A DNA stretch of 64,000 nt, taken from assembly GCA_030426085.1 (NCBI GenBank), contig JAUHYW010000003.1, positions 119,343 through 183,342 on the forward strand, in the 5' to 3' direction. Under the pieces are notes generated by a model. The model searched no databases and was not told the origin of the DNA. It worked only from the letters and a program-made list of their open reading frames with translations. A program made the translations under genes and the position numbers. Below, one piece after another: positions 1 through 64,000 of the stretch. Every line of letters begins with the position of its first letter. Positions within the stretch are counted from its first letter, which is position 1. This DNA is from a bacterium (GTDB taxonomy: Bacteria > Myxococcota_A > Bradymonadia > UBA7976 > UBA1532).

Positions 1-632
1 GTGACCTCGCCCTCCGGCCCGTACAGCGCCCAGGTCGGGCCGCTGATCTGGTGGGCGTAGCGCAGGCAGGCGTGCGCGGTGAGGTCCTCGGGCGTCTGCG
101 GCACCCCGCGCCGCTCGAGGTAGGCCGGGCTGCCGACGATGCGGGCCCGGGTCCGGGCGAGGCGGCGCACGATGAGGCTGGAGTCGGCCAGCCGGCCGAT
201 GCGCACCACCATGTCGTAGCCCTCGGCGATGACGTCCACCCGGCGGTCGCTGTACGACGCCTCGACCCGCAGCTCGGGCCAGCGGGCCATGAACCCGGCC
301 ACCGCCGGGGCCACGTAGCGCAGGCCGAACGAGACCGGGGCGTTGATGCGCAGGGTGCCCCGGGGCTCGCTCTGCAGGTCGCGCACCGCCCGCTCGGCCT
401 CGTCCAGGTCGGCGAGGATGCGGGTCGCCCGGGTGTGGAGCTCGACCCCGGCGTCGGTGGGGCGCACGGTGCGGGTGGTGCGGTCGAGCAGCCGGGCGCC
501 GAGGCGGTCTTCGAGCGCCTGGATGCGGCGGCTGACGTGCGACTTGGAGACCCCCAGGCGGCGGGCGGCGGCGGTGAAGCCGCCCTCCTGCACGATCGCC
601 ACGAACATCTCCACGTCCGAGAAGCGGTCCAT
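1..632 (-). CDS. LysR-family transcriptional regulator, partial (N-terminal HTH plus substrate-binding domain; C-terminus lies beyond the window edge)
   Basis: Reverse-strand translation from ATG (complement of 630-632) reads MDRFSDVEMFVAIVQEGGFTAAARRLGVSKSHVSRRIQALEDRLGARLLDRTTRTV..., the typical LysR wHTH. GGGGAG RBS upstream. Divergent from the CN-hydrolase gene, the classic LysR arrangement. Not in the ORF track because it runs off the window. Confidence 0.8.
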   Translation of the reverse strand, partial: MDRFSDVEMFVAIVQEGGFTAAARRLGVSKSHVSRRIQALEDRLGARLLDRTTRTVRPTDAGVELHTRATRILADLDEAERAVRDLQSEPRGTLRINAPVSFGLRYVAPAVAGFMARWPELRVEASYSDRRVDVIAEGYDMVVRIGRLADSSLIVRRLARTRARIVGSPAYLERRGVPQTPEDLTAHACLRYAHQISGPTWALYGPEGEV

Positions 633-930
633 CGAGGCTCCCCTGCCGGTGCTGCCGACGCTGCCGGTGCGCGGGGGCAATTTAGCAGGATCCGGGGACA
701 ATGCCTCTGCTGCGCCGAACGAGTCACCGACATCGGCGGCGTTGCTCGCCCTCGACGTGCCACCAGCACGCCTGCGGGCTCGCGCCTTGCCGCTGCCGGC
801 GTCTCGCCCGGCTCGCGACGAGGCTTTTCCCCGGCTCCTGCTACCACGCCCGCCAGCGCCCGGCGGCCCGCTTGCGGGCGGGGCGGCGGCTCTCCACAAT
901 GGCGCCGACTCCATCAGCAGAGGTGCGCCG

Positions 931-1755
931 ATGTTCCTCGCCGCCTGCGTCCAGCTCCGCTGCACCACCGACGTGCAGCGCAACCTCGACACCGCCGAGC
1001 ACCAGATCCGGCGCGCGGCCCGGCTGGGCGCGGCCTTCGTCGCCACGCCGGAGAACACGGGCTTCCTCGGCCCCCAGTTCCACAAGGTCGAGCTCGCCGA
1101 GGGCATCGACGGGCCCATCGCCCGCCGCTTCGCCGCCCTGGCCGACGAGCTGGGCATCCACCTGCTGATCGGCAGCCTCGCCGAGCGGCGCATCCTGCCC
1201 GGCGGCGAGATCGACAAGGCCCGGTGCCACAACACCAGCCTGCTCTTCGGCCCCGACGGGGGGCGCATCGCGGCCTATCGCAAGATGCACCTCTTCGACG
1301 TCGACGTGCCGGGCGGGCTGACCATCCGCGAGTCGGACACCATCGCCCCCGGCGACGAGGTGGTCGTCGCCGAGACCGCCCTGGGCCGCATCGGCATGAG
1401 CATCTGCTACGATCTGCGCTTCCCCGAGCTGTACCGGGCGATGGTCGAGCAGGGGGCCGACATCCTGTGCGTGCCCTCGGCCTTCACCCTGACCACCGGC
1501 AAGGATCACTGGCACACCCTGCTGCGGGCCCGGGCCATCGAGACCGAGTGCCACGTGCTCGCGCCGGCTCAGTGGGGCACCCACGACGCCGGCGGTAAGC
1601 GGCGCAGCTACGGGCACAGCCTCATCGTCGACCCCTGGGGGGTGGTGCTCGCCGACCGGGGTCACGGGGAGGGGCTGTGCCTCGCCGAGATCGATCCCGA
1701 GCGCACCGCCGCGGTCCGCCGCTCGATCCCGGTGCGCGACCACCGGCGGCTGTGA
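931..1755 (+). CDS. carbon-nitrogen hydrolase family protein (Nit/omega-amidase-like)
   Basis: E-K-C catalytic signature (FVATPENTG ... RKMHLFD ... GMSICYDLRFPE). Start taken at the internal ATG of track ORF 343..1755, where the homologous region begins (MFLAACVQL...). Confidence 0.85.
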   Translation: MFLAACVQLRCTTDVQRNLDTAEHQIRRAARLGAAFVATPENTGFLGPQFHKVELAEGIDGPIARRFAALADELGIHLLIGSLAERRILPGGEIDKARCHNTSLLFGPDGGRIAAYRKMHLFDVDVPGGLTIRESDTIAPGDEVVVAETALGRIGMSICYDLRFPELYRAMVEQGADILCVPSAFTLTTGKDHWHTLLRARAIETECHVLAPAQWGTHDAGGKRRSYGHSLIVDPWGVVLADRGHGEGLCLAEIDPERTAAVRRSIPVRDHRRL

Positions 1756-1775
1756 GCCGTCCACTCGGGCGAGGA

Positions 1776-1816
1776 TGATGCGCCCGAGGCCGATCCCGGT
1801 TAGGATCGGCGCATCA
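1776..1816 (+). terminator. stem-loop after the CN-hydrolase gene (imperfect inverted repeat tgatgcgc...gcgcatca with inner ccgatcc/ggatcgg stem)
   Basis: Inverted repeat read directly from the sequence 20 nt after the stop codon. No U-tract, so possibly a processing or regulatory hairpin rather than an intrinsic terminator. Confidence 0.4.
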
Positions 1817-1908
1817 GACGACTCGACCGGCGGGATCGAACGGCGCGGGCCGCCGCCGGCTTCGAGCATCACCTGAGAGAGCGCCCGGCCGGCGCTCGGA
1901 GGACCGCG

Positions 1909-4572
1909 GTGACGTCCCCCCAAGACCCCGACGCCGAGGCCGATCCGCTCATCGGGCGGGCCCTCGGCGGGCGCTACATCATCGAGTCCCCCCTGGCCAG
2001 GGGCACGTTCGGCGCGGTCTATCGAGCCCGCATCGCCGACCGTCAGGTCGCCGTCAAGGTCCTGCACCCCCAGCTCACCGACGCCGAGAGCGCCGAGGCC
2101 AGCCGGGCCCGCTTCATGCGCGAAGCCCGGGTCATGGCCCAGATGGACACCCCCTACGCGGTGCGGCTGCTCGACTGCGGCGAAGAGCCCGACGGCATCG
2201 TGTTCATCGTGCAGGAGCTCATCCACGGGCGCTCGCTGCAGCAGTTCCTCGACGGCGAGGGCGCGGTGACCATCGCCCGGGCCATCGAGCTGTGCACCCA
2301 GATCCTGCAAGCGCTGCAGGACGCCCACGGCCGGGGCATCGTGCACCGGGACATCAACCCGTCGAACATCATGCTGGTGCTCGGCCCCGACGGCCGGGAG
2401 ACGGTGCGGGTGCTCGACTTCGGCATCGCCCGCATCCTCGAAGAAGACGCCCAGGGCAAGCGCATCACCCGCATGGGGCTGACCCTGGGCACGCCGACCT
2501 ACATGGCGCCGGAGCAGATCGACCAGAAGCAGATCGGGCCGGCGACCGACATCTACGCGGTCGGGGTGCTGCTGTTCCGGCTCATCCAGGGGCGGCTGCC
2601 GTTCACCGGCAAGAGCGCCATCGCCATCATGCAGCAGCACCGCGACGCCGCGCCGCCCGACGCCGACGCCGCGCCGGAGGGTTTGCAGGCGGTCATCCAC
2701 AAGGCGCTGGCCAAGTCCCCCGGCGATCGCTACGCCCACGCGGGCGCCATGCGGGCGGCCATCGCCCCGTTCGGGGGCGCCACCAGCGCGCCCATCGTGC
2801 GCCGGGCGGGGGGCGACGACACCCCGGTCTTCGCCACCGCCATCATCAGCAGCGGCGCCCCGGGCGAGGACGAGGCCCCGGCCCCGATCGTCGACCGCGA
2901 GCAGCGCACCAACTGGCTGCTCTTCGGCGCCATCGGGGTGCTGCTCGCCGGCTGCCTGGGCGCGCTGTACGCGATGTTCCTGCGCAGCGAGCCGGCGCCG
3001 GCGCCGACCCCCGGGGTCGAAGCCGGCGTCCAGGTCGAGGGCGACCCGAGCCCGGCTCCGCCCGCCGCGCCGGCCCGGCCCGCGGGCCCGATCGAGCTGA
3101 GCATCGGCTGGACCACCGAGCGGGGCATCCTGCGGGCCTACCCCGAGGGGGAGAGCGCCTCGGCCCTGGCCATCGACCTGACCATCGAGCGGCTGCTGCG
3201 GATCAAACCCGACGGCGAGCCGGCCCCCGGCGCCGTCGCCCGGTGGACCGCCGCCGCCGACGGCCGCTCGGTGGACCTCACGCTGGCCGAGGGGGTGCAG
3301 TTCAACCCCCACCCGTGCCTCGACGGCGCCGGGCGCCCGGCCACCGCGGCCGATCTGGCGTGGTCGGTGACCTACGCCGGCGAGTTCACCCCGGCCCTGG
3401 CCCACACCCCGATCGAGCGGGCCGAGGTGCGCCCCGACGGCGCCGTGCGGGTGATCTTCGAGCGGCCGACCCCCCACGGCGCCCGGCTGCTGAGCGGGGT
3501 CCGGCTGCTGCCGGCCGGCGTCGACGCGTGCGACGACCCCCGCCGCTTCGCCCGCCCGGTGGGCTCCGGCCCCTTCCGCTTCGACGCCGCGCCCCACGAC
3601 GGCCGCTATCGGCTGGTGCGGGCCGAGGCCGGGCGCTGGGCGAAGACCCCCGGGCCGCCGATGATCTACGTCGACCGGGTCGAGGGTGCCGGCGCCGCGC
3701 TGGAGGCGGTCGACGCCGGCCGGCTCGATCTGGCCCGGGTGCCGCTCGACGCCCGGGTCTTCGCCGACCCCCGGGCCGAGGCGCTTCGGCTCGCCGCGAA
3801 GGTCGACGTCACGCCGGCCGCCGAGGTGGACCCCGGCGCGGTGGTGAACTACGGGCTGCTCTTCCTCGGCGACGGCCCCCAGAGCGACCTCGCGGTGCGC
3901 CGGGCCATCGCCGCCGCGCTCGACCGGGCGGCGCTCACCCGCCGGATGCCGATCCGGGTCGAGCCCACCGACCGCATCCTCGAGCCGGGGCTGGCCGGCT
4001 TCGCCGCGCGGCCGGCCACCGCCCACGACCCCCGCGCCGCCCGAAAAGCGATCACCGAGGCCGGCGTCGACCAGCCGCTGCTGCTGGGCACGACCAAGGC
4101 CCACGCCGACGTGGCCGAGGCCGTCGCCGATCAGCTCCGGGCGGTGGGCTTGAAGGTGGTGCTGAGCATCATCGGCCGGGGCCAGCTCGACGACGCGCTG
4201 GCCGATCGCACGCTGGACGCCCTGTTCGTGGAGGTCTCCGGGGCCCGGTTCGCCGCCGATCCGCTGCCCTATCTGCGCGAGGTGGTGCGGCTGGCCCGCC
4301 GGGGCCCGGGTATGGACCCGGCCGACGTCGGGGCGCTGCTCGAGCAGGCCGCCGGCGCGCTCGACGCCAAAGCCCGGGCGGCGCTGTACGCCCGCATCGA
4401 GCAGGCGCTGTCGAGCCACCTGCCCTACGTGCCGGTGGGCCATGTCCCGCCGAGCGCGCCCCGGGCGGCGCTGCTGCTCGGCCCCGACGCGGCCGGGCTG
4501 GCCGGCGCCGACGGTCGGGCGCCGCTCGATGCCATCCGGGCGCTGGCGACCTACGTGCCCTCGGGCGGCTGA
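1909..4572 (+). CDS. Ser/Thr protein kinase fused via one TM helix to an extracytoplasmic solute-binding-protein family 5 (SBP_bac_5-like) domain
   Basis: Hanks kinase motifs ([38 protein letters not shown]). TM segment [24 protein letters not shown]-terminal ~500 aa resemble the peptide/nickel-type SBP5 fold. GTG start with GGAGG RBS 7 nt upstream. Confidence 0.8.
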
Positions 4573-4578
4573 CCCCGC

Positions 4579-5919
4579 TCAGCGCCCGGCCGGCCCCGGC
4601 GCCCCCTGAGCCAGCCACGTCGCGATCATGCGCACCTTCTCCGGCGGCAGCGGCGGCAGGCCCAGGGGCATGCCCGGCCGCTGGGGGTCGGGCCCGGCGG
4701 CGTCGGCCCGGCGCCCGCTGTACGGCGGCCGCACGTCGCGCCCGGCCTCGGCGTGGCGCCGCAGCAGCGCCGCGAGCAGCAGCGGCGGCTCACCTGGCCG
4801 GGGCGGCTCGACGATCGACACCCGCCTGCCGTCGCGCACCAGCCCCCGCTTCACCCCGGCGTAGGTCTCGAGGTCGAGCTGCAGCCCGGCGAAGCCCAGC
4901 CCGCCGGTGTTGCCCGCGCCCCCGTCGCCGTCATTGCTCTCCGGGTTCATGTGGCAGTGCACGCAGATCAGACCCAGGACCTCTTCGAAGACCTCGTCCC
5001 AGGTGACCTGACGGCTCAGCGGCTTCGCCTCGTCGATGGCCACCTGCGGCGCCGGGCCGTCCTTCACCGGCGCGTGCAGCAGGAAGTCGGCGATCTGCCC
5101 CGCCCGCTCGGGGCTCACCCCCAGCGGCGGCATCGTGGAGCGGGGGTCGACCGCGGTCGGCTGCACGATGAACCGCACCAGCGTCGCCCGCGGGATGCGG
5201 TCACGCACGAAGCGCAGGTCGGGCGCGAGCAGCGCCCGGTCGCCCATCGCCGCGAAGAACGCCGGCCCGTAGCCGGGCACCAGCGGCTCGGCCCCCATGA
5301 CGTGGCACGTCGGGCAGCCGGCGGTGAGGAACGCCTGCCGCCCGGCCTCGATCCGCTCCGGGCCGACCGCCGCCTCCCCCGCCCGGCCCCGCTTCACCGC
5401 TGCGTCGCCGTTGAGGGCGGTCAGGTAGGCCACGACCGCGTCCTTGTCGTCGGCCGACAGCCGCAGCGGGATCATCGACTCGTCGAGGTGCGGCCGCAGG
5501 TCGAACGGGGCGTCGAGGAAGCGCCGCACGAAGGCCGGATCGACCCGCCGGGTGAGCGTGCCCAGGTCGGGCAGCCGGCGGAAGTGCACGATGTTGTCGA
5601 GGTATCGATCCCAGTCGGGGAAGGTCTGCCGCTGGCGGGCGATGGCCGCCGGGTCGCCCTTGGTGCCCAGGATCCACTGGTGGCAGGTGACGCAGTTCAT
5701 CGCCCGCTCGATGGGGGCGATGCCCCGCCCCACGCCGGCGGTCGCCGCGGCGTCGGTGACCCCGTGGCACCGGGTGCACTCGGCGGCCTGCATGATCTGC
5801 CGGCCCTTCTCGGCGAGCGGGTCCAGATCGGGGCTGGCGAAGGCGGGGGTGGCGCAGAGCGCGAAGAGCAGGGCGGGGAGCGCGCCCGACCGCGGGCGGG
5901 TGGGCGCGGCGCGATTCAC
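4579..5919 (-). CDS. tetraheme c-type cytochrome, secreted
   Basis: Signal peptide plus four CxxCH motifs (CTRCH, CVTCH, CPTCH, CVHCH). Overlaps the upstream TPR gene by 4 nt. Confidence 0.85.
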   Translation of the reverse strand: MNRAAPTRPRSGALPALLFALCATPAFASPDLDPLAEKGRQIMQAAECTRCHGVTDAAATAGVGRGIAPIERAMNCVTCHQWILGTKGDPAAIARQRQTFPDWDRYLDNIVHFRRLPDLGTLTRRVDPAFVRRFLDAPFDLRPHLDESMIPLRLSADDKDAVVAYLTALNGDAAVKRGRAGEAAVGPERIEAGRQAFLTAGCPTCHVMGAEPLVPGYGPAFFAAMGDRALLAPDLRFVRDRIPRATLVRFIVQPTAVDPRSTMPPLGVSPERAGQIADFLLHAPVKDGPAPQVAIDEAKPLSRQVTWDEVFEEVLGLICVHCHMNPESNDGDGGAGNTGGLGFAGLQLDLETYAGVKRGLVRDGRRVSIVEPPRPGEPPLLLAALLRRHAEAGRDVRPPYSGRRADAAGPDPQRPGMPLGLPPLPPEKVRMIATWLAQGAPGPAGR

Positions 5920-6500
5920 AGGACCGCCACCCCGGCCACCGCGGCGAGGGCCTGCTCGGCGGCCACGACCCGGGCCGGATCGGCGCCGAGGCCCTTGGCG
6001 GTGGTCAGGTAGCGCTCGGCGGCCGCCCGCTGGCCCAGCTTCGCGTGGGCGATGGCCAGCTCGGGGTAGACCGCCGCCGAGAACCGGTCGAGGTCCCGGG
6101 CGGCCTCGAGGTGGGGGATGGCCTTCTGCACGTCGCGCTGCATCAGCATCTGCCCCAGGGCGAAGCGCACGCCGAAGTGCCCGTCGTCGAGGGCCGCGCC
6201 CCGGGTCAGGCGGGCGATGGCCCGCTCGGTGCGGCCGAGCTTGTCGTGCAGGGTGGCGGCCCGCAGAGCGGCGGTGGCCCGCAGGTTGGCCGGGCCGCCA
6301 GCGTTCATGGCCCGCTCGAAGTGGCGGATGGCGCCGCGCAGGTTGCCCTTCTCCTCGGCCTGCTCCCCCTTGCGGAAGTGGGTGTCGGCCACCATCTCGA
6401 TGTCGGGCAGACGGACCTTGCGCATCGCGCAGGCGTCGGCGGCGAGGGGGGTCAGGAGGCCGGCGAAGGCGACGGTGAGAGCGAGGGCGGCGAGCTTCAT
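5916..6500 (-). CDS. TPR-repeat protein with signal peptide
   Basis: Signal peptide MKLAALALTVAFAGLLTPLAADA. TPR-like helices (AIRHFERAMNA..., LGQMLMQRDVQKAIPHLEAA...). 4-nt overlap with the cytochrome gene implies an operon. Confidence 0.75.
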   Translation of the reverse strand: MKLAALALTVAFAGLLTPLAADACAMRKVRLPDIEMVADTHFRKGEQAEEKGNLRGAIRHFERAMNAGGPANLRATAALRAATLHDKLGRTERAIARLTRGAALDDGHFGVRFALGQMLMQRDVQKAIPHLEAARDLDRFSAAVYPELAIAHAKLGQRAAAERYLTTAKGLGADPARVVAAEQALAAVAGVAVL

Positions 6501-6642
6501 GGGGCGTCTCCGGTCGAGGGTTGCGTGGGCTCCGAACGGGTCACCCCGGCCAAAGTTCTGATCGCGGACGATTTTTCTGAATAAAGTTCACAACCGGCCG
6601 GAATCCCTGCCTTTTCCCCGCCCCGAGCGCGCCGCCCGCGGG

Positions 6643-8157
6643 TCAGATCGTCTGATCCTCGCCCCGATCGCCGAGGTAGCGCTCGACGGCCAGCCTGATC
6701 TGGCTGATGCCGTAGCCCTGGCGCACCATCACCCAGTCGACCTCCGAGTCGTTGCACGCGGGCAGCAGGATGTCGGTGACCTTGTGGTTGATGAAGCGGC
6801 CGAGCAGGAGCACGAACTCCACCGCGCCGCTGCGGATGCGCTCGGCGAGGCGCTGCACCGTCCGGATCTCGTAGCCGTTGACCCACTCCAGCTCGGCGAA
6901 GCCCAGCGCCTGCTCGATGGCCGCCCGCCGCTTCTCGCGGGGCTCGCCGCCGACCATCGCCGCCTGCTTGCCTCGGGTGCGGTCGAAGCAGGCCCAGTCC
7001 TCGGGGATCGGGCCGGCCGCCTCGTCGCTGCCGCCCGGATCGTCGTCGTCCTCCGGGACCCGCATCCGGATGGCCCGGCGGACCCGCTTGAGGTTCTTGT
7101 CGCCCCCGATCAACTCCAGGTGCGGCTCGAGCAGCCGGACCAGGCGTGGATCCTCGGGCGCCACCCCCGAGCGCAGCGCGCGGTTGGCCGCCTTCTTGAC
7201 CGCCCGGGCGTCGGGCGCGGACTGGTCGAGCACGCCCCGCAGGTCGTTGAGCGAGACCTCGGGGTTGAGGCTCGCCTTCTGCTGCTCGATGGCCAGGCTG
7301 CCCAGCTCCCGCTGGAGGGTGTTCCACCAGTACTGCGAGTCGCTGAACCAGGAGTCGCTCTCCGGCTTGTGCTGGCGGCTGAGGCCGGTGACCCACCCCG
7401 GCTGGTACTCGCTGCTGAACTGCGTCAGCCGGGCGAAGCCCCGCCGGAGCTGCAGCTCGAGCACGACCCGCACCGCCGAGGGGGTGTCGTCCTGCAGCCG
7501 GCGCATGCGGCAGGCGACCAGCCCCAGCAGCGCCCGCTGGATGGCCCGGGGGAACTGGCCCCAGCGGCCGATGCGGGTCAGCTCGGTGTCGAGCACCGCC
7601 GCCTCGGCCAGCAGCTCGTCGTGGCTCAGGTTGTCCCGCGGGGGCCCGAGCCGGAGGATGATCTCGTGCAGCGTCTCGATGCTGAAGCCGGGGTCGAAGG
7701 TCTCGTGGGACCAGTTGGCGCTGCCGAGCACGAGGCTGTCGATGATCGACAGGTCGACCAGCCCGTCGTCGCTGTCCTCGATGGGGGCGCCGCCGACGAT
7801 CGAGTCGATCGTCCGGCCGATGTCGTCCTCGTCCTCGTCCTCGTGCAGGTCCTCGCCTTCGACGGGCGGCGCCGACGCCGGCGCGGCGGTCTCGTGGGAC
7901 CCGTCGCCCGGGCCCGGCTCGAGCCGGATCGTGCCGCCGACGAAGCGCCAGTCGAGGGCCAGCATCGCCCATCGGATCAGCTTCTCGTCCCGGGCCGCTC
8001 GCAGCTCGTCCAGCTTGCGCTCGTCGTCCATCGAGGGGGACTCCGCCAGCCGGCGGTGCAGCCGGGCCAGCCGCTGCTGCACGGCGAGCAGCTCGGCCCC
8101 GAGCGCGGCGAACGACTCGGGCAGATCGGCCCGGTCGGCGGTGGTCTTGCCGCTCAT
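6643..8157 (-). CDS. hypothetical protein (504 aa) with an acidic low-complexity stretch
   Basis: Real start is an internal ATG of track ORF 6643..8892 (MSGKTTADRADLPE...). Starts 5 nt after the enoyl-CoA hydratase stop. High GC3. No domain I can name. Confidence 0.6.
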   Translation of the reverse strand: MSGKTTADRADLPESFAALGAELLAVQQRLARLHRRLAESPSMDDERKLDELRAARDEKLIRWAMLALDWRFVGGTIRLEPGPGDGSHETAAPASAPPVEGEDLHEDEDEDDIGRTIDSIVGGAPIEDSDDGLVDLSIIDSLVLGSANWSHETFDPGFSIETLHEIILRLGPPRDNLSHDELLAEAAVLDTELTRIGRWGQFPRAIQRALLGLVACRMRRLQDDTPSAVRVVLELQLRRGFARLTQFSSEYQPGWVTGLSRQHKPESDSWFSDSQYWWNTLQRELGSLAIEQQKASLNPEVSLNDLRGVLDQSAPDARAVKKAANRALRSGVAPEDPRLVRLLEPHLELIGGDKNLKRVRRAIRMRVPEDDDDPGGSDEAAGPIPEDWACFDRTRGKQAAMVGGEPREKRRAAIEQALGFAELEWVNGYEIRTVQRLAERIRSGAVEFVLLLGRFINHKVTDILLPACNDSEVDWVMVRQGYGISQIRLAVERYLGDRGEDQTI

Positions 8158-8162
8158 GCCGC

Positions 8163-8969
8163 TCACCGCCCCGAGAATTCCGGCTTCTGCTTCGAGACGA
8201 AGGCGGTCACCGCCACGCCCAGATCCTGGGTGACGAGGTGGGCCGCGTTCCAGGTGGCGACGTACTCCAGGCCCCGGTCGATCTCGGCCCGCACCGCCTC
8301 GTTCATCACCCGCTTGGCGCCCTGCACCGCCAGCGGCGGGTTCTCGGCGATCTCGGCGGCGAGCGCGTCCGCGGCGGCGCGCAGCGCCTCCCGGTCGGGC
8401 AGCACCCGGTTGACCAGCCCGATCCGCTCGGCGTACGCCGCGTCGAAGTCCCGGCCGGTGAAGACCAGCTCCCGGGCGACGCCCGGCCCCACGACGCGGG
8501 GCAGGCGCTGCAAGGTGCCGATGTCGGCCACCATCGCCAGCTTCGTCTCCCGGACTCCGAACACCGCGTCGGCGCTGGCCAGCCGGATGTCGCAGGCGGT
8601 GATCAGGTCGACCCCGCCGCCGAGACAGTAGCCGTGCACCGCCGCGATCACCGGCACCCGGCACCGCTCGAGGCAGGTCACCGCCTGCTGCATGTCGCGG
8701 ATGGTCTGGTGCAGCCGGGCCTGGCGGGCGCCGTCCGGCGGGCCGCCCTGGGCGATGGGCAGCGTGGGCAGCATGTCCATCAGGTCGAGGCCGGCGGTGA
8801 AGGCCCGCCCGGCGCCGTCGACGACGAGGACCCGGACGTCCCGGTCGGCGTCGACCTGCGCCACCGCCTCGGTCATGCCGTCCCAGAACCACGGGCCGAG
8901 CGCGTTGAGCTTATCCGGGTGATTGAGCGTCAGCCGGGCGACCGGCCCCTCGCATTTCAAGTCGATCAC
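8163..8969 (-). CDS. enoyl-CoA hydratase/isomerase (crotonase) family protein
   Basis: Crotonase fold motifs (VVDGAGRAFTAGLDL, CLGGGVDLITACDIRLA, GVRETKLAMV). Start chosen at GTG (complement of 8967-8969) with GAGGGG RBS. The longer track ORF has a non-coding-looking N-terminus. Confidence 0.85.
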   Translation of the reverse strand: MIDLKCEGPVARLTLNHPDKLNALGPWFWDGMTEAVAQVDADRDVRVLVVDGAGRAFTAGLDLMDMLPTLPIAQGGPPDGARQARLHQTIRDMQQAVTCLERCRVPVIAAVHGYCLGGGVDLITACDIRLASADAVFGVRETKLAMVADIGTLQRLPRVVGPGVARELVFTGRDFDAAYAERIGLVNRVLPDREALRAAADALAAEIAENPPLAVQGAKRVMNEAVRAEIDRGLEYVATWNAAHLVTQDLGVAVTAFVSKQKPEFSGR

Positions 8970-9076
8970 GTGCTTCCCCTCGCGGCCGCCGCCGGTTTCC
9001 CCATGCCGGACATGGACAGTCACATTTCTAGCATTCGACGGGCGCGATCGGCACAAAAACCCGGGCCGGGGATCGC

Positions 9077-10207
9077 TCAGGCGCCCGACTGCTCCGACTC
9101 GACCGGCCGCCCGCCCGGCTGGAGGGCCCGATCGGCCAGCCGCCGCAGGCGGGCCGCCCGACCGACCTCGGGCAGGGTGATCACGCCCACCGGGGTGTTG
9201 AAGTCGTCGCGCACGATGACCGGCTTGCGCCGCCAGCGCATCTCGCGCACCAGCGGGCCGAGCGGATCCTCGACGTGGGCCCACAGCGGCTGCCCGTCGA
9301 CCAGATCACCGGCCTCGGCGTCCTCCCGGTCGAGGTCCTCGGGCAGCAGCACCCCGTAGGTCCCGGTGTGATCCCGCACGATGGCCGCCTGGGCGTCGTG
9401 GAAGAGCATGTGCCGGGCGACCGAGGTCACCGGCCGGGCGGGCCCCACGGTGACGACCCGGGTCACCATCGCCTGCCGCGCCGAGAGGTCGTCGAGCGCG
9501 GCCCGGACCTGCACCCGGGACAGCTCGGCCCCCGCCCCGGTGAAGAGGAACAGCGCGATCACCGCCAGGAAGATGTCGCCCCGCATCAGCCCGTAGATCA
9601 GGCCCAGCACCGCCAGCCCCCGCCCGAGGCCCGCCGCGAGCCGGGTCGCCGCCTCCTCGGAGAGCTTGAACTGCAGCGCCGCCTTGAGCATGCGCCCCCC
9701 GTCGAGCGGGAAGGCCGGCAGCAGGTTGAAGACCGCCAGGAAGACGTTGATGAGGCCGAAGAGCAGCAGGAAGGCGTGCAGGTCGACGCCCAGCGGCAGC
9801 CGGGCTGCGGCGAGGCAGATCGCGCCGAGCACCAGGTTGACCAGGGGGCCGGCGAAGGCCATCCACAGCGCCTGGCCGGGGGTCGCGTCGTCGTGATCGA
9901 TCTCGGTGACCCCGCCCAGCACCATCAGGGTGATCGCCCGCACCCGGGCCCCCTGACGCAGCGCCACCAGGGCGTGGGCGAGCTCGTGCAGCAGCACCCC
10001 GACGAAGACCGCCACCGCCAGCAGCACCCCCAGGGCCAGCGGAGGCAGGGTCATGGCGTGCATCGGGATGCCGAGGCGGCCGAGCAGCATCGGGGCCGCC
10101 TCGAAGGCCACCCCGACGCTGATCAGGGGCAGGATGAACAGCAGCGAGACGTGCAGCCGGAGGGGCACCCCCCGCAGGTGGGCGAAGGTCCAGGCGGTGC
10201 GGAACAC
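9077..10207 (-). CDS. site-2 protease family (M50) zinc metalloprotease with C-terminal CBS-like domain
   Basis: HELAHA (HExxH) within a TM helix, LPAFPLDGG (LDG motif), polytopic N-terminus, CBS-like C-terminus. Confidence 0.85.
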   Translation of the reverse strand: MFRTAWTFAHLRGVPLRLHVSLLFILPLISVGVAFEAAPMLLGRLGIPMHAMTLPPLALGVLLAVAVFVGVLLHELAHALVALRQGARVRAITLMVLGGVTEIDHDDATPGQALWMAFAGPLVNLVLGAICLAAARLPLGVDLHAFLLLFGLINVFLAVFNLLPAFPLDGGRMLKAALQFKLSEEAATRLAAGLGRGLAVLGLIYGLMRGDIFLAVIALFLFTGAGAELSRVQVRAALDDLSARQAMVTRVVTVGPARPVTSVARHMLFHDAQAAIVRDHTGTYGVLLPEDLDREDAEAGDLVDGQPLWAHVEDPLGPLVREMRWRRKPVIVRDDFNTPVGVITLPEVGRAARLRRLADRALQPGGRPVESEQSGA

Positions 10208-10306
10208 GGGTCACCTCCGGTCGGTCGCGGGCCGGGGCGGCGCGACGGCGACCGCGCCCGGTTCTGTGGGAGGCCGCGCGCCCCCGCCCGGTTGCGGTGG
10301 CCGCGC

Positions 10307-11857
10307 TCAGTCCCGCAGCAGGCCTTCGATCTCGGTGACCGCGTCCCCGATCGAGATCCGCCGCTGAGCCATGCTATCGCGATCACGGATGGTGATCGTA
10401 TCGTTCTCCAGCGTCTCGCCGTCGATCGTCAGGCACCACGGGGTCCCGATCTCGTCGTGCCGCCGGTAGCGCTTCCCGATGGCGTGCTGCTCGTCGTACT
10501 TGGCGTTGATGCCCCGCTCGAAGAACGCCTCGACCACCGCCCGGGCCTTCTCGGGCATGCCGTTCTTCTTGACGAGCGGCAGCACCGCGACCTTGATCGG
10601 GGCGAGCTGGGGGTGCAGCTTGAGCACCACCCGGGTGTCGGTGCCCTTGGCCCCCTCGACCTGCTCCTCGCGGTAGGCGTCGATCAGGTAGACCAGCACC
10701 CCCCGGGTCGCACCGGCGGCGGGCTCGATGACGAACGGCGTGTACCGCTGGCGCTTGACCGGGTCGAAGTACTCCAGCTTCGAGCCGCTGCTCTCGGCGT
10801 GCTTCTTGAGGTCGTAGTCGGTGCGGTTGGCGATGCCCTCGAGCTCGCCCCAGCCCCAGGGGTAGAGGTACTCGATATCGTAGCAGCCCTTGGCGTAGTG
10901 GGCCAGCTCGTCGGGCTCGTGGGGCCGCAGGCGGAAGCGGTCGGGCTCGTTGGCGTAGCGGGTCCACCAGCCCATGCGCTGCTGGCACCAGTACTCCAGC
11001 CACTCGGCGTCGGTGCCCGGCTCGCAGAAGAACTCCATCTCCATCTGCTCGAACTCGCACGAGCGGAAGATGAAGTGCTCGACGGTGATCTCGTTGCGGA
11101 ACGACTTGCCCATCTGGGCGATGCCGAACGGCACCTTCATCGCCATCGACTGCTGCACGTTCTGGAACTGCACGAACATCGCCTGAGCCGTCTCCGGCCG
11201 CAGGTAGACCGCGCTGTCCTTCGTCAGCCCGTCGAGCTTCTGGCGCAGCTCGGCCCCCGACAGCCCGGCGAACTCGCCCGACTCGATGGCGTTGGCCACC
11301 GCGCCCATCGGGTCGACCGCGCCCAGGCTGGTGCGGAACATCAGGTTGAACTGCCGCTCCTCGCTGAGGAACGGCGAGCCGCACACCGGGCAGACGTAGC
11401 CCCGGTCGCCGGCCACCGCCCCGATCAGGGTCTTGCCCCGTCGGTCGAGCTCGCGGCCGAACTGCTCGGCGATGAGCGCCTGGGCCACCTTGGCCCGGCC
11501 CTTGTCGGCGAAGGCGAGGGTCAGCGCCTCGCCCGGCGCGGCCCGGGTGGCCTTGTCGGCCCGGAAGCGCTCCTTGCACACCTTGCAGTCGACGAGCGGG
11601 TCGCTGAAGCCGGCGAGGTGGCCCGAGGCCTGCCACACCCGGGGGTGCATGATGATCGAGGCGTCGAGCCCGACCACGTCCTCCCGGCTGTGCACCATGT
11701 CCCGCCACCAGCGGTTCATCAGGTTGCGCTTGAGCTCGACGCCGAGCGGGCCGTAGTCGTAGGCGCTGCGCAGGCCGCCGTAGATCTCCGACGACTGGAA
11801 GACGAAGCCCCGCCGCTTGCACAGCGAGATCACTTTCTGCATCAGGTCGCTGGACAT
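10307..11857 (-). CDS. glyQS: glycine--tRNA ligase (class II, alpha2 type)
   Basis: Full-length match to the GlyQS architecture (MSSDLMQKVISLCKRRGFVFQSSEIYGG..., class II motifs, C-terminal anticodon-binding domain). Confidence 0.95.
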   Translation of the reverse strand: MSSDLMQKVISLCKRRGFVFQSSEIYGGLRSAYDYGPLGVELKRNLMNRWWRDMVHSREDVVGLDASIIMHPRVWQASGHLAGFSDPLVDCKVCKERFRADKATRAAPGEALTLAFADKGRAKVAQALIAEQFGRELDRRGKTLIGAVAGDRGYVCPVCGSPFLSEERQFNLMFRTSLGAVDPMGAVANAIESGEFAGLSGAELRQKLDGLTKDSAVYLRPETAQAMFVQFQNVQQSMAMKVPFGIAQMGKSFRNEITVEHFIFRSCEFEQMEMEFFCEPGTDAEWLEYWCQQRMGWWTRYANEPDRFRLRPHEPDELAHYAKGCYDIEYLYPWGWGELEGIANRTDYDLKKHAESSGSKLEYFDPVKRQRYTPFVIEPAAGATRGVLVYLIDAYREEQVEGAKGTDTRVVLKLHPQLAPIKVAVLPLVKKNGMPEKARAVVEAFFERGINAKYDEQHAIGKRYRRHDEIGTPWCLTIDGETLENDTITIRDRDSMAQRRISIGDAVTEIEGLLRD

Positions 11858-11945
11858 GCCGCTCCCCCGGAGGTGGTCGTGAAGGGCGGCATCGTACAGG
11901 CCGCCCGGGGCGGCGGCAAGGTGGGGGGCGGGGCAGGGCGGCGGG

Positions 11946-14033
11946 CTACTTCACGTCCCGCAGGAAGCCGACCCGGCTCTTGATGACCTCGAGCTGGGGG
12001 TGGGGCGGAGTCAGGTAGCGGACCTGATCGAGCCACTGCTCGTAGTACTTCAGCGCGGTGTCGTAGTCCCGGACCTCCATCGCCTTGCGGCCCCGGTTGA
12101 GCAGCCCCCGCAGCTTCTTGTCGCTGGGGCGGGGCTCGACGTCCCGGGGCTCGTCGGCCCGCTTGCGCCGGGTGCGCTTGCGGCGCCGCTTGCGCTCCGG
12201 CTCCGGATCGGTGACGGCCGGCGCGGCGTCGACCACGGCCTGATCGGGCTGGATCACGTGGGCCACCACCGGCTCGGGCACCGGCGGCGCCGGCTGGGGG
12301 GTGCCGACGGTCAGCCGGCTGGCCTCGCCGTCGGGCTCGACCGTCGCCCCGTCGTCGCCGCCGACGAGCATCCACACCACCCACCCGGTCGCGATCGCGA
12401 TCACCGGCAGCAGCAGCAGCAGCCACGGGCGGCGGCGGCGCGCGGGCGGTTCGACGACCGGGGCCGCCGGCTCCTCGAGGCGGAAGCCGGACCCGATGAG
12501 CATCATCGGCGGCATGTCGGCCTTGGTCGGCTCCTCCTCGTCGAGGTCGACCCGCGAGATGCGGGTCTCGGCGAGCTGGGCGGCGAGGTGGGCCATGCCG
12601 GTGCGCCGCCCGAGCGGCTCCACCTGGGTCGGGGCCATGTCCTCCGAGTCGTCGACGAAGCCCTCGATCGCCGTCGGCATCTCGGCCTGGGAGTCGTCGA
12701 GCAGCCCGTCGAAGCTCTGCAACAGCTCGACGTTGGCCTCGGTGTCCCCCGCCTCGTCGTCCACCTCGAACGGCAGCTCGCCGGTCGGCGGCCGGCTGCG
12801 CTGCGCCTGCCGGGCCCGGGCCATCGCCGCCGCGGAGCGCTCGGGGGGCATCATCTCGGTGTCCGCCGGCAGCCCCACCTGCCCGTCGCCCGCCTGGGGG
12901 ATCAGGGCCGCAAAACCCCCGGTGCGCTGCCGCCCCCGGTGGCCGGGCACGACCATCACCGGCCACGACCCCTGGATGGCCGGCCCCATCGCGATCTCGT
13001 CGAGCCGGTCGATGAACGCCTGGGAGTCCGCCGGCCGCTTGTCGGGGTCGCGGGCCATCGTGTCGTAGATGAGCTGCTCGAGCCCCGGCAGCAGCTTGAC
13101 CGCCGGGTCGACCCCCGACAGGGGCAGCGGATCCTTGGTGCAGGCCCAGATGATGATCTGGGTGTTCGAGCCATCGGGGTAGGGCGAGACCCCGGCGATC
13201 ATCTCGTAGAACAGCACCCCGAGCGCGTAGAGGTCGGCCCGGGCGTCGACGACCTGCTTCTCCTTGCCCGACATCGCGCCCACGCCCGACAGCACCCACG
13301 AGGGCACTTGCTCCGGGGCGAGGTAGCCCGGGGTGCCCCGCAGCGCCATCGGGTGGGTCGAGGCCTTGCCCCCGTGCCCCGAGACGTCCTTGACCAGCCC
13401 CAGGTCGACGAGGGTCAGCCGCCCGTCGCCCCGGGGGTCGAGGATGACGTTGGCCGGCTTGAGGTCGCGGTGCACCAGCCGCCGCTCGTGGAAGGCGCCG
13501 AGCGCGTCGGCGATCTGGCGGGCGATGTTGATCGCCTCGGCCACCTCGAACCGCCCCCGCTCGGCGAGCATCTGCAAGAGCGAGGGCCCCGGCACGTAGT
13601 CCATGACCAGGAACGGCATCTTCTCGTAGATGCCGAAGTCGCTGACCCGCACCACCGACTCGTGGCGGATGACCGAGGCCACCCGCGCCTCGCGCATGAA
13701 GTCGCGGGAGTACTCCTCTTTCTGGTCGCGGCCCACGTCGAGGCCGACCGTCTCCAGGTCGAGGAACTTGACCGCGAAGAGCTGCTCGAGGTGCAGGTGC
13801 TGGGCGAGGTACACCGTGCCCAGGCCGCCCTGGCCCAGCCCGCCGATCAGATGATACCGGTCACCGACTACTTTGCCGAGCAGCGGATAGCGCGACTTGA
13901 CCTGGTGCGCCTGCACCTCGGCCAGCGGCGCGTCGTCTCGATCGCACTGCTTGCGCGGCTTCTTGTAGAGGGTGCGGCATTCGGGACAGATCCACACGGG
14001 GGGCAGCTTATTACTGATCGAGTGCCGTTGCAT
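11946..14033 (-). CDS. Ser/Thr protein kinase with N-terminal zinc-ribbon and C-terminal TM plus TPR-like tail
   Basis: Start ATG (complement of 14031-14033) with GAGAGGAAAG RBS. N-terminal WICPECRTLYKKPRKQC zinc ribbon. Kinase motifs (GQGGLGTVYLAQH, AVKFL, HRDLKPANVIL, DLGLVK, GTPGYLAPE). Long disordered linker, TM helix, C-terminal TPR-like helices. The track ORF extends further upstream as an artefact. Confidence 0.85.
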   Translation of the reverse strand: MQRHSISNKLPPVWICPECRTLYKKPRKQCDRDDAPLAEVQAHQVKSRYPLLGKVVGDRYHLIGGLGQGGLGTVYLAQHLHLEQLFAVKFLDLETVGLDVGRDQKEEYSRDFMREARVASVIRHESVVRVSDFGIYEKMPFLVMDYVPGPSLLQMLAERGRFEVAEAINIARQIADALGAFHERRLVHRDLKPANVILDPRGDGRLTLVDLGLVKDVSGHGGKASTHPMALRGTPGYLAPEQVPSWVLSGVGAMSGKEKQVVDARADLYALGVLFYEMIAGVSPYPDGSNTQIIIWACTKDPLPLSGVDPAVKLLPGLEQLIYDTMARDPDKRPADSQAFIDRLDEIAMGPAIQGSWPVMVVPGHRGRQRTGGFAALIPQAGDGQVGLPADTEMMPPERSAAAMARARQAQRSRPPTGELPFEVDDEAGDTEANVELLQSFDGLLDDSQAEMPTAIEGFVDDSEDMAPTQVEPLGRRTGMAHLAAQLAETRISRVDLDEEEPTKADMPPMMLIGSGFRLEEPAAPVVEPPARRRRPWLLLLLPVIAIATGWVVWMLVGGDDGATVEPDGEASRLTVGTPQPAPPVPEPVVAHVIQPDQAVVDAAPAVTDPEPERKRRRKRTRRKRADEPRDVEPRPSDKKLRGLLNRGRKAMEVRDYDTALKYYEQWLDQVRYLTPPHPQLEVIKSRVGFLRDVK

Positions 14034-15356
14034 CTTTCCTCTCGACCCGATCCTGGGGCATCGTCGGGTGCCGACCCCCGCACCGGGAGGCCACCGCTGC
14101 CCATCGACCGCTCCCGCACGATCCGCGGGCGCCTGCTGTGCCCCGCCGCCGACCGGCGCTCGGTCGCCGTGCTCGCCGACGCCCTGCTCGAGATCGACCC
14201 CCGGGGGTACATCGCCGCGGTGGGCCCCACCCCGCCCGGATGCCCGCTGCCCGAGAGCCGCCCCGGCGCGGTCTGGATGCCCGGCTTCGTCGACGCCCAC
14301 GTGCACTTCCCCCAGACCCGGGTCGTGGGCAGCGCCACCGGGCCGCTGCTCGAGTGGCTCGCGCGCACCGTCTTCCCCGAGGAGGCCCGGTTCCGCGAGC
14401 GGGCCTATGCCGAGGCGGTCGCCGACGAGTTCTGCGCCGCCCTCGCCCGGGCCGGCACCACCACCGCCTCGATCTTCAGCGCGAGCGACCCCGGAGCGAC
14501 CGACGCGCTCTTCGCCGCGCTCGACCGGTGGGGCCTGCGGGCCCGGGCCGGGCTGACGCTGATGGACCGGGGCGCGCCGCCGACGGTCTGCGTGCCCGCC
14601 GGGCGAGCGCTCGACGCCGCCGAGGCCCTCATCGCGCGGTGGCACGGCCGCGACGACCGCCTCTGGTTCTGCGTCACCCCCCGCTTCGCGCTGAGCTGCA
14701 CCCCCGCCCTGCTCGCCGGAGCCGCCGCGCTCGCCGAGCGCCACGACCTGTGGATCCAGACCCACCTCTCGGAGAACCGGGCCGAGATCGAGGCCACCCG
14801 GGCCGCGTTCCCGGGGCACGCCGACTACCTCGCGGTCTACGCCGACCACGGCCTCGCCGGCCGGCGCAGCCTCTTCGCCCACTGCATCTGGCTGGACGAC
14901 GGCGGCTGGGACCGCCTCGCCGACCGGGGCTGCGCGGTGGCCCACTGCCCCGACAGCAACTTCTTCCTCGGCAGCGGGCAGATGCCGCTCGCCCGAGCCC
15001 TCGAGCGCGACGTCCGGGTCGGGCTGGGCACGGACGTCGGCGCCGGGCGCAGCTTCTCGATCCCCCGCATCGCCGCGGCGGCCTACGACACCGCCCGCCT
15101 GCTCGACGCGCCGCAGACCGCCGAGGCGCTGCTGTGGCACGCGACCGCCGGCGGCGCGGCCGCGCTGGGGCTCGCCGACCGGATCGGCCGGCTCGAAGCG
15201 GGGATGGAGGCCGACCTGGTGGCGATCGACGTGCCGCCCTACGCGCTCGACAGCCCGGCCCGCCTGTTCGACGCGCTGGTCTTCCGGCATGACGCCGGGC
15301 CGGTGGGTGAGGTGTACGTGAGGGGGCGGCCGGTGGGGCGGGTGAAGAGCCGCTGA
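14022..15356 (+). CDS. guaD: guanine deaminase (amidohydrolase superfamily)
   Basis: PGFVDAHVHFPQ, HLSEN, AHCPDSNFFLGSG, GTDVGAG motifs. The start is uncertain. No ATG/GTG/TTG lies between the conserved RTIRGRLL region and the divergent kinase start. In-frame candidates are GTG 14022 and TTG 14028 (both overlapping the kinase start codon region), CTG 14097, or GTG 14169 (which would truncate the conserved N-terminus). Confidence 0.8.
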   Translation: MPLHLSSRPDPGASSGADPRTGRPPLPIDRSRTIRGRLLCPAADRRSVAVLADALLEIDPRGYIAAVGPTPPGCPLPESRPGAVWMPGFVDAHVHFPQTRVVGSATGPLLEWLARTVFPEEARFRERAYAEAVADEFCAALARAGTTTASIFSASDPGATDALFAALDRWGLRARAGLTLMDRGAPPTVCVPAGRALDAAEALIARWHGRDDRLWFCVTPRFALSCTPALLAGAAALAERHDLWIQTHLSENRAEIEATRAAFPGHADYLAVYADHGLAGRRSLFAHCIWLDDGGWDRLADRGCAVAHCPDSNFFLGSGQMPLARALERDVRVGLGTDVGAGRSFSIPRIAAAAYDTARLLDAPQTAEALLWHATAGGAAALGLADRIGRLEAGMEADLVAIDVPPYALDSPARLFDALVFRHDAGPVGEVYVRGRPVGRVKSR

Positions 15357-15374
15357 GGCGGCCCTCCGGCGGGC

Positions 15375-15674
15375 TCAGTGCGCCGCGTCGTCGCGGTGCT
15401 TGACCGTCTCGGGGTCGACGGTCCGGATCTGCTCGTCGACGGTGGGCGCGCGATCCTCGGCCAGCGGGCGCACCTCGCGGTGGGACGCCTCGGCCTCGGT
15501 CTCGTCGTCTTTGCTGAACGACTTTCGGAAGTTGCGGATGCCCTTGCCGAGCGCCTCGCCGAGCTGGGGGATGCGGTTGTGGCCGAAGACCACCAGCACG
15601 ATGAGCAGGATCAGCAGCAGCTCACCACCGCCGGGCATCGTGATGCCGAGCAGGAACAGATCACCGGAAATCAT
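15375..15674 (-). CDS. tatA: twin-arginine translocase subunit TatA/E
   Basis: Single TM helix followed by an amphipathic helix ([36 protein letters not shown]) and an acidic tail. Start chosen at the ATG with GGAG RBS. An internal ATG at 15638 is an alternative. Confidence 0.8.
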
Positions 15675-15888
15675 GGTCGCTCCAGGGGCCGGCAGGCCGT
15701 CTCGTGCCGTCGGACTATAGCTCAAACGGTGCGCGACGTCGCGTCGAGCCGCGCCTCTCGACGGCGGCGGACCCTACCCCACGGCGCCGGGGTCCGGCAA
15801 GCTCACCGCCGGGGCCGCCCCGCCACTTGCTCGCCGTCAGCGGCCGTGCTAACCCAATGACCTGTTCATATCGCGGAGTCGGGCGGCG

Positions 15889-16902
15889 ATGGCCTACGCG
15901 CTGCGCTTCATTGCCGGAAGGTTCAAAGGCGGCGAGTTCCCGCTCAAGTCGAATCGCGAGATCGTGATCGGCCGGGGTTCGGAGTTCGACATGGTGCTCG
16001 ACGAGGACATGGTCTCGCGGCGCCACGCCAAGATCGCGACCTTTCACGGCCAGATCGTGCTGCAGGACCTCAAGAGCACCAACGGCACGTTCGTCAACGG
16101 CGAGCGCACCTCGGTGGCCCGGCTCAAGCCGGGGGACAAGGTGCTGGTGGGCACCTCGGTCATGGAGCTCATCCGCACCGACGAGGCCGCCGCGTCGGGC
16201 GAGAGCCGGCGCACGTCGTCCAAGCCGGTGAGCATGGGCACCCCGCCCAAGTCGGGGCCGGCGGGGGTGCCGCCGCCGCCGTCGTCGATCATGGAGACCC
16301 AGCACGCGATGCGGGTCACCGTCGACCGCTCGCGGGGCATGTCGGGGCGCATCTCGGAGAACGACGTCACCGTGCCCGACCTCGTCGAGCTGTTCAACGC
16401 GAACCGCCGCACCGGGGTGCTGGTGCTCACCGACCCCGATGAGGTCGAGGGGCGCATCTTCTTCCGGGACGGCGCGGTGTACTACGCGACCCTCGCCCGG
16501 CCGAACCAGAAGCAGGAGGCGCCCATCCCGCCGCTGAAGTGCTTCTTCCGGCTGCTGACCTGGACCGCGGGCAACTTCCGGATGGACACCCTCAACCCCG
16601 CGCCGTCGTTCGACACCGAGATCGAAGGCGAGACCCGCAACCTGATGCTCGAGGGCATGCGGCAGTTCGACGAGCTGAAGCTCTACGTCGAGCACCTGCC
16701 CGGCCGGCGGGCCCGGCTCAAGGTCACCCACCCCCTGCGGTCGAAGCTCTCCGCGCTCAGCCCCGAGGCGCTCGACACGCTGCAGCTCGTGCTCAACCAC
16801 GGCGAGGTGGGCAAGGTGCTCGACTACAGCGAGGCCAACGACCTCGAGACGTGCCAGGATCTGCTCTACCTCGTGCAGAACGACTACCTGACGACCGAGT
16901 GA
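15889..16902 (+). CDS. FHA domain protein with C-terminal DUF4388-like domain
   Basis: N-terminal FHA signature (GRGSEFDMVLDEDMVSRRHAKI...LKSTNGTFVNGER). The C-terminal region (DLVELFNANRRTGVLVLTD...GRIFFRDGAVYYA) matches the myxobacterial DUF4388 type of domain. Confidence 0.8.
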   Translation: MAYALRFIAGRFKGGEFPLKSNREIVIGRGSEFDMVLDEDMVSRRHAKIATFHGQIVLQDLKSTNGTFVNGERTSVARLKPGDKVLVGTSVMELIRTDEAAASGESRRTSSKPVSMGTPPKSGPAGVPPPPSSIMETQHAMRVTVDRSRGMSGRISENDVTVPDLVELFNANRRTGVLVLTDPDEVEGRIFFRDGAVYYATLARPNQKQEAPIPPLKCFFRLLTWTAGNFRMDTLNPAPSFDTEIEGETRNLMLEGMRQFDELKLYVEHLPGRRARLKVTHPLRSKLSALSPEALDTLQLVLNHGEVGKVLDYSEANDLETCQDLLYLVQNDYLTTE

Positions 16903-16996
16903 GCCCGGCCGCCCCGCACCGGCATCCCGCCGGGGCGCGCGGCGGAGCCGGGCCCGTGCCAACCCCTCGAAATTCAAGGCGCTCCCCGACTGAGAT

Positions 16997-17025
16997 TTGA
17001 CTTCGCCACGTCTCGCCGCTAGCGT
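16997..17025 (+). promoter_or_regulatory. candidate sigma70-type promoter (TTGACT - 17 nt - TAGCGT) upstream of the 17128 gene
   Basis: Hexamers read directly from the sequence with canonical 17-nt spacing, about 100 nt upstream of the ATG. Confidence 0.35.
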
Positions 17026-17127
17026 GGTGCGCCTTTGACTCGGACCCGAATCAATCGAGCATGATCGCAGGCGGCTGCGCCGCCATCGGCGCTGCGCGAC
17101 CGCCGGATGCGATCCACGCGGAGGACC

Positions 17128-18099
17128 ATGGAGTTCTACGTCGTCGATCCCAAGGACAGCGACTACCAGGGCTGGGCCAGCAGAATCCGAACCTTCCTCG
17201 CCGAACAGCAGTTCGACTACACCGAGGGCGTCGGAGAGCTGTACTACCTCGGTGACGATATCGCCGCCCCCTGGGACGAGCAATCCATCCTGTTCACCAT
17301 CGAGGGCGACGAGGGCGGGGTCATCGAACTCCGCGACACCGACCGCCACTTCTACGCGTTTGCCGACGACCTCGACCTCTTCGACGCCCGCGAGGTGCGC
17401 GAGGCGGTGGGCTACAGCGGCGACCGCCAGGTCGGCGCGGTCTACGGCTTCGAGTGGAACAACGCCAAGGGCTGCCGATTCCACCTCGGCCCGTGGAAGA
17501 GCGGCGGCGAAGAGGCGAAGGACAAGAGCAAGAACAAGGACGACAACACCCTCGAGAGCGAGGGGTGCAGCTTCTTCACCGACGCGAGCACCGGCGACTA
17601 CCCGCCGGTGCTGCTCCTCGAAGACGTCTGGGCGTTGTTCTTCCGGTCCATCTACTGGCTGGGCAACAACACCTCGCGGCTGCAGGACCTCAAGAACATC
17701 AACGTCGACAAGGTCTACATGGACTTCGTCGCCGAGGTGGAGTTCGCCCACCCCGCCTCGCTCGACGGGCTCAACGAGCTGCTCGCCGAAGAAGAGGGCT
17801 ACGAGCGCACCCGGGCCGGCCTGCGGGCGACGTTCCGCGACCGGGACCTCGCCTGGATCCAGCGCTTCGTCAGCCTGCTGCCGACCGAAGAAGAGGACTT
17901 CGACAAGGCCCTGTTCCGCGCCGTGTGGCGCGGTGCGTGCCAGGGGGAAGAGCGGGAGGTGTTCTACGTCGGCGTGGAGCGGCGCAACCTGCGCCCGTTC
18001 ATCCAGCTGCCGTACCACCGCACCAGCAAGGGCCTGCTCGAGCGGTTCCGGACCCACTTCAAGGGGCACCGGATCGACCGCCAGGAATACAACATCTAG
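17128..18099 (+). CDS. hypothetical acidic protein (323 aa)
   Basis: ATG with GGAGG RBS 7 nt upstream. Long ORF with slightly lower GC than its neighbours. No recognisable domain. Lies immediately upstream of dnaG. Confidence 0.65.
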   Translation: MEFYVVDPKDSDYQGWASRIRTFLAEQQFDYTEGVGELYYLGDDIAAPWDEQSILFTIEGDEGGVIELRDTDRHFYAFADDLDLFDAREVREAVGYSGDRQVGAVYGFEWNNAKGCRFHLGPWKSGGEEAKDKSKNKDDNTLESEGCSFFTDASTGDYPPVLLLEDVWALFFRSIYWLGNNTSRLQDLKNINVDKVYMDFVAEVEFAHPASLDGLNELLAEEEGYERTRAGLRATFRDRDLAWIQRFVSLLPTEEEDFDKALFRAVWRGACQGEEREVFYVGVERRNLRPFIQLPYHRTSKGLLERFRTHFKGHRIDRQEYNI

Positions 18100-18175
18100 G
18101 ACGGCCGCCGTCGGCGGTCGGACCCGGTCGTGCGCGATCGGCCCCCGTCGGCGATCGGTCACGATCGGCGCAGCT

Positions 18176-20263
18176 TTGATCCCCGAGACCACCATCAACG
18201 AGGTGCGGGAACGCATCGACATCGTCGCCCTCGTCGGGCGGCACGTCGACCTCAAGAAGGCGGGGACCATCTACAAGGGGCTGTGCCCGTTCCACGACGA
18301 GAAGACCCCCTCGTTCACCGTCTCCCCCACCCGCCAGACCTACCACTGCTTCGGCTGCGGGGTGCACGGGGACTGCTTCCGGTTCCTCGTCGAGTCCCAG
18401 GGGCGCACCTTCCCCGAGGCGGTGCGCGAGCTCGCCGCCCAGGCGGGGGTCGACGTACCCGAAGAGCGCCCGGTCTCCCCGGCGCAGAAGGCCGAGCGCC
18501 AGCGGCAGAAGGACACCGCCCGCCGCCTGCTCGACGTGCAGGACAAGCTCGCGGCCTACTACACCAACCAGCTCTTCTCCGACCGGGGGCGGCCGGCCCA
18601 GCGCTACCTCATGGACCGGGGCCTCGACCGCCGGGCGGCCGAGGCGTTCCGGCTCGGCTACGCCTCGGGGGACAAGATCCCGTTCCAGGCGTGGCTCGAA
18701 GAGCACGACATCGACCGGGACGACCTCGTCGCGCTCGGGGTGCTCGTGCGGCCCGAAGAGGGGTGGAGCGTCGGCCAGCGGCTGTGGGGCGGCTACCTGC
18801 GCTTCCGGGAGCGGGTGATGTTCCCCGTCGTCGACCTGCGGGGCGAGGTCACCGGCTTCAGCGGGCGCATCCTCGACCCCGACAAGAAGGCGGCCAAGTA
18901 CGTCAACAGCCCCGAGACGCCGGTCTTCACCAAGGGCGAGCAGCTCTACGGGGCCTACACCGCCCGGACCGCCGCCCGCCGGGCGGGCCGGGTGGTGCTC
19001 GTCGAGGGCAACGTCGACGTCGTGATGCTGTGGCAGGCGGGGCTCGAGGGCACCGTCGCCCCGATGGGCACCGCCATCACCGACACCCAGGTCCGGCTCG
19101 TGCGGCGCATCGCCGACCGCGTCGTCTGCGTGATGGACGGCGACGCGGCGGGCCAGAAGGCGGCCTTCGCCAGCCTCGAGCCGTTCCTCGCCGAGGGCGT
19201 GCAGCCCCGGGCGGTGATGCTGCCCGAGGGCGACGACCCCGACAGCTTCGTGCGGCGGGAGGGCATCGAGGCGTTCGAAGCCGAGCTCGCCGACGCCGCG
19301 CCGCTGCTCGACCTCTTCATCGAGAAGGTCGCCGAATCGCACCCGGTCGACCCTCAGGGGCAGGCCGCCGCGCTGCGCGAGATCGCGCCGGCCCTCGGCC
19401 TGCTCGACGACGCGCTGGCCCTCGAGCTGTACCGCACCACCGTGCAGAAGCGGCTCGACGTGCCGCTGACGCTCGTCGACCGGGCCATCGCCGAGGCCAC
19501 CGACCGCCGGGAGAGCGCCCGCAGCCGACGGGGCCCGCCCGACCGGGGCGAACCCCCGCGGCCGGGGCCGGCATCGTTCGAGGGCCCGTCGTTCGGCGGG
19601 CCCGAACCGGACTTCGGCCCGCCGCCGAGCGAGCCGTTCCGGCCGCCGCCGGATGCGGTGTTCGGCCCGGCCCCGTTCGGCCCGCCGCCGGAGGCCGACT
19701 TCGGCCCCCCGGCCGATCCGGGCGTCGTCGGACGGCGACCGCTGTTCACCGAGACCGCCGGAGCAGCGCCCGTCGCGCTCCGGCTGCCGGGGTACACCCG
19801 CAAACTCTTCGAGTTTCTGGTGCAGTACCCCGAACTGGTCGAGACGCTGTCGACCCGGATGACGGCGCTGGCACAAAACGGCCACGCGCTCTTGACGCAT
19901 GACAGCCTGACTGCTTTTGTTCACAATCTTCACCAAGAGGTCAGCCGCACCCCGACCCCCAATCTGGACCGTCTGTTGAGCAAGCTCGACCAGGAAGGTC
20001 ACCGGGAGACCGTCGCGTTCTTGCGGGCCTGTCAGGCCCGCCGACCCGACCAGACCCGGGAGACCATCGCCCAGGCCTTTGCCGAGGCGCTCGCCCGCTG
20101 CGAGTACCACTGCTGGAAGAGCGAGCTGAACCGGCTCCAGGAAGCGCTGCGCACCGCCCTCAAGTCGGACCCCGAGCGGGGTCGGGCTCTCAACATCGAG
20201 GTGCGCGCGCTCAAGCTGAGGTTGGTCGAGCTCGACCGAAGAATCGCCGAGGGAGCACACTAG
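18176..20263 (+). CDS. dnaG: DNA primase
   Basis: Zinc-binding CHC2 region (CPFHDEKTPSFTVSPTRQTYHCFGCGVHGD), TOPRIM domain, C-terminal helicase-interaction region. First canonical start in frame is TTG 18176, aligning with E. coli DnaG MAGRIPRVFINDLL. FGPP-repeat low-complexity insertion present. Confidence 0.9.
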   Translation: MIPETTINEVRERIDIVALVGRHVDLKKAGTIYKGLCPFHDEKTPSFTVSPTRQTYHCFGCGVHGDCFRFLVESQGRTFPEAVRELAAQAGVDVPEERPVSPAQKAERQRQKDTARRLLDVQDKLAAYYTNQLFSDRGRPAQRYLMDRGLDRRAAEAFRLGYASGDKIPFQAWLEEHDIDRDDLVALGVLVRPEEGWSVGQRLWGGYLRFRERVMFPVVDLRGEVTGFSGRILDPDKKAAKYVNSPETPVFTKGEQLYGAYTARTAARRAGRVVLVEGNVDVVMLWQAGLEGTVAPMGTAITDTQVRLVRRIADRVVCVMDGDAAGQKAAFASLEPFLAEGVQPRAVMLPEGDDPDSFVRREGIEAFEAELADAAPLLDLFIEKVAESHPVDPQGQAAALREIAPALGLLDDALALELYRTTVQKRLDVPLTLVDRAIAEATDRRESARSRRGPPDRGEPPRPGPASFEGPSFGGPEPDFGPPPSEPFRPPPDAVFGPAPFGPPPEADFGPPADPGVVGRRPLFTETAGAAPVALRLPGYTRKLFEFLVQYPELVETLSTRMTALAQNGHALLTHDSLTAFVHNLHQEVSRTPTPNLDRLLSKLDQEGHRETVAFLRACQARRPDQTRETIAQAFAEALARCEYHCWKSELNRLQEALRTALKSDPERGRALNIEVRALKLRLVELDRRIAEGAH

Positions 20264-22000
<1,737 letters not shown>

Positions 22001-22007
22001 CCGGCTT

Positions 22008-22027
22008 CGGGCCGCCCGGCGCGGCCC
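22008..22027 (+). terminator. GC-rich hairpin (gggccgc ccggc gcggccc) after rpoD
   Basis: Perfect 7-bp inverted repeat 8 nt after the rpoD stop, directly before the tRNA gene. Confidence 0.4.
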
Positions 22028-22031
22028 GCGT

Positions 22032-22104
22032 GGGCCTATAGCTCAGCGGTTAGAGCTGCCGCCTCATAAGCGGTTGGTCCCAGGTTCGAATCCTGGTGGG
22101 CCCA
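22032..22104 (+). tRNA. tRNA with CAT anticodon (tRNA-Met elongator type, or tRNA-Ile2 if lysidine-modified)
   Basis: Cloverleaf folded by hand: acceptor GGGCCTA/TGGGCCC, D-arm GCTC...GAGC, anticodon stem GCCGC/GCGGT with loop CTCATAA, T-arm CCAGG TTCGAAT CCTGG. G1-C72 pairs, so not an initiator. No encoded CCA. Confidence 0.9.
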
Positions 22105-22179
22105 CCCGTCGCCCGGCGCGACGCGCCGGGCTCGAGATTTTGCCCGAGGCGGACGCGTCCGCCCGACCGGGGAGGCAAG

Positions 22180-22929
22180 GTGAAAGAGACGCTGGCCCAT
22201 CTCATGGAGCTCCAGGCCATCGAAGACGAGCTGCGCGACCTGCGGCAGACGAAGAACCGGCTCGAGGCGTTGACCAAGGACAACGCCGAGACCCGCACGA
22301 TCTTCGAAGAGATGCTCGCCGAGCGGGCGGCCCAGATCGAAGAGGTGCGCGCCTTCTGTGCCGAGAAGGAAGAGGGCATCAAGGAGGCCGAGGAGAATAC
22401 CCGCCGGGCTCGCAGCCGGCTGTCGACGATCACCTCCCAGCGGGAGCTGACCGCGCTCAACAAAGAGCTCGACGTCGCCCGCCGCCAGAACAGCCAGCGC
22501 AGCGAAGAGCTGCTCAAGCTCATGGAGCAGCTCGAGGCGGCCCAGGCGGACTACGAGAAGAAGCAGGCCGAGTTCGAGGCGCTCAAGCAGCAGATGGCCG
22601 AAGTGGAGGGCGAGCTCGTCGAGCGCATCGCCAGCCGCGAGGCGGGCATCACCGCCCAGCGGGCCCGCCAGCAGGAGCTGCGCAAGGCGCTCGACCCGGG
22701 CCTGTTCTCGCGCTTCAACCGCACGGTCAAGGCCCGCAAGGGCGTGGCGGTGGTGCCCATGAGCCAGGACGGGACCTGCACCGGCTGCCGGATGCAGATC
22801 CCGCCGCAGCAGGCCATCCGCATCCAGCGCATGGCGAGCATCGAATACTGTCAGCACTGTCGGCGCATCCTGGTCTACACCGAAGGGCTCGAAGGCTCTT
22901 CGGTCGAGGCCGAGGCCGCCGAGGGCTGA
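22180..22929 (+). CDS. C4 zinc-ribbon domain protein (COG1579/DUF164-like) with long coiled-coil
   Basis: GTG start with GGAGG RBS. Coiled-coil N-terminus. C-terminal CTGCRMQIPPQQ...CQHCRRILV zinc ribbon. Confidence 0.8.
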   Translation: MKETLAHLMELQAIEDELRDLRQTKNRLEALTKDNAETRTIFEEMLAERAAQIEEVRAFCAEKEEGIKEAEENTRRARSRLSTITSQRELTALNKELDVARRQNSQRSEELLKLMEQLEAAQADYEKKQAEFEALKQQMAEVEGELVERIASREAGITAQRARQQELRKALDPGLFSRFNRTVKARKGVAVVPMSQDGTCTGCRMQIPPQQAIRIQRMASIEYCQHCRRILVYTEGLEGSSVEAEAAEG

Positions 22930-22957
22930 CCGGAGAGACACGACACTGACGATTCTT

Positions 22958-23356
<399 letters not shown>

Positions 23357-23408
23357 TCTCCTCTCTCACCCTGACCCAACGGTCGCCCGGCGACCGCGGA
23401 GGGGGCCG

Positions 23409-23864
23409 ATGGCGGCCCGCGGCAAAGACATCGTGACCGTCGCCCGCAACCGGCGGGCGAAGCACGACTACGAGATCGTCGACACCTACGAGGCCGGGCT
23501 GCAGCTCACCGGCACCGAGGTCAAGAGCCTGCGCGAAGGCCACGCGACCATCGCCGAGGGCTACGTGCAGATCAAAGGCCGCGAAGCGTGGCTGGTGGGG
23601 GCGTACATCCCCGAATACCGCTACGGCAACATCAACAACCACCCGCCCCGGCGGGACCGCAAGCTGCTGCTGCACCGCCACCAGATCGACCGCGTCGCGG
23701 GCAAGCTCAAAGAGCAGGGCTTCACCGCCGTGCCGATGGCGATCTACTTCAAGCAGGGCAAGGCCAAGCTCGAGTTCGGGCTCGGCAAGGGCAAGAAGAA
23801 GTACGACAAGCGCCACGCCGAGCGGGAGAAGAGCGCCCGCCGGGCCATGCGCGACGCCTACTGA
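23409..23864 (+). CDS. smpB: SsrA-binding protein
   Basis: Full-length SmpB similarity (IVTVARNRRAKHDYEIVDTYEAGLQLTGTEVKSLREGHATI...). GGAGGGGG RBS. Confidence 0.95.
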   Translation: MAARGKDIVTVARNRRAKHDYEIVDTYEAGLQLTGTEVKSLREGHATIAEGYVQIKGREAWLVGAYIPEYRYGNINNHPPRRDRKLLLHRHQIDRVAGKLKEQGFTAVPMAIYFKQGKAKLEFGLGKGKKKYDKRHAEREKSARRAMRDAY

Positions 23865-23983
23865 CCCCCGAAGCGGCCGGAATCGACCGCCGGGGTTTGA
23901 CACGAACCGGGCCCGTGCCTACCGTGCGGGCCGCGACGGTCGAGGCCGTCGGGGCATCCCACCGGGTGCCACTCTTTGAAAAT

Positions 23984-24344
23984 GGGGGCGATTGGTTTCG
24001 ACGGGGATGCTGAAACCCTGTCCGCGTGTCGCGCTTCTCGGTCAGCGCGTTAAAAAGGTCGAACGGCTATAACTGCCAACGATGATATGGAGATTGCTCT
24101 CGCCGCGTAAGTGAGCGTGAGTCGTCCTGCCAACCCTCGCCCATGGGGTTGAACGGGGCGTCACATCAGTGGGCTGGCCGAAGAGCGGTGCTCGTAACGC
24201 TCCGAGGCGAGATCAAATCGAGCTCCCCCGAACGGAAGCCCGCCCGTGGGCGACCGCCGGGGTAAAACAGAACGCGGGATACACACGTAGACGGCAGCGG
24301 CGGACGATTTCCGGACCCGGGTTCGACTCCCGGCGCCTCCACCA
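23984..24344 (+). ncRNA. ssrA: tmRNA (transfer-messenger RNA)
   Basis: 5' GGGGGCGATTGGTTTCGACGGGG and 3' GGACCCGGGTTCGACTCCCGGCGCCTCCACCA tRNA-like ends. Internal tag ORF gcc aac gat gat atg gag att gct ctc gcc gcg taa (24075-24110) gives ANDDMEIALAA. Confidence 0.9.
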
Positions 24345-24373
24345 CCCAAGCACTCACGATCAAAGAGCTTTCT

Positions 24374-24400
24374 CGTGGGGACCTCGCTGAGGTCCCCACG
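24374..24400. terminator. perfect 11-bp stem hairpin (cgtggggacct cgctg aggtccccacg) between convergent ssrA and the SET gene
   Basis: Read directly from the sequence. Lies between two convergent transcription units, so likely a bidirectional terminator. Confidence 0.6.
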
Positions 24401-24403
24401 AGT

Positions 24404-24985
24404 TCACCACACCTGCGCCTTCTCGCCGGGGCTTGCCGACCTGGCTTCGCCCGACGCCGTCTCGGCCATCAGGTCGGCCATCAGCAGGCACGAGCGCCGC
24501 AGCGATTCACGCCAGGGCCACCCCTTCACCTCGCGCCCGGTGCGCGTATCGACCATGGGCGCCCACAGCTCGGACATCCAGAAGCGGTAGTCGACGAAGA
24601 GTTCGTCGCCCACCGCGATGTCGCGCACCGCGAAGTAGTGGCCGATGTGGCAGTGGATGCTGGGCTCGAACGCGTGGTTCATCAGATCGGTCGGCGCCCG
24701 AAAAGCAGGGTTGGGCGCGAAGCAGGCGTCCTCGACGTAGCGCCACGAGAACCGCCGGTACAGCGGAGGCTGGGCGGCGATCTCTTCGGCCGTGCGGAGC
24801 GAGCGCGGATGGGGGAAGTCCTGGCCGAGGTAGGCGCCTCGCTCGGCGGCGGCCAGGGCGAAGACCCCGAGGCCGCCCTCGGGGATGGTCGATGGCCGCA
24901 CCTCGGTGGGCAGTCGGAACCAGGGCGCGGGCTCGAAGATCTGGCCCGCTCGGCCCTGGTCGAAGGTGTCGTCTTCGCGATTCAT
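24404..24985 (-). CDS. SET-domain protein (putative protein-lysine methyltransferase)
   Basis: GLGVFA, NHAFEPS (NHSCxPN-like) and ELFVDY motifs in SET-domain order. 193 aa. Confidence 0.7.
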   Translation of the reverse strand: MNREDDTFDQGRAGQIFEPAPWFRLPTEVRPSTIPEGGLGVFALAAAERGAYLGQDFPHPRSLRTAEEIAAQPPLYRRFSWRYVEDACFAPNPAFRAPTDLMNHAFEPSIHCHIGHYFAVRDIAVGDELFVDYRFWMSELWAPMVDTRTGREVKGWPWRESLRRSCLLMADLMAETASGEARSASPGEKAQVW

Positions 24986-25044
24986 CGTCTGTCCCAGCGA
25001 GGCTCTGCGAGCGGCTCGTCTAGTGTGTGCGTCCCCGAGCGGGG

Positions 25045-25818
25045 CTAACCGGCCTCTCGCGGCCCGACCAGCTCGACGCCGCGCTCGGCGGCCAGCGCTT
25101 CGAGCGGGGCGAGGGCGGCGGCGAGGGCTTCGGGCTCGGCGCCGCGGGCGTGCTGACGCACGGCGCGCAGGGCGGCCTCGATCGTGGCGACGTCGTGGGC
25201 CCGCTCCCGGTCGAGCTGGGCGGCGAGCTCCTGCACCCGCTCGAACAGCGCCTGGAACTCGTCGCCCTTGCGCAGCGGGCGGAAGCGCACCGGCTCGCCG
25301 GCGATGATGCGGCCCAGGTAGCGGTCGACGACGTACAGCGGCCCCACGATGCGGTGGGTCACCAGGATGCCGAGCAGGAACAGCATCACCACCAGCACCG
25401 CCCAGCAGATGACGAGCCGGGTGAGCAGGCGGGTGTCGCCCTCGGCGAGCCGCTGCTCGAGCTCGTCCTCGAAGGCGGCCGGGCGCCCCTCGGGCGTGGG
25501 GTCGGTCGGAGGCGGCGCGTCGTCGCCGATGACCTCGATGGGTTCGCTCTCGACCCGGAAGCCGCTGGGCGCGGGGGCCGGCTTCGGCTTCTCGGCCGCG
25601 GGCGCGGCGGGCGCCGGCCGGGGCGCGGCGCGCCCGGCGAGGCGGTCGATGGCGGCGATCTCGGTGCTCACCCGGACCTGCCCGTAGAACAGGGCCCCCA
25701 TCACCCCGAACAAGAGCCCGCCGGTCAGCGCGATGAGCGCGGCGTACTTGAGCTGGAAGCGGGGGTCGAGCAGGAAGTTGCGCAGGCGGCGCTTGCGCAC
25801 CGGGGAATCATCGCTCAT
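25045..25818 (-). CDS. hypothetical membrane protein (2 TM, Pro/Ala-rich linker, C-terminal coiled-coil)
   Basis: Internal ATG of track ORF 25045..26724 with GGAGG RBS. Product MSDDSPVRKRRLRNFLLDPRFQLKYAALIALTGGLLFGV... Upstream in-frame part of the track ORF overlaps the HEAT gene out of frame. Confidence 0.6.
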   Translation of the reverse strand: MSDDSPVRKRRLRNFLLDPRFQLKYAALIALTGGLLFGVMGALFYGQVRVSTEIAAIDRLAGRAAPRPAPAAPAAEKPKPAPAPSGFRVESEPIEVIGDDAPPPTDPTPEGRPAAFEDELEQRLAEGDTRLLTRLVICWAVLVVMLFLLGILVTHRIVGPLYVVDRYLGRIIAGEPVRFRPLRKGDEFQALFERVQELAAQLDRERAHDVATIEAALRAVRQHARGAEPEALAAALAPLEALAAERGVELVGPREAG

Positions 25819-25844
25819 CGGGTCGGGCCTCCAATCGCGGCGGC

Positions 25845-26624
25845 TCAGCGGCGGCTGCGGGCGAGGAAGTCGGCCATGCCGCGGTGCACCACCGGCGAGA
25901 GGGCATCCATACACGCTCCGATCTGGTCCGTCACCACCGAATCGGGGGTCTTGGGCCCCAGGCTCAGCGAGCCCCGCTGGGTCGCCGAGCCGCGCAGCGA
26001 GCGCTGGCGCAGGTCGAAGATCGACTGGGTGATGACGCAGCGCACCGCGACCTCGCTGTCGGAGCGCTCGATCTCCCGCTCGAGCCGCAGCTTGAGCTCG
26101 TAGCCCCGCACCCGGCCGCTGGTCACCGTCGCGGGCACCCTCTCGGTCAGCTTCACCGCCGGGTCGTCGGCGAAGAGCCCGGCGACCGCCTCGCGCACCC
26201 GCTTCTGCATCTCGGCGGTGTCGCCGGTGATCTCGAGCCGCAGCCACGCCGGGCAGCCGCCGGTGCCGCCGAAGCCCTCGAGCGCCCGGGTCGCGGTGCG
26301 CCGCACGAAGTCGTCCGTGTCGCCGAGCAGGGCGCACAGCGCGGCGATGCTGGCGCCGCTGGGGTGCTTGCGCAGGCTGTTGGCCGCCGCCGCCCGCACG
26401 AGGGCGTGCTCGTCGTCGGTGGCCGCGGCGAGCAGGGCGCTGCGGGCGGCGGGGGTGGCCACCCGGGCCAGCTTCTTGGCGGCCTTGATGCGGACCTTGT
26501 GGCTCTGGTGGGTGAGCAGGGCGTCGGCCACCGGATCGGGCGCATCGGCCCGGGCGGGCAAGCCACCGAGCAGGGCGATCAGGCTCAGGCAGGCGGCGGC
26601 GATCAGGGCTCTCACGTATCCCAC
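25845..26624 (-). CDS. secreted HEAT/PBS-lyase-like repeat protein
   Basis: Signal peptide plus repeated (R/K)xAAxxALxxxxD HEAT-like units. 26 nt upstream of the 25818 gene, so a likely operon. Confidence 0.6.
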   Translation of the reverse strand: MGYVRALIAAACLSLIALLGGLPARADAPDPVADALLTHQSHKVRIKAAKKLARVATPAARSALLAAATDDEHALVRAAAANSLRKHPSGASIAALCALLGDTDDFVRRTATRALEGFGGTGGCPAWLRLEITGDTAEMQKRVREAVAGLFADDPAVKLTERVPATVTSGRVRGYELKLRLEREIERSDSEVAVRCVITQSIFDLRQRSLRGSATQRGSLSLGPKTPDSVVTDQIGACMDALSPVVHRGMADFLARSRR

Positions 26625-26798
26625 GATGGAGGCTCTCTCGGCCGATGAAAAGGAAAAAGCCCCCGCGGTCCATCGGGGGCCTCCCCGCGCCGTCGACGGC
26701 GGATCGCGCCGACCTCGTATTCACCGATGCGCTGGCGGCCCGCGAAGAAACATGAAGCCCGCCTTGACGCCCCCCACCCCGGGCTCCACCTTCGCCCC

Positions 26799-28529
26799 AT
26801 GCACGATGTCACCGCCTTCAAGCGCATCTTCGCCCTCGCCCGTCCTCAGCTCGGGCGGCTGGCGCTGGCGACGCTGGCCCTGGTCGGCACCTCGACGCTG
26901 ACCCTGATCTACCCCCAGCTCATCAAGGAGATCGTCGACGGGGTGCTCGAGGGCGGCGGCCGGGACGCGGTCGACCGGTGGGCCGGGCTGCTGCTGGTGC
27001 TCTTCGCGCTGACCGCCGCGCTCACCGCGGTGCGCATGTACCTGTTCACCGTGGCCGGCGAGCGCATCGTCGCCGACCTGCGCACCCGCCTGTACCGCAA
27101 CCTGGTGCGCCAGGAGATCGGGTTCTTCGACGCCCACCGCACCGGCGAGCTGACCAACCGCCTCGCCGCCGACACCACCGTGGTGCAGAACGCGGCGACG
27201 GTGAACATCTCGATGCTGCTGCGCTACCTGCTCACCAGCCTGGGCGCGATCGGCATCCTGGCGTGGACCTCGTGGCGGCTGACCCTGGTGATGCTGGCCC
27301 TGGTGCCGGTGGCGGTCATCGGCGCGCTGTTCTACGGCCGCTGGGTGCGCAAGCTGTCGCGCAAGGTGCAGGACGCCCTCGCCCGGGCGACCGAGGTCAG
27401 CGAGGAGACGCTGGGCGGCATCCGCACCGTGCGGGCCTTCGCCCGGGAGGAGGCCGAGTCCGAGCGCTACGACGCGCGGGTCGAGGAGAGCTTCGGCCTC
27501 GCCCGCACCCGGGCCCGGGTCAACGCGGTCTTCGGGGCCATCGCGGCCTTCGCCGGCTACGGGGCCATCAGCGGGGTGCTGTGGTACGGCGGGGTCCTGC
27601 TCGCCGAGGGCGCGCTGACGATGGGCGAGCTCACGTCTTTTCTGCTCTACACCTTCACCGTCGCCTTCGGCATCGGCGCGCTCGGCGGGCTGTGGCAGGA
27701 CTTTCAGCGGGCCATCGGCGCCAGCGAGCGGGTGTTCGAGCTGATCGAGCGGCGCCCCACGGTCGAGGGCGGCGCGCAGACGCTGCCCGCGGTGCGGGGC
27801 GCGGTGCGCTTCGAGGCGGTCGACTTCGCCTACCCCACCCGGGCCGACGTGCCGGTGCTCGAGGCGGTCGATCTGCGCATCGACCCCGGCGAGGTCGTCG
27901 CGCTCGTCGGGCCGTCGGGCGGGGGCAAGTCGACCATCGCCGCGCTGCTCAGCCGGTTCTACGACCCGGTCGCCGGGCGGGTGCGGCTGGACGGCTCCGA
28001 CCTGCGCGCGCTGGACGCCGACTGGCTGCGGCGGCAGGTGGGGGTGGTGGCCCAGGAGCCGGTGCTGTTCGCCGCGTCCATCGCCGAGAACATCCGCTAC
28101 GGGCGGCCGACGGCCACCGACGACGAGGTGCGCCGGGCGGCCGAGGCGGCCAACGCGGCGGGCTTCGTCGAGGCGCTGCCCGAGGGCTACGAGACCGAGG
28201 TCGGCGAGCGCGGGGTGCGCCTGTCGGGCGGACAGAAGCAGCGGATCGCGATCGCCCGGGCGCTGCTCGAAGACCCCCCCATCCTGGTGCTCGACGAGGC
28301 CACCAGCGCGCTCGACGCCGAGTCGGAGCACCTGGTGCAGGAGGCCCTCAAGCGGCTGATGAAGGGCCGCACCACGCTGGTGATCGCCCACCGGCTGTCG
28401 ACGGTGAAGTCGGCCGACCGCATCGTGGTCGTCGAGGCGGGGCGGGTGGTGCAGCAGGGCAGCCACGGGGCGCTGATCGACGAGGGCGGGCTGTATCGCC
28501 AGCTCGTGGAGCGGCAGCTCGCGGCGTGA
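26799..28529 (+). CDS. ABC transporter, fused permease/ATP-binding (MsbA-like exporter)
   Basis: Six-TM domain followed by Walker A GPSGGGKST, signature LSGGQKQRIAIARAL, Walker B ILVLDEATSALD. Start at the in-frame ATG where coding-like codon usage begins. Confidence 0.9.
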   Translation: MHDVTAFKRIFALARPQLGRLALATLALVGTSTLTLIYPQLIKEIVDGVLEGGGRDAVDRWAGLLLVLFALTAALTAVRMYLFTVAGERIVADLRTRLYRNLVRQEIGFFDAHRTGELTNRLAADTTVVQNAATVNISMLLRYLLTSLGAIGILAWTSWRLTLVMLALVPVAVIGALFYGRWVRKLSRKVQDALARATEVSEETLGGIRTVRAFAREEAESERYDARVEESFGLARTRARVNAVFGAIAAFAGYGAISGVLWYGGVLLAEGALTMGELTSFLLYTFTVAFGIGALGGLWQDFQRAIGASERVFELIERRPTVEGGAQTLPAVRGAVRFEAVDFAYPTRADVPVLEAVDLRIDPGEVVALVGPSGGGKSTIAALLSRFYDPVAGRVRLDGSDLRALDADWLRRQVGVVAQEPVLFAASIAENIRYGRPTATDDEVRRAAEAANAAGFVEALPEGYETEVGERGVRLSGGQKQRIAIARALLEDPPILVLDEATSALDAESEHLVQEALKRLMKGRTTLVIAHRLSTVKSADRIVVVEAGRVVQQGSHGALIDEGGLYRQLVERQLAA

Positions 28530-28532
28530 TCC

Positions 28533-29459
28533 TCAGCTGACGCGCGCGGGCAGCGGGCGGGCGCAGACGAAGACGGTGTGCTGGCCGGTGATCATGACCC
28601 GGAAGCGGTGGCGGGCGAGGTAGCGTCGGTAGTAGGCCGCGTCCCGCACCAGCACCGACAGCTCGGGGTGGGAGAAGCCCTTGACCCGGGCGCCGAAGCG
28701 CAGGGTGTGGTCGACATAGCGCACGTTGGGCAGGCCGACGATCACCGCGCCGGCCGGGGTCAGGTGCTCCGCCACCAGCCGGCGCAGGACCGCCTTGCCG
28801 TCGAGGCTGGGGCTGTGCAGCACGTTGAGCGCCAGCAGCAGGTCGTAGCGGCCGCCGAGGTCGCCGGGCGCGTTGAGGTCGCCCACCGCGAACGCCATGC
28901 CCGGGTGGCGCGCGCGGGCCTCGGCGATGGCGCTCGGCGAGTGATCGAGGCCGTGCAGCGCGAGGCCGGCGTCCGGGCGCAGCCGGGCCAGCGCGTCCAG
29001 CTCGTCGCCCCGGTTGCAGCCCACCGCCAGCACCCGGGCCCCGGGCCCCGGGTCGATGAAGCGCACTGCGTCGCGGAAGCCGCAGAGGAAGGCCGGCTCT
29101 TCGAACTTGCGCACCCGGGCGAAGCCCGAGCCGACGCCGTACTTCTCGGGGTCGCCCGACGGCGCGGCCCGGGTCTGCCACGAGGCGCCGCGATCGAGCG
29201 CGCGCAGGCCCAGCGCCACGAAGCCGTCGTCGGCGTCGCGGGGGCGCAGCAGCACCGCGCCGAGCTGCTCGGCCAGCGCGGTCCAGCCGGCGAGGCTGCG
29301 GTGCCGCCGGCCGTCGAGCAGCTCGCCGTCGTAGCGGTCGAAGGCCCGGTCGGGGTCGGGCGCCTCGAAGCGCAGGATCTGCCCCGGCGCGAGGGCCTCG
29401 ACCCGCGGCTCGAGGGCGGCGAGCACGGCGAACAGGTCGTGGTCGGTGAAGCGCAGCAT
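28533..29459 (-). CDS. class I SAM-dependent methyltransferase
   Basis: Motif I-like RVLAVGCNRGDE. Post-I acidic residue. LLLALNVLH. Start ATG at 29459, with an alternative at 29477. Confidence 0.7.
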   Translation of the reverse strand: MLRFTDHDLFAVLAALEPRVEALAPGQILRFEAPDPDRAFDRYDGELLDGRRHRSLAGWTALAEQLGAVLLRPRDADDGFVALGLRALDRGASWQTRAAPSGDPEKYGVGSGFARVRKFEEPAFLCGFRDAVRFIDPGPGARVLAVGCNRGDELDALARLRPDAGLALHGLDHSPSAIAEARARHPGMAFAVGDLNAPGDLGGRYDLLLALNVLHSPSLDGKAVLRRLVAEHLTPAGAVIVGLPNVRYVDHTLRFGARVKGFSHPELSVLVRDAAYYRRYLARHRFRVMITGQHTVFVCARPLPARVS

Positions 29460-29547
29460 GGCCCGTCGATACCCCATCGGCGGCCGCGGCGCACCCCTCG
29501 AACGGTCGCTGCGCGCGACGCGGGGCGCGGCTCGGCATCGGTCTCTC

Positions 29548-30552
29548 GTGCGCACCCGCCCGGTCATCGCCCTCCTGCCGCTCGCCCTGGCGACGCTGCT
29601 GCTCGCCTGCGACGCCCGCCGCCGCCTGCCTCGACCGCTGGCGGACTACCTCGAGGCCGTCGAGGGCCACACCCGCGCGGTCGACGACGGCCCGGCGGTG
29701 CTCGACGGCCTGCCCCGCCCCCGGGCCCGCCGGATCGACATCCCCGACGGGCCCACGCTCGACGTGCGGGGCTTCCTCGGCATCCACGCCTGCGGGCTCT
29801 CGGAGGTGGTCGGCAACCGCAACAGCGCCCTGGGGCGGGTGATGACCTACAGCCAGCGGGCCCTGTACACGCTGCGCTTCATGGCGGTCGCCGAGCGCTG
29901 CGTGCCCCAGGTCGAGCCGCCACTGCGCGAGACCTTGCAGGCGGCGCTGGCCCACAAGGCGCGGCACCTGCCGGCGGACGTCTTCAACGCGGTCTGGGCC
30001 GGCCCCGAGATGGCGGTGCTGTTCTCGGCGGCGGACGGGCCCTATGACCCCGCCGCCGCGGCCCGGGCCCGGCGCTCGCTCGGGGCGCTGACCGACGCCG
30101 CCGAGGCCCTGCGCGCCCGCCGCCCGGCCGATCTCGAGGGCGCGCTCGGCCCGCTGCACGGCCTGCGGGTCGCCGGGGCCGCCCTGCGCCGGATGGCCCA
30201 CGCCCGCTACGTGCTCGCCTCGGTCACCGACCGCCTCGAATCGGTCGACGCCGCCGACTGCCCGACGGCGGGGGCCGCGCTGCGGGCCGTCTTCGAGGCG
30301 CACTACGTGAAGCGGGTGCAGCCGCTGCTCGCCGAGAACGATCGGAGCATCCGCCCGCTGCTCGCCAGCCTCGAGCGGCTGTATCGGGTGACGGCCGTCG
30401 GGGTCGAGACGCCGCCGGCGCTGGCCGGATTCCGGGCGACGTATCTGGCCGAGGGCGGCCTGCGGGCGCGTTACGTCGCGGCGCTGAGGGCCCACGCCGC
30501 CGCCTGGAAGACGCTGTTCGCCCGGTGCGGGCAGCCGGCGCCCGGCGGGTGA
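29548..30552 (+). CDS. hypothetical lipoprotein
   Basis: GTG start. Signal plus lipobox PLALATLLLAC|D. Mostly helical. Divergent from the methyltransferase gene. Confidence 0.55.
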   Translation: MRTRPVIALLPLALATLLLACDARRRLPRPLADYLEAVEGHTRAVDDGPAVLDGLPRPRARRIDIPDGPTLDVRGFLGIHACGLSEVVGNRNSALGRVMTYSQRALYTLRFMAVAERCVPQVEPPLRETLQAALAHKARHLPADVFNAVWAGPEMAVLFSAADGPYDPAAAARARRSLGALTDAAEALRARRPADLEGALGPLHGLRVAGAALRRMAHARYVLASVTDRLESVDAADCPTAGAALRAVFEAHYVKRVQPLLAENDRSIRPLLASLERLYRVTAVGVETPPALAGFRATYLAEGGLRARYVAALRAHAAAWKTLFARCGQPAPGG

Positions 30553-30568
30553 GCCGCCGGCCCGGACG

Positions 30569-31876
30569 TCAATCCAGCGGGGCCACCAGCGAGGCGCTGC
30601 TCTCGTCCTCGTTGGCGGTCACGATCAGCCCCGAGTCGTGGGCCGAGATGCCCTCGGTGCCCAGGGTGCTCTCCTCGGCCTTCGACGCCTCTTCGCCGGC
30701 CCCCACCTTGACCATGCTGACCGGGTAGATCGCGGCCGGGTCGCTCAGATCCCAGACCCCGACCGCGCCGCTGTGCTTGAGCGAGATGGCGGCGTAGGGC
30801 GCCCCGTCATAGGTGAAGGTCGACACCGAGTCGGGGCGGAACGCCGCCGGGGACGCGGCCCGGGGGAAGCCCTCGGGCACCACCTCGGGGGTGATCGCGG
30901 CGGTGCCCAGCAGGGTCCCGTCGAGGGCGAGCGTATAGAGCAGGTCGTTGTACTCGCCGGTGACGATCAGCCGCTCGACGCCGCCGGCGTCGGTGAAGAC
31001 GTCGACGCCATCGGGCCACGGCTCGTGGCCGCCGTCGGCGTCGGGCAGGCGCACCACGGTCAGATCGGCGGCCGACACCTCGGCCACGTCGTCGCCGGCC
31101 CCGGCCAGCAGGGCGGCGCGGGAGAAGATGAGCACCTCGTGGCTGTCCTGCAGGGTCGCGGCGACGGTGTCGTTGTCCTCGGCGAAGATGATCTGCTCCG
31201 GCTCGCGGCGGGCCTCGTCGGCGCCGGTGGTCATGTCGACCCGGGCCCGGATCCGGGCCGCGGCGGGGTCGGCCCCGGGCAGCTCGATGAGCGAGATCGA
31301 GGCCTCGACCCCCTCGACGGCGCACTTCTCGTCGAAGTCCTTCTCGTCGGCGGTCACCACCCAGCCGTCGTCGGGGCTGATGTCGACCGCGTCGGGCATC
31401 GGGCCCACCGGCAGCTCGGCGAGCACCGCGCCGAACGCGTCGCTGTCGGAGACGTCCACGAAGACCAGCGACCCCTGACAGTCGACCAGCGCGCCGGCCC
31501 CGTCGGTGATCGGGCGGGTGCGGGTCACCGCGGCGAAGCGGGCCTGCGAGTCGAAGTCGATGTGGGTGAACTCGCTCTCCGAGGTGTCATCGGCGAAGAG
31601 GTTCGCCGAGCGCAGCTCGGTCAGCCCGCCCGCCGAGACATCGAGCAGCGTCACCTTGCGGGTCTTGCTCGCCACCAGCACCGCCCGGGTGCCATCGGGC
31701 AGCAGCTTGATGACCTCGCTGTTGTCGCCCGACCCGAACTCGAGCGTCGTGACGTGCCGGCCCTGATAGACCGGCTCGGCGGGGATGGCATCTTCGCTGC
31801 TCTCGCAGCCGGCGAGGCATACCATCGAGATGACACCGAACAGGGTGATGGGATGCGCGCGATGGGTGGGGGGCAT
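30569..31876 (-). CDS. lipoprotein, probable beta-propeller fold
   Basis: Lipobox LAGC|ES. Repeated beta-rich segments. 10 nt downstream of the OMP gene, so a likely operon. Confidence 0.6.
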   Translation of the reverse strand: MPPTHRAHPITLFGVISMVCLAGCESSEDAIPAEPVYQGRHVTTLEFGSGDNSEVIKLLPDGTRAVLVASKTRKVTLLDVSAGGLTELRSANLFADDTSESEFTHIDFDSQARFAAVTRTRPITDGAGALVDCQGSLVFVDVSDSDAFGAVLAELPVGPMPDAVDISPDDGWVVTADEKDFDEKCAVEGVEASISLIELPGADPAAARIRARVDMTTGADEARREPEQIIFAEDNDTVAATLQDSHEVLIFSRAALLAGAGDDVAEVSAADLTVVRLPDADGGHEPWPDGVDVFTDAGGVERLIVTGEYNDLLYTLALDGTLLGTAAITPEVVPEGFPRAASPAAFRPDSVSTFTYDGAPYAAISLKHSGAVGVWDLSDPAAIYPVSMVKVGAGEEASKAEESTLGTEGISAHDSGLIVTANEDESSASLVAPLD

Positions 31877-31886
31877 GGGTCCTCCG

Positions 31887-33161
31887 TCAGAAGCGCAGTT
31901 CGAACTGCGCGGTGAGCTCGTCGTTGTCGAAGTGATCGCTGCCCAGGCCGGCCAGCGGGGGGTCGCCGTCGCCCTCGACGATCTCGCCGACGACGCTGTA
32001 TTCGAGGTGCAGGGTCACGATGTCGCGATAGATCGCCAGCTCGACCGCCGCGGTGGCGATGTCCCAGTCCCAGGTCAGCGCCTTGCCCGCCGACTGCGCC
32101 CGCAGCCGGGCGCCGTCGACGATGCGATAGGTCTCCAGCCGGACGCGGGGCGCGATGAGCGTCAGCCAGTCATCGGAGAGCGCCGGCCGGATGCGATAGC
32201 CGAGCTGGGTGTAGGCGGTCCACCGCCGCAGCAGGCTCTCGGCGCCGGTGATGGCTTCGACCCTCAGCTCGGCCCCGGCGAGGTCGAGGTCGAGGCGGCC
32301 GCCGACCCAATAGTAGGTCGAGTCGGCCTCGAGCGCGTCCCGCCGGGCCCGGGGGGTGTAGTACGGGATGTTGTTGGCCAGCTCGGCGGTGCCCGCCTCC
32401 CGGGACAGCGCGCCGAGGTGGGCGAAGCCCTCCAGCGAGAGCGCCTCGTCGAGCGCCGAGACCCCGCCCCGCGCGCCGAAGACCGGCTGCACCCCGGAGA
32501 ACGCGTCGGCCGGGCCGTTGTGCAGCACCGCCACGGTCCCCCCGCCCCCGCCGGCGTCGTTGACCGGGGTCGTGCCCAGCGGGCGCATCATCGCCCCGCT
32601 CACCCCCAGCCAGGCCTTCACCGGCCCCAGCGGCGCGCTGACCTCGACGGCGGCGTGCATCTCGGGTTGATCCCAGTAGATGCGCTCGGCGAGCGGCTTG
32701 CGCACGGTGCGCCGGTCGGTGGCCGCCAGGGGCGCGTGCAGGCCCAGCTCGCCGTGCAGCGCCAGCCCGCCGGCGAACGCGTGGCGCGCGTCGAGCCAGG
32801 CCCCCTCGACGAAGGCCCGCTCGGGGGTGAACCGGAGCTGGCTGTAGAACGCCAGCGGGCCGGGGGTCTCGAGGCGGAAGGCCAGCCGGGCCCGGTCGAG
32901 CGCGGCGTAGGCCGAGCGGGTGCCGATGGTGGCGGTGTCGGTGGCGCTGTCGGTGCCGGCGCCGCCCGCGCCCTCCAGATCGTAGAGCCCGACCCGGGTG
33001 TCGCCCTTGACGACCAGCCGCAGGCCGTCTTCGGAGACCAGCGCGAAGCGGGCCGGGGCCCGGGTGTCGTCGAACGCGTCGTAGGCGTGGGCCGGGCCGG
33101 CGAGGATCGGCAGCAGGAGCAGCGGCAGGGCGCGGGGGGGCATGGGCGCTCCCCGGATCAC
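31887..33161 (-). CDS. outer-membrane beta-barrel protein (porin-like)
   Basis: Signal peptide MPPRALPLLLLPILAGPAHA. Alternating amphipathic beta-strands. C-terminal ...FELRF aromatic terminus typical of OMPs. Second ATG at 33143 is an alternative start. Confidence 0.65.
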   Translation of the reverse strand: MIRGAPMPPRALPLLLLPILAGPAHAYDAFDDTRAPARFALVSEDGLRLVVKGDTRVGLYDLEGAGGAGTDSATDTATIGTRSAYAALDRARLAFRLETPGPLAFYSQLRFTPERAFVEGAWLDARHAFAGGLALHGELGLHAPLAATDRRTVRKPLAERIYWDQPEMHAAVEVSAPLGPVKAWLGVSGAMMRPLGTTPVNDAGGGGGTVAVLHNGPADAFSGVQPVFGARGGVSALDEALSLEGFAHLGALSREAGTAELANNIPYYTPRARRDALEADSTYYWVGGRLDLDLAGAELRVEAITGAESLLRRWTAYTQLGYRIRPALSDDWLTLIAPRVRLETYRIVDGARLRAQSAGKALTWDWDIATAAVELAIYRDIVTLHLEYSVVGEIVEGDGDPPLAGLGSDHFDNDELTAQFELRF

Positions 33162-33323
33162 CGGCGGGATCGGGCGGGGCCGATCGCGCGTCGCATCCCT
33201 CCGCCGGCATGATCCGGATCAGGTTCTGCGGATATCTCTCAGCCCCCGGCCATCGAGGGCACTCCGAGCGACGCGGGCGGACTGTGGACCACCGGGTCGG
33301 CCGGGGTCAAGGGGGGCCCGAGG

Positions 33324-34553
33324 TCAGTCGTGCAGCGGGGCCGCGTCGACCGCGCCCTCGACCCGGGTGTGGGTGCGCCACGGCCGGGCGACATCGACCA
33401 CCGTCTCTTCGACCCCGCCGTCGGGCAGCGGGCGGCTCGAGTAGCGATAGTGGGCCAGCGCGTCGGGCTGGGCGACGAGCAGCGCCTCGCGGTCCACCCG
33501 GCCGACCCGCCACGCGAGCAGGTCGAGCTCGAGCCGCTCGAGCCCCTGCATCGCGGCCAGCTCGGCGAAGTCGCCCCCGTCGAGCGCGCAGTCGCGCAGG
33601 TCGAGCCGGGTGATGCCCAGGCCCCGGAGGTGGGTCAGGCCGCCGCTGACGGCGACCCCCCGCAGCGCCAGCGCGCGGGGGGCGGTCGCGGTGTGGAACA
33701 CCATCAGATCGGTCGGCACCAGCGCCGGGCTGTGGGAGACGTCCAGCGCGGCCAGCGCGGGCAGCCCCACCGTCAGGGTCAGCGCCCCGCCGTCGAAGGC
33801 GGCGCAGCCCTCGAGCCGCAGCCGGGTGAGGCGCCGCAGGCGGGCCAGGGCGATCGGATCGGGCCCCGGGCCGCCGATGATCTCCAGCGTGCGCAGCCCG
33901 CGCAGGGCGCCCAGGCCGGGCAGCGGGCCGGCGGGCTCGACGATCAGGGCCTCCAGCCCGGTGAGCGCCTTCAGCGGGGCGGCGTCGAGCGGGGCCGATC
34001 CGAAGATCCGCAGGCGGCGGAGGACCGGGCCGGCGAAGCGGTCGGCGAGCGCGCCGGTCGCGGTCGGGCCGCGCACCGTCAGGTCGCTCACCGCCACCGG
34101 GTCGATCGCCGCCAGCCACGGATCGGGGTCGGGCGCCTCCAGCCGGAAGCGGCTCGGGGCGGGCCAGCCGGACAGCGCCGGGCGGGCCTCGGGAGGCGGC
34201 TCGACAAGGCCCAGCCCCTCGAGGCCATGGTCGGCGGGGGCCTTCAGGTCGGCCGCGGTCAGCCGGGTCGGGCGCACGAGGTCGATCGAGCGCAGCCCGG
34301 GGAACGCCACCGCCAGCGCCGGCCAGCGCCCGGCGAGCCCCGCGGTCCGCACCAACTCCAGCCGGCGCACCGAGGGCAGCGGCGGGCCGGCGAGCGCCGC
34401 CGGGTCGTCGAGCATGAGCCTCAGCGCGCGCAGGGCGGGCAGGTTGCGGGCGATGCGGTCGAGCGCGCCCGGCTGGAGCAGCCCCGCGTCCAGGGCGGCG
34501 GTGTCCCGGGGCAGGTCGGGCAGGTGCTGGAGGGTGGGGGTCTCGCCGCGCAT
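33324..34553 (-). CDS. leucine-rich repeat (LRR) protein
   Basis: Repeated LxxLxxLxLxx units (LRALRLMLDD, LRRLRIF, LTGLEALIVE, LRGLRTLEI, LTRLRLEG, LRGLGITRLDLRDC). Start at the internal ATG with GGGAGG RBS. The upstream track ORF portion is non-coding-like. Confidence 0.7.
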   Translation of the reverse strand: MRGETPTLQHLPDLPRDTAALDAGLLQPGALDRIARNLPALRALRLMLDDPAALAGPPLPSVRRLELVRTAGLAGRWPALAVAFPGLRSIDLVRPTRLTAADLKAPADHGLEGLGLVEPPPEARPALSGWPAPSRFRLEAPDPDPWLAAIDPVAVSDLTVRGPTATGALADRFAGPVLRRLRIFGSAPLDAAPLKALTGLEALIVEPAGPLPGLGALRGLRTLEIIGGPGPDPIALARLRRLTRLRLEGCAAFDGGALTLTVGLPALAALDVSHSPALVPTDLMVFHTATAPRALALRGVAVSGGLTHLRGLGITRLDLRDCALDGGDFAELAAMQGLERLELDLLAWRVGRVDREALLVAQPDALAHYRYSSRPLPDGGVEETVVDVARPWRTHTRVEGAVDAAPLHD

Positions 34554-34615
34554 CGCGCCTCCCGGTGAGGGGACATCATCCCCCGGATGGGGGCGCGAGT
34601 ACACCGGGTGCGCGA

Positions 34616-35074
34616 TCAGAGGCCGCCCAGGATGGGGCCCCGGGCCTGTTCGAGCATCGCGGCGGTCGCCTTGCGCACGCTCTCGTCGCTCTGCCCGTTG
34701 GCCCAGTTGCTGTGCGAGCCGATCGAGTGCTGAGGCCCGGTCTTGCCGGTGAGGATGAGCACGCCCTGCTTGATGTAGGCGAAGCCCGAGACGACGTCCG
34801 ACTTCTTGGTGGTGGGCTTCTTGACCAGGCACAGGTACGCCTGGAGCATCTGGCTGACGATCTCCTTGCGGACCTTCGCCGCGCTCTGTCCCCGGGCCCA
34901 GCCGGTGTGTGAGCCGATGGAGTGCTGTGCGCCCTGGTTGGCGCAGAGGAAGAGCTGGCCGTGCTTGACGTGGGCGAAGCCGTCATCGAGGGCCTGCTTG
35001 CTCTGGGCCGAGGCCGAGGCGGCGAAGCAGAGGGTGAGCAGCAGCGCGGCGAGCGGCGCGAGGGTGCGGGTCAT
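34616..35074 (-). CDS. secreted protein made of two tandem ~50-aa repeats
   Basis: Signal peptide MTRTLAPLAALLLTLCFAASASA. Repeat 1 FAHVKHGQLFLCANQGAQHSIGSHTGWARGQS...; repeat 2 FAYIKQGVLILTGKTGPQHSIGSHSNWANGQS... Start placed by frame arithmetic from the track ORF, about 1 nt uncertain. Confidence 0.6.
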   Translation of the reverse strand: MTRTLAPLAALLLTLCFAASASAQSKQALDDGFAHVKHGQLFLCANQGAQHSIGSHTGWARGQSAAKVRKEIVSQMLQAYLCLVKKPTTKKSDVVSGFAYIKQGVLILTGKTGPQHSIGSHSNWANGQSDESVRKATAAMLEQARGPILGGL

Positions 35075-35150
35075 GGGGCGGGCTCCTGGATGTGCGGGTC
35101 GGGGTGACGCCTGTGACGGCACATCACAGTAGGTTGGGGGCACCCGTCCG

Positions 35151-36272
35151 TCAATCCGGGGATCGGGGCTCCGCCTCGGGCCAGCGGTCGAGCGCGCGCA
35201 GCAGCAGCGAGGGGTATTCGCTCTGGAGGATGTGGGCCCCCTCGGCGTAGCGCGCCCGGTAGAGGTCGAGGTCGCCCCGGAACAGCGCGGCGCCGTCCTC
35301 GCCGAAGGCGTTGGCGAAGACCTTCGAGCCGGCGGCCCGGATCGCGGGGGCCATCTCGGGCACGCGCGCGCCGGGGATCTCGACGACCTCCGGCGGGCGG
35401 TCGAAGAGGGCCAGCGCCTCGGCGTACTCCTCGGGGGTGTCGGGGCGGATCTGGATCCGGATCTCGGGGGCCAGCGCCCGGGCCCGGGCGGCGCGCTCGG
35501 GGCTGCTGACCGAGATGAAGACCTCGTCGATCAGATCGGCGGCCCGGATGGCCTCGACGACGAGGTCGACCCGGCTGGTCTTGGTGTCGAGGTCGATGAA
35601 CAGCCGGCCCCGGGTCAGGGCGAACGCCTCCTCGAGCGTGGGCACCGTCTCGCAGCCGAAGTCGCCGGGGATGTCGTCCCGGGTGAACGGCAGAAGCGGC
35701 ACCTCGACCAGCTCGGCGGCGGTGAAGTCGTCCACGGCGCCGTCGAGGCCGGTGGTCCGGGCGAGCGAGCTGTCGTGCATCAGGACGAGCCGGTCGTCGG
35801 ATGTGTGGCGCACGTCGAGCTCGACGCCGTCGAGGCCCATCACCCGCGCGGCCCGGATGGCGGCGAGGCTGTTCTCGGGGGCCACGGTGCCGAGCTGGCC
35901 CCCGGCGCCCCGGTGGCCCACGACCATCGAGGCGTCGCAGTCGGGGTCGAGCACGCAGCCGAGCGGCACCGGGGAGATCCGGCCGGGGTCGACGAAGTCG
36001 GCGGTGCAGTCGAAGGTCTCCGGCGGGGGGCCCTCGGCCCGGGGCAGCGGCGGCAGATCGGGCGGTCGGGGGGCCGCGTCGGGGTCGGCGTCGGGTCGGG
36101 AGGCCGCGTCGGGGGTGGTGTCGGGCCCGGCGTCGGCCGGCGCGGGCGCCGCGTCGGGTCCGGCGTCGATGGCCGCCGGGGCGGCGTCGGGCCCGGCCTC
36201 GACGGCCTCTTCGCCGCAGGCCACCAGCGCCCCGGCGAGCGCGGCGAAGGCGAGCAGGGCCCGGATCGGCAT
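35151..36272 (-). CDS. glycerophosphodiester phosphodiesterase (GDPD family) lipoprotein
   Basis: Lipobox LVAC|G. Pro/Asp/Ala-rich linker. GDPD motifs HRGAGG, ENSLAAIRAA, GVELDVRHTSDDRLVLMHD. ATG overlaps the upstream stop (TGATG). Confidence 0.8.
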   Translation of the reverse strand: MPIRALLAFAALAGALVACGEEAVEAGPDAAPAAIDAGPDAAPAPADAGPDTTPDAASRPDADPDAAPRPPDLPPLPRAEGPPPETFDCTADFVDPGRISPVPLGCVLDPDCDASMVVGHRGAGGQLGTVAPENSLAAIRAARVMGLDGVELDVRHTSDDRLVLMHDSSLARTTGLDGAVDDFTAAELVEVPLLPFTRDDIPGDFGCETVPTLEEAFALTRGRLFIDLDTKTSRVDLVVEAIRAADLIDEVFISVSSPERAARARALAPEIRIQIRPDTPEEYAEALALFDRPPEVVEIPGARVPEMAPAIRAAGSKVFANAFGEDGAALFRGDLDLYRARYAEGAHILQSEYPSLLLRALDRWPEAEPRSPD

Positions 36273-37174
36273 CAGGCCCCGTCGCAGTCGACCCGGAAGT
36301 CGGGGCTCGCCGCCCGGCTCAGGTCGATGGTCGGTCCGCAGGTGGTCTGGCTGCACACGGTGGCCGACAGCGCCGCGTTCTCGGCGCAGCGGTCGAGGCA
36401 GTTGCCCTCGACCCGCGCCCGGGCGGCCGGCTCCAGCGCGGGGCAGAAGTCGGCCGAGACCGCGCAGTCGGTGAAGTAGGCGCAGGCCGCCACGCAGCGG
36501 GCGTCGCCGTCGCCGTCGGGGCACATCGGGCCGTCGGTGGGGGCCGGCTCGGGCGCGTCGCCGCCGCAGGGGGGGCAGACGGTCACCAGGGGCAGCCCCT
36601 CGAGCGGGCCGTCGACGGCGGTCGTGCCCCAGGTGCTGCCGCTGATGTCGAACATGACCGGCTGCTCCAGGGCGCCGAGCAGCTCGCCGCACAGCCCGCC
36701 GGCCCGTCGGATCTGGCCGTGCAGTTCGAAGTCGACGGCGATGGGCACCCCCGAGATGGCGTTGGCCTCGCCCGGCGCGCTGCGCAGGCCATAGGGCAGC
36801 GCGAAGGTGCCGTCCTCGGCGACGGGCACCGGATCGTTCGTCCACGGCGCGCCCGCCGGAGCCCGGGTGACCGCGTCGAGCGGCTGGAGGTCGATGTCGA
36901 TGGTCGAGCCGTCGGCGGGCGTGGTCACCGTGGCCAGGAAGACGAGCGGCCGGCTGGCGTCGAGCACCGTCGCCACCCCGATGAGCCACTGCCCGCTGCG
37001 GTCGGCGGGCCCGGTGCAGCCCTCGACGACGACCCCCATGTCGGGGGGCGGCGGGCGATCACCGATGAAACGGCGGGTGGCGGCGTCCGGATCGGGGCAG
37101 CCGGTCAGCGTCCAGACCATGGCGCCCGCGATATACGTGACGGGCCACCATTTTGACAGTCTGGACGGGAGCAT
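36272..37174 (-). CDS. Cys-rich lipoprotein
   Basis: Signal plus lipobox MVWTLTGC|PD. About 20 Cys in the C-terminal half (CPPCGGD, CPDGDGDARCVAACAYFTDC...). TGATG-coupled to the GDPD gene. Confidence 0.6.
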   Translation of the reverse strand: MLPSRLSKWWPVTYIAGAMVWTLTGCPDPDAATRRFIGDRPPPPDMGVVVEGCTGPADRSGQWLIGVATVLDASRPLVFLATVTTPADGSTIDIDLQPLDAVTRAPAGAPWTNDPVPVAEDGTFALPYGLRSAPGEANAISGVPIAVDFELHGQIRRAGGLCGELLGALEQPVMFDISGSTWGTTAVDGPLEGLPLVTVCPPCGGDAPEPAPTDGPMCPDGDGDARCVAACAYFTDCAVSADFCPALEPAARARVEGNCLDRCAENAALSATVCSQTTCGPTIDLSRAASPDFRVDCDGA

Positions 37175-37275
37175 GATACCGGCCTTGAATGGGGCTGACG
37201 GGGGTCGGGAGCCCCCCGGGAGTCTGCGACGCCCGCCCGCATCCTGTCAATCTCGCCCACCGGGGGGGTCTCGCC

Positions 37276-38721
37276 GTGTCCCGCGCGTCGGCCATCGTCG
37301 CCCTGCTGCTCTCGGTGTCGCTGGCGTCCCCCGCCGCGGCCGGCGGCTTCCTCGTGGCCCGCTTCGGCGGCGAGCACGGGCACGTCACCACCGACAACCC
37401 CACCGCGCTGTATTACAACCCCGCCGCGCTGACCCTGGTCGGCGGCTCCCGGCTCTACATCGACGGCACCATCGCCTGGCGCAGCCTGGTCTTCGAGCGT
37501 GATCCGGCGGCGATCGACAACCCGCTCGAGCCGGGGGAGCGGGCGGCGGGCACCCCGGCCGATCTGGTCGCGGCCAACAGCGGCGAGGGGCGGCTGTCGG
37601 CCGTGGGCGCGGCGCCGTTCATCGGCTTCGCCAGCGACCTGGGCGTCGAGGGGCTGGCGGTCGGCCTGGGCTACTACGTGCCGTTCGGCGGCGGCTCCAC
37701 CTGGGAGCAGGCCGATCCGATCCCCGGCCACCCGGGCGCGGTCGACGGGCCCCAGCGGTGGTGGGCCATCGCCGGCAGCGTGCGCACCTCGTACCTGACC
37801 GCCGCCAGCGCGTTCCACATGCCCGACCTGCGGCTGTCGCTGGGCATGGCGTTCAACCTGACCCAGAGCATCGTGCACACCACCCGGGCCCGCAACGCCT
37901 CGGGCCACGACCACATGGTCGACGTCAACGGCAACTTGCAGGAGGGCCGGGCGCTCGTCGAGGCCGAAGGCTGGGAGCCGGCCCTGGGGCTGGGGCTCTT
38001 GTGGGAGCCGACGCCGGGCCGGATCTGGGTCGGCCTGAGCTATCAAAGCCAGCCCAACTTCGGCCCCAGCGAGCTGGAGGGCGAGGCCCTCATCGTGCAG
38101 GCGCTCGCCCCGCCCCAGACCTCGGTGGTCAAGCTGTTCCACGAGTACCCCGACGTGTGGCGCCTGGGCCTGCGTTGGCGGGCCTCGGCCCACAGCGAGC
38201 TGCGGCTCGAGGCGAGCTATCAGCGGTGGAGCGTGCTCGATACCCAGTGCGTCATCGACGTCGAGGCGGGCCAGAAGTGCGACGGCAGCACGGCGGTGGT
38301 CGCGCTGCTGCCCCGCTACTGGGAGGACACCATCAACCTGCGCCTCGGCGGCTCGTACTGGCCCACCGAGCACCTCGAGGCGACCTTCGGCCTCGGCTTC
38401 GACGAGAGCGCGGTGCCCGATCACACCCTCGAGCCGGGTCTGTACGACGCCGACAAGGTCACCGCGACGCTGGGGGCCAAGGTGATGCTGCTCGACGATG
38501 CGCTGGGGCTCACGTTGATGTATACCCAGGTGCTCAACTTCCCGCGCACGATCGCCCCCCGGGGGCGGGTCGTCGACCGGGCCGGCGGCGACGGCGAGGC
38601 GGTCACCGAGACCGACATCGCCGCCGTCGGCCTCGAGCGGGCCGAGCGCAACCCCGACGCGGCGGGTCGCTACGACTCGACGACCGGGGCGTTCAACGTG
38701 AGCCTGGAGTACCGCTTCTGA
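37276..38721 (+). CDS. outer-membrane transport protein of the FadL/OmpP1/TodX family
   Basis: Signal peptide. N-terminal hatch motif GGFLVARFGGEHGHVTTDNPTALYYNPAALT. C-terminal EYRF. GTG start chosen just upstream of the signal peptide. Confidence 0.8.
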   Translation: MSRASAIVALLLSVSLASPAAAGGFLVARFGGEHGHVTTDNPTALYYNPAALTLVGGSRLYIDGTIAWRSLVFERDPAAIDNPLEPGERAAGTPADLVAANSGEGRLSAVGAAPFIGFASDLGVEGLAVGLGYYVPFGGGSTWEQADPIPGHPGAVDGPQRWWAIAGSVRTSYLTAASAFHMPDLRLSLGMAFNLTQSIVHTTRARNASGHDHMVDVNGNLQEGRALVEAEGWEPALGLGLLWEPTPGRIWVGLSYQSQPNFGPSELEGEALIVQALAPPQTSVVKLFHEYPDVWRLGLRWRASAHSELRLEASYQRWSVLDTQCVIDVEAGQKCDGSTAVVALLPRYWEDTINLRLGGSYWPTEHLEATFGLGFDESAVPDHTLEPGLYDADKVTATLGAKVMLLDDALGLTLMYTQVLNFPRTIAPRGRVVDRAGGDGEAVTETDIAAVGLERAERNPDAAGRYDSTTGAFNVSLEYRF

Positions 38722-38758
38722 TCGCCGCCCGCCCGAACCGCCGCGCCCGGTCGCTCCG

Positions 38759-39787
38759 ATGCCGCTGAGCGCCGTCGAGGGCCAGCCCCGGGCGCTCGAG
38801 GCGCTTCGCCGGGCCCTGCAGCACCAGCGGCTGCACCACGCCTACCTGTTCGCCGGGCCCGAGGGGGTCGGCAAGGGGCTCGCCGCCCAGGGGCTGGCCG
38901 AGGCGCTGCTGTGCACCGCGCCGCTCGAAGACGGCGACGCGTGCGGAGCGTGCAGCGCGTGCCGGCGCTCGGCCGGGCGTCAGCACCCCGACCTGCACGT
39001 CGTCGAGCGGCGCACCAAGGGCAACACCGACGAGCGCGAGCGGCAGATCAAGATCGATCAGGTGCGGGCGCTGCAGCGGGCGCTGAGCTTCAAGAGCTAC
39101 GAGGGCGCCCGGCGGGTGGTCCTGATCATCGAGCCGGAGAAGATGAACCCGGCGACGGCCAACGCGCTGCTCAAGACCCTCGAGGAGCCGGGGCCCGACA
39201 CCCACTTCGTGCTGGTCACCGCCGAGCCCCACCGGCTGCTGCCGACGGTGATCAGCCGCTGCCAGCGGGTGCGCTTCCAGCCGCTCGACCGGGCGCTGGT
39301 GGCCCGCAAGCTGGCCGAGCTGGCCGATCTGGAGCCGGGGGCGGCCCACCTGCTCGCCGGGCTGGCCGAGGGCTCGATCGGCAAGGGGCTGACGCTTCAG
39401 GGCAGCGCGCTGCTCGAGCAGCGGCAGGGCATCATCGGCCGCATCGACGACCCCGACGGGCCCCGCCGGGTGCCGCAGCTCCTCGACTACGCCGAGACGC
39501 TCGCCCGCCCCGACCGCCGGGCCGGGCTGCCGCTGGTGTTCCACCTGCTGCGCACCTGGTACCGCGACATCCTGCTGGTGCAGGAGGGCTTCGGCGACGA
39601 GGCGCTCGTGCACCGCGACCTGGCCGAGCAGATCCGCCGGCGGGCGCCCGCGCTCTCGGGGCCGGCGGTGCTCGACCGGCTGACGCTGCTCAACGAGACC
39701 GAGTACGCGATCTTCGAGCGCATGGCCAACGCCCGGCTGTCGATGGAGAGCCTGGTACTGCGGCTGGCCGGCGCGGTGGAGGGATAG
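38759..39787 (+). CDS. holB: DNA polymerase III subunit delta'
   Basis: HAYLFAGPEGVGK Walker-like loop. Zinc module CGACSACRR. SRC motif (TVISRCQRVRF). Confidence 0.85.
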   Translation: MPLSAVEGQPRALEALRRALQHQRLHHAYLFAGPEGVGKGLAAQGLAEALLCTAPLEDGDACGACSACRRSAGRQHPDLHVVERRTKGNTDERERQIKIDQVRALQRALSFKSYEGARRVVLIIEPEKMNPATANALLKTLEEPGPDTHFVLVTAEPHRLLPTVISRCQRVRFQPLDRALVARKLAELADLEPGAAHLLAGLAEGSIGKGLTLQGSALLEQRQGIIGRIDDPDGPRRVPQLLDYAETLARPDRRAGLPLVFHLLRTWYRDILLVQEGFGDEALVHRDLAEQIRRRAPALSGPAVLDRLTLLNETEYAIFERMANARLSMESLVLRLAGAVEG

Positions 39788-39791
39788 GCCG

Positions 39792-40493
39792 ATGAGCGCC
39801 CCCGACGACGAGGTCCTGTTCGGCGAGCTGGTCGACGCGATGCTGCTGCCCGACGGGGCCCTGACCCCCACCGAGCAGGCGCTGGCCGAGGCCGAGGCCG
39901 CCCGGGCGGCGCGCATCGCCGAGGCGCTCACCGAGGCCCGGGCCGAAGCCGAGCGGCGGGCCGAGGCCGAGGCCGCCGCCGCCCGCGAGGCCGAGAAGCG
40001 GGCCGACGAGGCCCACGCCCGCCGCCGCAGCCGGGTGGCCGGCGCCCGGGGGGACGACCCCCGCGACGGGGAGGCCGACGCCGAACCCCGCCGGGGCCGC
40101 AGCGGCAGCCGCCGCCGTCGCAGCGGGCGCCGGAGCGGCCGCAGCAGCGGGCAGAGCGGGCAGAGCGGGCAGCAGGGGCGCCGCCGCAGCGGCGGGCAGG
40201 GCGAGCGGAGCGGTCAGGGCGCCGAGGGCAGCCAGAGCGGCGAGCAGGGCGGCAGCCGGCGCCGTCGACGCCGGCGGGGCGGCGCGCGCAAGAGCGGGGG
40301 GCAGCCGGGCGGCGGGCAGGCTCAGAAGGCCGGCGGCCGGCAGCGCGGCGGGCAGGGCCAGCAAAGCGGCGGGCCGGGCCAGCAAGGCGGCGGGCCGGGC
40401 CAGAAGGGCGGCGGACGGCGCCGTCGGCGGGGGTCACGGCAGGGTGGCCAGGGCGGCGGCGCGCGTGCTAAGGACTCCGGCCCGAAGGACTGA
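39792..40493 (+). CDS. hypothetical Arg/Gly/Ser/Gln-rich intrinsically disordered basic protein
   Basis: Starts 4 nt after holB. 20 nt upstream of the metG RBS. Strong GC3 bias in frame. N-terminal ~70 aa helical and acidic, then RRRSGRRSGRSSGQSGQSGQQGRRR... with tandem DNA repeats (e.g. cagcaaRgcggcgggccgggc x2). Confidence 0.5.
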   Translation: MSAPDDEVLFGELVDAMLLPDGALTPTEQALAEAEAARAARIAEALTEARAEAERRAEAEAAAAREAEKRADEAHARRRSRVAGARGDDPRDGEADAEPRRGRSGSRRRRSGRRSGRSSGQSGQSGQQGRRRSGGQGERSGQGAEGSQSGEQGGSRRRRRRRGGARKSGGQPGGGQAQKAGGRQRGGQGQQSGGPGQQGGGPGQKGGGRRRRRGSRQGGQGGGARAKDSGPKD

Positions 40494-40516
40494 TCCTCGA
40501 AGCCAGGAGCGCCGGC

Positions 40517-42478
40517 ATGTCGCGCACCGTCTACGTCACCAGCCCGATCTACTACGTCAACGCCGCGCCGCACATCGGCCACGCCTACACCAGCCTCGCC
40601 GCCGACAGCCTCGTCCGGTGGCACGCGCTGTGCGGGGCCGATACGTTCCTGCTGACCGGCACCGACGAGCACGGCCTCAAGATCGCCCAGGCGGCCCGCA
40701 AAGCGGGGGTCACCCCCCAGGCCCACGCCGATCGCTACTCCAAGCCGTTCCGCGACATGTGCGACCGGCTCGACGTGGCCTACGACGACTTCATCCGCAC
40801 CACCCAGGACCGCCACAAGGCCGTCGTCGCCGAGATGTGGCGCCGCATGAAGGCCGCCGGCGACATCTACGAGTCGGTCTACGAGGGCTGGTACAGCGTC
40901 GGCGACGAGGCGTACTTCACCGAGGACGAGCTGGTCGACGGCAAGGCCCCCAGCGGGCACACGGTCGAGTGGGTCGAGGAGCCGAGCTACTTCTTCCGGC
41001 TGTCGAAGTACGGCCCGAAGCTGCTGGCCCACCTCGACGCCCACCCGGCGTTCGTGCAGCCCCAGAGCCGGTCGAACGAGGTGCGCCGCTTCATCGAGCA
41101 GGGGCTCAACGACATCTCGATCAGCCGGGCCAACTTCGACTGGGGGGTGCCCATCCCCGACGCCGAGGGGCACGTCGCCTACGTGTGGCTCGACGCGCTG
41201 ACCAACTACATCAGCGCCCTCGGCGGCCCCGTCGGCGAGCGCTTCGCCCGCTACTGGCCCACCGCCGCGGCGGACGACGTCGGCGTCGAGCACCACGCGG
41301 TGCACCTCATCGGCAAGGACATCCTGCGGTTCCACGCGATCTACTGGCCGGCGTTCCTGATGAGCGCCGGGCTGCCGCTGCCGTCCCAGGTCTTCGCCCA
41401 CGGCTGGTGGACCAACGAAGACGCCAAGATGAGCAAGACCGCGGGCAACGTGATCGACCCGTTCGACATGGCCGACCGCTACGGAGCCGACGCCTTCCGC
41501 TACTTCCTGCTGCGGGAGATCACGTTCGGCACCGACGGCGCCTTCAGCGAGACCGCGCTGCGCAACCGCATCAACGGCGATCTGGCCAACGACTACGGCA
41601 ACCTCGTCAACCGCACGCTGGGCATGCTGATGCGCTACCGCAAAGGCGTGGTGCCGGCGCGGGGCACCTCCGACAAGGAGCACGACGCCATCCTGCTCGC
41701 CGCCGCGTCCCAAGCCCGGGCCGGGGCCGAGCAGGCGATGGGTGATCTGGCGTTCAACCAGGCGCTGGCGGCGATCTGGGGGCTGGTCTCGGCGGCCAAC
41801 AAGTACGTCGACAGCACCGCCCCCTGGAAGCTGGACAAGTCCGGCGACGACGGGCGGCTGGACGAGGCGCTCTACAATCAGGTCGAGGCGCTGCGGGTCA
41901 TCGGCATCCTGACCCGGCCGTTCCTGCCGCAGAAGGCCGACCTGCTGCTCGACTGGCTGGGGGTCGACCCCGCCGAGCGCACCTTCGAGGCGACCGCCCG
42001 CTGGGGCGGCATGCCCTCGGGGGCGAAGGTGAAGAAGGGCAAGGCGCTCTTCCCCCGCATCGATCCGCCCAAGGCCGCCCCGGCGGCCCCGGCGCCCGCG
42101 CCGGCCGAGAAGAAGAAGGAGGCCCCGGTGAGCGCGAAGGCCGAAGAGAGCGGCGTCATCGAGTTCGGTGACTTCACCAAGGTCGAGCTGCGGGTGGCGA
42201 AGGTGATCGCCGCCGAGGCCCACCCCAACGCCGACCGCCTGCTCAAGCTGACCCTCGACGCCGGCGAGGCCGAGCCGCGCACCGTCTGCGCCGGCATCGC
42301 CGCGGCCTACGCCCCGGCCGATCTGGTCGGTCGCACCGTGGCCCTCGTCGCCAACCTCGCCCCGCGCAAGCTGCGGGGGGTGATGAGCCAGGGCATGCTG
42401 CTCGCCGCCGGCGAAGGGGCCGACGTGCAGCTCGTGACGGTGCCCGGTGACATCGCCCCCGGTACGCGCATCTCTTGA
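40517..42478 (+). CDS. metG: methionine--tRNA ligase with C-terminal EMAP/Trbp111-type tRNA-binding domain
   Basis: HIGH motif (APHIGHAYT). KMSKS motif (KMSKTAGN). Anticodon-binding helices. C-terminal OB-fold (VELRVAKVIAAEAHPNADRLLKLTLD). Confidence 0.95.
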   Translation: MSRTVYVTSPIYYVNAAPHIGHAYTSLAADSLVRWHALCGADTFLLTGTDEHGLKIAQAARKAGVTPQAHADRYSKPFRDMCDRLDVAYDDFIRTTQDRHKAVVAEMWRRMKAAGDIYESVYEGWYSVGDEAYFTEDELVDGKAPSGHTVEWVEEPSYFFRLSKYGPKLLAHLDAHPAFVQPQSRSNEVRRFIEQGLNDISISRANFDWGVPIPDAEGHVAYVWLDALTNYISALGGPVGERFARYWPTAAADDVGVEHHAVHLIGKDILRFHAIYWPAFLMSAGLPLPSQVFAHGWWTNEDAKMSKTAGNVIDPFDMADRYGADAFRYFLLREITFGTDGAFSETALRNRINGDLANDYGNLVNRTLGMLMRYRKGVVPARGTSDKEHDAILLAAASQARAGAEQAMGDLAFNQALAAIWGLVSAANKYVDSTAPWKLDKSGDDGRLDEALYNQVEALRVIGILTRPFLPQKADLLLDWLGVDPAERTFEATARWGGMPSGAKVKKGKALFPRIDPPKAAPAAPAPAPAEKKKEAPVSAKAEESGVIEFGDFTKVELRVAKVIAAEAHPNADRLLKLTLDAGEAEPRTVCAGIAAAYAPADLVGRTVALVANLAPRKLRGVMSQGMLLAAGEGADVQLVTVPGDIAPGTRIS

Positions 42479-42482
42479 CCGC

Positions 42483-42504
42483 GCGGGGCACGCGGCCCCG
42501 CTTT
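42483..42504 (+). terminator. hairpin gcggggc-acgcg-gccccgc followed by TTT, 5 nt after the metG stop
   Basis: Read from the sequence. Sits about 20 nt before the dps start codon, so the dps promoter must lie inside the metG 3' end, or this is a partial terminator. Confidence 0.5.
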
Positions 42505-42524
42505 GGACCGCAAGGAGCAGCCAT

Positions 42525-42995
42525 ATGAAGCCAAACATCGGGATTGCCGAGGACGCCCGCGCCGAGATCGTGCAGGGCCTGAGCCGGGTGCTGGCCGACA
42601 GCTACACCCTGATGCTCAAGACCCTCAACTTCCACTGGAACGTCAAGGGGCCGATGTTCCGCACGCTGCACCTCATGTTCGAGGAGCAGTACAACGAGCT
42701 GCTGCCGGCGGTGGACCAGGTCGCCGAGCGCATCCTGGTGCTGGGCCACCCGGCTCCGGCGAGCTATCGGCAGTTCGCCGAGCTGGCCTCGATCGAGGAA
42801 GAGGAGGGGGTGCCGGCGGCCCTCGACATGGTGCGCGCGCTCAAGGACGGGCACGAGGCGGTCGCCCGCACCGCTCGCGGGGCGCTCGGCGCCGCCGAGA
42901 AGGCCGAGGACGAGGCCACCGTCGACCTGCTCGTTCAGCGCATGCAGACCCACGAGAAGACCGCCTGGATGCTGCGGGCCCTGCTCGAAGGCTGA
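42525..42995 (+). CDS. dps: Dps (DNA-binding ferritin-like protein from starved cells)
   Basis: Ferritin-like helices with ferroxidase residues (HWNVKGPMFRTLHLMFEEQYNEL...D...E). AGGAG RBS 9 nt upstream. Confidence 0.9.
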   Translation: MKPNIGIAEDARAEIVQGLSRVLADSYTLMLKTLNFHWNVKGPMFRTLHLMFEEQYNELLPAVDQVAERILVLGHPAPASYRQFAELASIEEEEGVPAALDMVRALKDGHEAVARTARGALGAAEKAEDEATVDLLVQRMQTHEKTAWMLRALLEG

Positions 42996-43018
42996 CGCCG
43001 GCCGCGGCTTTCGAAACG

Positions 43019-43044
43019 AGGACGGGGCCCCGCGGGGCCCCGTT
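43019..43044. terminator. perfect 10-bp stem hairpin (acggggcccc gcg ggggccccgt) between convergent dps and the Cys-rich lipoprotein gene
   Basis: Read from the sequence. Followed by tctgcgttcg on the + strand. Confidence 0.6.
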
Positions 43045-43083
43045 CTGCGTTCGAATGCGCCCGGCGGGCGCGCTCGGGTCCGA

Positions 43084-43998
43084 TCAGAAGTAGCAGACGC
43101 TGTCGGCGGCGCAGTACCAGCCCGAGGGGCAGTGGGCGTCGACGTCGCAGTACTGCGCGGCGTAGCACAGCCCGTCGCCCCCGCAGATGCTGTCCCCCGG
43201 GCAGTCGCCGTCGTAGTCGCACAGCAGCGCGTCGGCGTAGCACTCGCCGTCGCCGGCGCAGACCGCCCCGGCGGGGCACTCCCAGTCGGCCCGGCACTCG
43301 GCGAGCGCCTCGCACAGCCCGTCGATCCGGCAGAAGTAGCCGTCGGCGCAGTCGAAGTCGTCCCGGCAGCCGGGGATCTCCTCGCAGGCGCCGTCGCCCC
43401 GGCAGAAGAAGCCCGGCGCGCAGTCGCGGTCGGCGCGGCAGCCCACGAACTCCTCGCAGACCCCGTCGGCCCGGCAGAAGTAGCCGTTGGCGCAGTCCCG
43501 GTCGGAGCGGCATCCGGGGATCTCTTCGCAGGCGCCGTCACCCCGGCAGGTGTAGCCCGCCGCGCAGTCCCGATCGGAGCGGCAGCCGGGCACCGGCAGG
43601 CAGGCCCCGGCGTCGCAGTACTCGCCGGCGCCGCAGTGGCTGTTGTCCCAACAGTCGGGCAGGGAGACGCAGGCCCCGGCGTCGCAGAAGCCGTCGGGCC
43701 CGCACTCGCGGTCGACGGTGCAGCCGCGCACGTCCTCGCAGCGGCCGCGGTCGCAGATGGCGCCGGGGCCGCACTCGGCGTCGCCGATGCAGCCGGCCTC
43801 GGCGTAGCACAGGCCGTCTTCGGAGCAGAACTCGGTGTCGAAGCACTCGTCGTCGAGCAGGCAGCCGCCGGGTGCGGCGCGGCCGGAGGGTTCGTAGTCG
43901 ATGTCGTCGCCGTGCAGGTGGCAGCCGGCCATGAAGAGGGAGAGGCCGATGGCGAGGAGGGGCAGGGTGGTCGCGGCGCGGGTATCGGAGCGGTTCAT
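43084..43998 (-). CDS. lipoprotein composed of ~10 tandem Cys-rich ~21-aa repeats (resembles the Myxococcus cysteine-rich repeat)
   Basis: Signal plus lipobox LSLFMAGC|H. Repeats of the form GCRSDRDC(A/P)xG(Y/F)(T/F)CRxDGxCEEIP. Start at an internal ATG of the track ORF. Confidence 0.75.
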   Translation of the reverse strand: MNRSDTRAATTLPLLAIGLSLFMAGCHLHGDDIDYEPSGRAAPGGCLLDDECFDTEFCSEDGLCYAEAGCIGDAECGPGAICDRGRCEDVRGCTVDRECGPDGFCDAGACVSLPDCWDNSHCGAGEYCDAGACLPVPGCRSDRDCAAGYTCRGDGACEEIPGCRSDRDCANGYFCRADGVCEEFVGCRADRDCAPGFFCRGDGACEEIPGCRDDFDCADGYFCRIDGLCEALAECRADWECPAGAVCAGDGECYADALLCDYDGDCPGDSICGGDGLCYAAQYCDVDAHCPSGWYCAADSVCYF

Positions 43999-44125
43999 GG
44001 GAATGCCTCGGTGAGTGAGTTTCGATGACGGCCGGGCCGACGGGGCCCCCCCGGGAATATTCGGGCCCCTTCGAAAAACACCGCCCGGCGGCGCGCCGAA
44101 GGCCCGCGCGACGGATTGTTTGTTG

Positions 44126-44154
44126 TTGGTCACCGAAGTGGGGTGGCCTATACT
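44126..44154 (+). promoter_or_regulatory. candidate sigma70-type promoter (TTGGTC - 17 nt - TATACT)
   Basis: AT-richer patch ggattgtttgttgttggtcacc...ggcctatact about 95 nt upstream of the 44245 GTG. Confidence 0.35.
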
Positions 44155-44244
44155 CGCTGCGGGCCGCGCGCGCACGGCCGTAGGGGGAGGTCGCGCGGTC
44201 GTCCAGGCTGATTTGCCGGGGCACGCCGGCGGGGAGGACAGCGC

Positions 44245-46734
44245 GTGGCCGACGATCAGCGGCCCCAGATGTCAGGCGCGATACCGGTCGCCCGGCTCGA
44301 TGACCGCTACGCCTTGACCGATCGCACCGGGCACAAGCTCGGCGAGGTCCCGCTCGCGACGATCGTGGGGCTGATCAAGCAGGGGCGCCTCTTCCGCACC
44401 GATCAGGTCAGCAAGAACGGCGCGCCGGTGCAGCCCCTCGGCGAGCTGCCCGAGTTCGAGGAGCTCTTCAGCCAGCTCCTGCCCCAGGCGTTCCACGTCG
44501 ACGGCACCAACCTGCGCCCGGCCCCCGAGCTGTCGGGGCAGGCCGACCCCCTCACGATCGCCCGCCTCTTCGGCACGCTGTACCGCGAGCGGCGCACCGG
44601 GCGGCTGTTCCTGTGCGAGGCCGATCGCAAGCGGGAGAAGGTCATCTCGTTTCGCCAGGGCACCCCGATCAGCGCCAACTCGAACACCGAGGAGGAGTGG
44701 ATCGGCGAGCTGCTCATCGGCCAGGGGATCATCGACCGCGAGGCGTTCGACGAGGCGGTCGAGCACGCCCGCAACCACGGCAAGCGCATCGGCTCGGCCC
44801 TGATCTACCTCGAGAAGCTCTCCCCCCGCGAGCTGAAGCGGGCGCTGTCGGTGCAGGCGATGGAGCGGCTGCTCAACGCCTTCCGCATGACCGGCGGCAC
44901 CTATCAGTTCATCGCCGACGCGTCGGCCGCCGAGGACGAGATCCTGCTGCTCGCCTCGCCCCGGGACATCATCGAGACCGGGCTGTCGGCGGCGCTCGAA
45001 GGCCGCGAGATCAACGAGATCCTCGCCGGCTACGGCGACCCGATCTTCCGGGTCGAGGTGCCCGACGAGATCGCCGGTGACCTGCACGACGGCGACCAGG
45101 CGATGCTGCGCCAGCTCTCCCGGGGGCAGCCGCTCAGCCAGTGCATCGAGCGGGCGGCCAAGGCGGCCCGGCTGACCCCGGCCGAGGGCAAGCTGCGGGT
45201 GCTGACCCTGATCAAGATCGGGGTGCTCAAGGTCGGCGGGGCCGAGGTCGAGGCGCTCGAAAGCGTCGTGCACGAGCTCGAGAGCACCGACTTCTACCGC
45301 ATGCTCGACGTGCGGCGGGCGGCCTCGCTCGACGAGATCCGGACCGCCTTCGAGAAGAAGCGCGCCGAGTACAAGGGCGTCGAGCAGCCGGGGGACACCG
45401 CGGCGGTCACCCGGATGCGGGATACGATCACCAACCGGCTCGACCAGGCCCGGCAGACCCTGAGCGACCCCGAGGAGCGGGCGCTGTACGAGCGGGCGCT
45501 GCAGCTCGGGCTCGACTTCCACCAGCCCGAGGTGCGCCAGCGGCTCGAGCACGAGCAGCTCCTGCAGCGAGGGCGCTCGCTGCTGCGCCAGCAGAAGTAT
45601 GCCGAGGCGTTCGAGGCGTTCAGCCGGGCGGGCAGCCTCATCCCCGACGACCCCCAGATCTACATCGAGCTGGGCTGGGCCCGGTTCCTGGCCTCGGATC
45701 ACGGCCCGGAGGCCGCCCGGGAGGCCATCGCCGACGTCGAGCGGGCGCTGCGCCTGTCGAGCGAGTTCGACGACGCCTACGTGACCATCGGCAAGATCCA
45801 CCGCCTGCGGGGTGAGCTGGAGCAGGCCGAGGCCCAGCTCCGGCGGGCGATCGAGATCAACCCCCACAACAACGAGGCCCAGAGCGAGCTGCGGCTGCTG
45901 TTCACCCGCGAGCTCAAGTCGGGGCCCAAGCTCAACATCTCGTTCAAGGGCGGCGGCTCGCTGCTGCCGACCCTCGGGCTGGCCCTGGTCACCCTCATCG
46001 GGCTCTACATCGGGGCCAACGTGATCGGCGGCGGGGCCGAGACGTGGCCCGACGTGGCCAGCGCCCGGGCCGAGGCGATGGCCGGCGGCCCCGGCGGCAG
46101 CGACGCCGAGCGCGAGCTGACCCGGGCGGTCATGGAGCGGCTGCAAGGCGAGGTCGACCTGACCGTGCCCCCCGACGAGCGGGTGCTGGGCAACGTCGAG
46201 TACTACTACCTCGCCGACGACGGGTGGTGGTGGATCCGGCGGGGTGCGCTGTTGCTGATGGGCCTCATCGGCATCTTCGCGGTGCGCCGGGAGCGCTTCG
46301 AGGACCTCGCCCTCTTCGGCGAGAAGCCGGCCTGGATCATGGCCGCGCTGCCGTATGGCCTGCTGCTCGGCTTCCTGACCCCGACCCCCGACACCCCGAC
46401 CGCCGTCGGCCCGGCGATGGGCATGGCCGCGATGCACATACTGGCCGAGGTGGTGTTCTTCATCGCCTTCCTCGGCCGGGCGCTGCTCGACGAGCTCGAG
46501 GAGCCGGCGATCGCGATCGTGGTGCTGGTGGTCTTCTACGGCCTGTACCGGGCCACCTTCTTCGCCACGCTCCAGGCCCCGGGCACGCTGATGGTGTCCG
46601 ACATCCTCCAGTCGGCGGCCTTCGTCGGCGGGGTGTACGGGATCCTGCTGTGGCGCAGCGGCGGCCTCTTCGCGCCCTTGTTGGCCCATCTGCTGCTCAT
46701 CGGCATGATGATGGTGCGGGCGACGGTGCTCTGA
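44245..46734 (+). CDS. multidomain membrane protein: N-terminal domain + DUF4388-like + degenerate J-domain + TPR + C-terminal 6-7 TM domain
   Basis: GTG with GGAGG RBS. DUF4388-like region (LFGTLYRERRTGRLFLCEADRKREKVISFRQGTPISANS). J-like helix bundle lacking HPD (TDFYRMLDVRRAASLDEIRTAFEKKRAEYK...LSDPEERALYE). TPR helices (YAEAFEAFSRAGSLIPDDPQIYIELGWARF...). C-terminal polytopic membrane domain. Confidence 0.75.
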   Translation: MADDQRPQMSGAIPVARLDDRYALTDRTGHKLGEVPLATIVGLIKQGRLFRTDQVSKNGAPVQPLGELPEFEELFSQLLPQAFHVDGTNLRPAPELSGQADPLTIARLFGTLYRERRTGRLFLCEADRKREKVISFRQGTPISANSNTEEEWIGELLIGQGIIDREAFDEAVEHARNHGKRIGSALIYLEKLSPRELKRALSVQAMERLLNAFRMTGGTYQFIADASAAEDEILLLASPRDIIETGLSAALEGREINEILAGYGDPIFRVEVPDEIAGDLHDGDQAMLRQLSRGQPLSQCIERAAKAARLTPAEGKLRVLTLIKIGVLKVGGAEVEALESVVHELESTDFYRMLDVRRAASLDEIRTAFEKKRAEYKGVEQPGDTAAVTRMRDTITNRLDQARQTLSDPEERALYERALQLGLDFHQPEVRQRLEHEQLLQRGRSLLRQQKYAEAFEAFSRAGSLIPDDPQIYIELGWARFLASDHGPEAAREAIADVERALRLSSEFDDAYVTIGKIHRLRGELEQAEAQLRRAIEINPHNNEAQSELRLLFTRELKSGPKLNISFKGGGSLLPTLGLALVTLIGLYIGANVIGGGAETWPDVASARAEAMAGGPGGSDAERELTRAVMERLQGEVDLTVPPDERVLGNVEYYYLADDGWWWIRRGALLLMGLIGIFAVRRERFEDLALFGEKPAWIMAALPYGLLLGFLTPTPDTPTAVGPAMGMAAMHILAEVVFFIAFLGRALLDELEEPAIAIVVLVVFYGLYRATFFATLQAPGTLMVSDILQSAAFVGGVYGILLWRSGGLFAPLLAHLLLIGMMMVRATVL

Positions 46735-46750
46735 CGGACCCGACGGAGGA

Positions 46751-47188
46751 GTGAGCGACGTGGCGAGAGAGCGAATCCTGGTCGGTCAGGACGAGGCGAT
46801 CGTCGAGGCGGCCAGGCCCCTGGTCGCGCGGATCGACGCCGAGATCGACCTGGTCGCGGTCGGCGACGGGGCCCGGTGCATCGTGGCCTTCACCAAGCTC
46901 ATCCGGGCCGGCAAGCCGCCGCTGCTCGTGGTGCTCGACGATACGCTCGCCCGCATCGACGGCGAGGGCTGCGCCCGGTCGATACGAGCGATCGAGCGGG
47001 CCTTCGAGGCCGAGCCGGTCGCGATCCTGTTCTACGCCGACGAGGCGGCCGACGAGACCCGCAAGGGGCTGCTGGCGACGCTGGGCCGGGCGGTGCACTT
47101 GCAGCGGCGGGCCGAGCCCACCGACCAGCAGGCGCTGCGGCTCGCCAAGGCGCTCGCCCGGCTGCTCAAGCAGGTCAGGGGTCAGTGA
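46751..47188 (+). CDS. receiver (REC)-like single-domain protein
   Basis: (beta/alpha)5-like pattern with candidate phospho-Asp in LLVVLDDTLARIDGEG. Stop overlaps the next start (GTGATGG). Confidence 0.55.
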   Translation: MSDVARERILVGQDEAIVEAARPLVARIDAEIDLVAVGDGARCIVAFTKLIRAGKPPLLVVLDDTLARIDGEGCARSIRAIERAFEAEPVAILFYADEAADETRKGLLATLGRAVHLQRRAEPTDQQALRLAKALARLLKQVRGQ

Positions 47189-47952
47189 TGGACACCAAGT
47201 ACTGCCCGTCGTGCGGCCAGGAAGTGCCTCTGGAGCGCACGCTGCAGGGCAACTACCTGATGATCGCGTGCCGCAACTGCGGCCTGGGTCTGGGGGTGAA
47301 GCTGGCCAGCGCCGACGAGCTGCGCAAGCTGTCGACCCCCGAGCAGCCCTCGCTGGCCCGGGTCGAGGTCGTCAAGCGCCAGCGCACCATCTCGGCCGCG
47401 GTCGAGAAGCCGGCCCCGCCCGACCCCCGCTCGGCGGCGCCCCGCGAGGCGCCGCCCCCACCGGCCCCGGCCCCGGCCCCGGCCGACATCGAGGCGATGA
47501 AGCGGGCCACCGAGGGCGGCCCGGTGCGCCAGATGGGGCAGGTCATGCTGGCCGAGGACTCGCAGTTCCTGCGCCAGATCACCCGCGACCTGCTGCTCTC
47601 GCAGCAGCTCGCCCGGGAGGTCGTCGACTGCGAGGACGGGGTCGCCTTCGTCGAGGCCTACACCCGGGCGCTCGCCGCCGGCGACCGGCCCGACCTGGTG
47701 GTGCTCGACGTGCGCATGCCCGGGCTCGACGGCCAGCAGGCGGCGTTCGCGATGCGGGCGGTCGAGACCGCGATGGGCCAGAAGCGGACCCCGATCCTGT
47801 TCTTCTCGGCGGTGCTGTGCGACGAGAAGTTCAAGGGCATCCTGCAGGAGCTGGGCAACGCCCGGTACATCCGCAAGAGCGAGGACGGCGACGCCCAGCA
47901 GCTCGGCAACCGCATCGTCTCGGTGCTCGGGCGGCTGGTCGGGGCGCGTTGA
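47188..47952 (+). CDS. response regulator with N-terminal zinc-ribbon and C-terminal receiver domain, no output domain
   Basis: CPSCGQEV...CRNCGLGL ribbon. Pro-rich linker. REC motifs (MLAEDSQF, LVVLDVRMPGLDG, ILFFSA...K). Confidence 0.7.
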   Translation: MDTKYCPSCGQEVPLERTLQGNYLMIACRNCGLGLGVKLASADELRKLSTPEQPSLARVEVVKRQRTISAAVEKPAPPDPRSAAPREAPPPPAPAPAPADIEAMKRATEGGPVRQMGQVMLAEDSQFLRQITRDLLLSQQLAREVVDCEDGVAFVEAYTRALAAGDRPDLVVLDVRMPGLDGQQAAFAMRAVETAMGQKRTPILFFSAVLCDEKFKGILQELGNARYIRKSEDGDAQQLGNRIVSVLGRLVGAR

Positions 47953-48065
47953 TTTTTTTCAGTATTGGTGAAACTCGACACAAATACAGGAATACGGAGC
48001 TTGCGTCGACGCCCCCCGATCCCTACACTGGGCTCACCGTCGACACGCACCGCCAGGAGGAGCCG
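47953..48065 (+). promoter_or_regulatory. AT-rich intergenic element (ttgatttttttcagtattggtgaaactcgacacaaatacaggaatacgg) upstream of the mini-protein/exosortase genes
   Basis: A roughly 45% GC island in a ~70% GC background, immediately after the receiver gene and before an AGGAGG RBS. Candidate internal promoter or regulator binding site. Confidence 0.35.
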
Positions 48066-48287
48066 ATGAACCGCCTGTGGACCGCCGCCTACGTCAACCT
48101 GGCCAGCCTGCTGGTCGCATTCGCCGCCTTCGCCGGCTCGTCGCGCACCCCGCCCGGCGGTGACCAGGGCAGCTCGGGCTCCGAGCCGGCCCTGTTCGCG
48201 CTGCTGCTCTTCGCCGCGGTGCCCGGCGTGCTCTTCGTGCGCAAGGCGCTCGCCGCCCAGCGGGCCGACGAGGATCAGCCCCTCTGA
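48066..48287 (+). CDS. mini membrane protein (74 aa) with PEP-CTERM-like arrangement (SEP - TM helix - RK)
   Basis: AGGAGG RBS. MNRLWTAAYVNLASLLVAFAAFAG (signal-like helix)...GSEPALFALLLFAAVPGVLFVRKAL plus an 11-aa tail. High GC3. Confidence 0.45.
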   Translation: MNRLWTAAYVNLASLLVAFAAFAGSSRTPPGGDQGSSGSEPALFALLLFAAVPGVLFVRKALAAQRADEDQPL

Positions 48288-48394
48288 CGACCGCGCCCGC
48301 CGCCGCGCCCGCCGCGCGGGCCGCCGATCGACCCCCCTCCCCTCGCCCTCCGACCGACCGCCGCTGGCCCGGGGCCTACGCCGCGCTGCTCGCC

Positions 48395-49291
48395 GTGGGC
48401 CTCGCCCTGCTCGCGCTTCCGATCCCGTTCTGGGCGGTGGAGCGCTGGCTGGGCGGCATGCTCGGCGGCGCGGCGGCGGGGCTGCTGACGGTCCCCATCT
48501 GCCTCGTGCTGGCGTGGCTCGCCACCCGCCACCCGGCGTGGGATCGGCTCTCGACGCTGCCCGATCGGCCGGGGGCCACCGCGGCGCTCGGGGTGATCGT
48601 GGCGGCCCAGATCGGGGTGCTCGCCCTCGCCGCGCCGTGGGGCGGCGACCGGTGGGACGCGCTGCTGCTCGGGGGCGTCCTGGCCATCGCGGGCGTCTGG
48701 ATCTGGCTGTGGGGCGCGCTGGGCTACGGCCGGGCCCGAGGCCTCGTCTTCCCGGTGGCCTTCGCCGGCTTCGCCCTGCCCTGGGAGCACTTCCTGCGGG
48801 GCGCGATCGACACCCCGCTGCAAGCCTGGACCGCCGACATCGCCCTGCGCGGGCTGCGCCTCGCCGGCTACCCGATGCGGTATTGGAACAGCTACACCAT
48901 CTACTCGCCGGACTACTTCATCATCGTCAACGAGACCTGCTCGGGCATGAACATGCTGGTGACCCTCGGCATGTACACCCTCATCTTCGAGTGGCTGGTG
49001 CAGCCCCGGATGCGCAACCGGCTGCTGGTCCTGGCGCTGGCCTTCCCCCTGGCGATGCTGGCCAACGGGGCCCGGGTGGCGGTCATCTACCTGCTGGGCC
49101 ACTACGGCGGAGTGCCGGCGGCGGAGGGCTTCTGGCACACCGGCAGCGCCTACGTGATCTTCGTGCCGGTGTTCTGGTTCATCTTCGTCGTCGACCGGGC
49201 GCTGACCCGCCGCGACCGCAGGGCGAGGGCCGCCGCCAGCAGCAGCAGCGCGCCGCAGAGCCCCATCCACCAGTCGCCCCAGCGCACGTAG
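48395..49291 (+). CDS. exosortase family protein (EpsH/Xrt-like)
   Basis: Eight predicted TM helices. Conserved active-site region VNETCSGMNMLVTLGMY (Cys). LANGARVAVIYLLGH (Arg). First canonical in-frame start is GTG 48395. C-terminal tail overlaps the convergent lnt by about 140 nt. Confidence 0.8.
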   Translation: MGLALLALPIPFWAVERWLGGMLGGAAAGLLTVPICLVLAWLATRHPAWDRLSTLPDRPGATAALGVIVAAQIGVLALAAPWGGDRWDALLLGGVLAIAGVWIWLWGALGYGRARGLVFPVAFAGFALPWEHFLRGAIDTPLQAWTADIALRGLRLAGYPMRYWNSYTIYSPDYFIIVNETCSGMNMLVTLGMYTLIFEWLVQPRMRNRLLVLALAFPLAMLANGARVAVIYLLGHYGGVPAAEGFWHTGSAYVIFVPVFWFIFVVDRALTRRDRRARAAASSSSAPQSPIHQSPQRT

Positions 49292-50670
49292 AGCGTCGGG
49301 TCGCTGCGCAGCCGGGCCTCGCCCCGCAGCACGCCCGGTTCGAAGAGCCCCAGGGCGCCGTGCGCCCGACCGCGGGGGTCGATGAGCGTCGTGATGCCCG
49401 CCTGCCCCACCCGCAGCAGCCAGCGGCCGGTCTCCACCGCCCGGATCGCCGCCCGGCGGGTCATGTGATCGGTGATCGGAGAGCGCCCGAAGCCGGCGTC
49501 GTTGCTCATCACGACCAGCAGCTCGGCGCCGCGGGCCGCCAGCGCCCGGGCCCCGATGGGATAGACCGACTCCAGGCAGATGAGGGCCCCGATCCGGCCG
49601 GCGGGGGTCGCGATGGGGCGCCACGCGGGCCCCGGGGTGAAGTGGGCCTCGACCCCCGGCACCAGCCGCACCTTGGCCTGACGCCCGATCTCGTCGCCGC
49701 CGGGCGCGATGGCCACCGCGAGGTTGTAGCCCCGCCCCTCGGCGTCGCGGGCGACGAGCCCCGCGATCAGCGTGCTGGTATCGTCGGCCCGGGGGAAGAG
49801 CCGGGCCCGCAGCGCCGCCGTCTCGAGCACCGGCGCCCGGACCGCCGTCTCGGGCCACACCACCAGATCGGGCCGGGCCGCGAGCGCCTGCCGGGTGAGC
49901 GCCTCGTAGGTGGCGACGACGTCCCGCATCGCCGCCGGATCGGCCTGCGCCGCCCGGTACTGGGCGTTGGCCAGCCCGCCCTGCACCCCGGCCACGGTGA
50001 TCGTGCGCTCGCCCAGCGGCGGCGGCGCGACGACCCCGGCGACGCCGACCAGCCCGATGAACCCCGCCGCGCCCAGCGCCGCCGGCCGGTGCGAGCGGCC
50101 GACGAAGGCGAGGTGCCACACGACGCTGCCGCAGAGCGCCAGGAGCGTGCTGACCCCCAGCCCGCCGGTGTGCGGGGCCAGGGCCAGCCACGGCCGCAGC
50201 CACCCGACGTCGGCGATCCCGCCCACGTAGCTCGCCGGCATCGACAGCGGCCCGATCGTCCGGATCCACTCGGTCAGGGCCCAGACCAGCGCCGGCAGCG
50301 CCACGTCGATGGCCTTGCCCGCCGGGCCGGCGACGCGGCCCCACAAGAGGCGCATCAGCAGGCCGTAGATGACCATCTGGCTGCCGGTGTATAGGCTGAA
50401 CGCCACCAGGATCCAGGCGCCGTAGTCGAGGATGCCGTAGATGTGGGCCCCGCCGAGCACGCCCACGAGGCCCCCGAGCAGCGCCGCCTGCGTCGCCGAG
50501 CGGGCGCCCCACAGCGCGCACAGCAGCGGCACGTTGGCCACCAGCGCCAGCGGGCCGAAGTAGATGAACGCCGCGCCGTTGAGCAGGCCGGAGAGCGCCG
50601 CCAGCGCCCAGCGGGCCTCGGCGCAGAGGGCCGGCGCCCAGCGGCCGGCGTGGGTGGGGGCGACGATCAT
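49150..50670 (-). CDS. lnt: apolipoprotein N-acyltransferase
   Basis: N-terminal polytopic domain plus CN-hydrolase domain with E/K/C triad (VVWPETA ... K ... LICLESVYP). C-terminal TM helix. Confidence 0.85.
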   Translation of the reverse strand: MIVAPTHAGRWAPALCAEARWALAALSGLLNGAAFIYFGPLALVANVPLLCALWGARSATQAALLGGLVGVLGGAHIYGILDYGAWILVAFSLYTGSQMVIYGLLMRLLWGRVAGPAGKAIDVALPALVWALTEWIRTIGPLSMPASYVGGIADVGWLRPWLALAPHTGGLGVSTLLALCGSVVWHLAFVGRSHRPAALGAAGFIGLVGVAGVVAPPPLGERTITVAGVQGGLANAQYRAAQADPAAMRDVVATYEALTRQALAARPDLVVWPETAVRAPVLETAALRARLFPRADDTSTLIAGLVARDAEGRGYNLAVAIAPGGDEIGRQAKVRLVPGVEAHFTPGPAWRPIATPAGRIGALICLESVYPIGARALAARGAELLVVMSNDAGFGRSPITDHMTRRAAIRAVETGRWLLRVGQAGITTLIDPRGRAHGALGLFEPGVLRGEARLRSDPTLYVRWGDWWMGLCGALLLLAAALALRSRRVSARSTTKMNQNTGTKIT

Positions 50671-50674
50671 GGGG

Positions 50675-51184
50675 TCACCACGGGGGCTCCCGGGCGCCGA
50701 TCAGGGCCAGATCGACCGCCGCCGGGGGCAGCGCGCCCTCGGGGATGCGCACCACGCCCACGCCGGGGACCAGCGCCACCGGATCCACGCCGAAGAGCCC
50801 GATCAGGAGCTGAGGTCCGTCGGCGGTGAGCCGCAGCCGGGGCGGGGCGCCGGTCCAGCGGTCGGCGGTGTGCGGCCGGGTCTCGAGGCCCAGGCCGTCG
50901 AGCAGCGCGGTCCAGCCGGCGGCGTCGGCGGGCGCCGGGCCGCGCGGCGGCGGGTGATCGGGCGCGTAGCGGGCGTGGATCTCGGCGGGCAGGCTCAGCG
51001 CGGGGCGGGGGTCGACCACCGCCCCCAGGGGCGCGGCGTAGGGGCTGTGATAGCTGCGGTACAGGCCCTCGACGGTGTAGTCGTCGGTCAGCTCGCTGTG
51101 GGCCCGCACCGCCACGGCGCCGACCCAGAGCAGCATCAGCGGCCACAGGATCCGGGCCGTCCGCCGGCCCGTGGCCCGGCTCAC
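50675..51184 (-). CDS. hypothetical small signal-anchored protein (169 aa)
   Basis: GTG start overlapping the kinase stop (GTGA). Signal-anchor [19 protein letters not shown]. Ends 4 nt before lnt. High GC3. The upstream track ORF part is antisense junk. Confidence 0.5.
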
Positions 51185-54100
51185 GGGTCGCGGGCCAGCC
51201 GGAAGCCCACCGAGACCGACACCGCGTTGGGCGCCATCGCGTGGCGCGAAGCGGCCCGGGCGTGCAGGTCGAGGTGGTTCCAGCTCCCGCCCCGGCAGAT
51301 GCGGTCGGCGTTCTCCCCCTCGGCCCCCGCCGGGCTGACCGTCCAATCGCTCACGCTGCCGGCCAGATCCATCACCCCGTACGGGCTGCGGTCGGTGGGG
51401 AAGCTGCCGCACGGCTCGAGGTGGGCCGCCCCGGGGCGGGCGTGAGCCGACTTGCAGTAGGTCGGCTCCCAGGTGTTGCCCCACGGGAAGTGGCGCAGGT
51501 CAGCGCCCCGGGCGGCGACCTCCCACTCGATCTCGGTCGGCAGGCGGTAGCGGGCGTGGTCCAGCGCGCTGCGCCAGCGGCAGTAGGCCAGCGCGTCGTC
51601 GAAGGCCACCCCGAACACCGGCCAGTTGGGGTCCCACGGGATGCCGTTGGGGTCCCGCTCGGGGATTTCGAACCGGCCGCCCGCCTCGCGGAAGAGCATG
51701 CCCCCGCCGGTGAACAGCCGCGGCGCCCGCCGCCGGGCCTGCTCGATGTCATCGGCGGCAAGCCCGTTGAGGAAGTCGAGGTACTGCCGCCCGCTGACCG
51801 GCAGCCGGGAGAGGCAGAAGTCGGCCACCTCGACGGTCTGCCGGGGCAGGCCCCACGAGGCGAGGCGGTCGCCGCCGATGGTCTTCGGGCCGCCCGGGAT
51901 GTAGACGAAGCCGGCCCCCAGCGCGGCCTCGGTGCGCATGCGCACCGTCACCTCGGCCTCGCCCAGCCGCTCGATGCGCACCGGCACCTGGGTGTCGCGC
52001 AGGCCGGGGGCCCGCAGCACGAGCAGGTAGTTGCCCATCGGCAGCGGGTCGACGACCACCGGGGTCCGCCCCAGGTCGCGCCCGTTCTGGGGGGTGAGGA
52101 TCTTGTCGATCTCGACGTAGTCGAACAGCACCGCCCGGGCGCCGGGGGGGTCGGTCTCGACCTGAAGCCGCCCGTCGCCCCGCAGCAGCTCGGCGTAGTG
52201 CCCGGTGTCGACCCCCCGCAGCACGGTCTCGTACTGCACCATCGCCGGCCGGTCGTCCTCGTGCTCGGCTTGCAGGAACCCGCCCCAGTAGAGCTGGCAC
52301 AGCCCCTCGCGGGCCTCGGCGTCGTCCGGGTCGCAGACCAGCGCCTGGCGGAAGCTCTGGCCGGCGCGGGTGAAGCTCTCCACCCGCTCCCGGCGGGCGT
52401 GGTCGAGGTGCTGCTGCGCGTCCCACAGCGGCCGCCGCTTCTCGGCCCCGGCCCACGGGGCCAGCCGCAGCCGCTGGTTCTCGACCTCGGCCATGAGCCG
52501 CTCGACCGCCCGGGTGTGGGCCCGGTAGTCGTCGACGTGGCCCTTGGCGGTGGTCGTGTGGCGCCGGGCCTCCTTGCGCTGCCGCTCCAGCTCCATCGCG
52601 CCCTCGAGGAAGCGCTGCAAGTCGGCGTGCACGTCGAGCACCGAGCGGTAGCGCTGCTCGATGTCCTTGGCCAGGCAGCGCATCGCGATGGCCTCGAGCT
52701 CGGCCGGGATCTCGCGGGCCGGGGCCCGCTTGCGGGGGGGGATGACCCGCTCGCGCAGCATCTTGCGGATGATCGCCCGCGCGTCGCGCCCGGTGTAGGG
52801 CGGCCGCAGGGTCAGGATCTCGTAGAGGATGGCCCCGAGGCTGTAGATGTCGGAGCGCTCGTCGACCTCGTCGAGGTTGCCCAGCGCCAGCTCGGGCGGC
52901 ATGTAGCCCGGGGTGCCGATGACCTCGCCGTGGCGGGTCGCCCACCGGCTCATGCCCGCCCGGTGGCTCTGGATGCCGTCCTCCACCGCCCGCCGGGGCA
53001 GGATCTTGGCCAGCCCCCAGTCCATGACCAGGATCTCGCCGAAGTCGCCGAACATGATGTTGCTCGGCTTGAGGTCGCGGTGCACGACGTGGCGGCTGTG
53101 GGCGTAGGCGATGCCCATGCACACCTGCTGGAAGCTCGTCAGCAGCCGGTTGCGGCCGAACTCGGCCTCGATGTCGGCGTCGCCCCGGCGCAGCCCCTTG
53201 AGCACGTCCCGCAGGGTGACGCCCTGCACCAGCTTCATCGTGAAGTAGAGCTGGCCGTCCTTGTGCCGCCCGAGGTCGTAGACCGGCACGATGTTGGGGT
53301 GCTGGAGCTGGCCGGTGATCTGGGCCTCTTCGGTGAAGCGGAGCTGCAGCCCGAGCTGCTCGTCCTTGCCCTTGATGAGCAGCTTCATGGCCACGGCCCG
53401 GTCGATGTTCTGGTCCCGGGCCTCGATCACCCGGCCCATGCCGCCCTTGGCGATCAGGCCGCCGAGCTCGTAGCGGGTCGCGCTCTGGTGCAGGGTCGGC
53501 AGCACGTCGCTGCGCCGGTCCCGCTCCCGCTCGGCGGTCTTCGGGCGGCGGTCGACGACGTCGAACGGCACCCCCCCGGGGCTCGGCGCGCGCTCGGGCT
53601 CGCCGGACATCTCGTCGACCGGTTCGAAGTCGGCCGAGGAGCCGAAGCCCGACCCCAGGTCGGAGACCGAGCGCTCCTGCTTGGAGACGTGGTCCGAGAC
53701 GAGCAGGTCGCCCCCGTCGGCCGGCCTCTCGATCTGGGGCAGCGCGCCCGACTGGGGCCGGATCCGACCCACCGGCAGCGCGTCGGGCAGCTCGTCGAAG
53801 CCGTCGTCGGTGCCGAACGCCCGGTAGGCGGCGAAGGGGTCGTCCGCCGAGTCGAGCCCGTCGGTCGCCGCGCTCTCGGCGGCGGCCCCCTCGAACAGGA
53901 AGTGCCCGTCGCCCACGTCGAGCAGCGCCTCGAGGTCGTCGTCGAGCGCCGGACTGCCCGCCGCCGAGGGCCCCTGGGAGACGTGGAACGGCAGATCGGC
54001 CGCCGGCGGGGGCCCGGTGTCGGCCATCGGCGCGCCGTCGTCCCACGGCAGGTCGGGCTCGGTGACCCGGCGGGCGGCGGGCATGAGGGTCGGGCTGTCG

Positions 54101-54915
54101 CTGTCCGGCTCGGGGCGCCCGGTCGGCTCGTCCGAGTCGTCGGGGCCCACGCTGTCGAAGACGTCGGCGTCCGTCGGCCCATCGAGCGGCTCGAGCGGCG
54201 CGTCGGAGTCGGCGAGCGAGACCACCCGGAACGGGTTCGCGCCCCGGGAGTCGAGGCCGTCGGCGGGCAGCGAGTCGTACTCGAAGGTGTTCATCGAGTC
54301 GAACGGTGATCCGAGCGAGTCGAGGCCGTCGTCCGACAGATCGGCCACCGGGGTGGTCTCGGCGCTGTCGAGGCGGTCGGGCGGGCGCGGCTCGGCGGGG
54401 GGCAGGATGTCCCGGCCGAAGGGCGCGGTGGCGGGTGGGGTGCCGGTCGGGGGGTCGCGATCGACCGGACGGCCGAAGGGTGTGGCCACCGCGGCCACCG
54501 GGCGCCGATCGGGGGGCGCGATGCCGGGGGTTGTCGGGCGGGCGGTCGGGCGGGCCACGCCGGGCGTCGTGGGCCGGGCCGGCGGGGCCTGGACCGCCGG
54601 CTCGGAGCGGCGGCCGGGCGGCGGCGAGACCGGCGTCGAGCCGGAGCTGTCGGGCCGGGGCCGGGGCGGCGCCGGGCGCAGGGCGACCCGGCCCGGCGGC
54701 GCCGACGAACCGCGCCGGTGACGGGGCGGCTCGTCGTCCTGGGCGATGAGCGAGGCGAGCTGGTCGTGGGAGGTCAACCCCATCTCGATGATGAGGTCGA
54801 CGAACGGGCGCCCGTTGGCCTCGGCGAGCTTGCGGAACTGATTGAGCAGGGGCTCGGGCACACCCAGCTTGTCACGCACCAGCGCGACGAGTCGGGTGTC
54901 GTCCAGGCCGTGCAT
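51181..54915 (-). CDS. Ser/Thr protein kinase with N-terminal T2SS-E N-terminal-like (MshEN-type) domain and C-terminal FGE-sulfatase (SUMF1-like) domain
   Basis: N-terminus [51 protein letters not shown]. About 380-aa Pro/Asp-rich disordered region. Kinase motifs ([42 protein letters not shown]). C-terminal FGE-sulfatase motifs ([14 protein letters not shown]...PWGN..., RGGSW). Confidence 0.85.
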
Positions 54916-54942
54916 CCCCGCCCCCCTCCGTGCGTGCGCCCG

Positions 54943-56187
54943 TCAGCCGGGCCAGGTCTCGATCAGGCGGTGCACCTCGGCGTCGGCCAGGACCCGGTTG
55001 CGGGCCTTGGCCTCGCCGAGGATGTAGGCCGACAGGCCCTCCCGGCGCTCGACGCCGTGCACCTCCAGCCAGAAGTCGACGTTCGACAGGCCGCTCATGT
55101 GGCCCACCTCGATGCGCTGCTGCTTGCCGAACTCACCGGCCGGCACCCCGCTGTAGATGCGGTCGGCCAGCCAGTGATCGCCCTTGCGCTGGGCCTTGAT
55201 CACCGCCGCGGCGTGCACCCCGGTCGCGGTGCGGAAGGCGTCGTCGCCCATCACCGGATAGTTCAGCGGGATGGGCCAGCGGCAGGCCTCGCTGACCGTC
55301 TGACACCACTCGACCAGCCGGGTCAGGTCGTTGTCGATCTCGCCCATCAGCTTGAAGTTGATCAGGATCTGATCGAGCGCGGCGTTGCCCACCCGCTCGC
55401 CGATGCCCAGCGCGGTGCCGTGGATGCGATCGGCCCCGAACTCGGCGGCGAAGATCGAGTTGCACACCGCCAGCCCGCGGTCGTTGTGCCCGTGCCAGTC
55501 GATGCCGATCTCCTCGCCGGTGCCCTCGATGAGGTTGCGGGTCCACCAGATGAGGTTGCGCACCCCGTCGGGCGTCGCGTGGCCCACGGTGTCGCACAGG
55601 CACAGCCGGGTGGCGCCCTTGTCGATGGCGTTGAGGAAGAGCGGCTGCAGCGTCTCGGGGCGGCTGCGCACGGTGTCCTCGGTCACGAAGGTGACCGGGA
55701 GGTTCTCCTTCACCGCGAACTCGATGGCGCTGCCGCTCAGCTCGAGCAGCCGGTCGAGGTCCCAGTTCTCGGCGTACTGCCGGATGGGGCTCGTGCCCAG
55801 GAACGCCATCACCTCGATCTCGAGGCCGGTCTTCTGGCTGATCTCGGCGATGGGCCGGATGTCGTTGATGTGGGTCCGCGCGGCGCAGCTCGGGCGGATC
55901 TGCATCCCGTTGGCGACGTGGTGCTCGGCCAGCGCGGTGACATCGGCCACCGCCCGGGGCCCGGCGCCGGGCAGCCCGAGGTCGATGGCGTCGATGCCCA
56001 GCGCCTCTTCGAGCTCGAGGATCTTGAGCTTGGCCGCCAGCGGAGGGTCGGTGATCGAGGGCCCCTGGATGCCGTCGCGCAGGGTCTCGTCGTAGAACAG
56101 CACCGTCGGGGCCAGCGCCGCCCGGCGGCCCTTGAGGTTCCAGTTGTAGATCAGCTCGGCTTCCGCCGGTCGGCGCTTCTGCTTCAT
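54943..56187 (-). CDS. HMGL-like family protein (2-isopropylmalate/homocitrate synthase-like aldolase domain, no LeuA regulatory domain)
   Basis: DETLRDGIQ and WHGHNDRGLAVCNS metal-binding motifs of the DRE-TIM metallolyase fold. 414 aa. ATG overlaps the thiolase stop (TGATG). Confidence 0.8.
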   Translation of the reverse strand: MKQKRRPAEAELIYNWNLKGRRAALAPTVLFYDETLRDGIQGPSITDPPLAAKLKILELEEALGIDAIDLGLPGAGPRAVADVTALAEHHVANGMQIRPSCAARTHINDIRPIAEISQKTGLEIEVMAFLGTSPIRQYAENWDLDRLLELSGSAIEFAVKENLPVTFVTEDTVRSRPETLQPLFLNAIDKGATRLCLCDTVGHATPDGVRNLIWWTRNLIEGTGEEIGIDWHGHNDRGLAVCNSIFAAEFGADRIHGTALGIGERVGNAALDQILINFKLMGEIDNDLTRLVEWCQTVSEACRWPIPLNYPVMGDDAFRTATGVHAAAVIKAQRKGDHWLADRIYSGVPAGEFGKQQRIEVGHMSGLSNVDFWLEVHGVERREGLSAYILGEAKARNRVLADAEVHRLIETWPG

Positions 56188-57383
56188 CACACAGCCTCCA
56201 CGATGACCGCGATGCCCTGCCCCCCGCCGATGCAGGCGGTGCCCAGCGCGAAGCGGCCGCCCCGCTGCTTCAGGGCGTAGAGCAGGTGGGTCACGATGCG
56301 GGCGCCGGTGGCCCCGAGGGGGTGCCCCAGGGCGATGGCGCCGCCGTCGACGTTGGTCCGATCGCGGGGCAGGCCGAGGGCCTTCTCCACCGCCAGATAC
56401 TGCGGGGCGAAGGCCTCGTTGACCTCGATGACGTCCATCTGGTCGACGGTCATGCCGGCCCGCTCGAGCGCGATGCGGCTCGCCGGCACCGGTCCGATGC
56501 CCATGATGCTCGGGTCGCAGCCGCTCACCCCCCACTGCACCAGCCGGCCGAGCGGCGCGAGGCCCTTCTCGGCGGCGTAGGCCGCGGTGCTCATCACCAG
56601 CGCGGCGGCGCCGTCGCAGATGCCGCTGGCGTTGCCCGCGGTCACCGTGCCGTCCTGCTTGAACACCGGCCGCAGCTTCGCCAGCCCGGCGGCGTCGCTC
56701 TGGGGGCGGGGGTGCTCGTCGACCTCGAAGGTGACGCTGCCCTTGCGCGACTTCAGCTCGATGGGCGCGATCTCGTCGGCGAAGCGCCCCGCCGCCTGCG
56801 CCTCGGCCCAGGTGCGCTGGCTGCGCAGGGCGTAGGCGTCGCACGCCTCGCGGTCGATGGCGTACTGCTCGGCGAGGTTCTCGGCGGTGATCGCCATCGG
56901 CATGCCGGTGTAGCTGTCGGTCAGGCAGGTCCACAGGCTGTCTTCCAGCTCGGGGCTCTTGCCGAACCGCAGGCCCTTGCGGCCCCCCCGCAGGACGTGC
57001 GGGGCCTGGCTCATCGACTCGGTGCCCCCGACCAGCACCGCCCGGGCGTCGCCGACCAGGATCTCACGGGCCCCGCCGGTGATCGCCTCGAAGCCCGACC
57101 CGCACAGCCGGTTGACGGTGACCGCCGGCACCCGCTGGGGCACCCCGCTCTTCAGGCCGACGTGGCGGGCGAGATAGATCGCGTCCTTGCTGGTCTGGAG
57201 CACGTTGCCGAAGACGACGTGGTCGATGTCCTCGGCGGGCACGCCGCTCTGGGCCAGGGCGGCCCGGGCGGCGTGCACCCCCAGGTCGGTGGCCGAGAGG
57301 CCGTCGAGGGCGCCGTTGAAGGTGCCGAACGCGGTGCGCCGGGCGCCCAGGAACACGATCTCGGTGGACAGGGGCCTGCTCAT
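56187..57383 (-). CDS. acetyl-CoA C-acetyltransferase (thiolase II)
   Basis: Active-site Cys region VNRLCGSGFEAI. C-terminal GHPLGATGARI...CIGGGQGIA. Start chosen at the ATG giving MSRPLSTEIVFLGARRTA. The track start 57422 is an alternative. Confidence 0.9.
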   Translation of the reverse strand: MSRPLSTEIVFLGARRTAFGTFNGALDGLSATDLGVHAARAALAQSGVPAEDIDHVVFGNVLQTSKDAIYLARHVGLKSGVPQRVPAVTVNRLCGSGFEAITGGAREILVGDARAVLVGGTESMSQAPHVLRGGRKGLRFGKSPELEDSLWTCLTDSYTGMPMAITAENLAEQYAIDREACDAYALRSQRTWAEAQAAGRFADEIAPIELKSRKGSVTFEVDEHPRPQSDAAGLAKLRPVFKQDGTVTAGNASGICDGAAALVMSTAAYAAEKGLAPLGRLVQWGVSGCDPSIMGIGPVPASRIALERAGMTVDQMDVIEVNEAFAPQYLAVEKALGLPRDRTNVDGGAIALGHPLGATGARIVTHLLYALKQRGGRFALGTACIGGGQGIAVIVEAV

Positions 57384-57454
57384 CTCGGGGTCTCTCTCCT
57401 CGCTGGGACTCGATTGTAACAAATCGCCGCCGTTCGGATGGCGTCAGCGGCACT

Positions 57455-58528
57455 TCACGCGGCGGGCGGCGGCGCGTGCACGAACCGCACGAGCGCATCA
57501 CCCACCGCCCGGGTGCCCAGTTCACCACCCAGGTCGCGGGTCACCCGGTGCTCGCGCAGGGCCTGGACCACCGCCGCCTCGACCGCCATCGCCGCCTCGC
57601 CGTGCCCCAGGAACTCCAGCATCTGGGCCCCGGTGAGCACCATCGCCAGCGGGTTGGCGATGTCCTTGCCGGCCAGCGGCGGCGCGCTGCCGTGCACCGG
57701 CTCGAACAGGCTGACCCGCCCGGGGTGGATGTTGCCGCTCGGGGCCAGCCCCAGCCCGCCGACGAGCTGGGCCGACAGGTCGCTGAGCACGTCGCCGAGC
57801 AGGTTGCCGGTGACGATGACGTCGAAGTCCTCCGGGGCCCGCACCAGCTCCATCGCCAGCACGTCGGCGTAGAGGTGGCGGGCGGCGATGTCGGGGTACT
57901 CTTCGGCCACCTCGACGAAGACGTCCTGCCACAGCCCGTGGGCGTCGCGCAGCACGTTGGCCTTGTCGGCCATGCACACCCGCTTGCGCTCGTTCTCCAC
58001 CGCCCACTCGAACGCCGCCCGCACGATGCGCTCGACGCCCTTGCGGGTCTGCACCATCTCGTTGATCGCGATCTCGTCCGGCGTGCCCTGCTTGAAGCGG
58101 CCGCCGATGCCCACATACAGGCCCTCGGTGTTCTCCCGCAGGATCACGAAGTCGAGGTCGTCGGGGGTCTTGTTCTTGAGCGGGGTCAGCGCCGGGTGCA
58201 GCAGCCGGGCCGGGCGCAGGTTGACGTAGAGGTCGAGGCGGAAGCGCAGCCCGAGCAGGATGTCCTTGGCGTGGGCCATGTCGGGCACCCGGGGGTCGCC
58301 GAGCGCGCCGAGGTAGATCGCGTCGTAGTTGTCGCGGAAGTCCTCGAAGGCCGACTGGGGCAGGGTCACCCCCTCGGCGAGGTACTTCTCGGCGCCGAAG
58401 TCGAACCAGGTGAACTCCAGCGGCAGGTCGTGCAGCTCGGCGACGGCCTCGAGCACCTGCACCCCGACGGCGGCCACCTCGGGGCCGATGCCGTCTCCGG
58501 GGATGACCGCGATCTTCTGGACGCTCAT
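57455..58528 (-). CDS. isocitrate/3-isopropylmalate dehydrogenase family protein (tartrate/IPM dehydrogenase-like)
   Basis: IAVIPGDGIGPEV N-terminus. LRENTEGLY. GNLLGDVLSDL. Overlaps the upstream kinase gene stop by 4 nt (ATGA). Confidence 0.85.
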   Translation of the reverse strand: MSVQKIAVIPGDGIGPEVAAVGVQVLEAVAELHDLPLEFTWFDFGAEKYLAEGVTLPQSAFEDFRDNYDAIYLGALGDPRVPDMAHAKDILLGLRFRLDLYVNLRPARLLHPALTPLKNKTPDDLDFVILRENTEGLYVGIGGRFKQGTPDEIAINEMVQTRKGVERIVRAAFEWAVENERKRVCMADKANVLRDAHGLWQDVFVEVAEEYPDIAARHLYADVLAMELVRAPEDFDVIVTGNLLGDVLSDLSAQLVGGLGLAPSGNIHPGRVSLFEPVHGSAPPLAGKDIANPLAMVLTGAQMLEFLGHGEAAMAVEAAVVQALREHRVTRDLGGELGTRAVGDALVRFVHAPPPAA

Positions 58529-60276
58529 CGTGCCTCCTCTACGGGGGGTCCCGTCTCGTCCGGCCCGCGCTTGAGCGCGCCGGCGTACTTCAACATCAGC
58601 CGCAGCGCGGCCCGCTCGAAGGCCCGAGCGGACGCCCGCAGGCCGTCGGCGGCCACCGCCGCCTGCTGCTCGTAGCGCACCCCGTCCTCCTGCTCTTCGA
58701 GCTCGAGCTCGGCGAGGTCGCGCTGCAAGTCGGCCCGCTGACCCCGAGCCTCGGCCAGCCGCTCGGCCGCCTCCCGCTCGTCCTCCCGGGCGTCGGCCAG
58801 GGATTCGAGCAGGCCCTCGCGCTCTTCGAGCACCGCGTCGACCCGCCGCCGGTGGTGCTCGAGCATCGGCAGCGAGGTGTCGGCCACCGTGCGCCCGGCG
58901 ACCATGCGCAGCGCCGCGAGCACCCGGCCGTACTTGTCGTCGGCCCGGGCCACCGCCGAGACCGCCCGGTCGAGCGCGCCCGCCGCCTCGCTGGCCCGGC
59001 CCTCGGCCAGCATCAGCCCCTGCCGCAGCCGGCGCAGCTTGCGCTGGAGCGCCTCCCGCCCCGCGATGCGGATGCGGGCCGCGTCGTCGGCCTCCTCCCG
59101 CTTGCGGTCGGCCTCGCCCTGGGCCAGATCGAGCGCCTTGCGGGCCCGCTTGAGCAGCCCCCCGGCCCGCAGGACCTCGGGCGGCGGCGAGGGCTGCCAG
59201 ATGTTGGCCACCAGGTGCTCGAGGTTCTCGGCGAACAGCCGCCAGTCGCCGGTGTGGCCCGGGCCGGGCACCTCGGGCAGCGGCGCCTGACGGGCGGTGG
59301 CCCCCTGGGCGAAGCTGCCCGCCAGCTCGCGGATGGAGCGGTCGAGCGCGGCGATGACCGCCTCGGCGCTGCCCGGCCGGTCGTCGGGGCGCTTCTCGAG
59401 GCAGTTGTGGATCAGGGCCACCAGGGTGCGGGGCAGGCCGGGCACCAGCCCGTCGATGCGGGGCGGGACCTCTTGCACATGGGCCGCCACCACCCGGGTC
59501 GGGTCGTCGTGGGGGAACGGCGGGCGCCCCGCGATCAGATGGTAGAGCACCCCGCCGACGGCGTAGAGGTCGGTGCGGGCGTCGGGCGGCTCGCCGACCG
59601 CCTGCTCGGGGGCCAGATACAGCGGGGTGCCCATGATGAACAGCCCGGTCGGCTCATGGGCCCGCTCGGGGTCGTCGGCCGGCAGCGCCAGGATGCCCAG
59701 GTCGATGAGCTTGACGTGGTCGACGAAGCGCCCGTCGGCCGTCAGGAAGATGTTCTCCGGCTTGACGTCGCGGTGCACCGCGCCCCGCCGGTGCAGCACC
59801 GCGAGCGCCTCGCACACCTGGCGCATGATGTGGATCGCGCGCACCGGCGGCAGCCGCAGGCGCTCCTCGAGCTCGTCGAAGAGGTCGCGGCCCCGGAGCA
59901 GCTCCATGGCGAGCCACGCCCGCCCGTCGGAGAAGTGGCCCCCGTCGAGGATGCTGACCAGGTGCGGGTGGCGCAGGCCGCGACCCACGTTCCACTCGGT
60001 CTCCATGCGGGCGACCACCGCCGGGGCCTCGGGGATGTCGTCCCGGCTGACCTTCACCGCCAGCCGCCGGTTCGAGGCGTTGTGCCGCACCTCGAACACC
60101 TCGGCGGTGCTGCCGTCGGCCAGCCGCCGGAGCAGCGTGTAGCCGAAGCGCAACAGCTCGATGGGGATGTCGGCCCGGGGCTGGCCCGGCTGGGGCAGGT
60201 CGCTCAACGTTCCTCGGGGCGGTCGGTTCGCGCCGCGCGCGCGGGCGATCAACGGGTGATCGTTAGCACATCGCAC
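58525..60276 (-). CDS. Ser/Thr protein kinase with long C-terminal coiled-coil
   Basis: Kinase motifs (AVKV, HRDVKPENIFL, DLGIL, GTPLYLAPE) then about 250 aa of Arg/Glu-rich coiled coil. Track start is GTG at 60276. An ATG three codons downstream (60269-60271) is an alternative; the exact start is unresolved. Confidence 0.8.
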   Translation of the reverse strand: MRCANDHPLIARARGANRPPRGTLSDLPQPGQPRADIPIELLRFGYTLLRRLADGSTAEVFEVRHNASNRRLAVKVSRDDIPEAPAVVARMETEWNVGRGLRHPHLVSILDGGHFSDGRAWLAMELLRGRDLFDELEERLRLPPVRAIHIMRQVCEALAVLHRRGAVHRDVKPENIFLTADGRFVDHVKLIDLGILALPADDPERAHEPTGLFIMGTPLYLAPEQAVGEPPDARTDLYAVGGVLYHLIAGRPPFPHDDPTRVVAAHVQEVPPRIDGLVPGLPRTLVALIHNCLEKRPDDRPGSAEAVIAALDRSIRELAGSFAQGATARQAPLPEVPGPGHTGDWRLFAENLEHLVANIWQPSPPPEVLRAGGLLKRARKALDLAQGEADRKREEADDAARIRIAGREALQRKLRRLRQGLMLAEGRASEAAGALDRAVSAVARADDKYGRVLAALRMVAGRTVADTSLPMLEHHRRRVDAVLEEREGLLESLADAREDEREAAERLAEARGQRADLQRDLAELELEEQEDGVRYEQQAAVAADGLRASARAFERAALRLMLKYAGALKRGPDETGPPVEEAR

Positions 60277-60356
60277 CGTCGACGGCGATCTTCGCCGCCG
60301 ACCGGCGGGTCTCGGGTATCCTGCCCGCCGACCGCACCCGATACGAGGAGAATCCG

Positions 60357-62744
60357 ATGCCCCGGATCCGATGGCGGCCGCTGGTGTGGATCGCCGCAGC
60401 CCTGGTCTGCGCCGCCTGTGACGACGACGAGCCGGCCGCCCCGACCGACATGTCGCTGCCCGACGCCGCGCCCGACGCCGCGCTCGACGCCACCCCCGAC
60501 CCGGTCGACATGCTGCCCCCCGACGCGGCGCCCACGGGCACCCTCAGCGCCGCCGAGGCCCGGGTCGAGTTCGGCCTCGTCGCGGTCGGCGGCTCGGGCA
60601 CCGCCGATCTGCTGCTGCGCAACGCCGGCCCCGGCCCGGTGACCGTCACCGCGTTCGAGGGCCTCGATCCGCCGTTCTCCACCAACCGCTCGCTGCCGCT
60701 GACCGTGCCCCCCGAGGCCGAGCGCACGGTCGTGCTGACCTTCGCCCCCGAGGCGGTCGGCCCGGCCGAGGCGACGATCACCGTGGCCGCCGACGGCGCG
60801 GGCCCCCCGGTCGAGGTGACCCTGGCCGGCGAGGCGGCGCTGCCCGAGGGCGAGCTGGTCGGCGACGGCCTCGACTTCGGCACCGTCGCCCCCGGCGAGC
60901 CGGCGGCCGACTTCATCGAGATCCGCAACACCAGCCCCGCGCTGCCGCTCGACGTCTACGACGTGGTCGGGGTCGAGCCCCCGTTCGCGATCCCCCAGGG
61001 GCAGGTGCCGGTGACCGCCGACGCCGGCCAGAGCGCCCGGGTGCTGGTGCAGTTCGAGCCCGAGGGCGACGGCGAGTGGTCGATCCCGGTGACCGTGCGC
61101 ACCGCCGCGGGGGACTTCGAAGCCACCCTCAGCGGGCGGGCGCTGACCCCCGGCGAGCTGGTGCTGACCGGGGTCGAGCCCGGCTGGGCCCCGGTGGACG
61201 AGCCGCGGCGGATCGTGGTGCACGGGGGGCCCTTCGCCGCGGCCCCCGAGGGCATCGAGATCGGGGGCGTGGCCCTCGACGAGCTGGAGCGGCTGGACGA
61301 ATGGCGGCTGGCGGGCACCCTGCCGGCCGCGGGCGAGGGTCAGGATCCGACGCTGGGCCCGGTGGACGTGCGGGTCGACCTCGGCGGCGGGTTCGGGGTG
61401 CTCTCGGGGGCCCTCGTCCGGACCCCGCCGGTCGCCGACGGCATGATGCTCGACCTCGCCGACGAGGCGCCCACCGCCGATCCGGCGGGCAACCCGTGGA
61501 CGGTGCTGGGCGATACGCTGCCCGCCGCGTCGACGCTGACGGTGATGCCCGGCGCGGTGCTGCTCTTCGGGGGCGGGGCGCTGACGGTCGAGGGCGCGGT
61601 TCAGGCCGGCGGGCCCGAGGGGCCGGCGGTCTTCTCGGCGGCCGCGTGCGGCGGCTGGCGCGGGCTGGACATCGTCGAGGGCGAGGCGGCGGTGAACCTG
61701 AACCGGGTCCAGATCGAGTGCGCTGCGCCCGACGGGCCCACGGTGCGCATCGCCGGCCGCTCGCCGGGGCTGTCCGAGGTCGCGATCCGGGCCGCGGGCG
61801 GCGGCTGCGTCGACGTGCAGAGCGGCGCGCTGACCCTGGTGACCGCCGAGCTGACCGGCTGCGGCGGGCCGGGCATCGCCCTGGGGCCCGAGGCGGCGGT
61901 GGGCCGGTTGCAGGCCAGCCGCATCCGGGGCGCCGACTGGCCGGTGACCGGCTTCGCCCACACCTTCGGCCGGCTGCCGCTCGGCGCGGGGCACGACTGG
62001 GTGGGCAATACCCACGACGCCATCGGCCTGGGGCCGGGCTTCCTGGGCGACGTGACCCTGGCCAGCCAGCCGCTCGGGGTGCGCTATCGCATCCGGGACG
62101 TGCTGCGGGTCGCCCGGGGCGCCAGCCTGCGCATCAACACCGGCGCGCCGCTGGTCATCGACAACCCGATCGAGGTCGAGGGGTCGCTGACCCTGCCGGG
62201 CCGGACCCGCTTCCAGGCCGAGGCCGCCGGCGGGATCACGGTCCTGGCGGGGGGCACGCTGACCGCCCAGGGCATGGCCGGTGATCCGACGGTGATCGAG
62301 GCCCGCGCGCCGGAGGGCGACCCCGCGCCCGGCGGCTGGGGCGGGGTCGTGATCGAGGCCCCGTCGACCCTCGCCGGGGGCTACCTGACCCTGCGCGACG
62401 GCGGCGCCGACGGCCCCGCGCTGCGCCTCGGCGGGCTGGCGATGCCCTTCGCCGGGCTGACGGTGACCGACAGCGCCGACGTGGGCCTGCGGATCGAGGC
62501 CGACGCCGAGCTGGCCGGGGCGCTGTTCGCCGACAACCCGGGGGGCGTCGTCATCGCCGCCGGCGCCGGCTCGATCACCGGCGAGACGGCCGATCCGGCG
62601 CCGGCGGTGCGCATCGCCGAGGGGGTCGACTGCGGCGGGTGGGACACCGCCGAGCTGCTCGACGGGGCTGGCCTGCCGGCGGCGGTCGAGTGCGGCGGCG
62701 GAGAGGGAGAAGGCGAGGGCGAGGGCGAGCCGCCGATGCCCTGA
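60357..62744 (+). CDS. large secreted/lipoprotein with repeated Ig-like beta-sandwich modules and a probable beta-helix region
   Basis: AGGAG RBS. Signal peptide with Cys-containing cleavage region (LVCAAC|DDDE). Repeated ~100-aa modules (LLLRNAGPGPVTVTAFEG...VVLTFAP ; FIEIRNTSPALPLDVYDV...VLVQFEP). C-terminal GEGEGEGEGE tail. Confidence 0.65.
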   Translation: MPRIRWRPLVWIAAALVCAACDDDEPAAPTDMSLPDAAPDAALDATPDPVDMLPPDAAPTGTLSAAEARVEFGLVAVGGSGTADLLLRNAGPGPVTVTAFEGLDPPFSTNRSLPLTVPPEAERTVVLTFAPEAVGPAEATITVAADGAGPPVEVTLAGEAALPEGELVGDGLDFGTVAPGEPAADFIEIRNTSPALPLDVYDVVGVEPPFAIPQGQVPVTADAGQSARVLVQFEPEGDGEWSIPVTVRTAAGDFEATLSGRALTPGELVLTGVEPGWAPVDEPRRIVVHGGPFAAAPEGIEIGGVALDELERLDEWRLAGTLPAAGEGQDPTLGPVDVRVDLGGGFGVLSGALVRTPPVADGMMLDLADEAPTADPAGNPWTVLGDTLPAASTLTVMPGAVLLFGGGALTVEGAVQAGGPEGPAVFSAAACGGWRGLDIVEGEAAVNLNRVQIECAAPDGPTVRIAGRSPGLSEVAIRAAGGGCVDVQSGALTLVTAELTGCGGPGIALGPEAAVGRLQASRIRGADWPVTGFAHTFGRLPLGAGHDWVGNTHDAIGLGPGFLGDVTLASQPLGVRYRIRDVLRVARGASLRINTGAPLVIDNPIEVEGSLTLPGRTRFQAEAAGGITVLAGGTLTAQGMAGDPTVIEARAPEGDPAPGGWGGVVIEAPSTLAGGYLTLRDGGADGPALRLGGLAMPFAGLTVTDSADVGLRIEADAELAGALFADNPGGVVIAAGAGSITGETADPAPAVRIAEGVDCGGWDTAELLDGAGLPAAVECGGGEGEGEGEGEPPMP

Positions 62745-62763
62745 CGAGCGGCGGCCCTGACGG

Positions 62764-64000
62764 TCAGCCGCCCGGCGCGGCGGCCTTCACCGGCCCCGCC
62801 GAGCGCCCGAAGACCAGCATCACCCCCACCATCGTCACCAGCCCCAGGCCGTAGGCGGCCCACAGCGGCAGCCCGCCCGAGACCCCCACGTAGCCCCACA
62901 GCCCGGCGGCGCCCATCGCCAGCGTGGCGTACGGGATCTGAGTCCGGACGTGCGCCAGGTGGGGGCAGCCCGAGGCCGTCGACGAGAGCACCGTGGTGTC
63001 CGAGATCGGCGAGCAGTGGTCGCCCCAGATGGCCCCGTCGAGCACCGCGCCCAGGCTGGCGAGCACGATCAGCGGGTCGCCGGAGAGCGTCGCCGAGAGC
63101 GGCGCGGCGATGGGCAGCACCAGCGCCATCGTGCCCCACGAGGTGCCGGTGCTGAACGCGATCGCCCCCGACAGCACGAAGACGGTCAGCGGGATCCACA
63201 GCGGCGGCAGCCCGTCGCCGATGAGCGCGATGATCGCCAGCCCGGTGCCCAGGTCGTCGCACACCGCCTTGATGCCCCACGCCGCGATGAGAACCGCCGC
63301 CGCCTCGGCCAGCGTGCGCATGCCGTCGCCGTAGGCCCCGACCGCCTCCCGCAGCCCGAGCAGCCGCTGGGCGACCGCCATCCCGATCGCCAGCACCGAG
63401 CCGCCCAGCGCGGTCACCAGCAGGATGAGCGCGATGTCGCCCCCGGCGTTGTCGAAGACCTGCTTCCAGTCGGTCAGCGACAGCGGTGAGAACCGCGCCA
63501 TCGGGGCGGTGCCCGCGATCAGCAGCCAGGCCAGCGTCGCCCCCAGGACCGCCCCGATGGGCACGATCGCGTTGATCGCCCGGGGGGTGACCCCCGGCTT
63601 CTCGATCGAGGTCGGCTCGCCCTCCACCGCGCCCGCCGGCGAGAGCGGCCCCCCGGCGCGGGCCCGCCGCTCGGCGGCCAGCATCGGCCCCAGGTCGCGG
63701 CCGGTGATCGCGCCGATGAAGACCAGGGCCAGGGCGAAGAGACAGTAGAAGCGCAGGGGCAGCACGCTGAAGAACAGCTCGTAGCCGCTGCCCGGCATGC
63801 CGGGCACCGCCGACAGCGTGCCCAGCAGGTCGTCGAAGAGGCCCACCTCGTAGCCGATCCAGGTCGAGACGATGGCGATGCCGGCCACCGGGGCGCTCGT
63901 CGAGTCGACGATGTAGGCCAGCTTCTCCCGGCTGAGGCGGTGCTCGTCGGTCAGCGAGCGGGCGGTGGTCCCGATCACGACCGTGTTGGCGTAGTCGTCG
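62764..64000 (-). CDS. Na+/H+ antiporter NhaC-family membrane transporter, partial (N-terminus beyond the window)
   Basis: Polytopic membrane protein with NhaC-like segments (AYIVDSTSAPVAGIAIVSTWIGYEV ; GDHCSPISDTTVLSS). Family members are about 470 aa, so the true start probably lies past position 64000. Confidence 0.7.
   Translation of the reverse strand, partial: DDYANTVVIGTTARSLTDEHRLSREKLAYIVDSTSAPVAGIAIVSTWIGYEVGLFDDLLGTLSAVPGMPGSGYELFFSVLPLRFYCLFALALVFIGAITGRDLGPMLAAERRARAGGPLSPAGAVEGEPTSIEKPGVTPRAINAIVPIGAVLGATLAWLLIAGTAPMARFSPLSLTDWKQVFDNAGGDIALILLVTALGGSVLAIGMAVAQRLLGLREAVGAYGDGMRTLAEAAAVLIAAWGIKAVCDDLGTGLAIIALIGDGLPPLWIPLTVFVLSGAIAFSTGTSWGTMALVLPIAAPLSATLSGDPLIVLASLGAVLDGAIWGDHCSPISDTTVLSSTASGCPHLAHVRTQIPYATLAMGAAGLWGYVGVSGGLPLWAAYGLGLVTMVGVMLVFGRSAGPVKAAAPGG

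Follow-up and report, generated by a model that had tools for sequence, protein, structure and literature searches.

A predicted soluble Ser/Thr kinase with a degenerate GSPII-type N-terminal bundle, encoded next to lnt in an uncultured bacterium

Does a Ser/Thr kinase encoded just ahead of a small membrane protein and of lnt, the gene for apolipoprotein N-acyltransferase (Lnt), bring c-di-GMP signals to lipoprotein maturation? The question is raised by a locus in a 64-kb (64,000-nt) stretch of DNA, here called the window, from an uncultured myxobacterium known from a MAG. The window encodes four Hanks kinases; the one considered here is the large kinase next to lnt.

The kinase gene and its neighbors

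The genes of the locus are as follows.

44245..46734, forward strand: 829-aa protein with PatA_N/DUF4388, DnaJ, TPR, and C-terminal Rce1-like/CPBP membrane domains
48066..48287, forward strand: 73-aa mini-protein with a signal peptide, a short Gly/Ser linker, and a PEP-CTERM-like tail (from the translation)
48395..49291, forward strand: exosortase of the EpsH family (Pfam PF09721, E 1.2e-38)
49150..50670, reverse strand: lnt, apolipoprotein N-acyltransferase, 506 aa (TIGR00546 equivalog)
50675..51184, reverse strand: 169-aa protein, GTG start, with an N-terminal membrane helix or signal peptide and an alpha/beta domain
51181..54915, reverse strand: kinase, 1244 aa, ATG start (from the ORF list)
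54943-56187, reverse strand: HMGL/IPMS-like gene directly upstream of the large kinase
56187-57422, reverse strand: thiolase, upstream and co-directional
57455-58528, reverse strand: 3-isopropylmalate-dehydrogenase-like gene, upstream and co-directional
58525-60276, reverse strand: second Ser/Thr kinase, upstream and co-directional

The kinase ORF has GGAGG about 9 nt 5′ of its ATG and a GC3 of 0.97 (the opposite-strand shadow ORF has 0.74); seven full-length orthologues were found (62-100% identity). Its stop codon overlaps the start of the small-protein gene by four nucleotides (GTGA, in GAC CCG TGA / GTG AGC), and a 4-nt gap separates the end of the small ORF from the start of lnt (TGA-CCCC-ATG). 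Both junctions read from the sequence as an earlier sequence-only reading had them, and its coordinates and gene structure for the kinase, the 169-aa protein, and lnt were correct. Going from the second kinase to the large one, successive genes overlap by 4 nt, lie 32 nt apart, overlap by 1 nt (TGATG), and lie 27 nt apart; coupling-type junctions run throughout this seven-gene array, which mixes metabolic, signaling, and envelope functions. No terminator-like sites were found in 48900-60500, and a promoter/terminator scan of both strands, uninformative at 75% G+C, returned nothing. From the 4-nt overlap and 4-nt gap, the lack of terminator-like sites, and the conserved gene order described below, we infer that the kinase is co-transcribed with its neighbors.

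Domain architecture and the N-terminal bundle

Six segments can be assigned to the kinase (all on the reverse strand).

aa 1-60 (54736..54915): degenerate GSPII / MshEN_N-type four-helix bundle
aa 61-470 (53506..54735): Pro/Asp/Ala-rich disordered tether with short conserved motifs (from the orthologue alignment and composition)
aa 482-756 (52648..53472): Hanks-type Ser/Thr kinase domain (Pfam Pkinase PF00069, E 2.5e-41, 142 bits)
aa 757-943 (52087..52647): conserved helical, weakly TPR-like spacer, kept in orthologues and distant relatives
aa 944-993 (51937..52086): PEGA domain (Pfam PF08308)
aa 1002-1242 (51190..51912): FGE-sulfatase-fold domain without the catalytic Cys pair (Pfam PF03781, E 4e-35, 122 bits)

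The Pfam matches bear out the Hanks kinase and FGE-sulfatase domains proposed from sequence alone. In the kinase domain K511, D614, K616, N619, and D632 are invariant in the orthologue alignment, as is DWG; with the beta3 Lys, the HRD catalytic loop, and the DFG-type Mg loop all in place, the domain is predicted to be catalytically competent. The spacer in front of it is Pro/Asp-rich as claimed (P 17%, D 13%), but measures about 410-420 aa and not 380; its length varies from ∼40-60 aa in loci L011 and L013 to ∼500 aa in L002 (tblastn coordinates), and trivial GC-rich micro-repeats were all that turned up when the linker was scanned for tandem repeats. Residues 757-943 gave only sub-threshold TPR matches. 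The PEGA domain, which was absent from the earlier domain list, scores 23.7 bits where the cutoff is 20.8, and reaches 29 bits when the fragment is scanned alone. The highest 19-residue Kyte-Doolittle window in the protein is 1.05, and no transmembrane segment was found by this measure; the product is accordingly predicted to be soluble and cytoplasmic.

The FGE-like domain is very strongly conserved among orthologues. Its closest PDB relatives are ToxD (7spq, the top match, E 1.2e-20) and the inactive paralogue pFGE/SUMF2 (1y4j); the C-terminal half matches pFGE best (1y4j, E 1.9e-8), with true FGEs below E 0.01. The catalytic Cys pair of FGE, which we take to follow GGS[YW] (C336/C341 in the human enzyme), is absent, there being no Cys after GGSW, as the sequence-only reading had suspected might be the case when it proposed this check. 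Lacking the pair needed to make formylglycine, the domain is predicted to be non-catalytic. An enzymatic role of another kind (oxidase or C-S bond formation of the EgtB/OvoA/ToxD type), which would make the protein a bifunctional kinase-enzyme, draws on the ToxD match, the strong conservation, and a weak NCBIfam similarity to SenA, EgtB, and OvoA. None of the NCBIfam enzyme models comes near its cutoff, however, the C-terminal half is nearest to an inactive protein, and the additional DinB-like iron-binding domain that EgtB and OvoA require appears to be missing, making this role highly improbable.

Bacterial Ser/Thr kinases with a C-terminal FGE-sulfatase domain are frequent among Pfam architectures and appear as “Proteo1” in the bSTK atlas (bioRxiv 10.1101/2025.01.12.632604). 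As in the window kinase, Pkinase is followed in these proteins by an FGE-sulfatase domain without the FGE Cys pair, and many Pkinase-FGE-sulfatase proteins lacking the pair were among the kinase homologues found. The window kinase differs in that no membrane-spanning stretch separates its kinase domain from the FGE domain, which would leave the latter in the cytoplasm, and in adding the N-terminal GSPII-like module, the disordered region, and PEGA; the fixed lnt neighborhood was seen only in its clade.

The N-terminus had been read as MshE/GspE-like and, on that basis, as c-di-GMP-sensing. Direct scans gave no match to Pfam T2SSE_N (PF05157; whole protein at E<=1, residues 1-76 at E<=10), and none in the window kinase to the NCBIfam model of the MshE-type c-di-GMP motif (NF053729), which gave sub-threshold matches in six of 11 relatives (best E 0.0039). 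Failure of these scans was what the sequence-only reading had itself named as counting against an MshEN-like N-terminus; family profiles and fold comparison were then used. GSPII domains ranked first among the PDB profile matches of the family, with E-values that shrank as the family alignment broadened (0.12 with MshE alone; then 6.8e-4 and 3.1e-3; then 1e-4, 1.3e-4, and 3.9e-4) and a constant register (query i = MshE i+1). Comparison of the N-domain with the motif family of the 829-aa neighbor by hhalign gave a probability of 86.7%, and the bundle, in an AF2 model built from only seven sequences, has the GSPII / MshEN_N fold, superposable on the N-domains of MshE, PilF, or XpsE. By profile and model, then, the bundle is truly, if remotely, homologous to the MshE/PilF/GspE N-domain; remote homology and fold stand, while the HMM scan of the kinase itself fails.

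The same four-helix bundle of two helix-turn-helix repeats, in matching register and likewise at the very N-terminus, is found in V. cholerae MshE (5HTL) and T. thermophilus PilF (GSPII-A, -B, and -C). The kinase bundle differs in lacking both the RLG...Q signature in each repeat and the second (T2SSE_N1) subdomain, and in being fused to a kinase instead of a secretion ATPase; it corresponds to what Wang et al. (2016) list as the “MshEN_N only” class of subdomains. A 2016 catalogue (PMC5013675) already includes MshEN-Ser/Thr kinase fusions as well as “MshEN_N-only” modules; Stigmatella aurantiaca PKN11 (Pkinase-MshEN-UNK-REC; Wang et al. 2016, Supplementary Table 4) is, like the window kinase, a myxobacterial Ser/Thr kinase with an MshEN-type module. 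In the window kinase, by contrast, the order is reversed (module N-terminal, on a tether of ∼410-420 residues), REC is missing, and the C-terminus consists of PEGA and FGE-sulfatase domains.

The c-di-GMP motif consists of two tandem copies of RLGxx(L/V/I)(L/V/I)xxG(L/V/I)(L/V/I)xxxxLxxxLxxQ, 24 residues each, with a 5-residue spacer (Wang et al. 2016), and the roles of the contacting residues of MshE have been described (PMC5013675). In a gapless alignment to MshE 20-61, the kinase replaces L29 with R, Q32 with A, R38 with P, G40 with V, and Q61 with D. In all, the two Gly, the two Gln, and the Arg of motif II have given way to other residues, at sites that vary within the family. R8-L9, D40, G46, L53, and I57 are retained, and R36 beside motif II is invariant. 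The most conserved residues of the N-domain family fall outside the nucleotide-contact positions. [quoted passage not shown] A relaxed form of the Wang et al. regex found no motif in the kinase, which is weak evidence because it also misses the HMM-positive domain of the 829-aa neighbor. With the contact residues missing, NF053729 without a match, and the closest relative a non-binding domain, c-di-GMP sensing by the kinase is unlikely, although relaxed or non-canonical binding by the N-domain may occur.

A working MshEN receptor, through which the kinase would turn c-di-GMP into phosphorylation controlling Lnt and lipoprotein maturation, would nonetheless agree with the fold and remote homology to known binders, with the retention of G46 and some hydrophobic motif positions, and with the existence of MshEN-kinase fusions. 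c-di-GMP signaling also appears to be local: residues 153-204 of the 829-aa neighbor, encoded 4.4 kb from the kinase in the same conserved neighborhood, are a bona fide MshE-type motif (NF053729, 40.7 bits; cutoff 38), and orthologues of this neighbor carry PF02517. Against the loss and variability of the contact residues, the failed scans, and the affinity to GSPII-A, we regard such a receptor as very unlikely.

The N-domain family is very narrow, since its profile, run exhaustively with HMMER against 1.84 billion representatives, returned, beyond orthologues or fragments, only P0127, P0123, and P0129. P0127 is a 139-aa multi-repeat MshEN-like protein; P0123 (insect allergen repeats) and P0129 were rejected as spurious repeat-protein matches.

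The small protein, Lnt, and exosortase

The 169-aa protein is represented in the public protein collection by P0131 (100% identical) and P0132 (88%, same start). Its alpha/beta domain, predicted to be periplasmic, has a C39/papain-like fold, and there is no Cys in the 169 residues, nor one conserved in the family alignment. In contrast to the C39-like domain of HlyB (3ZUA) and the C39 domains of PCAT and ComA, with which it shares only 6-18% identity, the protein stands alone instead of belonging to an ABC transporter, and is membrane-anchored and predicted to be periplasmic. A Tat signal was considered and rejected because the RR pair varies (RL in L001), as was a role as Lnt substrate (no lipobox Cys).

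Lnt scores 148.5 bits against TIGR00546 (cutoff 132.9) and matches the enzymes of E. coli and P. aeruginosa (5N6H, 5N6M) over its full length; the Glu-Lys-Cys triad is kept, with WPETAV, K..LVP, and ICLE aligning to P. aeruginosa Lnt (5n6m). Unlike in those species, lnt always has the gene for the small C39-fold protein ahead of it and runs toward a convergent exosortase gene, the two 3′ ends overlapping (by 142 nt in the window). An overlap is likewise seen in the gene calls of every listed locus with exosortase directly after lnt (L001-L003, L086, L088, and L089). All NCBIfam exosortase models score below their subtype cutoffs. The tail of the 73-aa mini-protein (GSEP, a hydrophobic helix, and RK) has counterparts in L089 (TPEP...RRR*) and L087 (APEP...KRR), and the mini-protein is probably a dedicated exosortase substrate. 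We found no description of the lnt-exosortase arrangement in the literature; a search for exosortase with Lnt gave archaeal papers only.

The order of kinase, small protein, lnt, and convergent exosortase, on the conservation of which the sequence-only reading had staked its proposal, is kept in 11 of 11 orthologous loci examined (the window, L001/L006, L002, L007, L008, L009, L010, L011, L013, L086, and L088), all of which also have the N-domain. Identity in the C-terminal region of the kinase is 44-88% in L006-L011 and L013, and 48-51% for the FGE segment in L086 and L088. The conserved order partly reflects shared ancestry, as all kinase-bearing loci belong to one clade. Kinase-FGE homologues without the N-domain (L004, L012, and L014-L017) are also without lnt. 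In Bradymonadia and another Myxococcota lineage, the trio of small protein, lnt, and exosortase is found with no such kinase beside it. Lnt can thus do without the kinase, which, from this distribution in more distant Myxococcota, is best described as a lineage-specific addition to an older module.

A proposed role for the kinase

Kinase signaling had been linked to lipoprotein maturation in the sequence-only reading. Gene adjacency does suggest such a link; of that claim the adjacency stands and nothing beyond it, coupling-type junctions being found across the whole array. Adjacency may have no functional meaning, the kinase being one of many myxobacterial Ser/Thr kinases, placed in a long mixed operon and acting elsewhere, for example on the upstream branched-chain/acetoacetyl-CoA metabolism, with the small protein and Lnt as housekeeping passengers. 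This would fit the mixed array with its overlapping or very short junctions, the number of Hanks kinases in the window, and the persistence of the small protein, lnt, and exosortase without the kinase; thiolase and HMGL-like genes lie directly upstream of the kinase in several loci (the window, L002, L011, L086, and L088, with the HMGL-like gene alone in L001). The downstream block, however, is kept in all 11 loci, including L008 and L013, where the upstream genes have changed, and including loci in which identity in the C-terminal region of the kinase is only ∼44-55%. We consider chance adjacency rather unlikely.

Our preferred explanation, to which we give a probability of about 0.55, is that a soluble kinase of six segments (GSPII/MshEN_N-type bundle, disordered tether, kinase, helical spacer, PEGA, and non-catalytic FGE fold) with a degenerate docking bundle was added to an older envelope-processing module. 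The bundle would be a protein-docking module, by analogy only with the PilB-PilZ complex; a GSPII domain also serves for docking in GspE-GspL. Bundle and long tether would hold the kinase near a membrane partner, and the FGE-like and PEGA domains would provide ligand- or protein-binding input. The small protein, Lnt, exosortase, and mini PEP-CTERM substrate would make up the older envelope-protein-processing module, to which the kinase would give a phosphorylation-dependent input; candidate targets would be the small protein, in its cytoplasmic tail with Thr/Ser residues, and Lnt, in its cytoplasmic loops.

A broader proposal joins the C39-fold protein, Lnt, exosortase with its mini PEP-CTERM protein, the 829-aa CPBP protein, and receiver proteins in one hitherto undescribed envelope sorting/lipidation system of Myxococcota, in which a Lnt-family acyltransferase would cooperate with exosortase, a dedicated Ser/Thr kinase would have been gained in a Nannocystaceae-like lineage and would dock onto the system by its degenerate GSPII domain, and c-di-GMP (through the CPBP protein) and phosphorylation would exert joint control. 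We hold it to be distinctly unlikely.

The building blocks of the preferred explanation are known (Hanks kinase, GSPII/MshEN_N bundle, FGE-fold domain, and Lnt), and kinase-MshEN and kinase-FGE fusions have been catalogued. New are the combination of a kinase-PEGA-FGE protein, predicted to be fully cytoplasmic, with a degenerate MshEN_N module that a long tether sets in front of it, the strict pairing of this kinase with a pseudo-C39 protein and Lnt, and, in several Myxococcota lineages, the convergence of lnt on an exosortase with a probable dedicated mini-substrate. Like PilF GSPII-A, the N-domain of the kinase appears to be a natural GSPII bundle that has drifted from c-di-GMP binding, and it may help to define the determinants of nucleotide binding. 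If the kinase does act on the module, it would represent a rare Ser/Thr phosphorylation input to the last step of lipoprotein maturation or to exosortase-dependent sorting.

Gene structure at the kinase locus

The locus lies in DNA of 71-77% G+C, where real genes have a GC3 of ~0.97. Five plus-strand genes converge on lnt, which follows the large kinase and a small protein on the minus strand.

44245-46734, plus strand: 829-aa protein with PatA_N/DUF4388, DnaJ, TPR, and a C-terminal Rce1-like/CPBP membrane domain
46751-47188, plus strand: receiver-like protein (pseudo-receiver), 145 aa
47188-47952, plus strand: response regulator with Zn-ribbon and REC
48066-48287, plus strand: 73-aa protein with signal peptide, Gly/Ser linker, and GSEP-hydrophobic-RK tail
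48395-49291, plus strand: EpsH-family exosortase
50670 to 49150, minus strand: lnt, starting 4 bases after the small-protein stop (TGA CCCC ATG)
51184 to 50675, minus strand: small protein, 169 codons, GTG start at 51184-51182
54915 to 51181, minus strand: kinase, 1244 codons, ATG at 54915, TGA at 51181-51183

A GGAGG lies ~9 nt 5' of the kinase ATG. The context of the kinase stop is GAC CCG TGA GCC, so the GTG of the small protein shares four nucleotides (GTGA) with it. No other sensible start is available to the small ORF (the next upstream candidates overlap the kinase by at least 55 codons); an identical 169-aa product exists in public collections (P0131), and the closest relative (P0132) begins at the same residue. 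Since all of these fit, the sequence-only reading was correct in its description of the ORFs, the overlap, and the 4-nt gap to lnt.

Domain architecture of the kinase

Besides the kinase domain and the FGE-sulfatase domain already recognized, the protein has a PEGA domain that the sequence-only reading did not list.

Residues 1-60: N-domain
Residues 61 to ~480: Pro/Asp/Ala-rich region
Residues 482-756: Pkinase (Pfam, E 2.5e-41, above threshold)
Residues 757-943: conserved helical region (TPR similarity sub-threshold only)
Residues 944-993: PEGA (Pfam, above gathering score)
Residues 1002-1242: FGE-sulfatase (Pfam, E 4e-35, above threshold)

The catalytic signatures and the GTPGYMPPE motif are invariant across seven orthologues, so the Ser/Thr kinase should be active. 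Since its hydropathy peaks at 1.05 (19-residue window), it has no membrane segment; it is predicted to be soluble and cytoplasmic, which would place the FGE-like domain in the cytoplasm as well. The Pro/Asp/Ala-rich region appears to behave as a flexible tether with short linear motifs: it is unalignable among orthologues except for short conserved motifs, and its length, from tblastn coordinates, is roughly 40-60 aa in two relatives' loci (L011 and L013) and ~500 aa in a third (L002).

The closest solved relatives of the FGE-like domain are ToxD (E 1.2e-20) and pFGE/SUMF2; when only its C-terminal half is compared, the best match is the inactive pFGE (1.9e-8), and the true FGEs drop off the list. 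FGE carries its two catalytic cysteines in a stretch that corresponds to an 18-residue segment of the domain, and this segment contains no Cys. The domain is therefore not an enzyme that generates formylglycine; a binding module is its simplest reading. The combination of kinase and FGE-sulfatase is a common architecture, with many matches among kinase homologues, and is also found in the bSTK atlas preprint (bioRxiv 10.1101/2025.01.12.632604).

The N-terminal domain and c-di-GMP

The N-domain (~60 residues) is the best conserved stretch in the N-terminal third of the kinase, and had been likened to MshEN. Pfam T2SSE_N has no match in the kinase, even with residues 1-76 scanned alone at E <= 10; taken by itself, this outcome would refute the likeness on the terms set by the sequence-only reading. 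Family alignments of 7, 11, and 14 sequences were used as profiles against all PDB sequences: the first gave MshE (5HTL) at E 0.12; the second PilF (6.8e-4), MshE (3.1e-3), and PilF GSPII-A (0.022); and the third PilF (1e-4), PilF GSPII-A (1.3e-4), and MshE (3.9e-4, query 11-59 against MshE 12-60). As the alignment widened, the top matches became exclusively GSPII/MshEN, in a constant register throughout. Fold matches include the PilB-PilZ complex structures 7LKO/7LKM, and hhalign of the family against the motif region of the neighboring 829-aa protein gives 86.7% probability. Because these three more sensitive tests agree with each other, the N-domain is predicted to belong to the GSPII/MshEN_N fold as a real, though divergent, member; the proposed likeness holds at this level, though not by the Pfam scan, and corresponds to the "MshEN_N only" class (Wang et al. 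2016, PMC5013675). Among 1.84 billion sequences searched with the N-domain profile, the only non-orthologous protein retrieved was P0127, a stand-alone public protein of 139 aa with ~4 tandem MshEN-like helix-turn-helix repeats (e.g., RPFGELAVEMGFLSRDQLAIVVFEQ).

In MshE, each guanine has the Arg of RLG stacked on it, hydrogen bonds from the main chain of the Gly and of its successor, and Leu residues packed against it; the ribose-phosphate is bound by the Gln that closes each motif (Wang et al., PMC5013675).

Table. MshE positions and their counterparts in the kinase N-domain (gapless alignment, query 19-60 to MshE 20-61).
MshE L25: L24, kept
MshE L29: R28, replaced
MshE Q32: A31, replaced
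MshE R38: P37, replaced
MshE L39: F38, conservative
MshE G40: V39, replaced
MshE D41: D40, kept
MshE G47: G46, kept
MshE L54: L53, kept
MshE L58: I57, conservative
MshE Q61: D60, replaced

Motif I is RLV, not RLG (the same register extended). Practically no conservation is seen at the Gly and Gln positions in the 14-member alignment, and the strongly conserved stretch sits away from them; in L007 and L008, motif II retains "LG". The NCBIfam model of the MshE-type c-di-GMP motif (NF053729) does not match the kinase and gives sub-threshold matches only, in six of 11 kinase relatives. [quoted passage not shown] Because contact residues are replaced (the motif-II Arg among them), NF053729 is negative, and motif II is like that of a non-binding domain, c-di-GMP binding by the N-domain appears quite improbable, and the suggestion that it is a c-di-GMP receptor is not upheld. 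There are two caveats: the published relaxed regular expression misses the NF053729-positive neighbor too, and a non-canonical mode of binding by the N-domain is conceivable.

That neighbor is the 829-aa protein, of which residues 153-204 pass NF053729 (40.7 against 38 bits) and which is conserved in the same neighborhood, Bradymonadia included. A real MshE-type motif is thus present in the conserved neighborhood and not in the kinase, and the 829-aa protein is predicted to be the better c-di-GMP receptor candidate.

Conserved neighborhood and possible role

The kinase, small protein, and lnt end a minus-strand array that begins with a second Ser/Thr kinase and IPMDH-like, thiolase, and HMGL/IPMS-like genes (the HMGL-like protein falls far short of every isopropylmalate, citramalate, and homocitrate synthase cutoff). 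Successive junctions are -4, +32, -1 (TGATG), +27, -4, and +4 nt; between 54943 and 60276 there are a 4-nt stop/start overlap at 58525-58528 and the TGATG at 56187. A scan of 48900-60500 (75% G+C) found no terminator-like sites. As junctions are short or overlapping along the whole array, coupling of this type is not special to the kinase/small-protein pair. The main rival to the overall picture proposed below, with a lesser but appreciable chance of being right, is a passenger arrangement in a mixed operon, in which the adjacency of kinase and lnt has no functional meaning. The kinase's upstream neighbors vary more (displaced ~4.7 kb in L008, absent in L013). The order from the kinase to the exosortase is conserved in relatives; a lack of conserved order would have spoken against the sequence-only reading.

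Kinase orthologues number only a handful, each from a MAG of an uncultured member of the Myxococcales or Nannocystaceae, and in those loci where the N-domain was checked, the kinase bears it. The order of N-domain kinase, small protein, lnt, and convergent exosortase occurs in every locus with enough sequence (L001/L006, L002/L003, L007, L008, L009, L010, L011, L013, L086, and L088), with gaps or overlaps of at most ~70 nt where gene calls exist. Identity to the window's protein is 44-88% over the kinase C-terminal region (L006-L011, L013) and 48-51% over the FGE segment (L086, L088). Next to kinase-FGE homologues without the N-domain (L004, L012, L014-L017), lnt is not found. Two loci, L087 (a Bradymonadia MAG, with a response-regulator gene between lnt and exosortase) and L089 (another Myxococcota lineage, Lnt 39% identical, exosortase overlapping the 3' end of lnt), keep a small protein, lnt, and convergent exosortase without the kinase, which would mean that one lineage added the kinase to a module that is older.

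The coding 3' ends of lnt and the exosortase gene overlap by 142 nt in the window (49150-49291), and by roughly 40-120 nt in gene calls of L001, L002, L086, L088, and L089; the two genes stay paired at Lnt identities as low as 39%, also without the kinase. No paper connecting Lnt with an exosortase in bacteria turned up in a literature search. The Lnt passes the NCBIfam equivalog model, and its Glu-Lys-Cys triad is intact when it is aligned to the P. aeruginosa enzyme. Directly upstream of the exosortase in the window, L089, and L087 is a 57-74-aa protein with a signal peptide, a short Gly/Ser linker, and a PEP-CTERM-like tail of GSEP/TPEP/APEP, a hydrophobic helix, and a basic cluster; by sequence, the counterparts in L089 (9318-9491, minus strand, tail ...TPEP SLLLYAAAGALPLWWVF RRR and stop) and L087 (9854-10078, minus strand, APEP tail) are textbook mini PEP-CTERM proteins. 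The protein is probably a mini-substrate dedicated to the exosortase, and its maturation would leave only a very short peptide. Between the CPBP (829-aa) protein and the exosortase sits the receiver pair (~37% identity over the receiver part).

The small protein, of a clade-restricted family without a Pfam model, opens with a basic N-terminus and a hydrophobic helix, followed by a 115-residue domain predicted from the positive-inside rule to face the periplasm. Lacking cysteine altogether, it is a predicted pseudo-peptidase and was ruled out as a Lnt substrate.

In the proposed picture, to which we give a probability of about 0.55, mostly for its anatomy and for docking rather than sensing, the N-domain would act as a protein-docking module, like GSPII in the PilB-PilZ complex. 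GSPII domains also dock in GspE-GspL. The FGE-like and PEGA domains would serve as input to the kinase, which would be co-transcribed with the small protein and lnt and would act by phosphorylation on the Lnt/exosortase envelope module; a candidate target is the small protein, through its cytoplasmic tail, which contains Thr/Ser and has a conserved TGRR. A direct functional tie of the kinase to Lnt is tentative and on balance doubtful, and a sorting/lipidation system built on Lnt and exosortase and controlled by c-di-GMP and phosphorylation is a long shot. The 64 kb also encode three more Hanks-type kinase domains (~1972-2637, plus strand; 13011-13733 and 59332-60141, minus strand), which is consistent with a large myxobacterial kinome. 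Every part of the kinase locus belongs to a known family, and MshEN-kinase combinations have been reported (Wang et al. 2016, PMC5013675); the architecture of this kinase, its fixed neighborhood, and the Lnt-exosortase-mini-PEP-CTERM arrangement appear to be undescribed so far.

Follow-up and report, generated by a model that had tools for sequence, protein, structure and literature searches.

Two predicted translationally coupled gene pairs join a Ser/Thr kinase to three metabolic enzymes in an uncultured myxobacterium

Introduction

Isocitrate dehydrogenase, the target of AceK, belongs to the superfamily that also includes the dehydrogenase described below. In M. xanthus, the kinase of the pkn4-pfk operon phosphorylates the co-transcribed enzyme (PMC2887360), providing a precedent for a kinase acting on an enzyme of its own operon. 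The same study cautioned that kinase genes may lie close to other genes by chance (PMC2887360). Here, we describe a gene run from an uncultured myxobacterium that joins a signaling kinase to three metabolic enzymes. The window refers to the whole stretch of DNA that was analyzed (64 kb).

Results and discussion

Layout of the gene run

Analysis of the open reading frames and of the sequence located genes for a kinase (STK1), a dehydrogenase (Iso_dh), a thiolase, and a LeuA-like enzyme (LeuAF) in series on the minus strand between positions 54943 and 60276. The first-pass annotation had proposed this series, and its gene calls, overlaps, and enzyme superfamilies were all correct. The features of the region are as follows.

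60357-62744, plus strand: ASH/HYDIN-like Ig-domain protein, 795 aa, divergently transcribed, syntenic partner of Iso_dh
58525-60207, minus strand: STK1, soluble Hanks-type Ser/Thr kinase with a predicted C-terminal coiled-coil hairpin, 560 aa from the likely TTG start at 60207
57455-58528, minus strand: Iso_dh, beta-decarboxylating dehydrogenase, 357 aa (Pfam Iso_dh, E = 2e-102)
57384-57454, minus strand: Iso_dh-thiolase gap, 71 nt, with TGnTACAAT (extended -10-like, hexamer at 57413-57418) and the Shine-Dalgarno (SD) sequence GAGGAGAG
56187-57383, minus strand: thiolase, BktB-like acetyl-CoA C-acyltransferase, 398 aa (Thiolase_N and Thiolase_C)
54943-56187, minus strand: LeuAF, short LeuA/homocitrate-synthase-like DRE-TIM enzyme, 414 aa, equal to P0001
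51181-54915, minus strand: second kinase, 1244 aa, with a Pro-rich N-terminus, Pkinase, PEGA, and FGE-sulfatase
50675-51184, minus strand: membrane protein of ~169 aa with a hydrophobic segment at the N-terminus; the stop codon of the second kinase overlaps its GTG (GTGA)
49150-50670, minus strand: lnt, apolipoprotein N-acyltransferase with CN_hydrolase (TIGR00546, 148.5 bits versus a cutoff of 132.9)

STK1 matched Pfam Pkinase (E = 7e-40) and contains the motifs K75, E94, HRD170, N175, DLG192, and APE. Its reading frame is open back to a GTG codon at 60276 (58525-60276), which is probably not the start. Initiation at the TTG codon is likely, since it yields a product 100% identical to P0255, as called by NCBI, and in keeping with orthologues of 547 to 556 aa. 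The STK1 family is discrete and orthologous (66 clusters, 43 to 100% identity, full-length coverage). The C-terminal 250 aa were modeled as two helices of ~96 and ~102 residues forming a hairpin (single-sequence AF2, pLDDT 83.8), and this predicted fold matched generic coiled coils only.

At the STK1/Iso_dh junction (58525-58545, minus strand), the stop codon of the kinase overlaps the ATG of Iso_dh (ATGA), and the SD sequence GAGGAGG lies within the last kinase codons. GAGGAGG followed by TGATG or TGAnTTG is likewise present at this junction in L092, L096, and L089. The thiolase/LeuAF junction (56185-56210, minus strand) has a one-base overlap, TGATG, and the SD sequence GTGGAGG within the last thiolase codons. 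The stop and start codons overlap or are at most 2 nt apart in six other lineages (L092, L088, L090, L001, L003, and L007), in all of which GTGGAGG (GCTGGAGG in L090) lies within the last thiolase codons. L063, with neither feature, is the exception to a coupling found in seven of the eight lineages checked, the window included. As judged from these junctions, the run consists of two translationally coupled pairs, kinase-Iso_dh and thiolase-LeuAF.

The four genes may be co-transcribed. The first-pass annotation had described them as a single operon headed by the kinase, a view that the comparison did not support, the kinase appearing instead to have joined an older module of three enzymes in one clade. 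One relative (P0154 contig) carries the kinase-Iso_dh pair on the strand opposite thiolase-LeuAF, so that the pair was kept through separation. The -10-like box of the 71-nt gap also speaks against the claim, and TATAGT (L092) and TATACT (L088) occupy the matching position in gaps that align poorly. A scan for consensus promoters and terminators found nothing. The gap might hold a putative internal promoter, faintly hinting at a separate promoter. Finally, the co-directional run extends past 54943 into the second kinase gene, which is separated from LeuAF by 27 nt, the membrane protein gene, and, 4 nt further, lnt, with which it ends. Since packing is equally tight through the second kinase and lnt, tight packing alone is no proof of a common pathway.

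The three enzymes

The only Pfam match of LeuAF was HMGL-like (E = 2e-39), and LeuA_dimer, the regulatory domain, was not detected by Pfam, which bears out the description of this protein as carrying a LeuA-like HxH without a regulatory domain. The residues R38-D39, E171, H233xH235, and H326 are present, and LeuA-type catalytic residues are conserved across the family, which spans 57 to 100% identity and at least 600 GTDB species (549 representatives at E <= 1e-30). The family is also characterized by the motifs LIYxWN and DETLRDGIQ(G/S)PS and by the invariant extra basic residues R79, R137, R238, and R320. LeuAF scored far under every curated LeuA, CimA, and homocitrate-synthase cutoff (top NCBIfam match of 176 bits versus a cutoff of 517), and its top PDB match was NmLeuA (3rmj, 113 bits).

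Like LeuAF, Iso_dh scored under every curated family cutoff, with 389.0 bits for the IPMDH model NF002898, within 4 bits of the cutoff of 393, and 353 bits for the TDH model TIGR02089 (cutoff of 470). A family member in L164 passes the LeuB model (406.9 versus 393), and some members are named LeuB. Structures matched by Iso_dh included 3flk (TDH, 278 bits) and 1w0d (Mtb LeuB, 270 bits). The substrate loop H-A-x-D/E-I-L-L-G is conserved and the IPMDH catalytic residues are present; the Glu87-type residue of IPMDH is absent at the aligned position. Sequence comparisons place Iso_dh in the actinobacterial-LeuB/tartrate-dehydrogenase branch of the IPMDH/TDH family.

The thiolase exceeded the cutoff of TIGR01930 (447.7 versus 240.55 bits), scored under those of the BktB models, and contains the motifs of both cysteines (NRLCGSG and CIGGG) and of the histidine (GHPLG).

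Conservation in other genomes

In 34 of the 82 assessable loci, the gene directly upstream of LeuAF encodes a same-strand thiolase orthologue (55 to 79% identity). These loci sample most of the deep branches in the LeuAF tree, indicating that this pair is old and widespread. The coupling extends from Bradymonadia-labelled metagenome-assembled genomes (MAGs) to Polyangia and unknown metagenome lineages at 53 to 60% identity. The order Iso_dh-thiolase-LeuAF recurs in at least seven lineages, including relatives in the window clade (L096, L092/93, L088, and L090), L057 and L063, and metagenome contigs (L099, L102, L106, and L121); Iso_dh-thiolase-Hbd is found in L116 and L156. MaoC hydratase genes are present in five loci, IcmF in L063, and Hbd plus crotonase in L076. 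Because the arrangement recurs in other genomes, it is more than chance. The linkage of the enzymes and the kinase that had been proposed is borne out by this recurrence, and the refutation set out in the first-pass annotation, an absence of conserved linkage, fails.

No aconitase-family gene was detected in the window by tblastn, or by Pfam analysis of about 35 of its open reading frames, in agreement with the isomerase-free cluster originally described. Aconitase-family matches were found in only 4 of about 170 loci: in L164, Iso_dh is followed by a fused LeuD/LeuC-like protein; L065 and L017 have the order IPMI fusion-thiolase-LeuAF; and in L121, the large and small parts of IPMI are encoded upstream of Iso_dh. 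L164 additionally has an E1a-E1b-E2 2-oxoacid dehydrogenase operon that ends with LeuAF.

STK1 shares a locus or contig with Iso_dh in about 14 lineages and adjoins it in L089, L090, L092/93, L096, and the P0154 contig. Ten STK1/Iso_dh match pairs, including those of the L090 and P0154 contigs, were found on equal-sized contigs, down to 46% STK1 identity, and three of these contigs are only 4.2 to 7.1 kb long. The kinase-Iso_dh pair is younger than thiolase-LeuAF, yet conserved. Conservation of the kinase is limited to a single clade and is partly a result of common descent.

Proposed pathway and alternatives

Together, these comparisons speak for a real, conserved acetyl-CoA/2-oxoacid pathway and against chance. 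We tentatively regard the run as a lineage-specific joining of the two coupled pairs in one conserved, uncharacterised metabolic module, a reading that we hold, with its reactions and the role of the kinase included, at slightly less than even confidence. The core module would most likely extend 2-oxoacid chains in the leucine manner, in connection with C4/3-ketoacyl-CoA metabolism. In the sequence of reactions and substrates that we infer, the thiolase would interconvert 3-ketoacyl-CoA and acetyl-CoA, LeuAF would form a 2-substituted malate from acetyl-CoA and a 2-oxoacid, an IPMI-type isomerase, encoded elsewhere in the genome and in-cluster in some others, would move the hydroxyl group, and Iso_dh would convert the 3-substituted malate by oxidative decarboxylation to an extended 2-oxoacid that could feed a 2-oxoacid dehydrogenase complex to yield acyl-CoA. 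Of the two routes initially suggested, this favors 2-oxoacid chain elongation, which gains support from the in-cluster isomerases of the four loci and from the 2-oxoacid dehydrogenase operon of L164, over an HMG-CoA-type shunt. The role of the thiolase is a guess, because the recurrent partners, namely thiolase, Hbd, crotonase, and MaoC, are enzymes of beta-oxidation and butyrate metabolism and match no known leucine operon. The absence of an isomerase from the window and most of the roughly 170 loci counts against the proposal.

LeuAF and Iso_dh could be divergent LeuA and LeuB proteins of leucine biosynthesis neighboring a general acetoacetyl-CoA thiolase and unrelated kinases, in an order kept by descent and devoid of any dedicated pathway or regulatory connection. 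The near miss of Iso_dh at the LeuB cutoff, which some family members pass, the IPMI-like genes of four clusters, and the presence of lnt and a second kinase in the run are consistent with such housekeeping neighbors, as are the four kinases in 64 kb and the loci L003 and L008, close relatives (LeuAF 80 to 82% identical) with neither kinase nor Iso_dh beside thiolase-LeuAF. We nonetheless consider this unlikely: thiolase-LeuAF coupling persists far beyond passive synteny, Pfam found no ilv or leu gene among the genes immediately upstream of LeuAF in 72 loci, aconitase-family genes are rare, and LeuAF lacks a feedback domain. Furthermore, a Bradymonadia-labelled MAG keeps both modules, the kinase-Iso_dh pairing survives rearrangement, and complete pathways for Val, Leu, and Ile are missing from cultured Bradymonabacteria (PMC7460792).

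Under the conserved-module reading, a cytoplasmic kinase of the Hanks type, bearing a long coiled-coil hairpin, would have been inserted directly upstream of Iso_dh in the window clade and coupled to it translationally. The kinase would most likely phosphorylate Iso_dh or its pathway partners, and phosphorylation would stand in for the missing LeuA allosteric domain as a control point. That the kinase instead came to lie in the divergent promoter region separating the ASH gene from Iso_dh in a kinase-rich genome, and was inherited with Iso_dh devoid of regulatory meaning for these enzymes, is improbable. With four Hanks kinases detected by Pfam in the 64-kb window, a kinase beside any given gene is not rare, as in the published caution on chance proximity (PMC2887360); L094 has the ASH-Iso_dh neighborhood minus the kinase, and Iso_dh sequences revealed no Ser or Thr restricted to the clade that carries the kinase. 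Against this, the pairing holds on short contigs, at kinase identities down to 46 to 57%, and despite the inversion separating it from thiolase-LeuAF. Four lineages conserve both the stop-start overlap and the SD sequence at the 3' end of the kinase gene.

LeuAF could also be a lyase or synthase acting with the thiolase on a substrate of the 3-hydroxy-3-alkylglutaryl-CoA or acetoacetyl-CoA type, by analogy with the coupling of thiolase and HMG-CoA synthase in the mevalonate pathway. No other partner of LeuAF is nearly as common as the thiolase, the neighbors Hbd, crotonase, and MaoC all handle C4 acyl-CoAs, and the four invariant arginines might bind a second CoA. We judge this very unlikely, as HMG-CoA lyase models gave no match to the window LeuAF, its catalytic Glu and His and its post-barrel subdomain are LeuA-type, and the substrates of the recurrent IPMDH- and IPMI-like partners are malate-type 2-hydroxy-dicarboxylates, which are not products of such chemistry.

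Direct oxidation by Iso_dh of a secondary alcohol made by LeuAF (D-malate from glyoxylate and acetyl-CoA, or a 3-alkylmalate from glyoxylate and a longer, thiolase-made acyl-CoA) would account for the lack of an aconitase-family gene in most clusters and would suit both the position of the thiolase gene between those of Iso_dh and LeuAF and the equal closeness of Iso_dh to tartrate/D-malate dehydrogenase and LeuB, but is most improbable given the IPMI-like genes of four clusters and the fact that, to our knowledge, no DRE-TIM synthase uses a nucleophile acyl-CoA other than acetyl-CoA.

The genes flanking the four-gene series also recur. In L090, L093, and L094, an ASH-domain protein of ~780 aa is encoded a short distance upstream of Iso_dh, on the other strand, and proteins of 782 to 783 aa with no Pfam match on record occupy this position in L092 and the P0154 contig. 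The membrane protein had no match in Pfam or NCBIfam and has orthologues of 172 to 174 aa in L088 and L092. The second kinase is likewise encoded downstream of LeuAF in L003, L008, L088, L092, L096, and the P0154 contig.

Organization of the gene run

Four ORFs on the minus strand, extending from 60276 to 54943 of the window (G+C content of ~73%), showed the third-position G+C bias typical of real genes. They encode, in this order, a Ser/Thr kinase (STK1), a dehydrogenase of the isopropylmalate/tartrate dehydrogenase family (Iso_dh), a thiolase, and a short LeuA-like DRE-TIM protein (LeuAF), the last three being called the triad below. Coordinates, strand, overlaps, and the 71-nt gap were all as described in the first-pass annotation. 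The run and its flanks are composed as follows.

60357-62744, plus strand: ASH/HYDIN-like Ig-domain protein, divergent from STK1 and upstream of it
58525-60207, minus strand: STK1
57455-58528, minus strand: Iso_dh, 357 aa; ATGA overlap between its start codon and the kinase stop codon (TGA)
start at 57383, minus strand: thiolase; 71-nt gap after Iso_dh; its TGA shares one base with the LeuAF ATG
54943-56187, minus strand: LeuAF, DRE-TIM protein of 414 aa
51181-54915, minus strand: second kinase, 1244 aa, with PEGA and FGE-sulfatase domains; 27 nt after LeuAF
50675-51184, minus strand: ~169-aa protein with a hydrophobic N-terminus; GTGA overlap with the second kinase
49150-50670, minus strand: lnt, apolipoprotein N-acyltransferase (curated cut-off passed); 4 nt after the ~169-aa protein
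48395-49291, converging on the end of the co-directional run: exosortase gene, EpsH family

Tightly spaced co-directional genes continue past LeuAF as far as lnt. Because the run includes lnt and a second kinase, and because four Hanks kinases are encoded in the window, overlaps and short gaps are not evidence for a single pathway; proof of a shared pathway can come only from comparison with other genomes. The absence of an isomerase partner was confirmed, no aconitase-family gene being found anywhere in the 64-kb window. A GAGGAGG sequence lies five bases 5′ of the Iso_dh ATG, inside the kinase reading frame. Scanning of positions 54700-60700 for consensus promoters and terminators returned nothing, and Rfam detected no RNA element between 48 and 64 kb of the window. 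A −10-like box in the 71-nt gap between the Iso_dh and thiolase genes is backed by three lineages only.

LeuAF is the representative of a separate DRE-TIM family

LeuAF and Iso_dh both scored below the curated cut-offs of every named family, Iso_dh narrowly. The Pfam match of LeuAF was to HMGL-like and to no other family. The best curated model was NF002085 (176.2 bits for a cut-off of 517), and the scores were 168.5 bits for TIGR02660 (cut-off, 462.9), 144.6 bits for TIGR00973 (cut-off, 598.7), and 115.8 bits for TIGR00977 (cut-off, 450). Models for LeuA, archaeal LEU1, NifV, fungal homocitrate synthase, and citramalate synthase, with cut-offs of 414 to 729, gave 116 to 176 bits, and the cut-off of no NCBIfam LeuA, CimA, or homocitrate-synthase model was reached. 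The nearest solved structure was that of Neisseria LeuA (NmLeuA, 3rmj; 113 bits). Alignment with NmLeuA identified R38, D39, E171, H233, H235, and H326, invariant in 12 LeuAF members, as the DRE-TIM catalytic set, which was tested as the Arg-Asp of barrel strand 1, the Glu of the ED motif, the HxH metal ligands, and the His of (S/T)G(I/V)H. The LeuA_dimer allosteric (leucine-binding) domain was absent according to Pfam, the protein ending at 414 aa. The match to the 504-position LeuA profile stopped at position 378, indicating that the post-barrel subdomain is present and that the regulatory domain is absent. The family has signatures of its own, with an N-terminal LIYxWN motif and with DETLRDGIQ(G/S)PS replacing DTTLRDGEQ; Cys199 and several Arg residues are also invariant.

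Members displaying 57 to 100% identity were found in at least 600 GTDB species, nearly all labeled Myxococcota, Polyangia, Kofleriaceae, Nannocystaceae, Sandaracinaceae, or Bradymonadia. An exhaustive search returned 549 representative clusters at an E value of ≤1e-30, more than 100 of which were full-length (roughly 400 to 430 aa) with 33 to 55% identity. Literature searches for LeuAF, for "LeuA family protein", and for this gene combination retrieved nothing relevant. In the alignment, LeuAF has Ala, Thr, and Val at the positions of His72, Arg133, and Ser135 of the Thermus homocitrate synthase, the residues contacting the distal carboxylate of 2-oxoglutarate; these replacements would favor an aliphatic 2-oxoacid over 2-oxoglutarate as substrate.

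Several family members carry additional domains, which may provide Rosetta-stone hints to function. Three proteins 46 to 51% identical to LeuAF of the window (P0454, P0457, and P0469) are fusions in which a FeeM/OlsB-like GNAT N-acyl-amino-acid-synthase domain precedes the DRE-TIM domain, another (P0508) has a C-terminal 2Fe-2S domain, and three others (P0390, P0398, and P0424) have a C-terminal extension of ~230 aa lacking any Pfam match. A tie between LeuAF and the exosortase/lnt genes through the FeeM-like fusions was rejected, the exosortase-associated acyltransferase model giving only 23.7 bits for a cut-off of 112. Also rejected was an 811-aa thiolase-LeuAF fusion (P0246; positions 2393-4828 of comparison locus L096), which results from a one-base frameshift in a single Logan assembly: over the last ~50 residues of the thiolase part, the reading frame is shifted and corresponds to an alternative-frame ORF of the window (54943-56934). 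Due to this pseudo-fusion, public clustering at 90% places thiolases and LeuA-like proteins in one cluster.

The dehydrogenase and the thiolase

Comparison of Iso_dh with the PDB gave about equal scores for the Pseudomonas tartrate dehydrogenase (TDH; 278 bits) and Mycobacterium tuberculosis LeuB (270 bits). The cut-off of NF002898, the actinobacterial-type LeuB model, was missed by 4 bits (389.0 for 393), and scores were below the cut-offs of the LeuB model TIGR00169 (283.6 for 353.2) and of the tartrate/D-malate dehydrogenase (TtuC) models TIGR02089 (352.9 for 470.4) and NF006048 (322.6 for 501). Close relatives are named "isocitrate/isopropylmalate dehydrogenase family protein" by NCBI. The catalytic and substrate-carboxylate set is intact, R95, R105, R131, Y138, K189, D222, D246, and D250 being invariant in 14 sequences. 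The substrate loop reads H-A-K-D-I-L-L-G-L-R, compared to E-R-G-L-L-L-R-L-R in M. tuberculosis LeuB and L-W-G-S-L-L-K-F-R in TDH, and its acidic residue is one or two positions away from the place of Thermus Glu87, the Glu residue recognizing the isopropyl group. Unlike the loops of LeuB and TDH, this loop (H-A-x-D/E-I-L-L-G) is common to a big Iso_dh family from Myxococcota, Acidobacteria, and soil metagenomes.

The third enzyme is a standard thiolase II, comprising Thiolase_N and Thiolase_C domains and the Cys-His-Cys residues in NRLCGSG, GHPLG, and CIGGG. It passed the cut-off of TIGR01930, the acetyl-CoA C-acyltransferase subfamily model (447.7 bits for 240.55), and was nearest to BktB, with scores below the cut-offs of the specific BktB and PhaA equivalogs.

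Linkage of the three enzymes in other genomes

Comparison of 80 LeuAF-centered species loci from GTDB genomes, 80 Iso_dh-centered metagenome loci, and 16 loci obtained by exact-protein look-up revealed two coupled gene pairs, an old association of the three enzymes, and a clade-specific association of the kinase with the dehydrogenase. In 34 of the 82 loci with enough flanking sequence, the gene immediately 5′ of LeuAF, in the same orientation, encodes an orthologous thiolase (55 to 79% identity), and these loci are spread over nearly all deep branches of the LeuAF neighbor-joining tree. In one large Kofleriaceae-like clade, the thiolase gene has been lost, and genes for a DUF4388 protein and a 117-aa membrane protein are found upstream of LeuAF. 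A GTGGAGG sequence in the last thiolase codons, together with a stop-start overlap or a gap of ≤2 nt, is present in the window and in five other loci (L092, L088, L001, L003, and L007). At this place L090 has GCTGGAGG with the same stop-start overlap, and L063 has neither this Shine-Dalgarno (SD) sequence nor the overlap.

The linkage of the three enzymes proposed in the first-pass annotation is kept beyond the window. The order Iso_dh-thiolase-LeuAF was found in the clade of the window (L096, L092/L093, L088, and L090), in two other GTDB lineages (L057 and L063), and in four metagenome contigs in which LeuAF is only 53 to 58% identical (L099, L102, L106, and L121). In L116, L156, L119, and L125, Iso_dh is linked to thiolase only, being encoded beside this thiolase or between two thiolases and followed by a 3-hydroxyacyl-CoA dehydrogenase. 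A fusion of the isopropylmalate isomerase (IPMI)/homoaconitase family directly precedes thiolase-LeuAF in two loci (L065 and L017), and genes of the same family follow Iso_dh in L164 and precede it in L121. LeuAF is the last gene of a 2-oxoacid dehydrogenase E1a-E1b-E2 operon in L164, a MaoC hydratase is encoded in five loci, and a fused isobutyryl-CoA mutase is encoded in L063. Hbd and crotonase are encoded beside LeuAF in a genome with a G+C content of 37% ("bacterium SJ803"; L076, 1313-5155), together with a lipoprotein; since this LeuAF is a clear member (55% identical), both the family and its C4-acyl-CoA context reach far beyond the high-G+C Myxococcota. Pfam analysis of the immediately upstream gene in 72 loci and tblastn for named partners revealed no ilv or leu gene beside LeuAF. 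Judging from these neighbors, the company of the three enzymes is that of 2-oxoacid and C4-acyl-CoA metabolism, and their recurrent adjacency and shared partners across the compared loci suggest that they are functionally tied, if linkage reflects function.

The kinase and its association with the dehydrogenase

STK1 matched the Pkinase family of Pfam (PF00069; E value, 7e-40) and contains the VAxK Lys, the alpha-C Glu, HRDxKxxN, D(F/L)G, and APE, all invariant in five orthologues, together with a degenerate glycine-rich loop (DGSTAEV). The ORF is open from a GTG at 60276, and the orthologues begin about 25 codons further in; an NCBI-called protein of 560 aa that is 100% identical to STK1 (P0255) starts at a TTG at 60207 just preceded by GAGGAA. 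Pfam gave no match for the C-terminal 250 residues. For this tail, AlphaFold2 run on the single sequence (pLDDT, 83.8) predicted two helices of ~96 and ~102 residues separated by a short turn, and Foldseek retrieved generic coiled coils only (SH3BP5, F-BAR, and SMC arms), so that the label of coiled-coil kinase given earlier is a fair description. A metagenome scan with the coiled-coil domain gave 600 pattern matches, none of which was confirmed. The family is sharply bounded, comprising 66 clusters with 43 to 100% identity and 88 to 100% coverage including the tail, beyond which matches cover the kinase domain only.

A kinase of 547 to 555 aa is encoded directly upstream of Iso_dh (74 to 91% identical) in L092/L093, L089, L096, and L090, and the SD sequence in the last kinase codons and the overlap with Iso_dh are kept in four lineages. 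In the JGI contig of P0154 (71%), the kinase and Iso_dh genes are on one strand, and thiolase-LeuAF-second kinase is on the other, about 4.4 kb away. Ten STK1 clusters were tied to Iso_dh clusters by equal size of the longest contig, a proxy for co-location; these pairs include the L090 and P0154 contigs, three of the ten contigs are just 4.2, 5.5, and 7.1 kb, and identities are as low as 46% for the kinase and 64% for Iso_dh. Two loci with LeuAF proteins 80 to 82% identical (L003 and L008) have thiolase-LeuAF-second kinase-lnt-exosortase and lack both Iso_dh and STK1. A Bradymonadia-labeled metagenome-assembled genome (MAG) has Iso_dh beside the same ASH-domain gene in the absence of the kinase, with thiolase-LeuAF on another contig, and the more distant triads are kinase-free. 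The ASH-Iso_dh pairing of the MAG and the kinase-free distant triads indicate that the kinase gene was inserted at a later stage, in the space separating the ASH gene from Iso_dh, and thereafter stayed with Iso_dh. The alternative that the kinase is a neighbor devoid of meaning is disfavored, since the pairing outlasts rearrangement and deep divergence. None of the nine positions specific to the kinase-linked Iso_dh clade is a phospho-acceptor, and no Ser or Thr is specific to these orthologues; for this reason, any kinase target in the module stays a guess.

The ASH/HYDIN-like protein (~780 to 795 aa) is encoded close upstream of Iso_dh on the opposite strand in the window, L090, L093, and L094, with or without the kinase in between. 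Proteins of 782 to 783 aa at this position in L092 and in the P0154 contig have no Pfam match on record.

Comparison with known systems

All parts belong to well-known superfamilies, and the proposed logic resembles that of LeuA/LeuCD/LeuB chain elongation combined with a pkn4-pfk-like operon. The modules for leucine, citramalate/isoleucine, homocitrate/2-oxoadipate, and coenzyme B share with this cluster the R-D, E, HxH, and H condensing enzyme, an Iso_dh-family dehydrogenase, and, in some genomes, IPMI-family isomerases. LeuAF differs from their condensing enzymes in being a separate deep family with its own LIYxWN motif, no regulatory domain, and scores far under curated cut-offs; its constant partner is a thiolase rather than leuCD, and other neighbors are beta-oxidation enzymes.

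In E. coli, AceK is a kinase encoded beside metabolic genes that controls isocitrate dehydrogenase at a branch point of acetyl-CoA use. The target of AceK belongs to the same beta-decarboxylating dehydrogenase superfamily as Iso_dh, a likeness that is an analogy only: AceK is a bifunctional kinase/phosphatase and not a Hanks kinase like STK1, and the Iso_dh residue aligned with Ser113 of isocitrate dehydrogenase, the AceK target residue, is Asp. The archaeal thiolase/HMG-CoA synthase complex tightly couples a thiolase to an exergonic acetyl-CoA condensing enzyme. Similarly, the condensing step would here pull an unfavorable thiolase equilibrium, but the archaeal condensing enzyme has a thiolase fold, whereas LeuAF has a DRE-TIM fold and its coupling to the thiolase is seen in the gene arrangement.

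The ATGA overlap, the SD sequence in the 3′ end of the kinase gene, and the conserved adjacency liken STK1-Iso_dh to the Myxococcus xanthus pkn4-pfk operon, in which a Hanks kinase is co-transcribed with a phosphofructokinase and phosphorylates it, essentially the sole operon-encoded kinase-substrate example so far (PMC2887360). In both, a myxobacterial Hanks kinase gene and the gene of a central-metabolism enzyme form a tight tandem that is kept in related genomes; the enzyme is different here, the kinase gene is first and not second, and STK1 has a coiled-coil hairpin of ~200 residues.

A possible chain-extension pathway and its alternatives

LeuAF would catalyze the condensation of a 2-oxoacid and acetyl-CoA, the hydroxyl of the product would be shifted by an IPMI-type isomerase that the genome presumably encodes at another locus, and Iso_dh would then yield a 2-oxoacid longer by one carbon. 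The thiolase may connect this extension to the 3-ketoacyl-CoA and acetyl-CoA pools, and, in some organisms, a 2-oxoacid dehydrogenase may carry the product on to an acyl-CoA. One candidate route would lead from 2-oxoisovalerate to 2-oxoisocaproate and isovaleryl-CoA, providing iso-fatty-acid primers where branched-chain amino acids are not made de novo. The other would be homocitrate-like, via 2-oxoadipate and glutaryl-CoA to crotonyl-CoA and acetoacetyl-CoA, which the 2-oxoacid dehydrogenase, hydratase, Hbd, and thiolase neighbors would also fit. In one myxobacterial clade, flux would be set by the coiled-coil Hanks kinase phosphorylating the isopropylmalate dehydrogenase (IPMDH)-like enzyme. 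Taken as a whole, it is in our view unlikely, if worth stating, that the triad is an unrecognized pathway in which a feedback-insensitive synthase and a thiolase move carbon between acetyl-CoA or C4-acyl-CoA and extended 2-oxoacids, with Iso_dh phosphorylated by the dedicated clade kinase in an independent reinvention of AceK-type control.

The main rival reading, according to which the genes are housekeeping leuA and leuB accompanied by an unrelated thiolase and unrelated kinases, draws on the near-cut-off LeuB score of Iso_dh and on the IPMI neighbors of some loci, but has to contend with the very wide thiolase coupling, the lack of detected ilv/leu neighbors, and the feedback domain missing from LeuAF. 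Complete Val, Leu, and Ile pathways are reportedly missing from cultured Bradymonabacteria (PMC7460792), and the Bradymonadia-labeled MAG, which is not among the cultured strains, nevertheless keeps both modules, arguing against plain leucine biosynthesis. An isomerase-free route through glyoxylate would account for the usual lack of an isomerase and is unlikely. LeuAF shares with the HMG-CoA lyase systems of leucine catabolism and ketogenesis the HMGL-like Pfam family and thiolase adjacency, but the HMG-CoA-type shunt suggested in the first-pass annotation conflicts with the LeuA-type motifs and post-barrel subdomain of LeuAF, with its malate-type partners, and with the lyase model NF004283, which gave no match to LeuAF of the window at an E value of ≤0.001 and faint partial matches to distant fusion members (30 to 38 bits for a cut-off of 246); model scores and motifs led to rejection of the HMG-CoA lyase reading.

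If linkage reflects function, the chain-extension reading would provide a role for a LeuA-like family of ~410 aa (at least 600 species and 549 representative clusters) and for an IPMDH-like family, which annotation pipelines now call "LeuA family protein" or misname as leucine-biosynthesis genes. If true, it would join thiolase/beta-oxidation chemistry to 2-oxoacid chain extension and bear on the handling of branched-chain amino acids and iso-fatty-acid primers in predatory Myxococcota and Bradymonadia. Myxobacteria are known to require isovaleryl-CoA for iso-fatty acids, and this compound is central to their lipids and signals (PMC5389471); its supply by this module is an attractive role but speculation. 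Hundreds of myxobacterial Ser/Thr kinases are orphans, and for one of them the conserved pairing with the dehydrogenase gene provides a concrete candidate substrate. As far as our searches show, neither a thiolase as constant partner nor the kinase-IPMDH coupling has been described. The lead is clean and testable rather than startling: the enzyme family is large and unannotated, and candidate kinase-substrate pairs are rare in Myxococcota.

Other features of the window

The four Hanks-type kinases encoded in the 64 kb differ in their sensor parts.

1804-4572, plus strand: SBP_bac_5 solute-binding domain
11946-15374, minus strand: long N-terminal region
51181-54915, minus strand: PEGA and FGE-sulfatase domains
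58525-60207, minus strand: coiled-coil hairpin (STK1)

The kinase gene at 11946-15374 was rejected as a second coupled pair with a tRNA-synthetase gene, its true start leaving an 88-nt gap. An FHA and DUF4388 protein is encoded at 15853-16902. The block at 48395-51184 downstream of LeuAF (~170-aa membrane protein, lnt, and convergent exosortase) is also found in L003, L008, L088, L090, and L092; the exosortase of the window is of the EpsH family and scores under every subtype cut-off. This block is followed in several relatives by genes for a response regulator and a PatA_N/Rce1-like protein. In the thiolase-free Kofleriaceae-like loci L005 and L014-L058, the genes before LeuAF encode a ~930-aa DUF4388/PatA_N-TPR protein, another of ~470 aa, and the 117-aa membrane protein (11 to 24 loci), and a related DUF4388-DnaJ-TPR protein is encoded in the window at 44245-46734.

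A TPP riboswitch (33179-33276, minus strand; 63.8 bits for a gathering score of 54.3) lies upstream of two ORFs (31887-33218 and 30569-32014) that have no Pfam match and may encode an uncharacterized thiamine-related transporter or enzyme. ARAGORN called a 97-nt tRNA-Pro(CGG) at 40036-40132 (minus strand) for which the Rfam tRNA model was silent at the gathering score; the call could be spurious or the gene atypical. A housekeeping RNA cluster occupies 22031-24344 of the plus strand, immediately after rpoD (20264-22000).

22031-22107, plus strand: tRNA-Met
22970-23348, plus strand: RNase P RNA
within 23307-23864, plus strand: smpB
23984-24344, plus strand: tmRNA, with the tag ANDDMEIALAA
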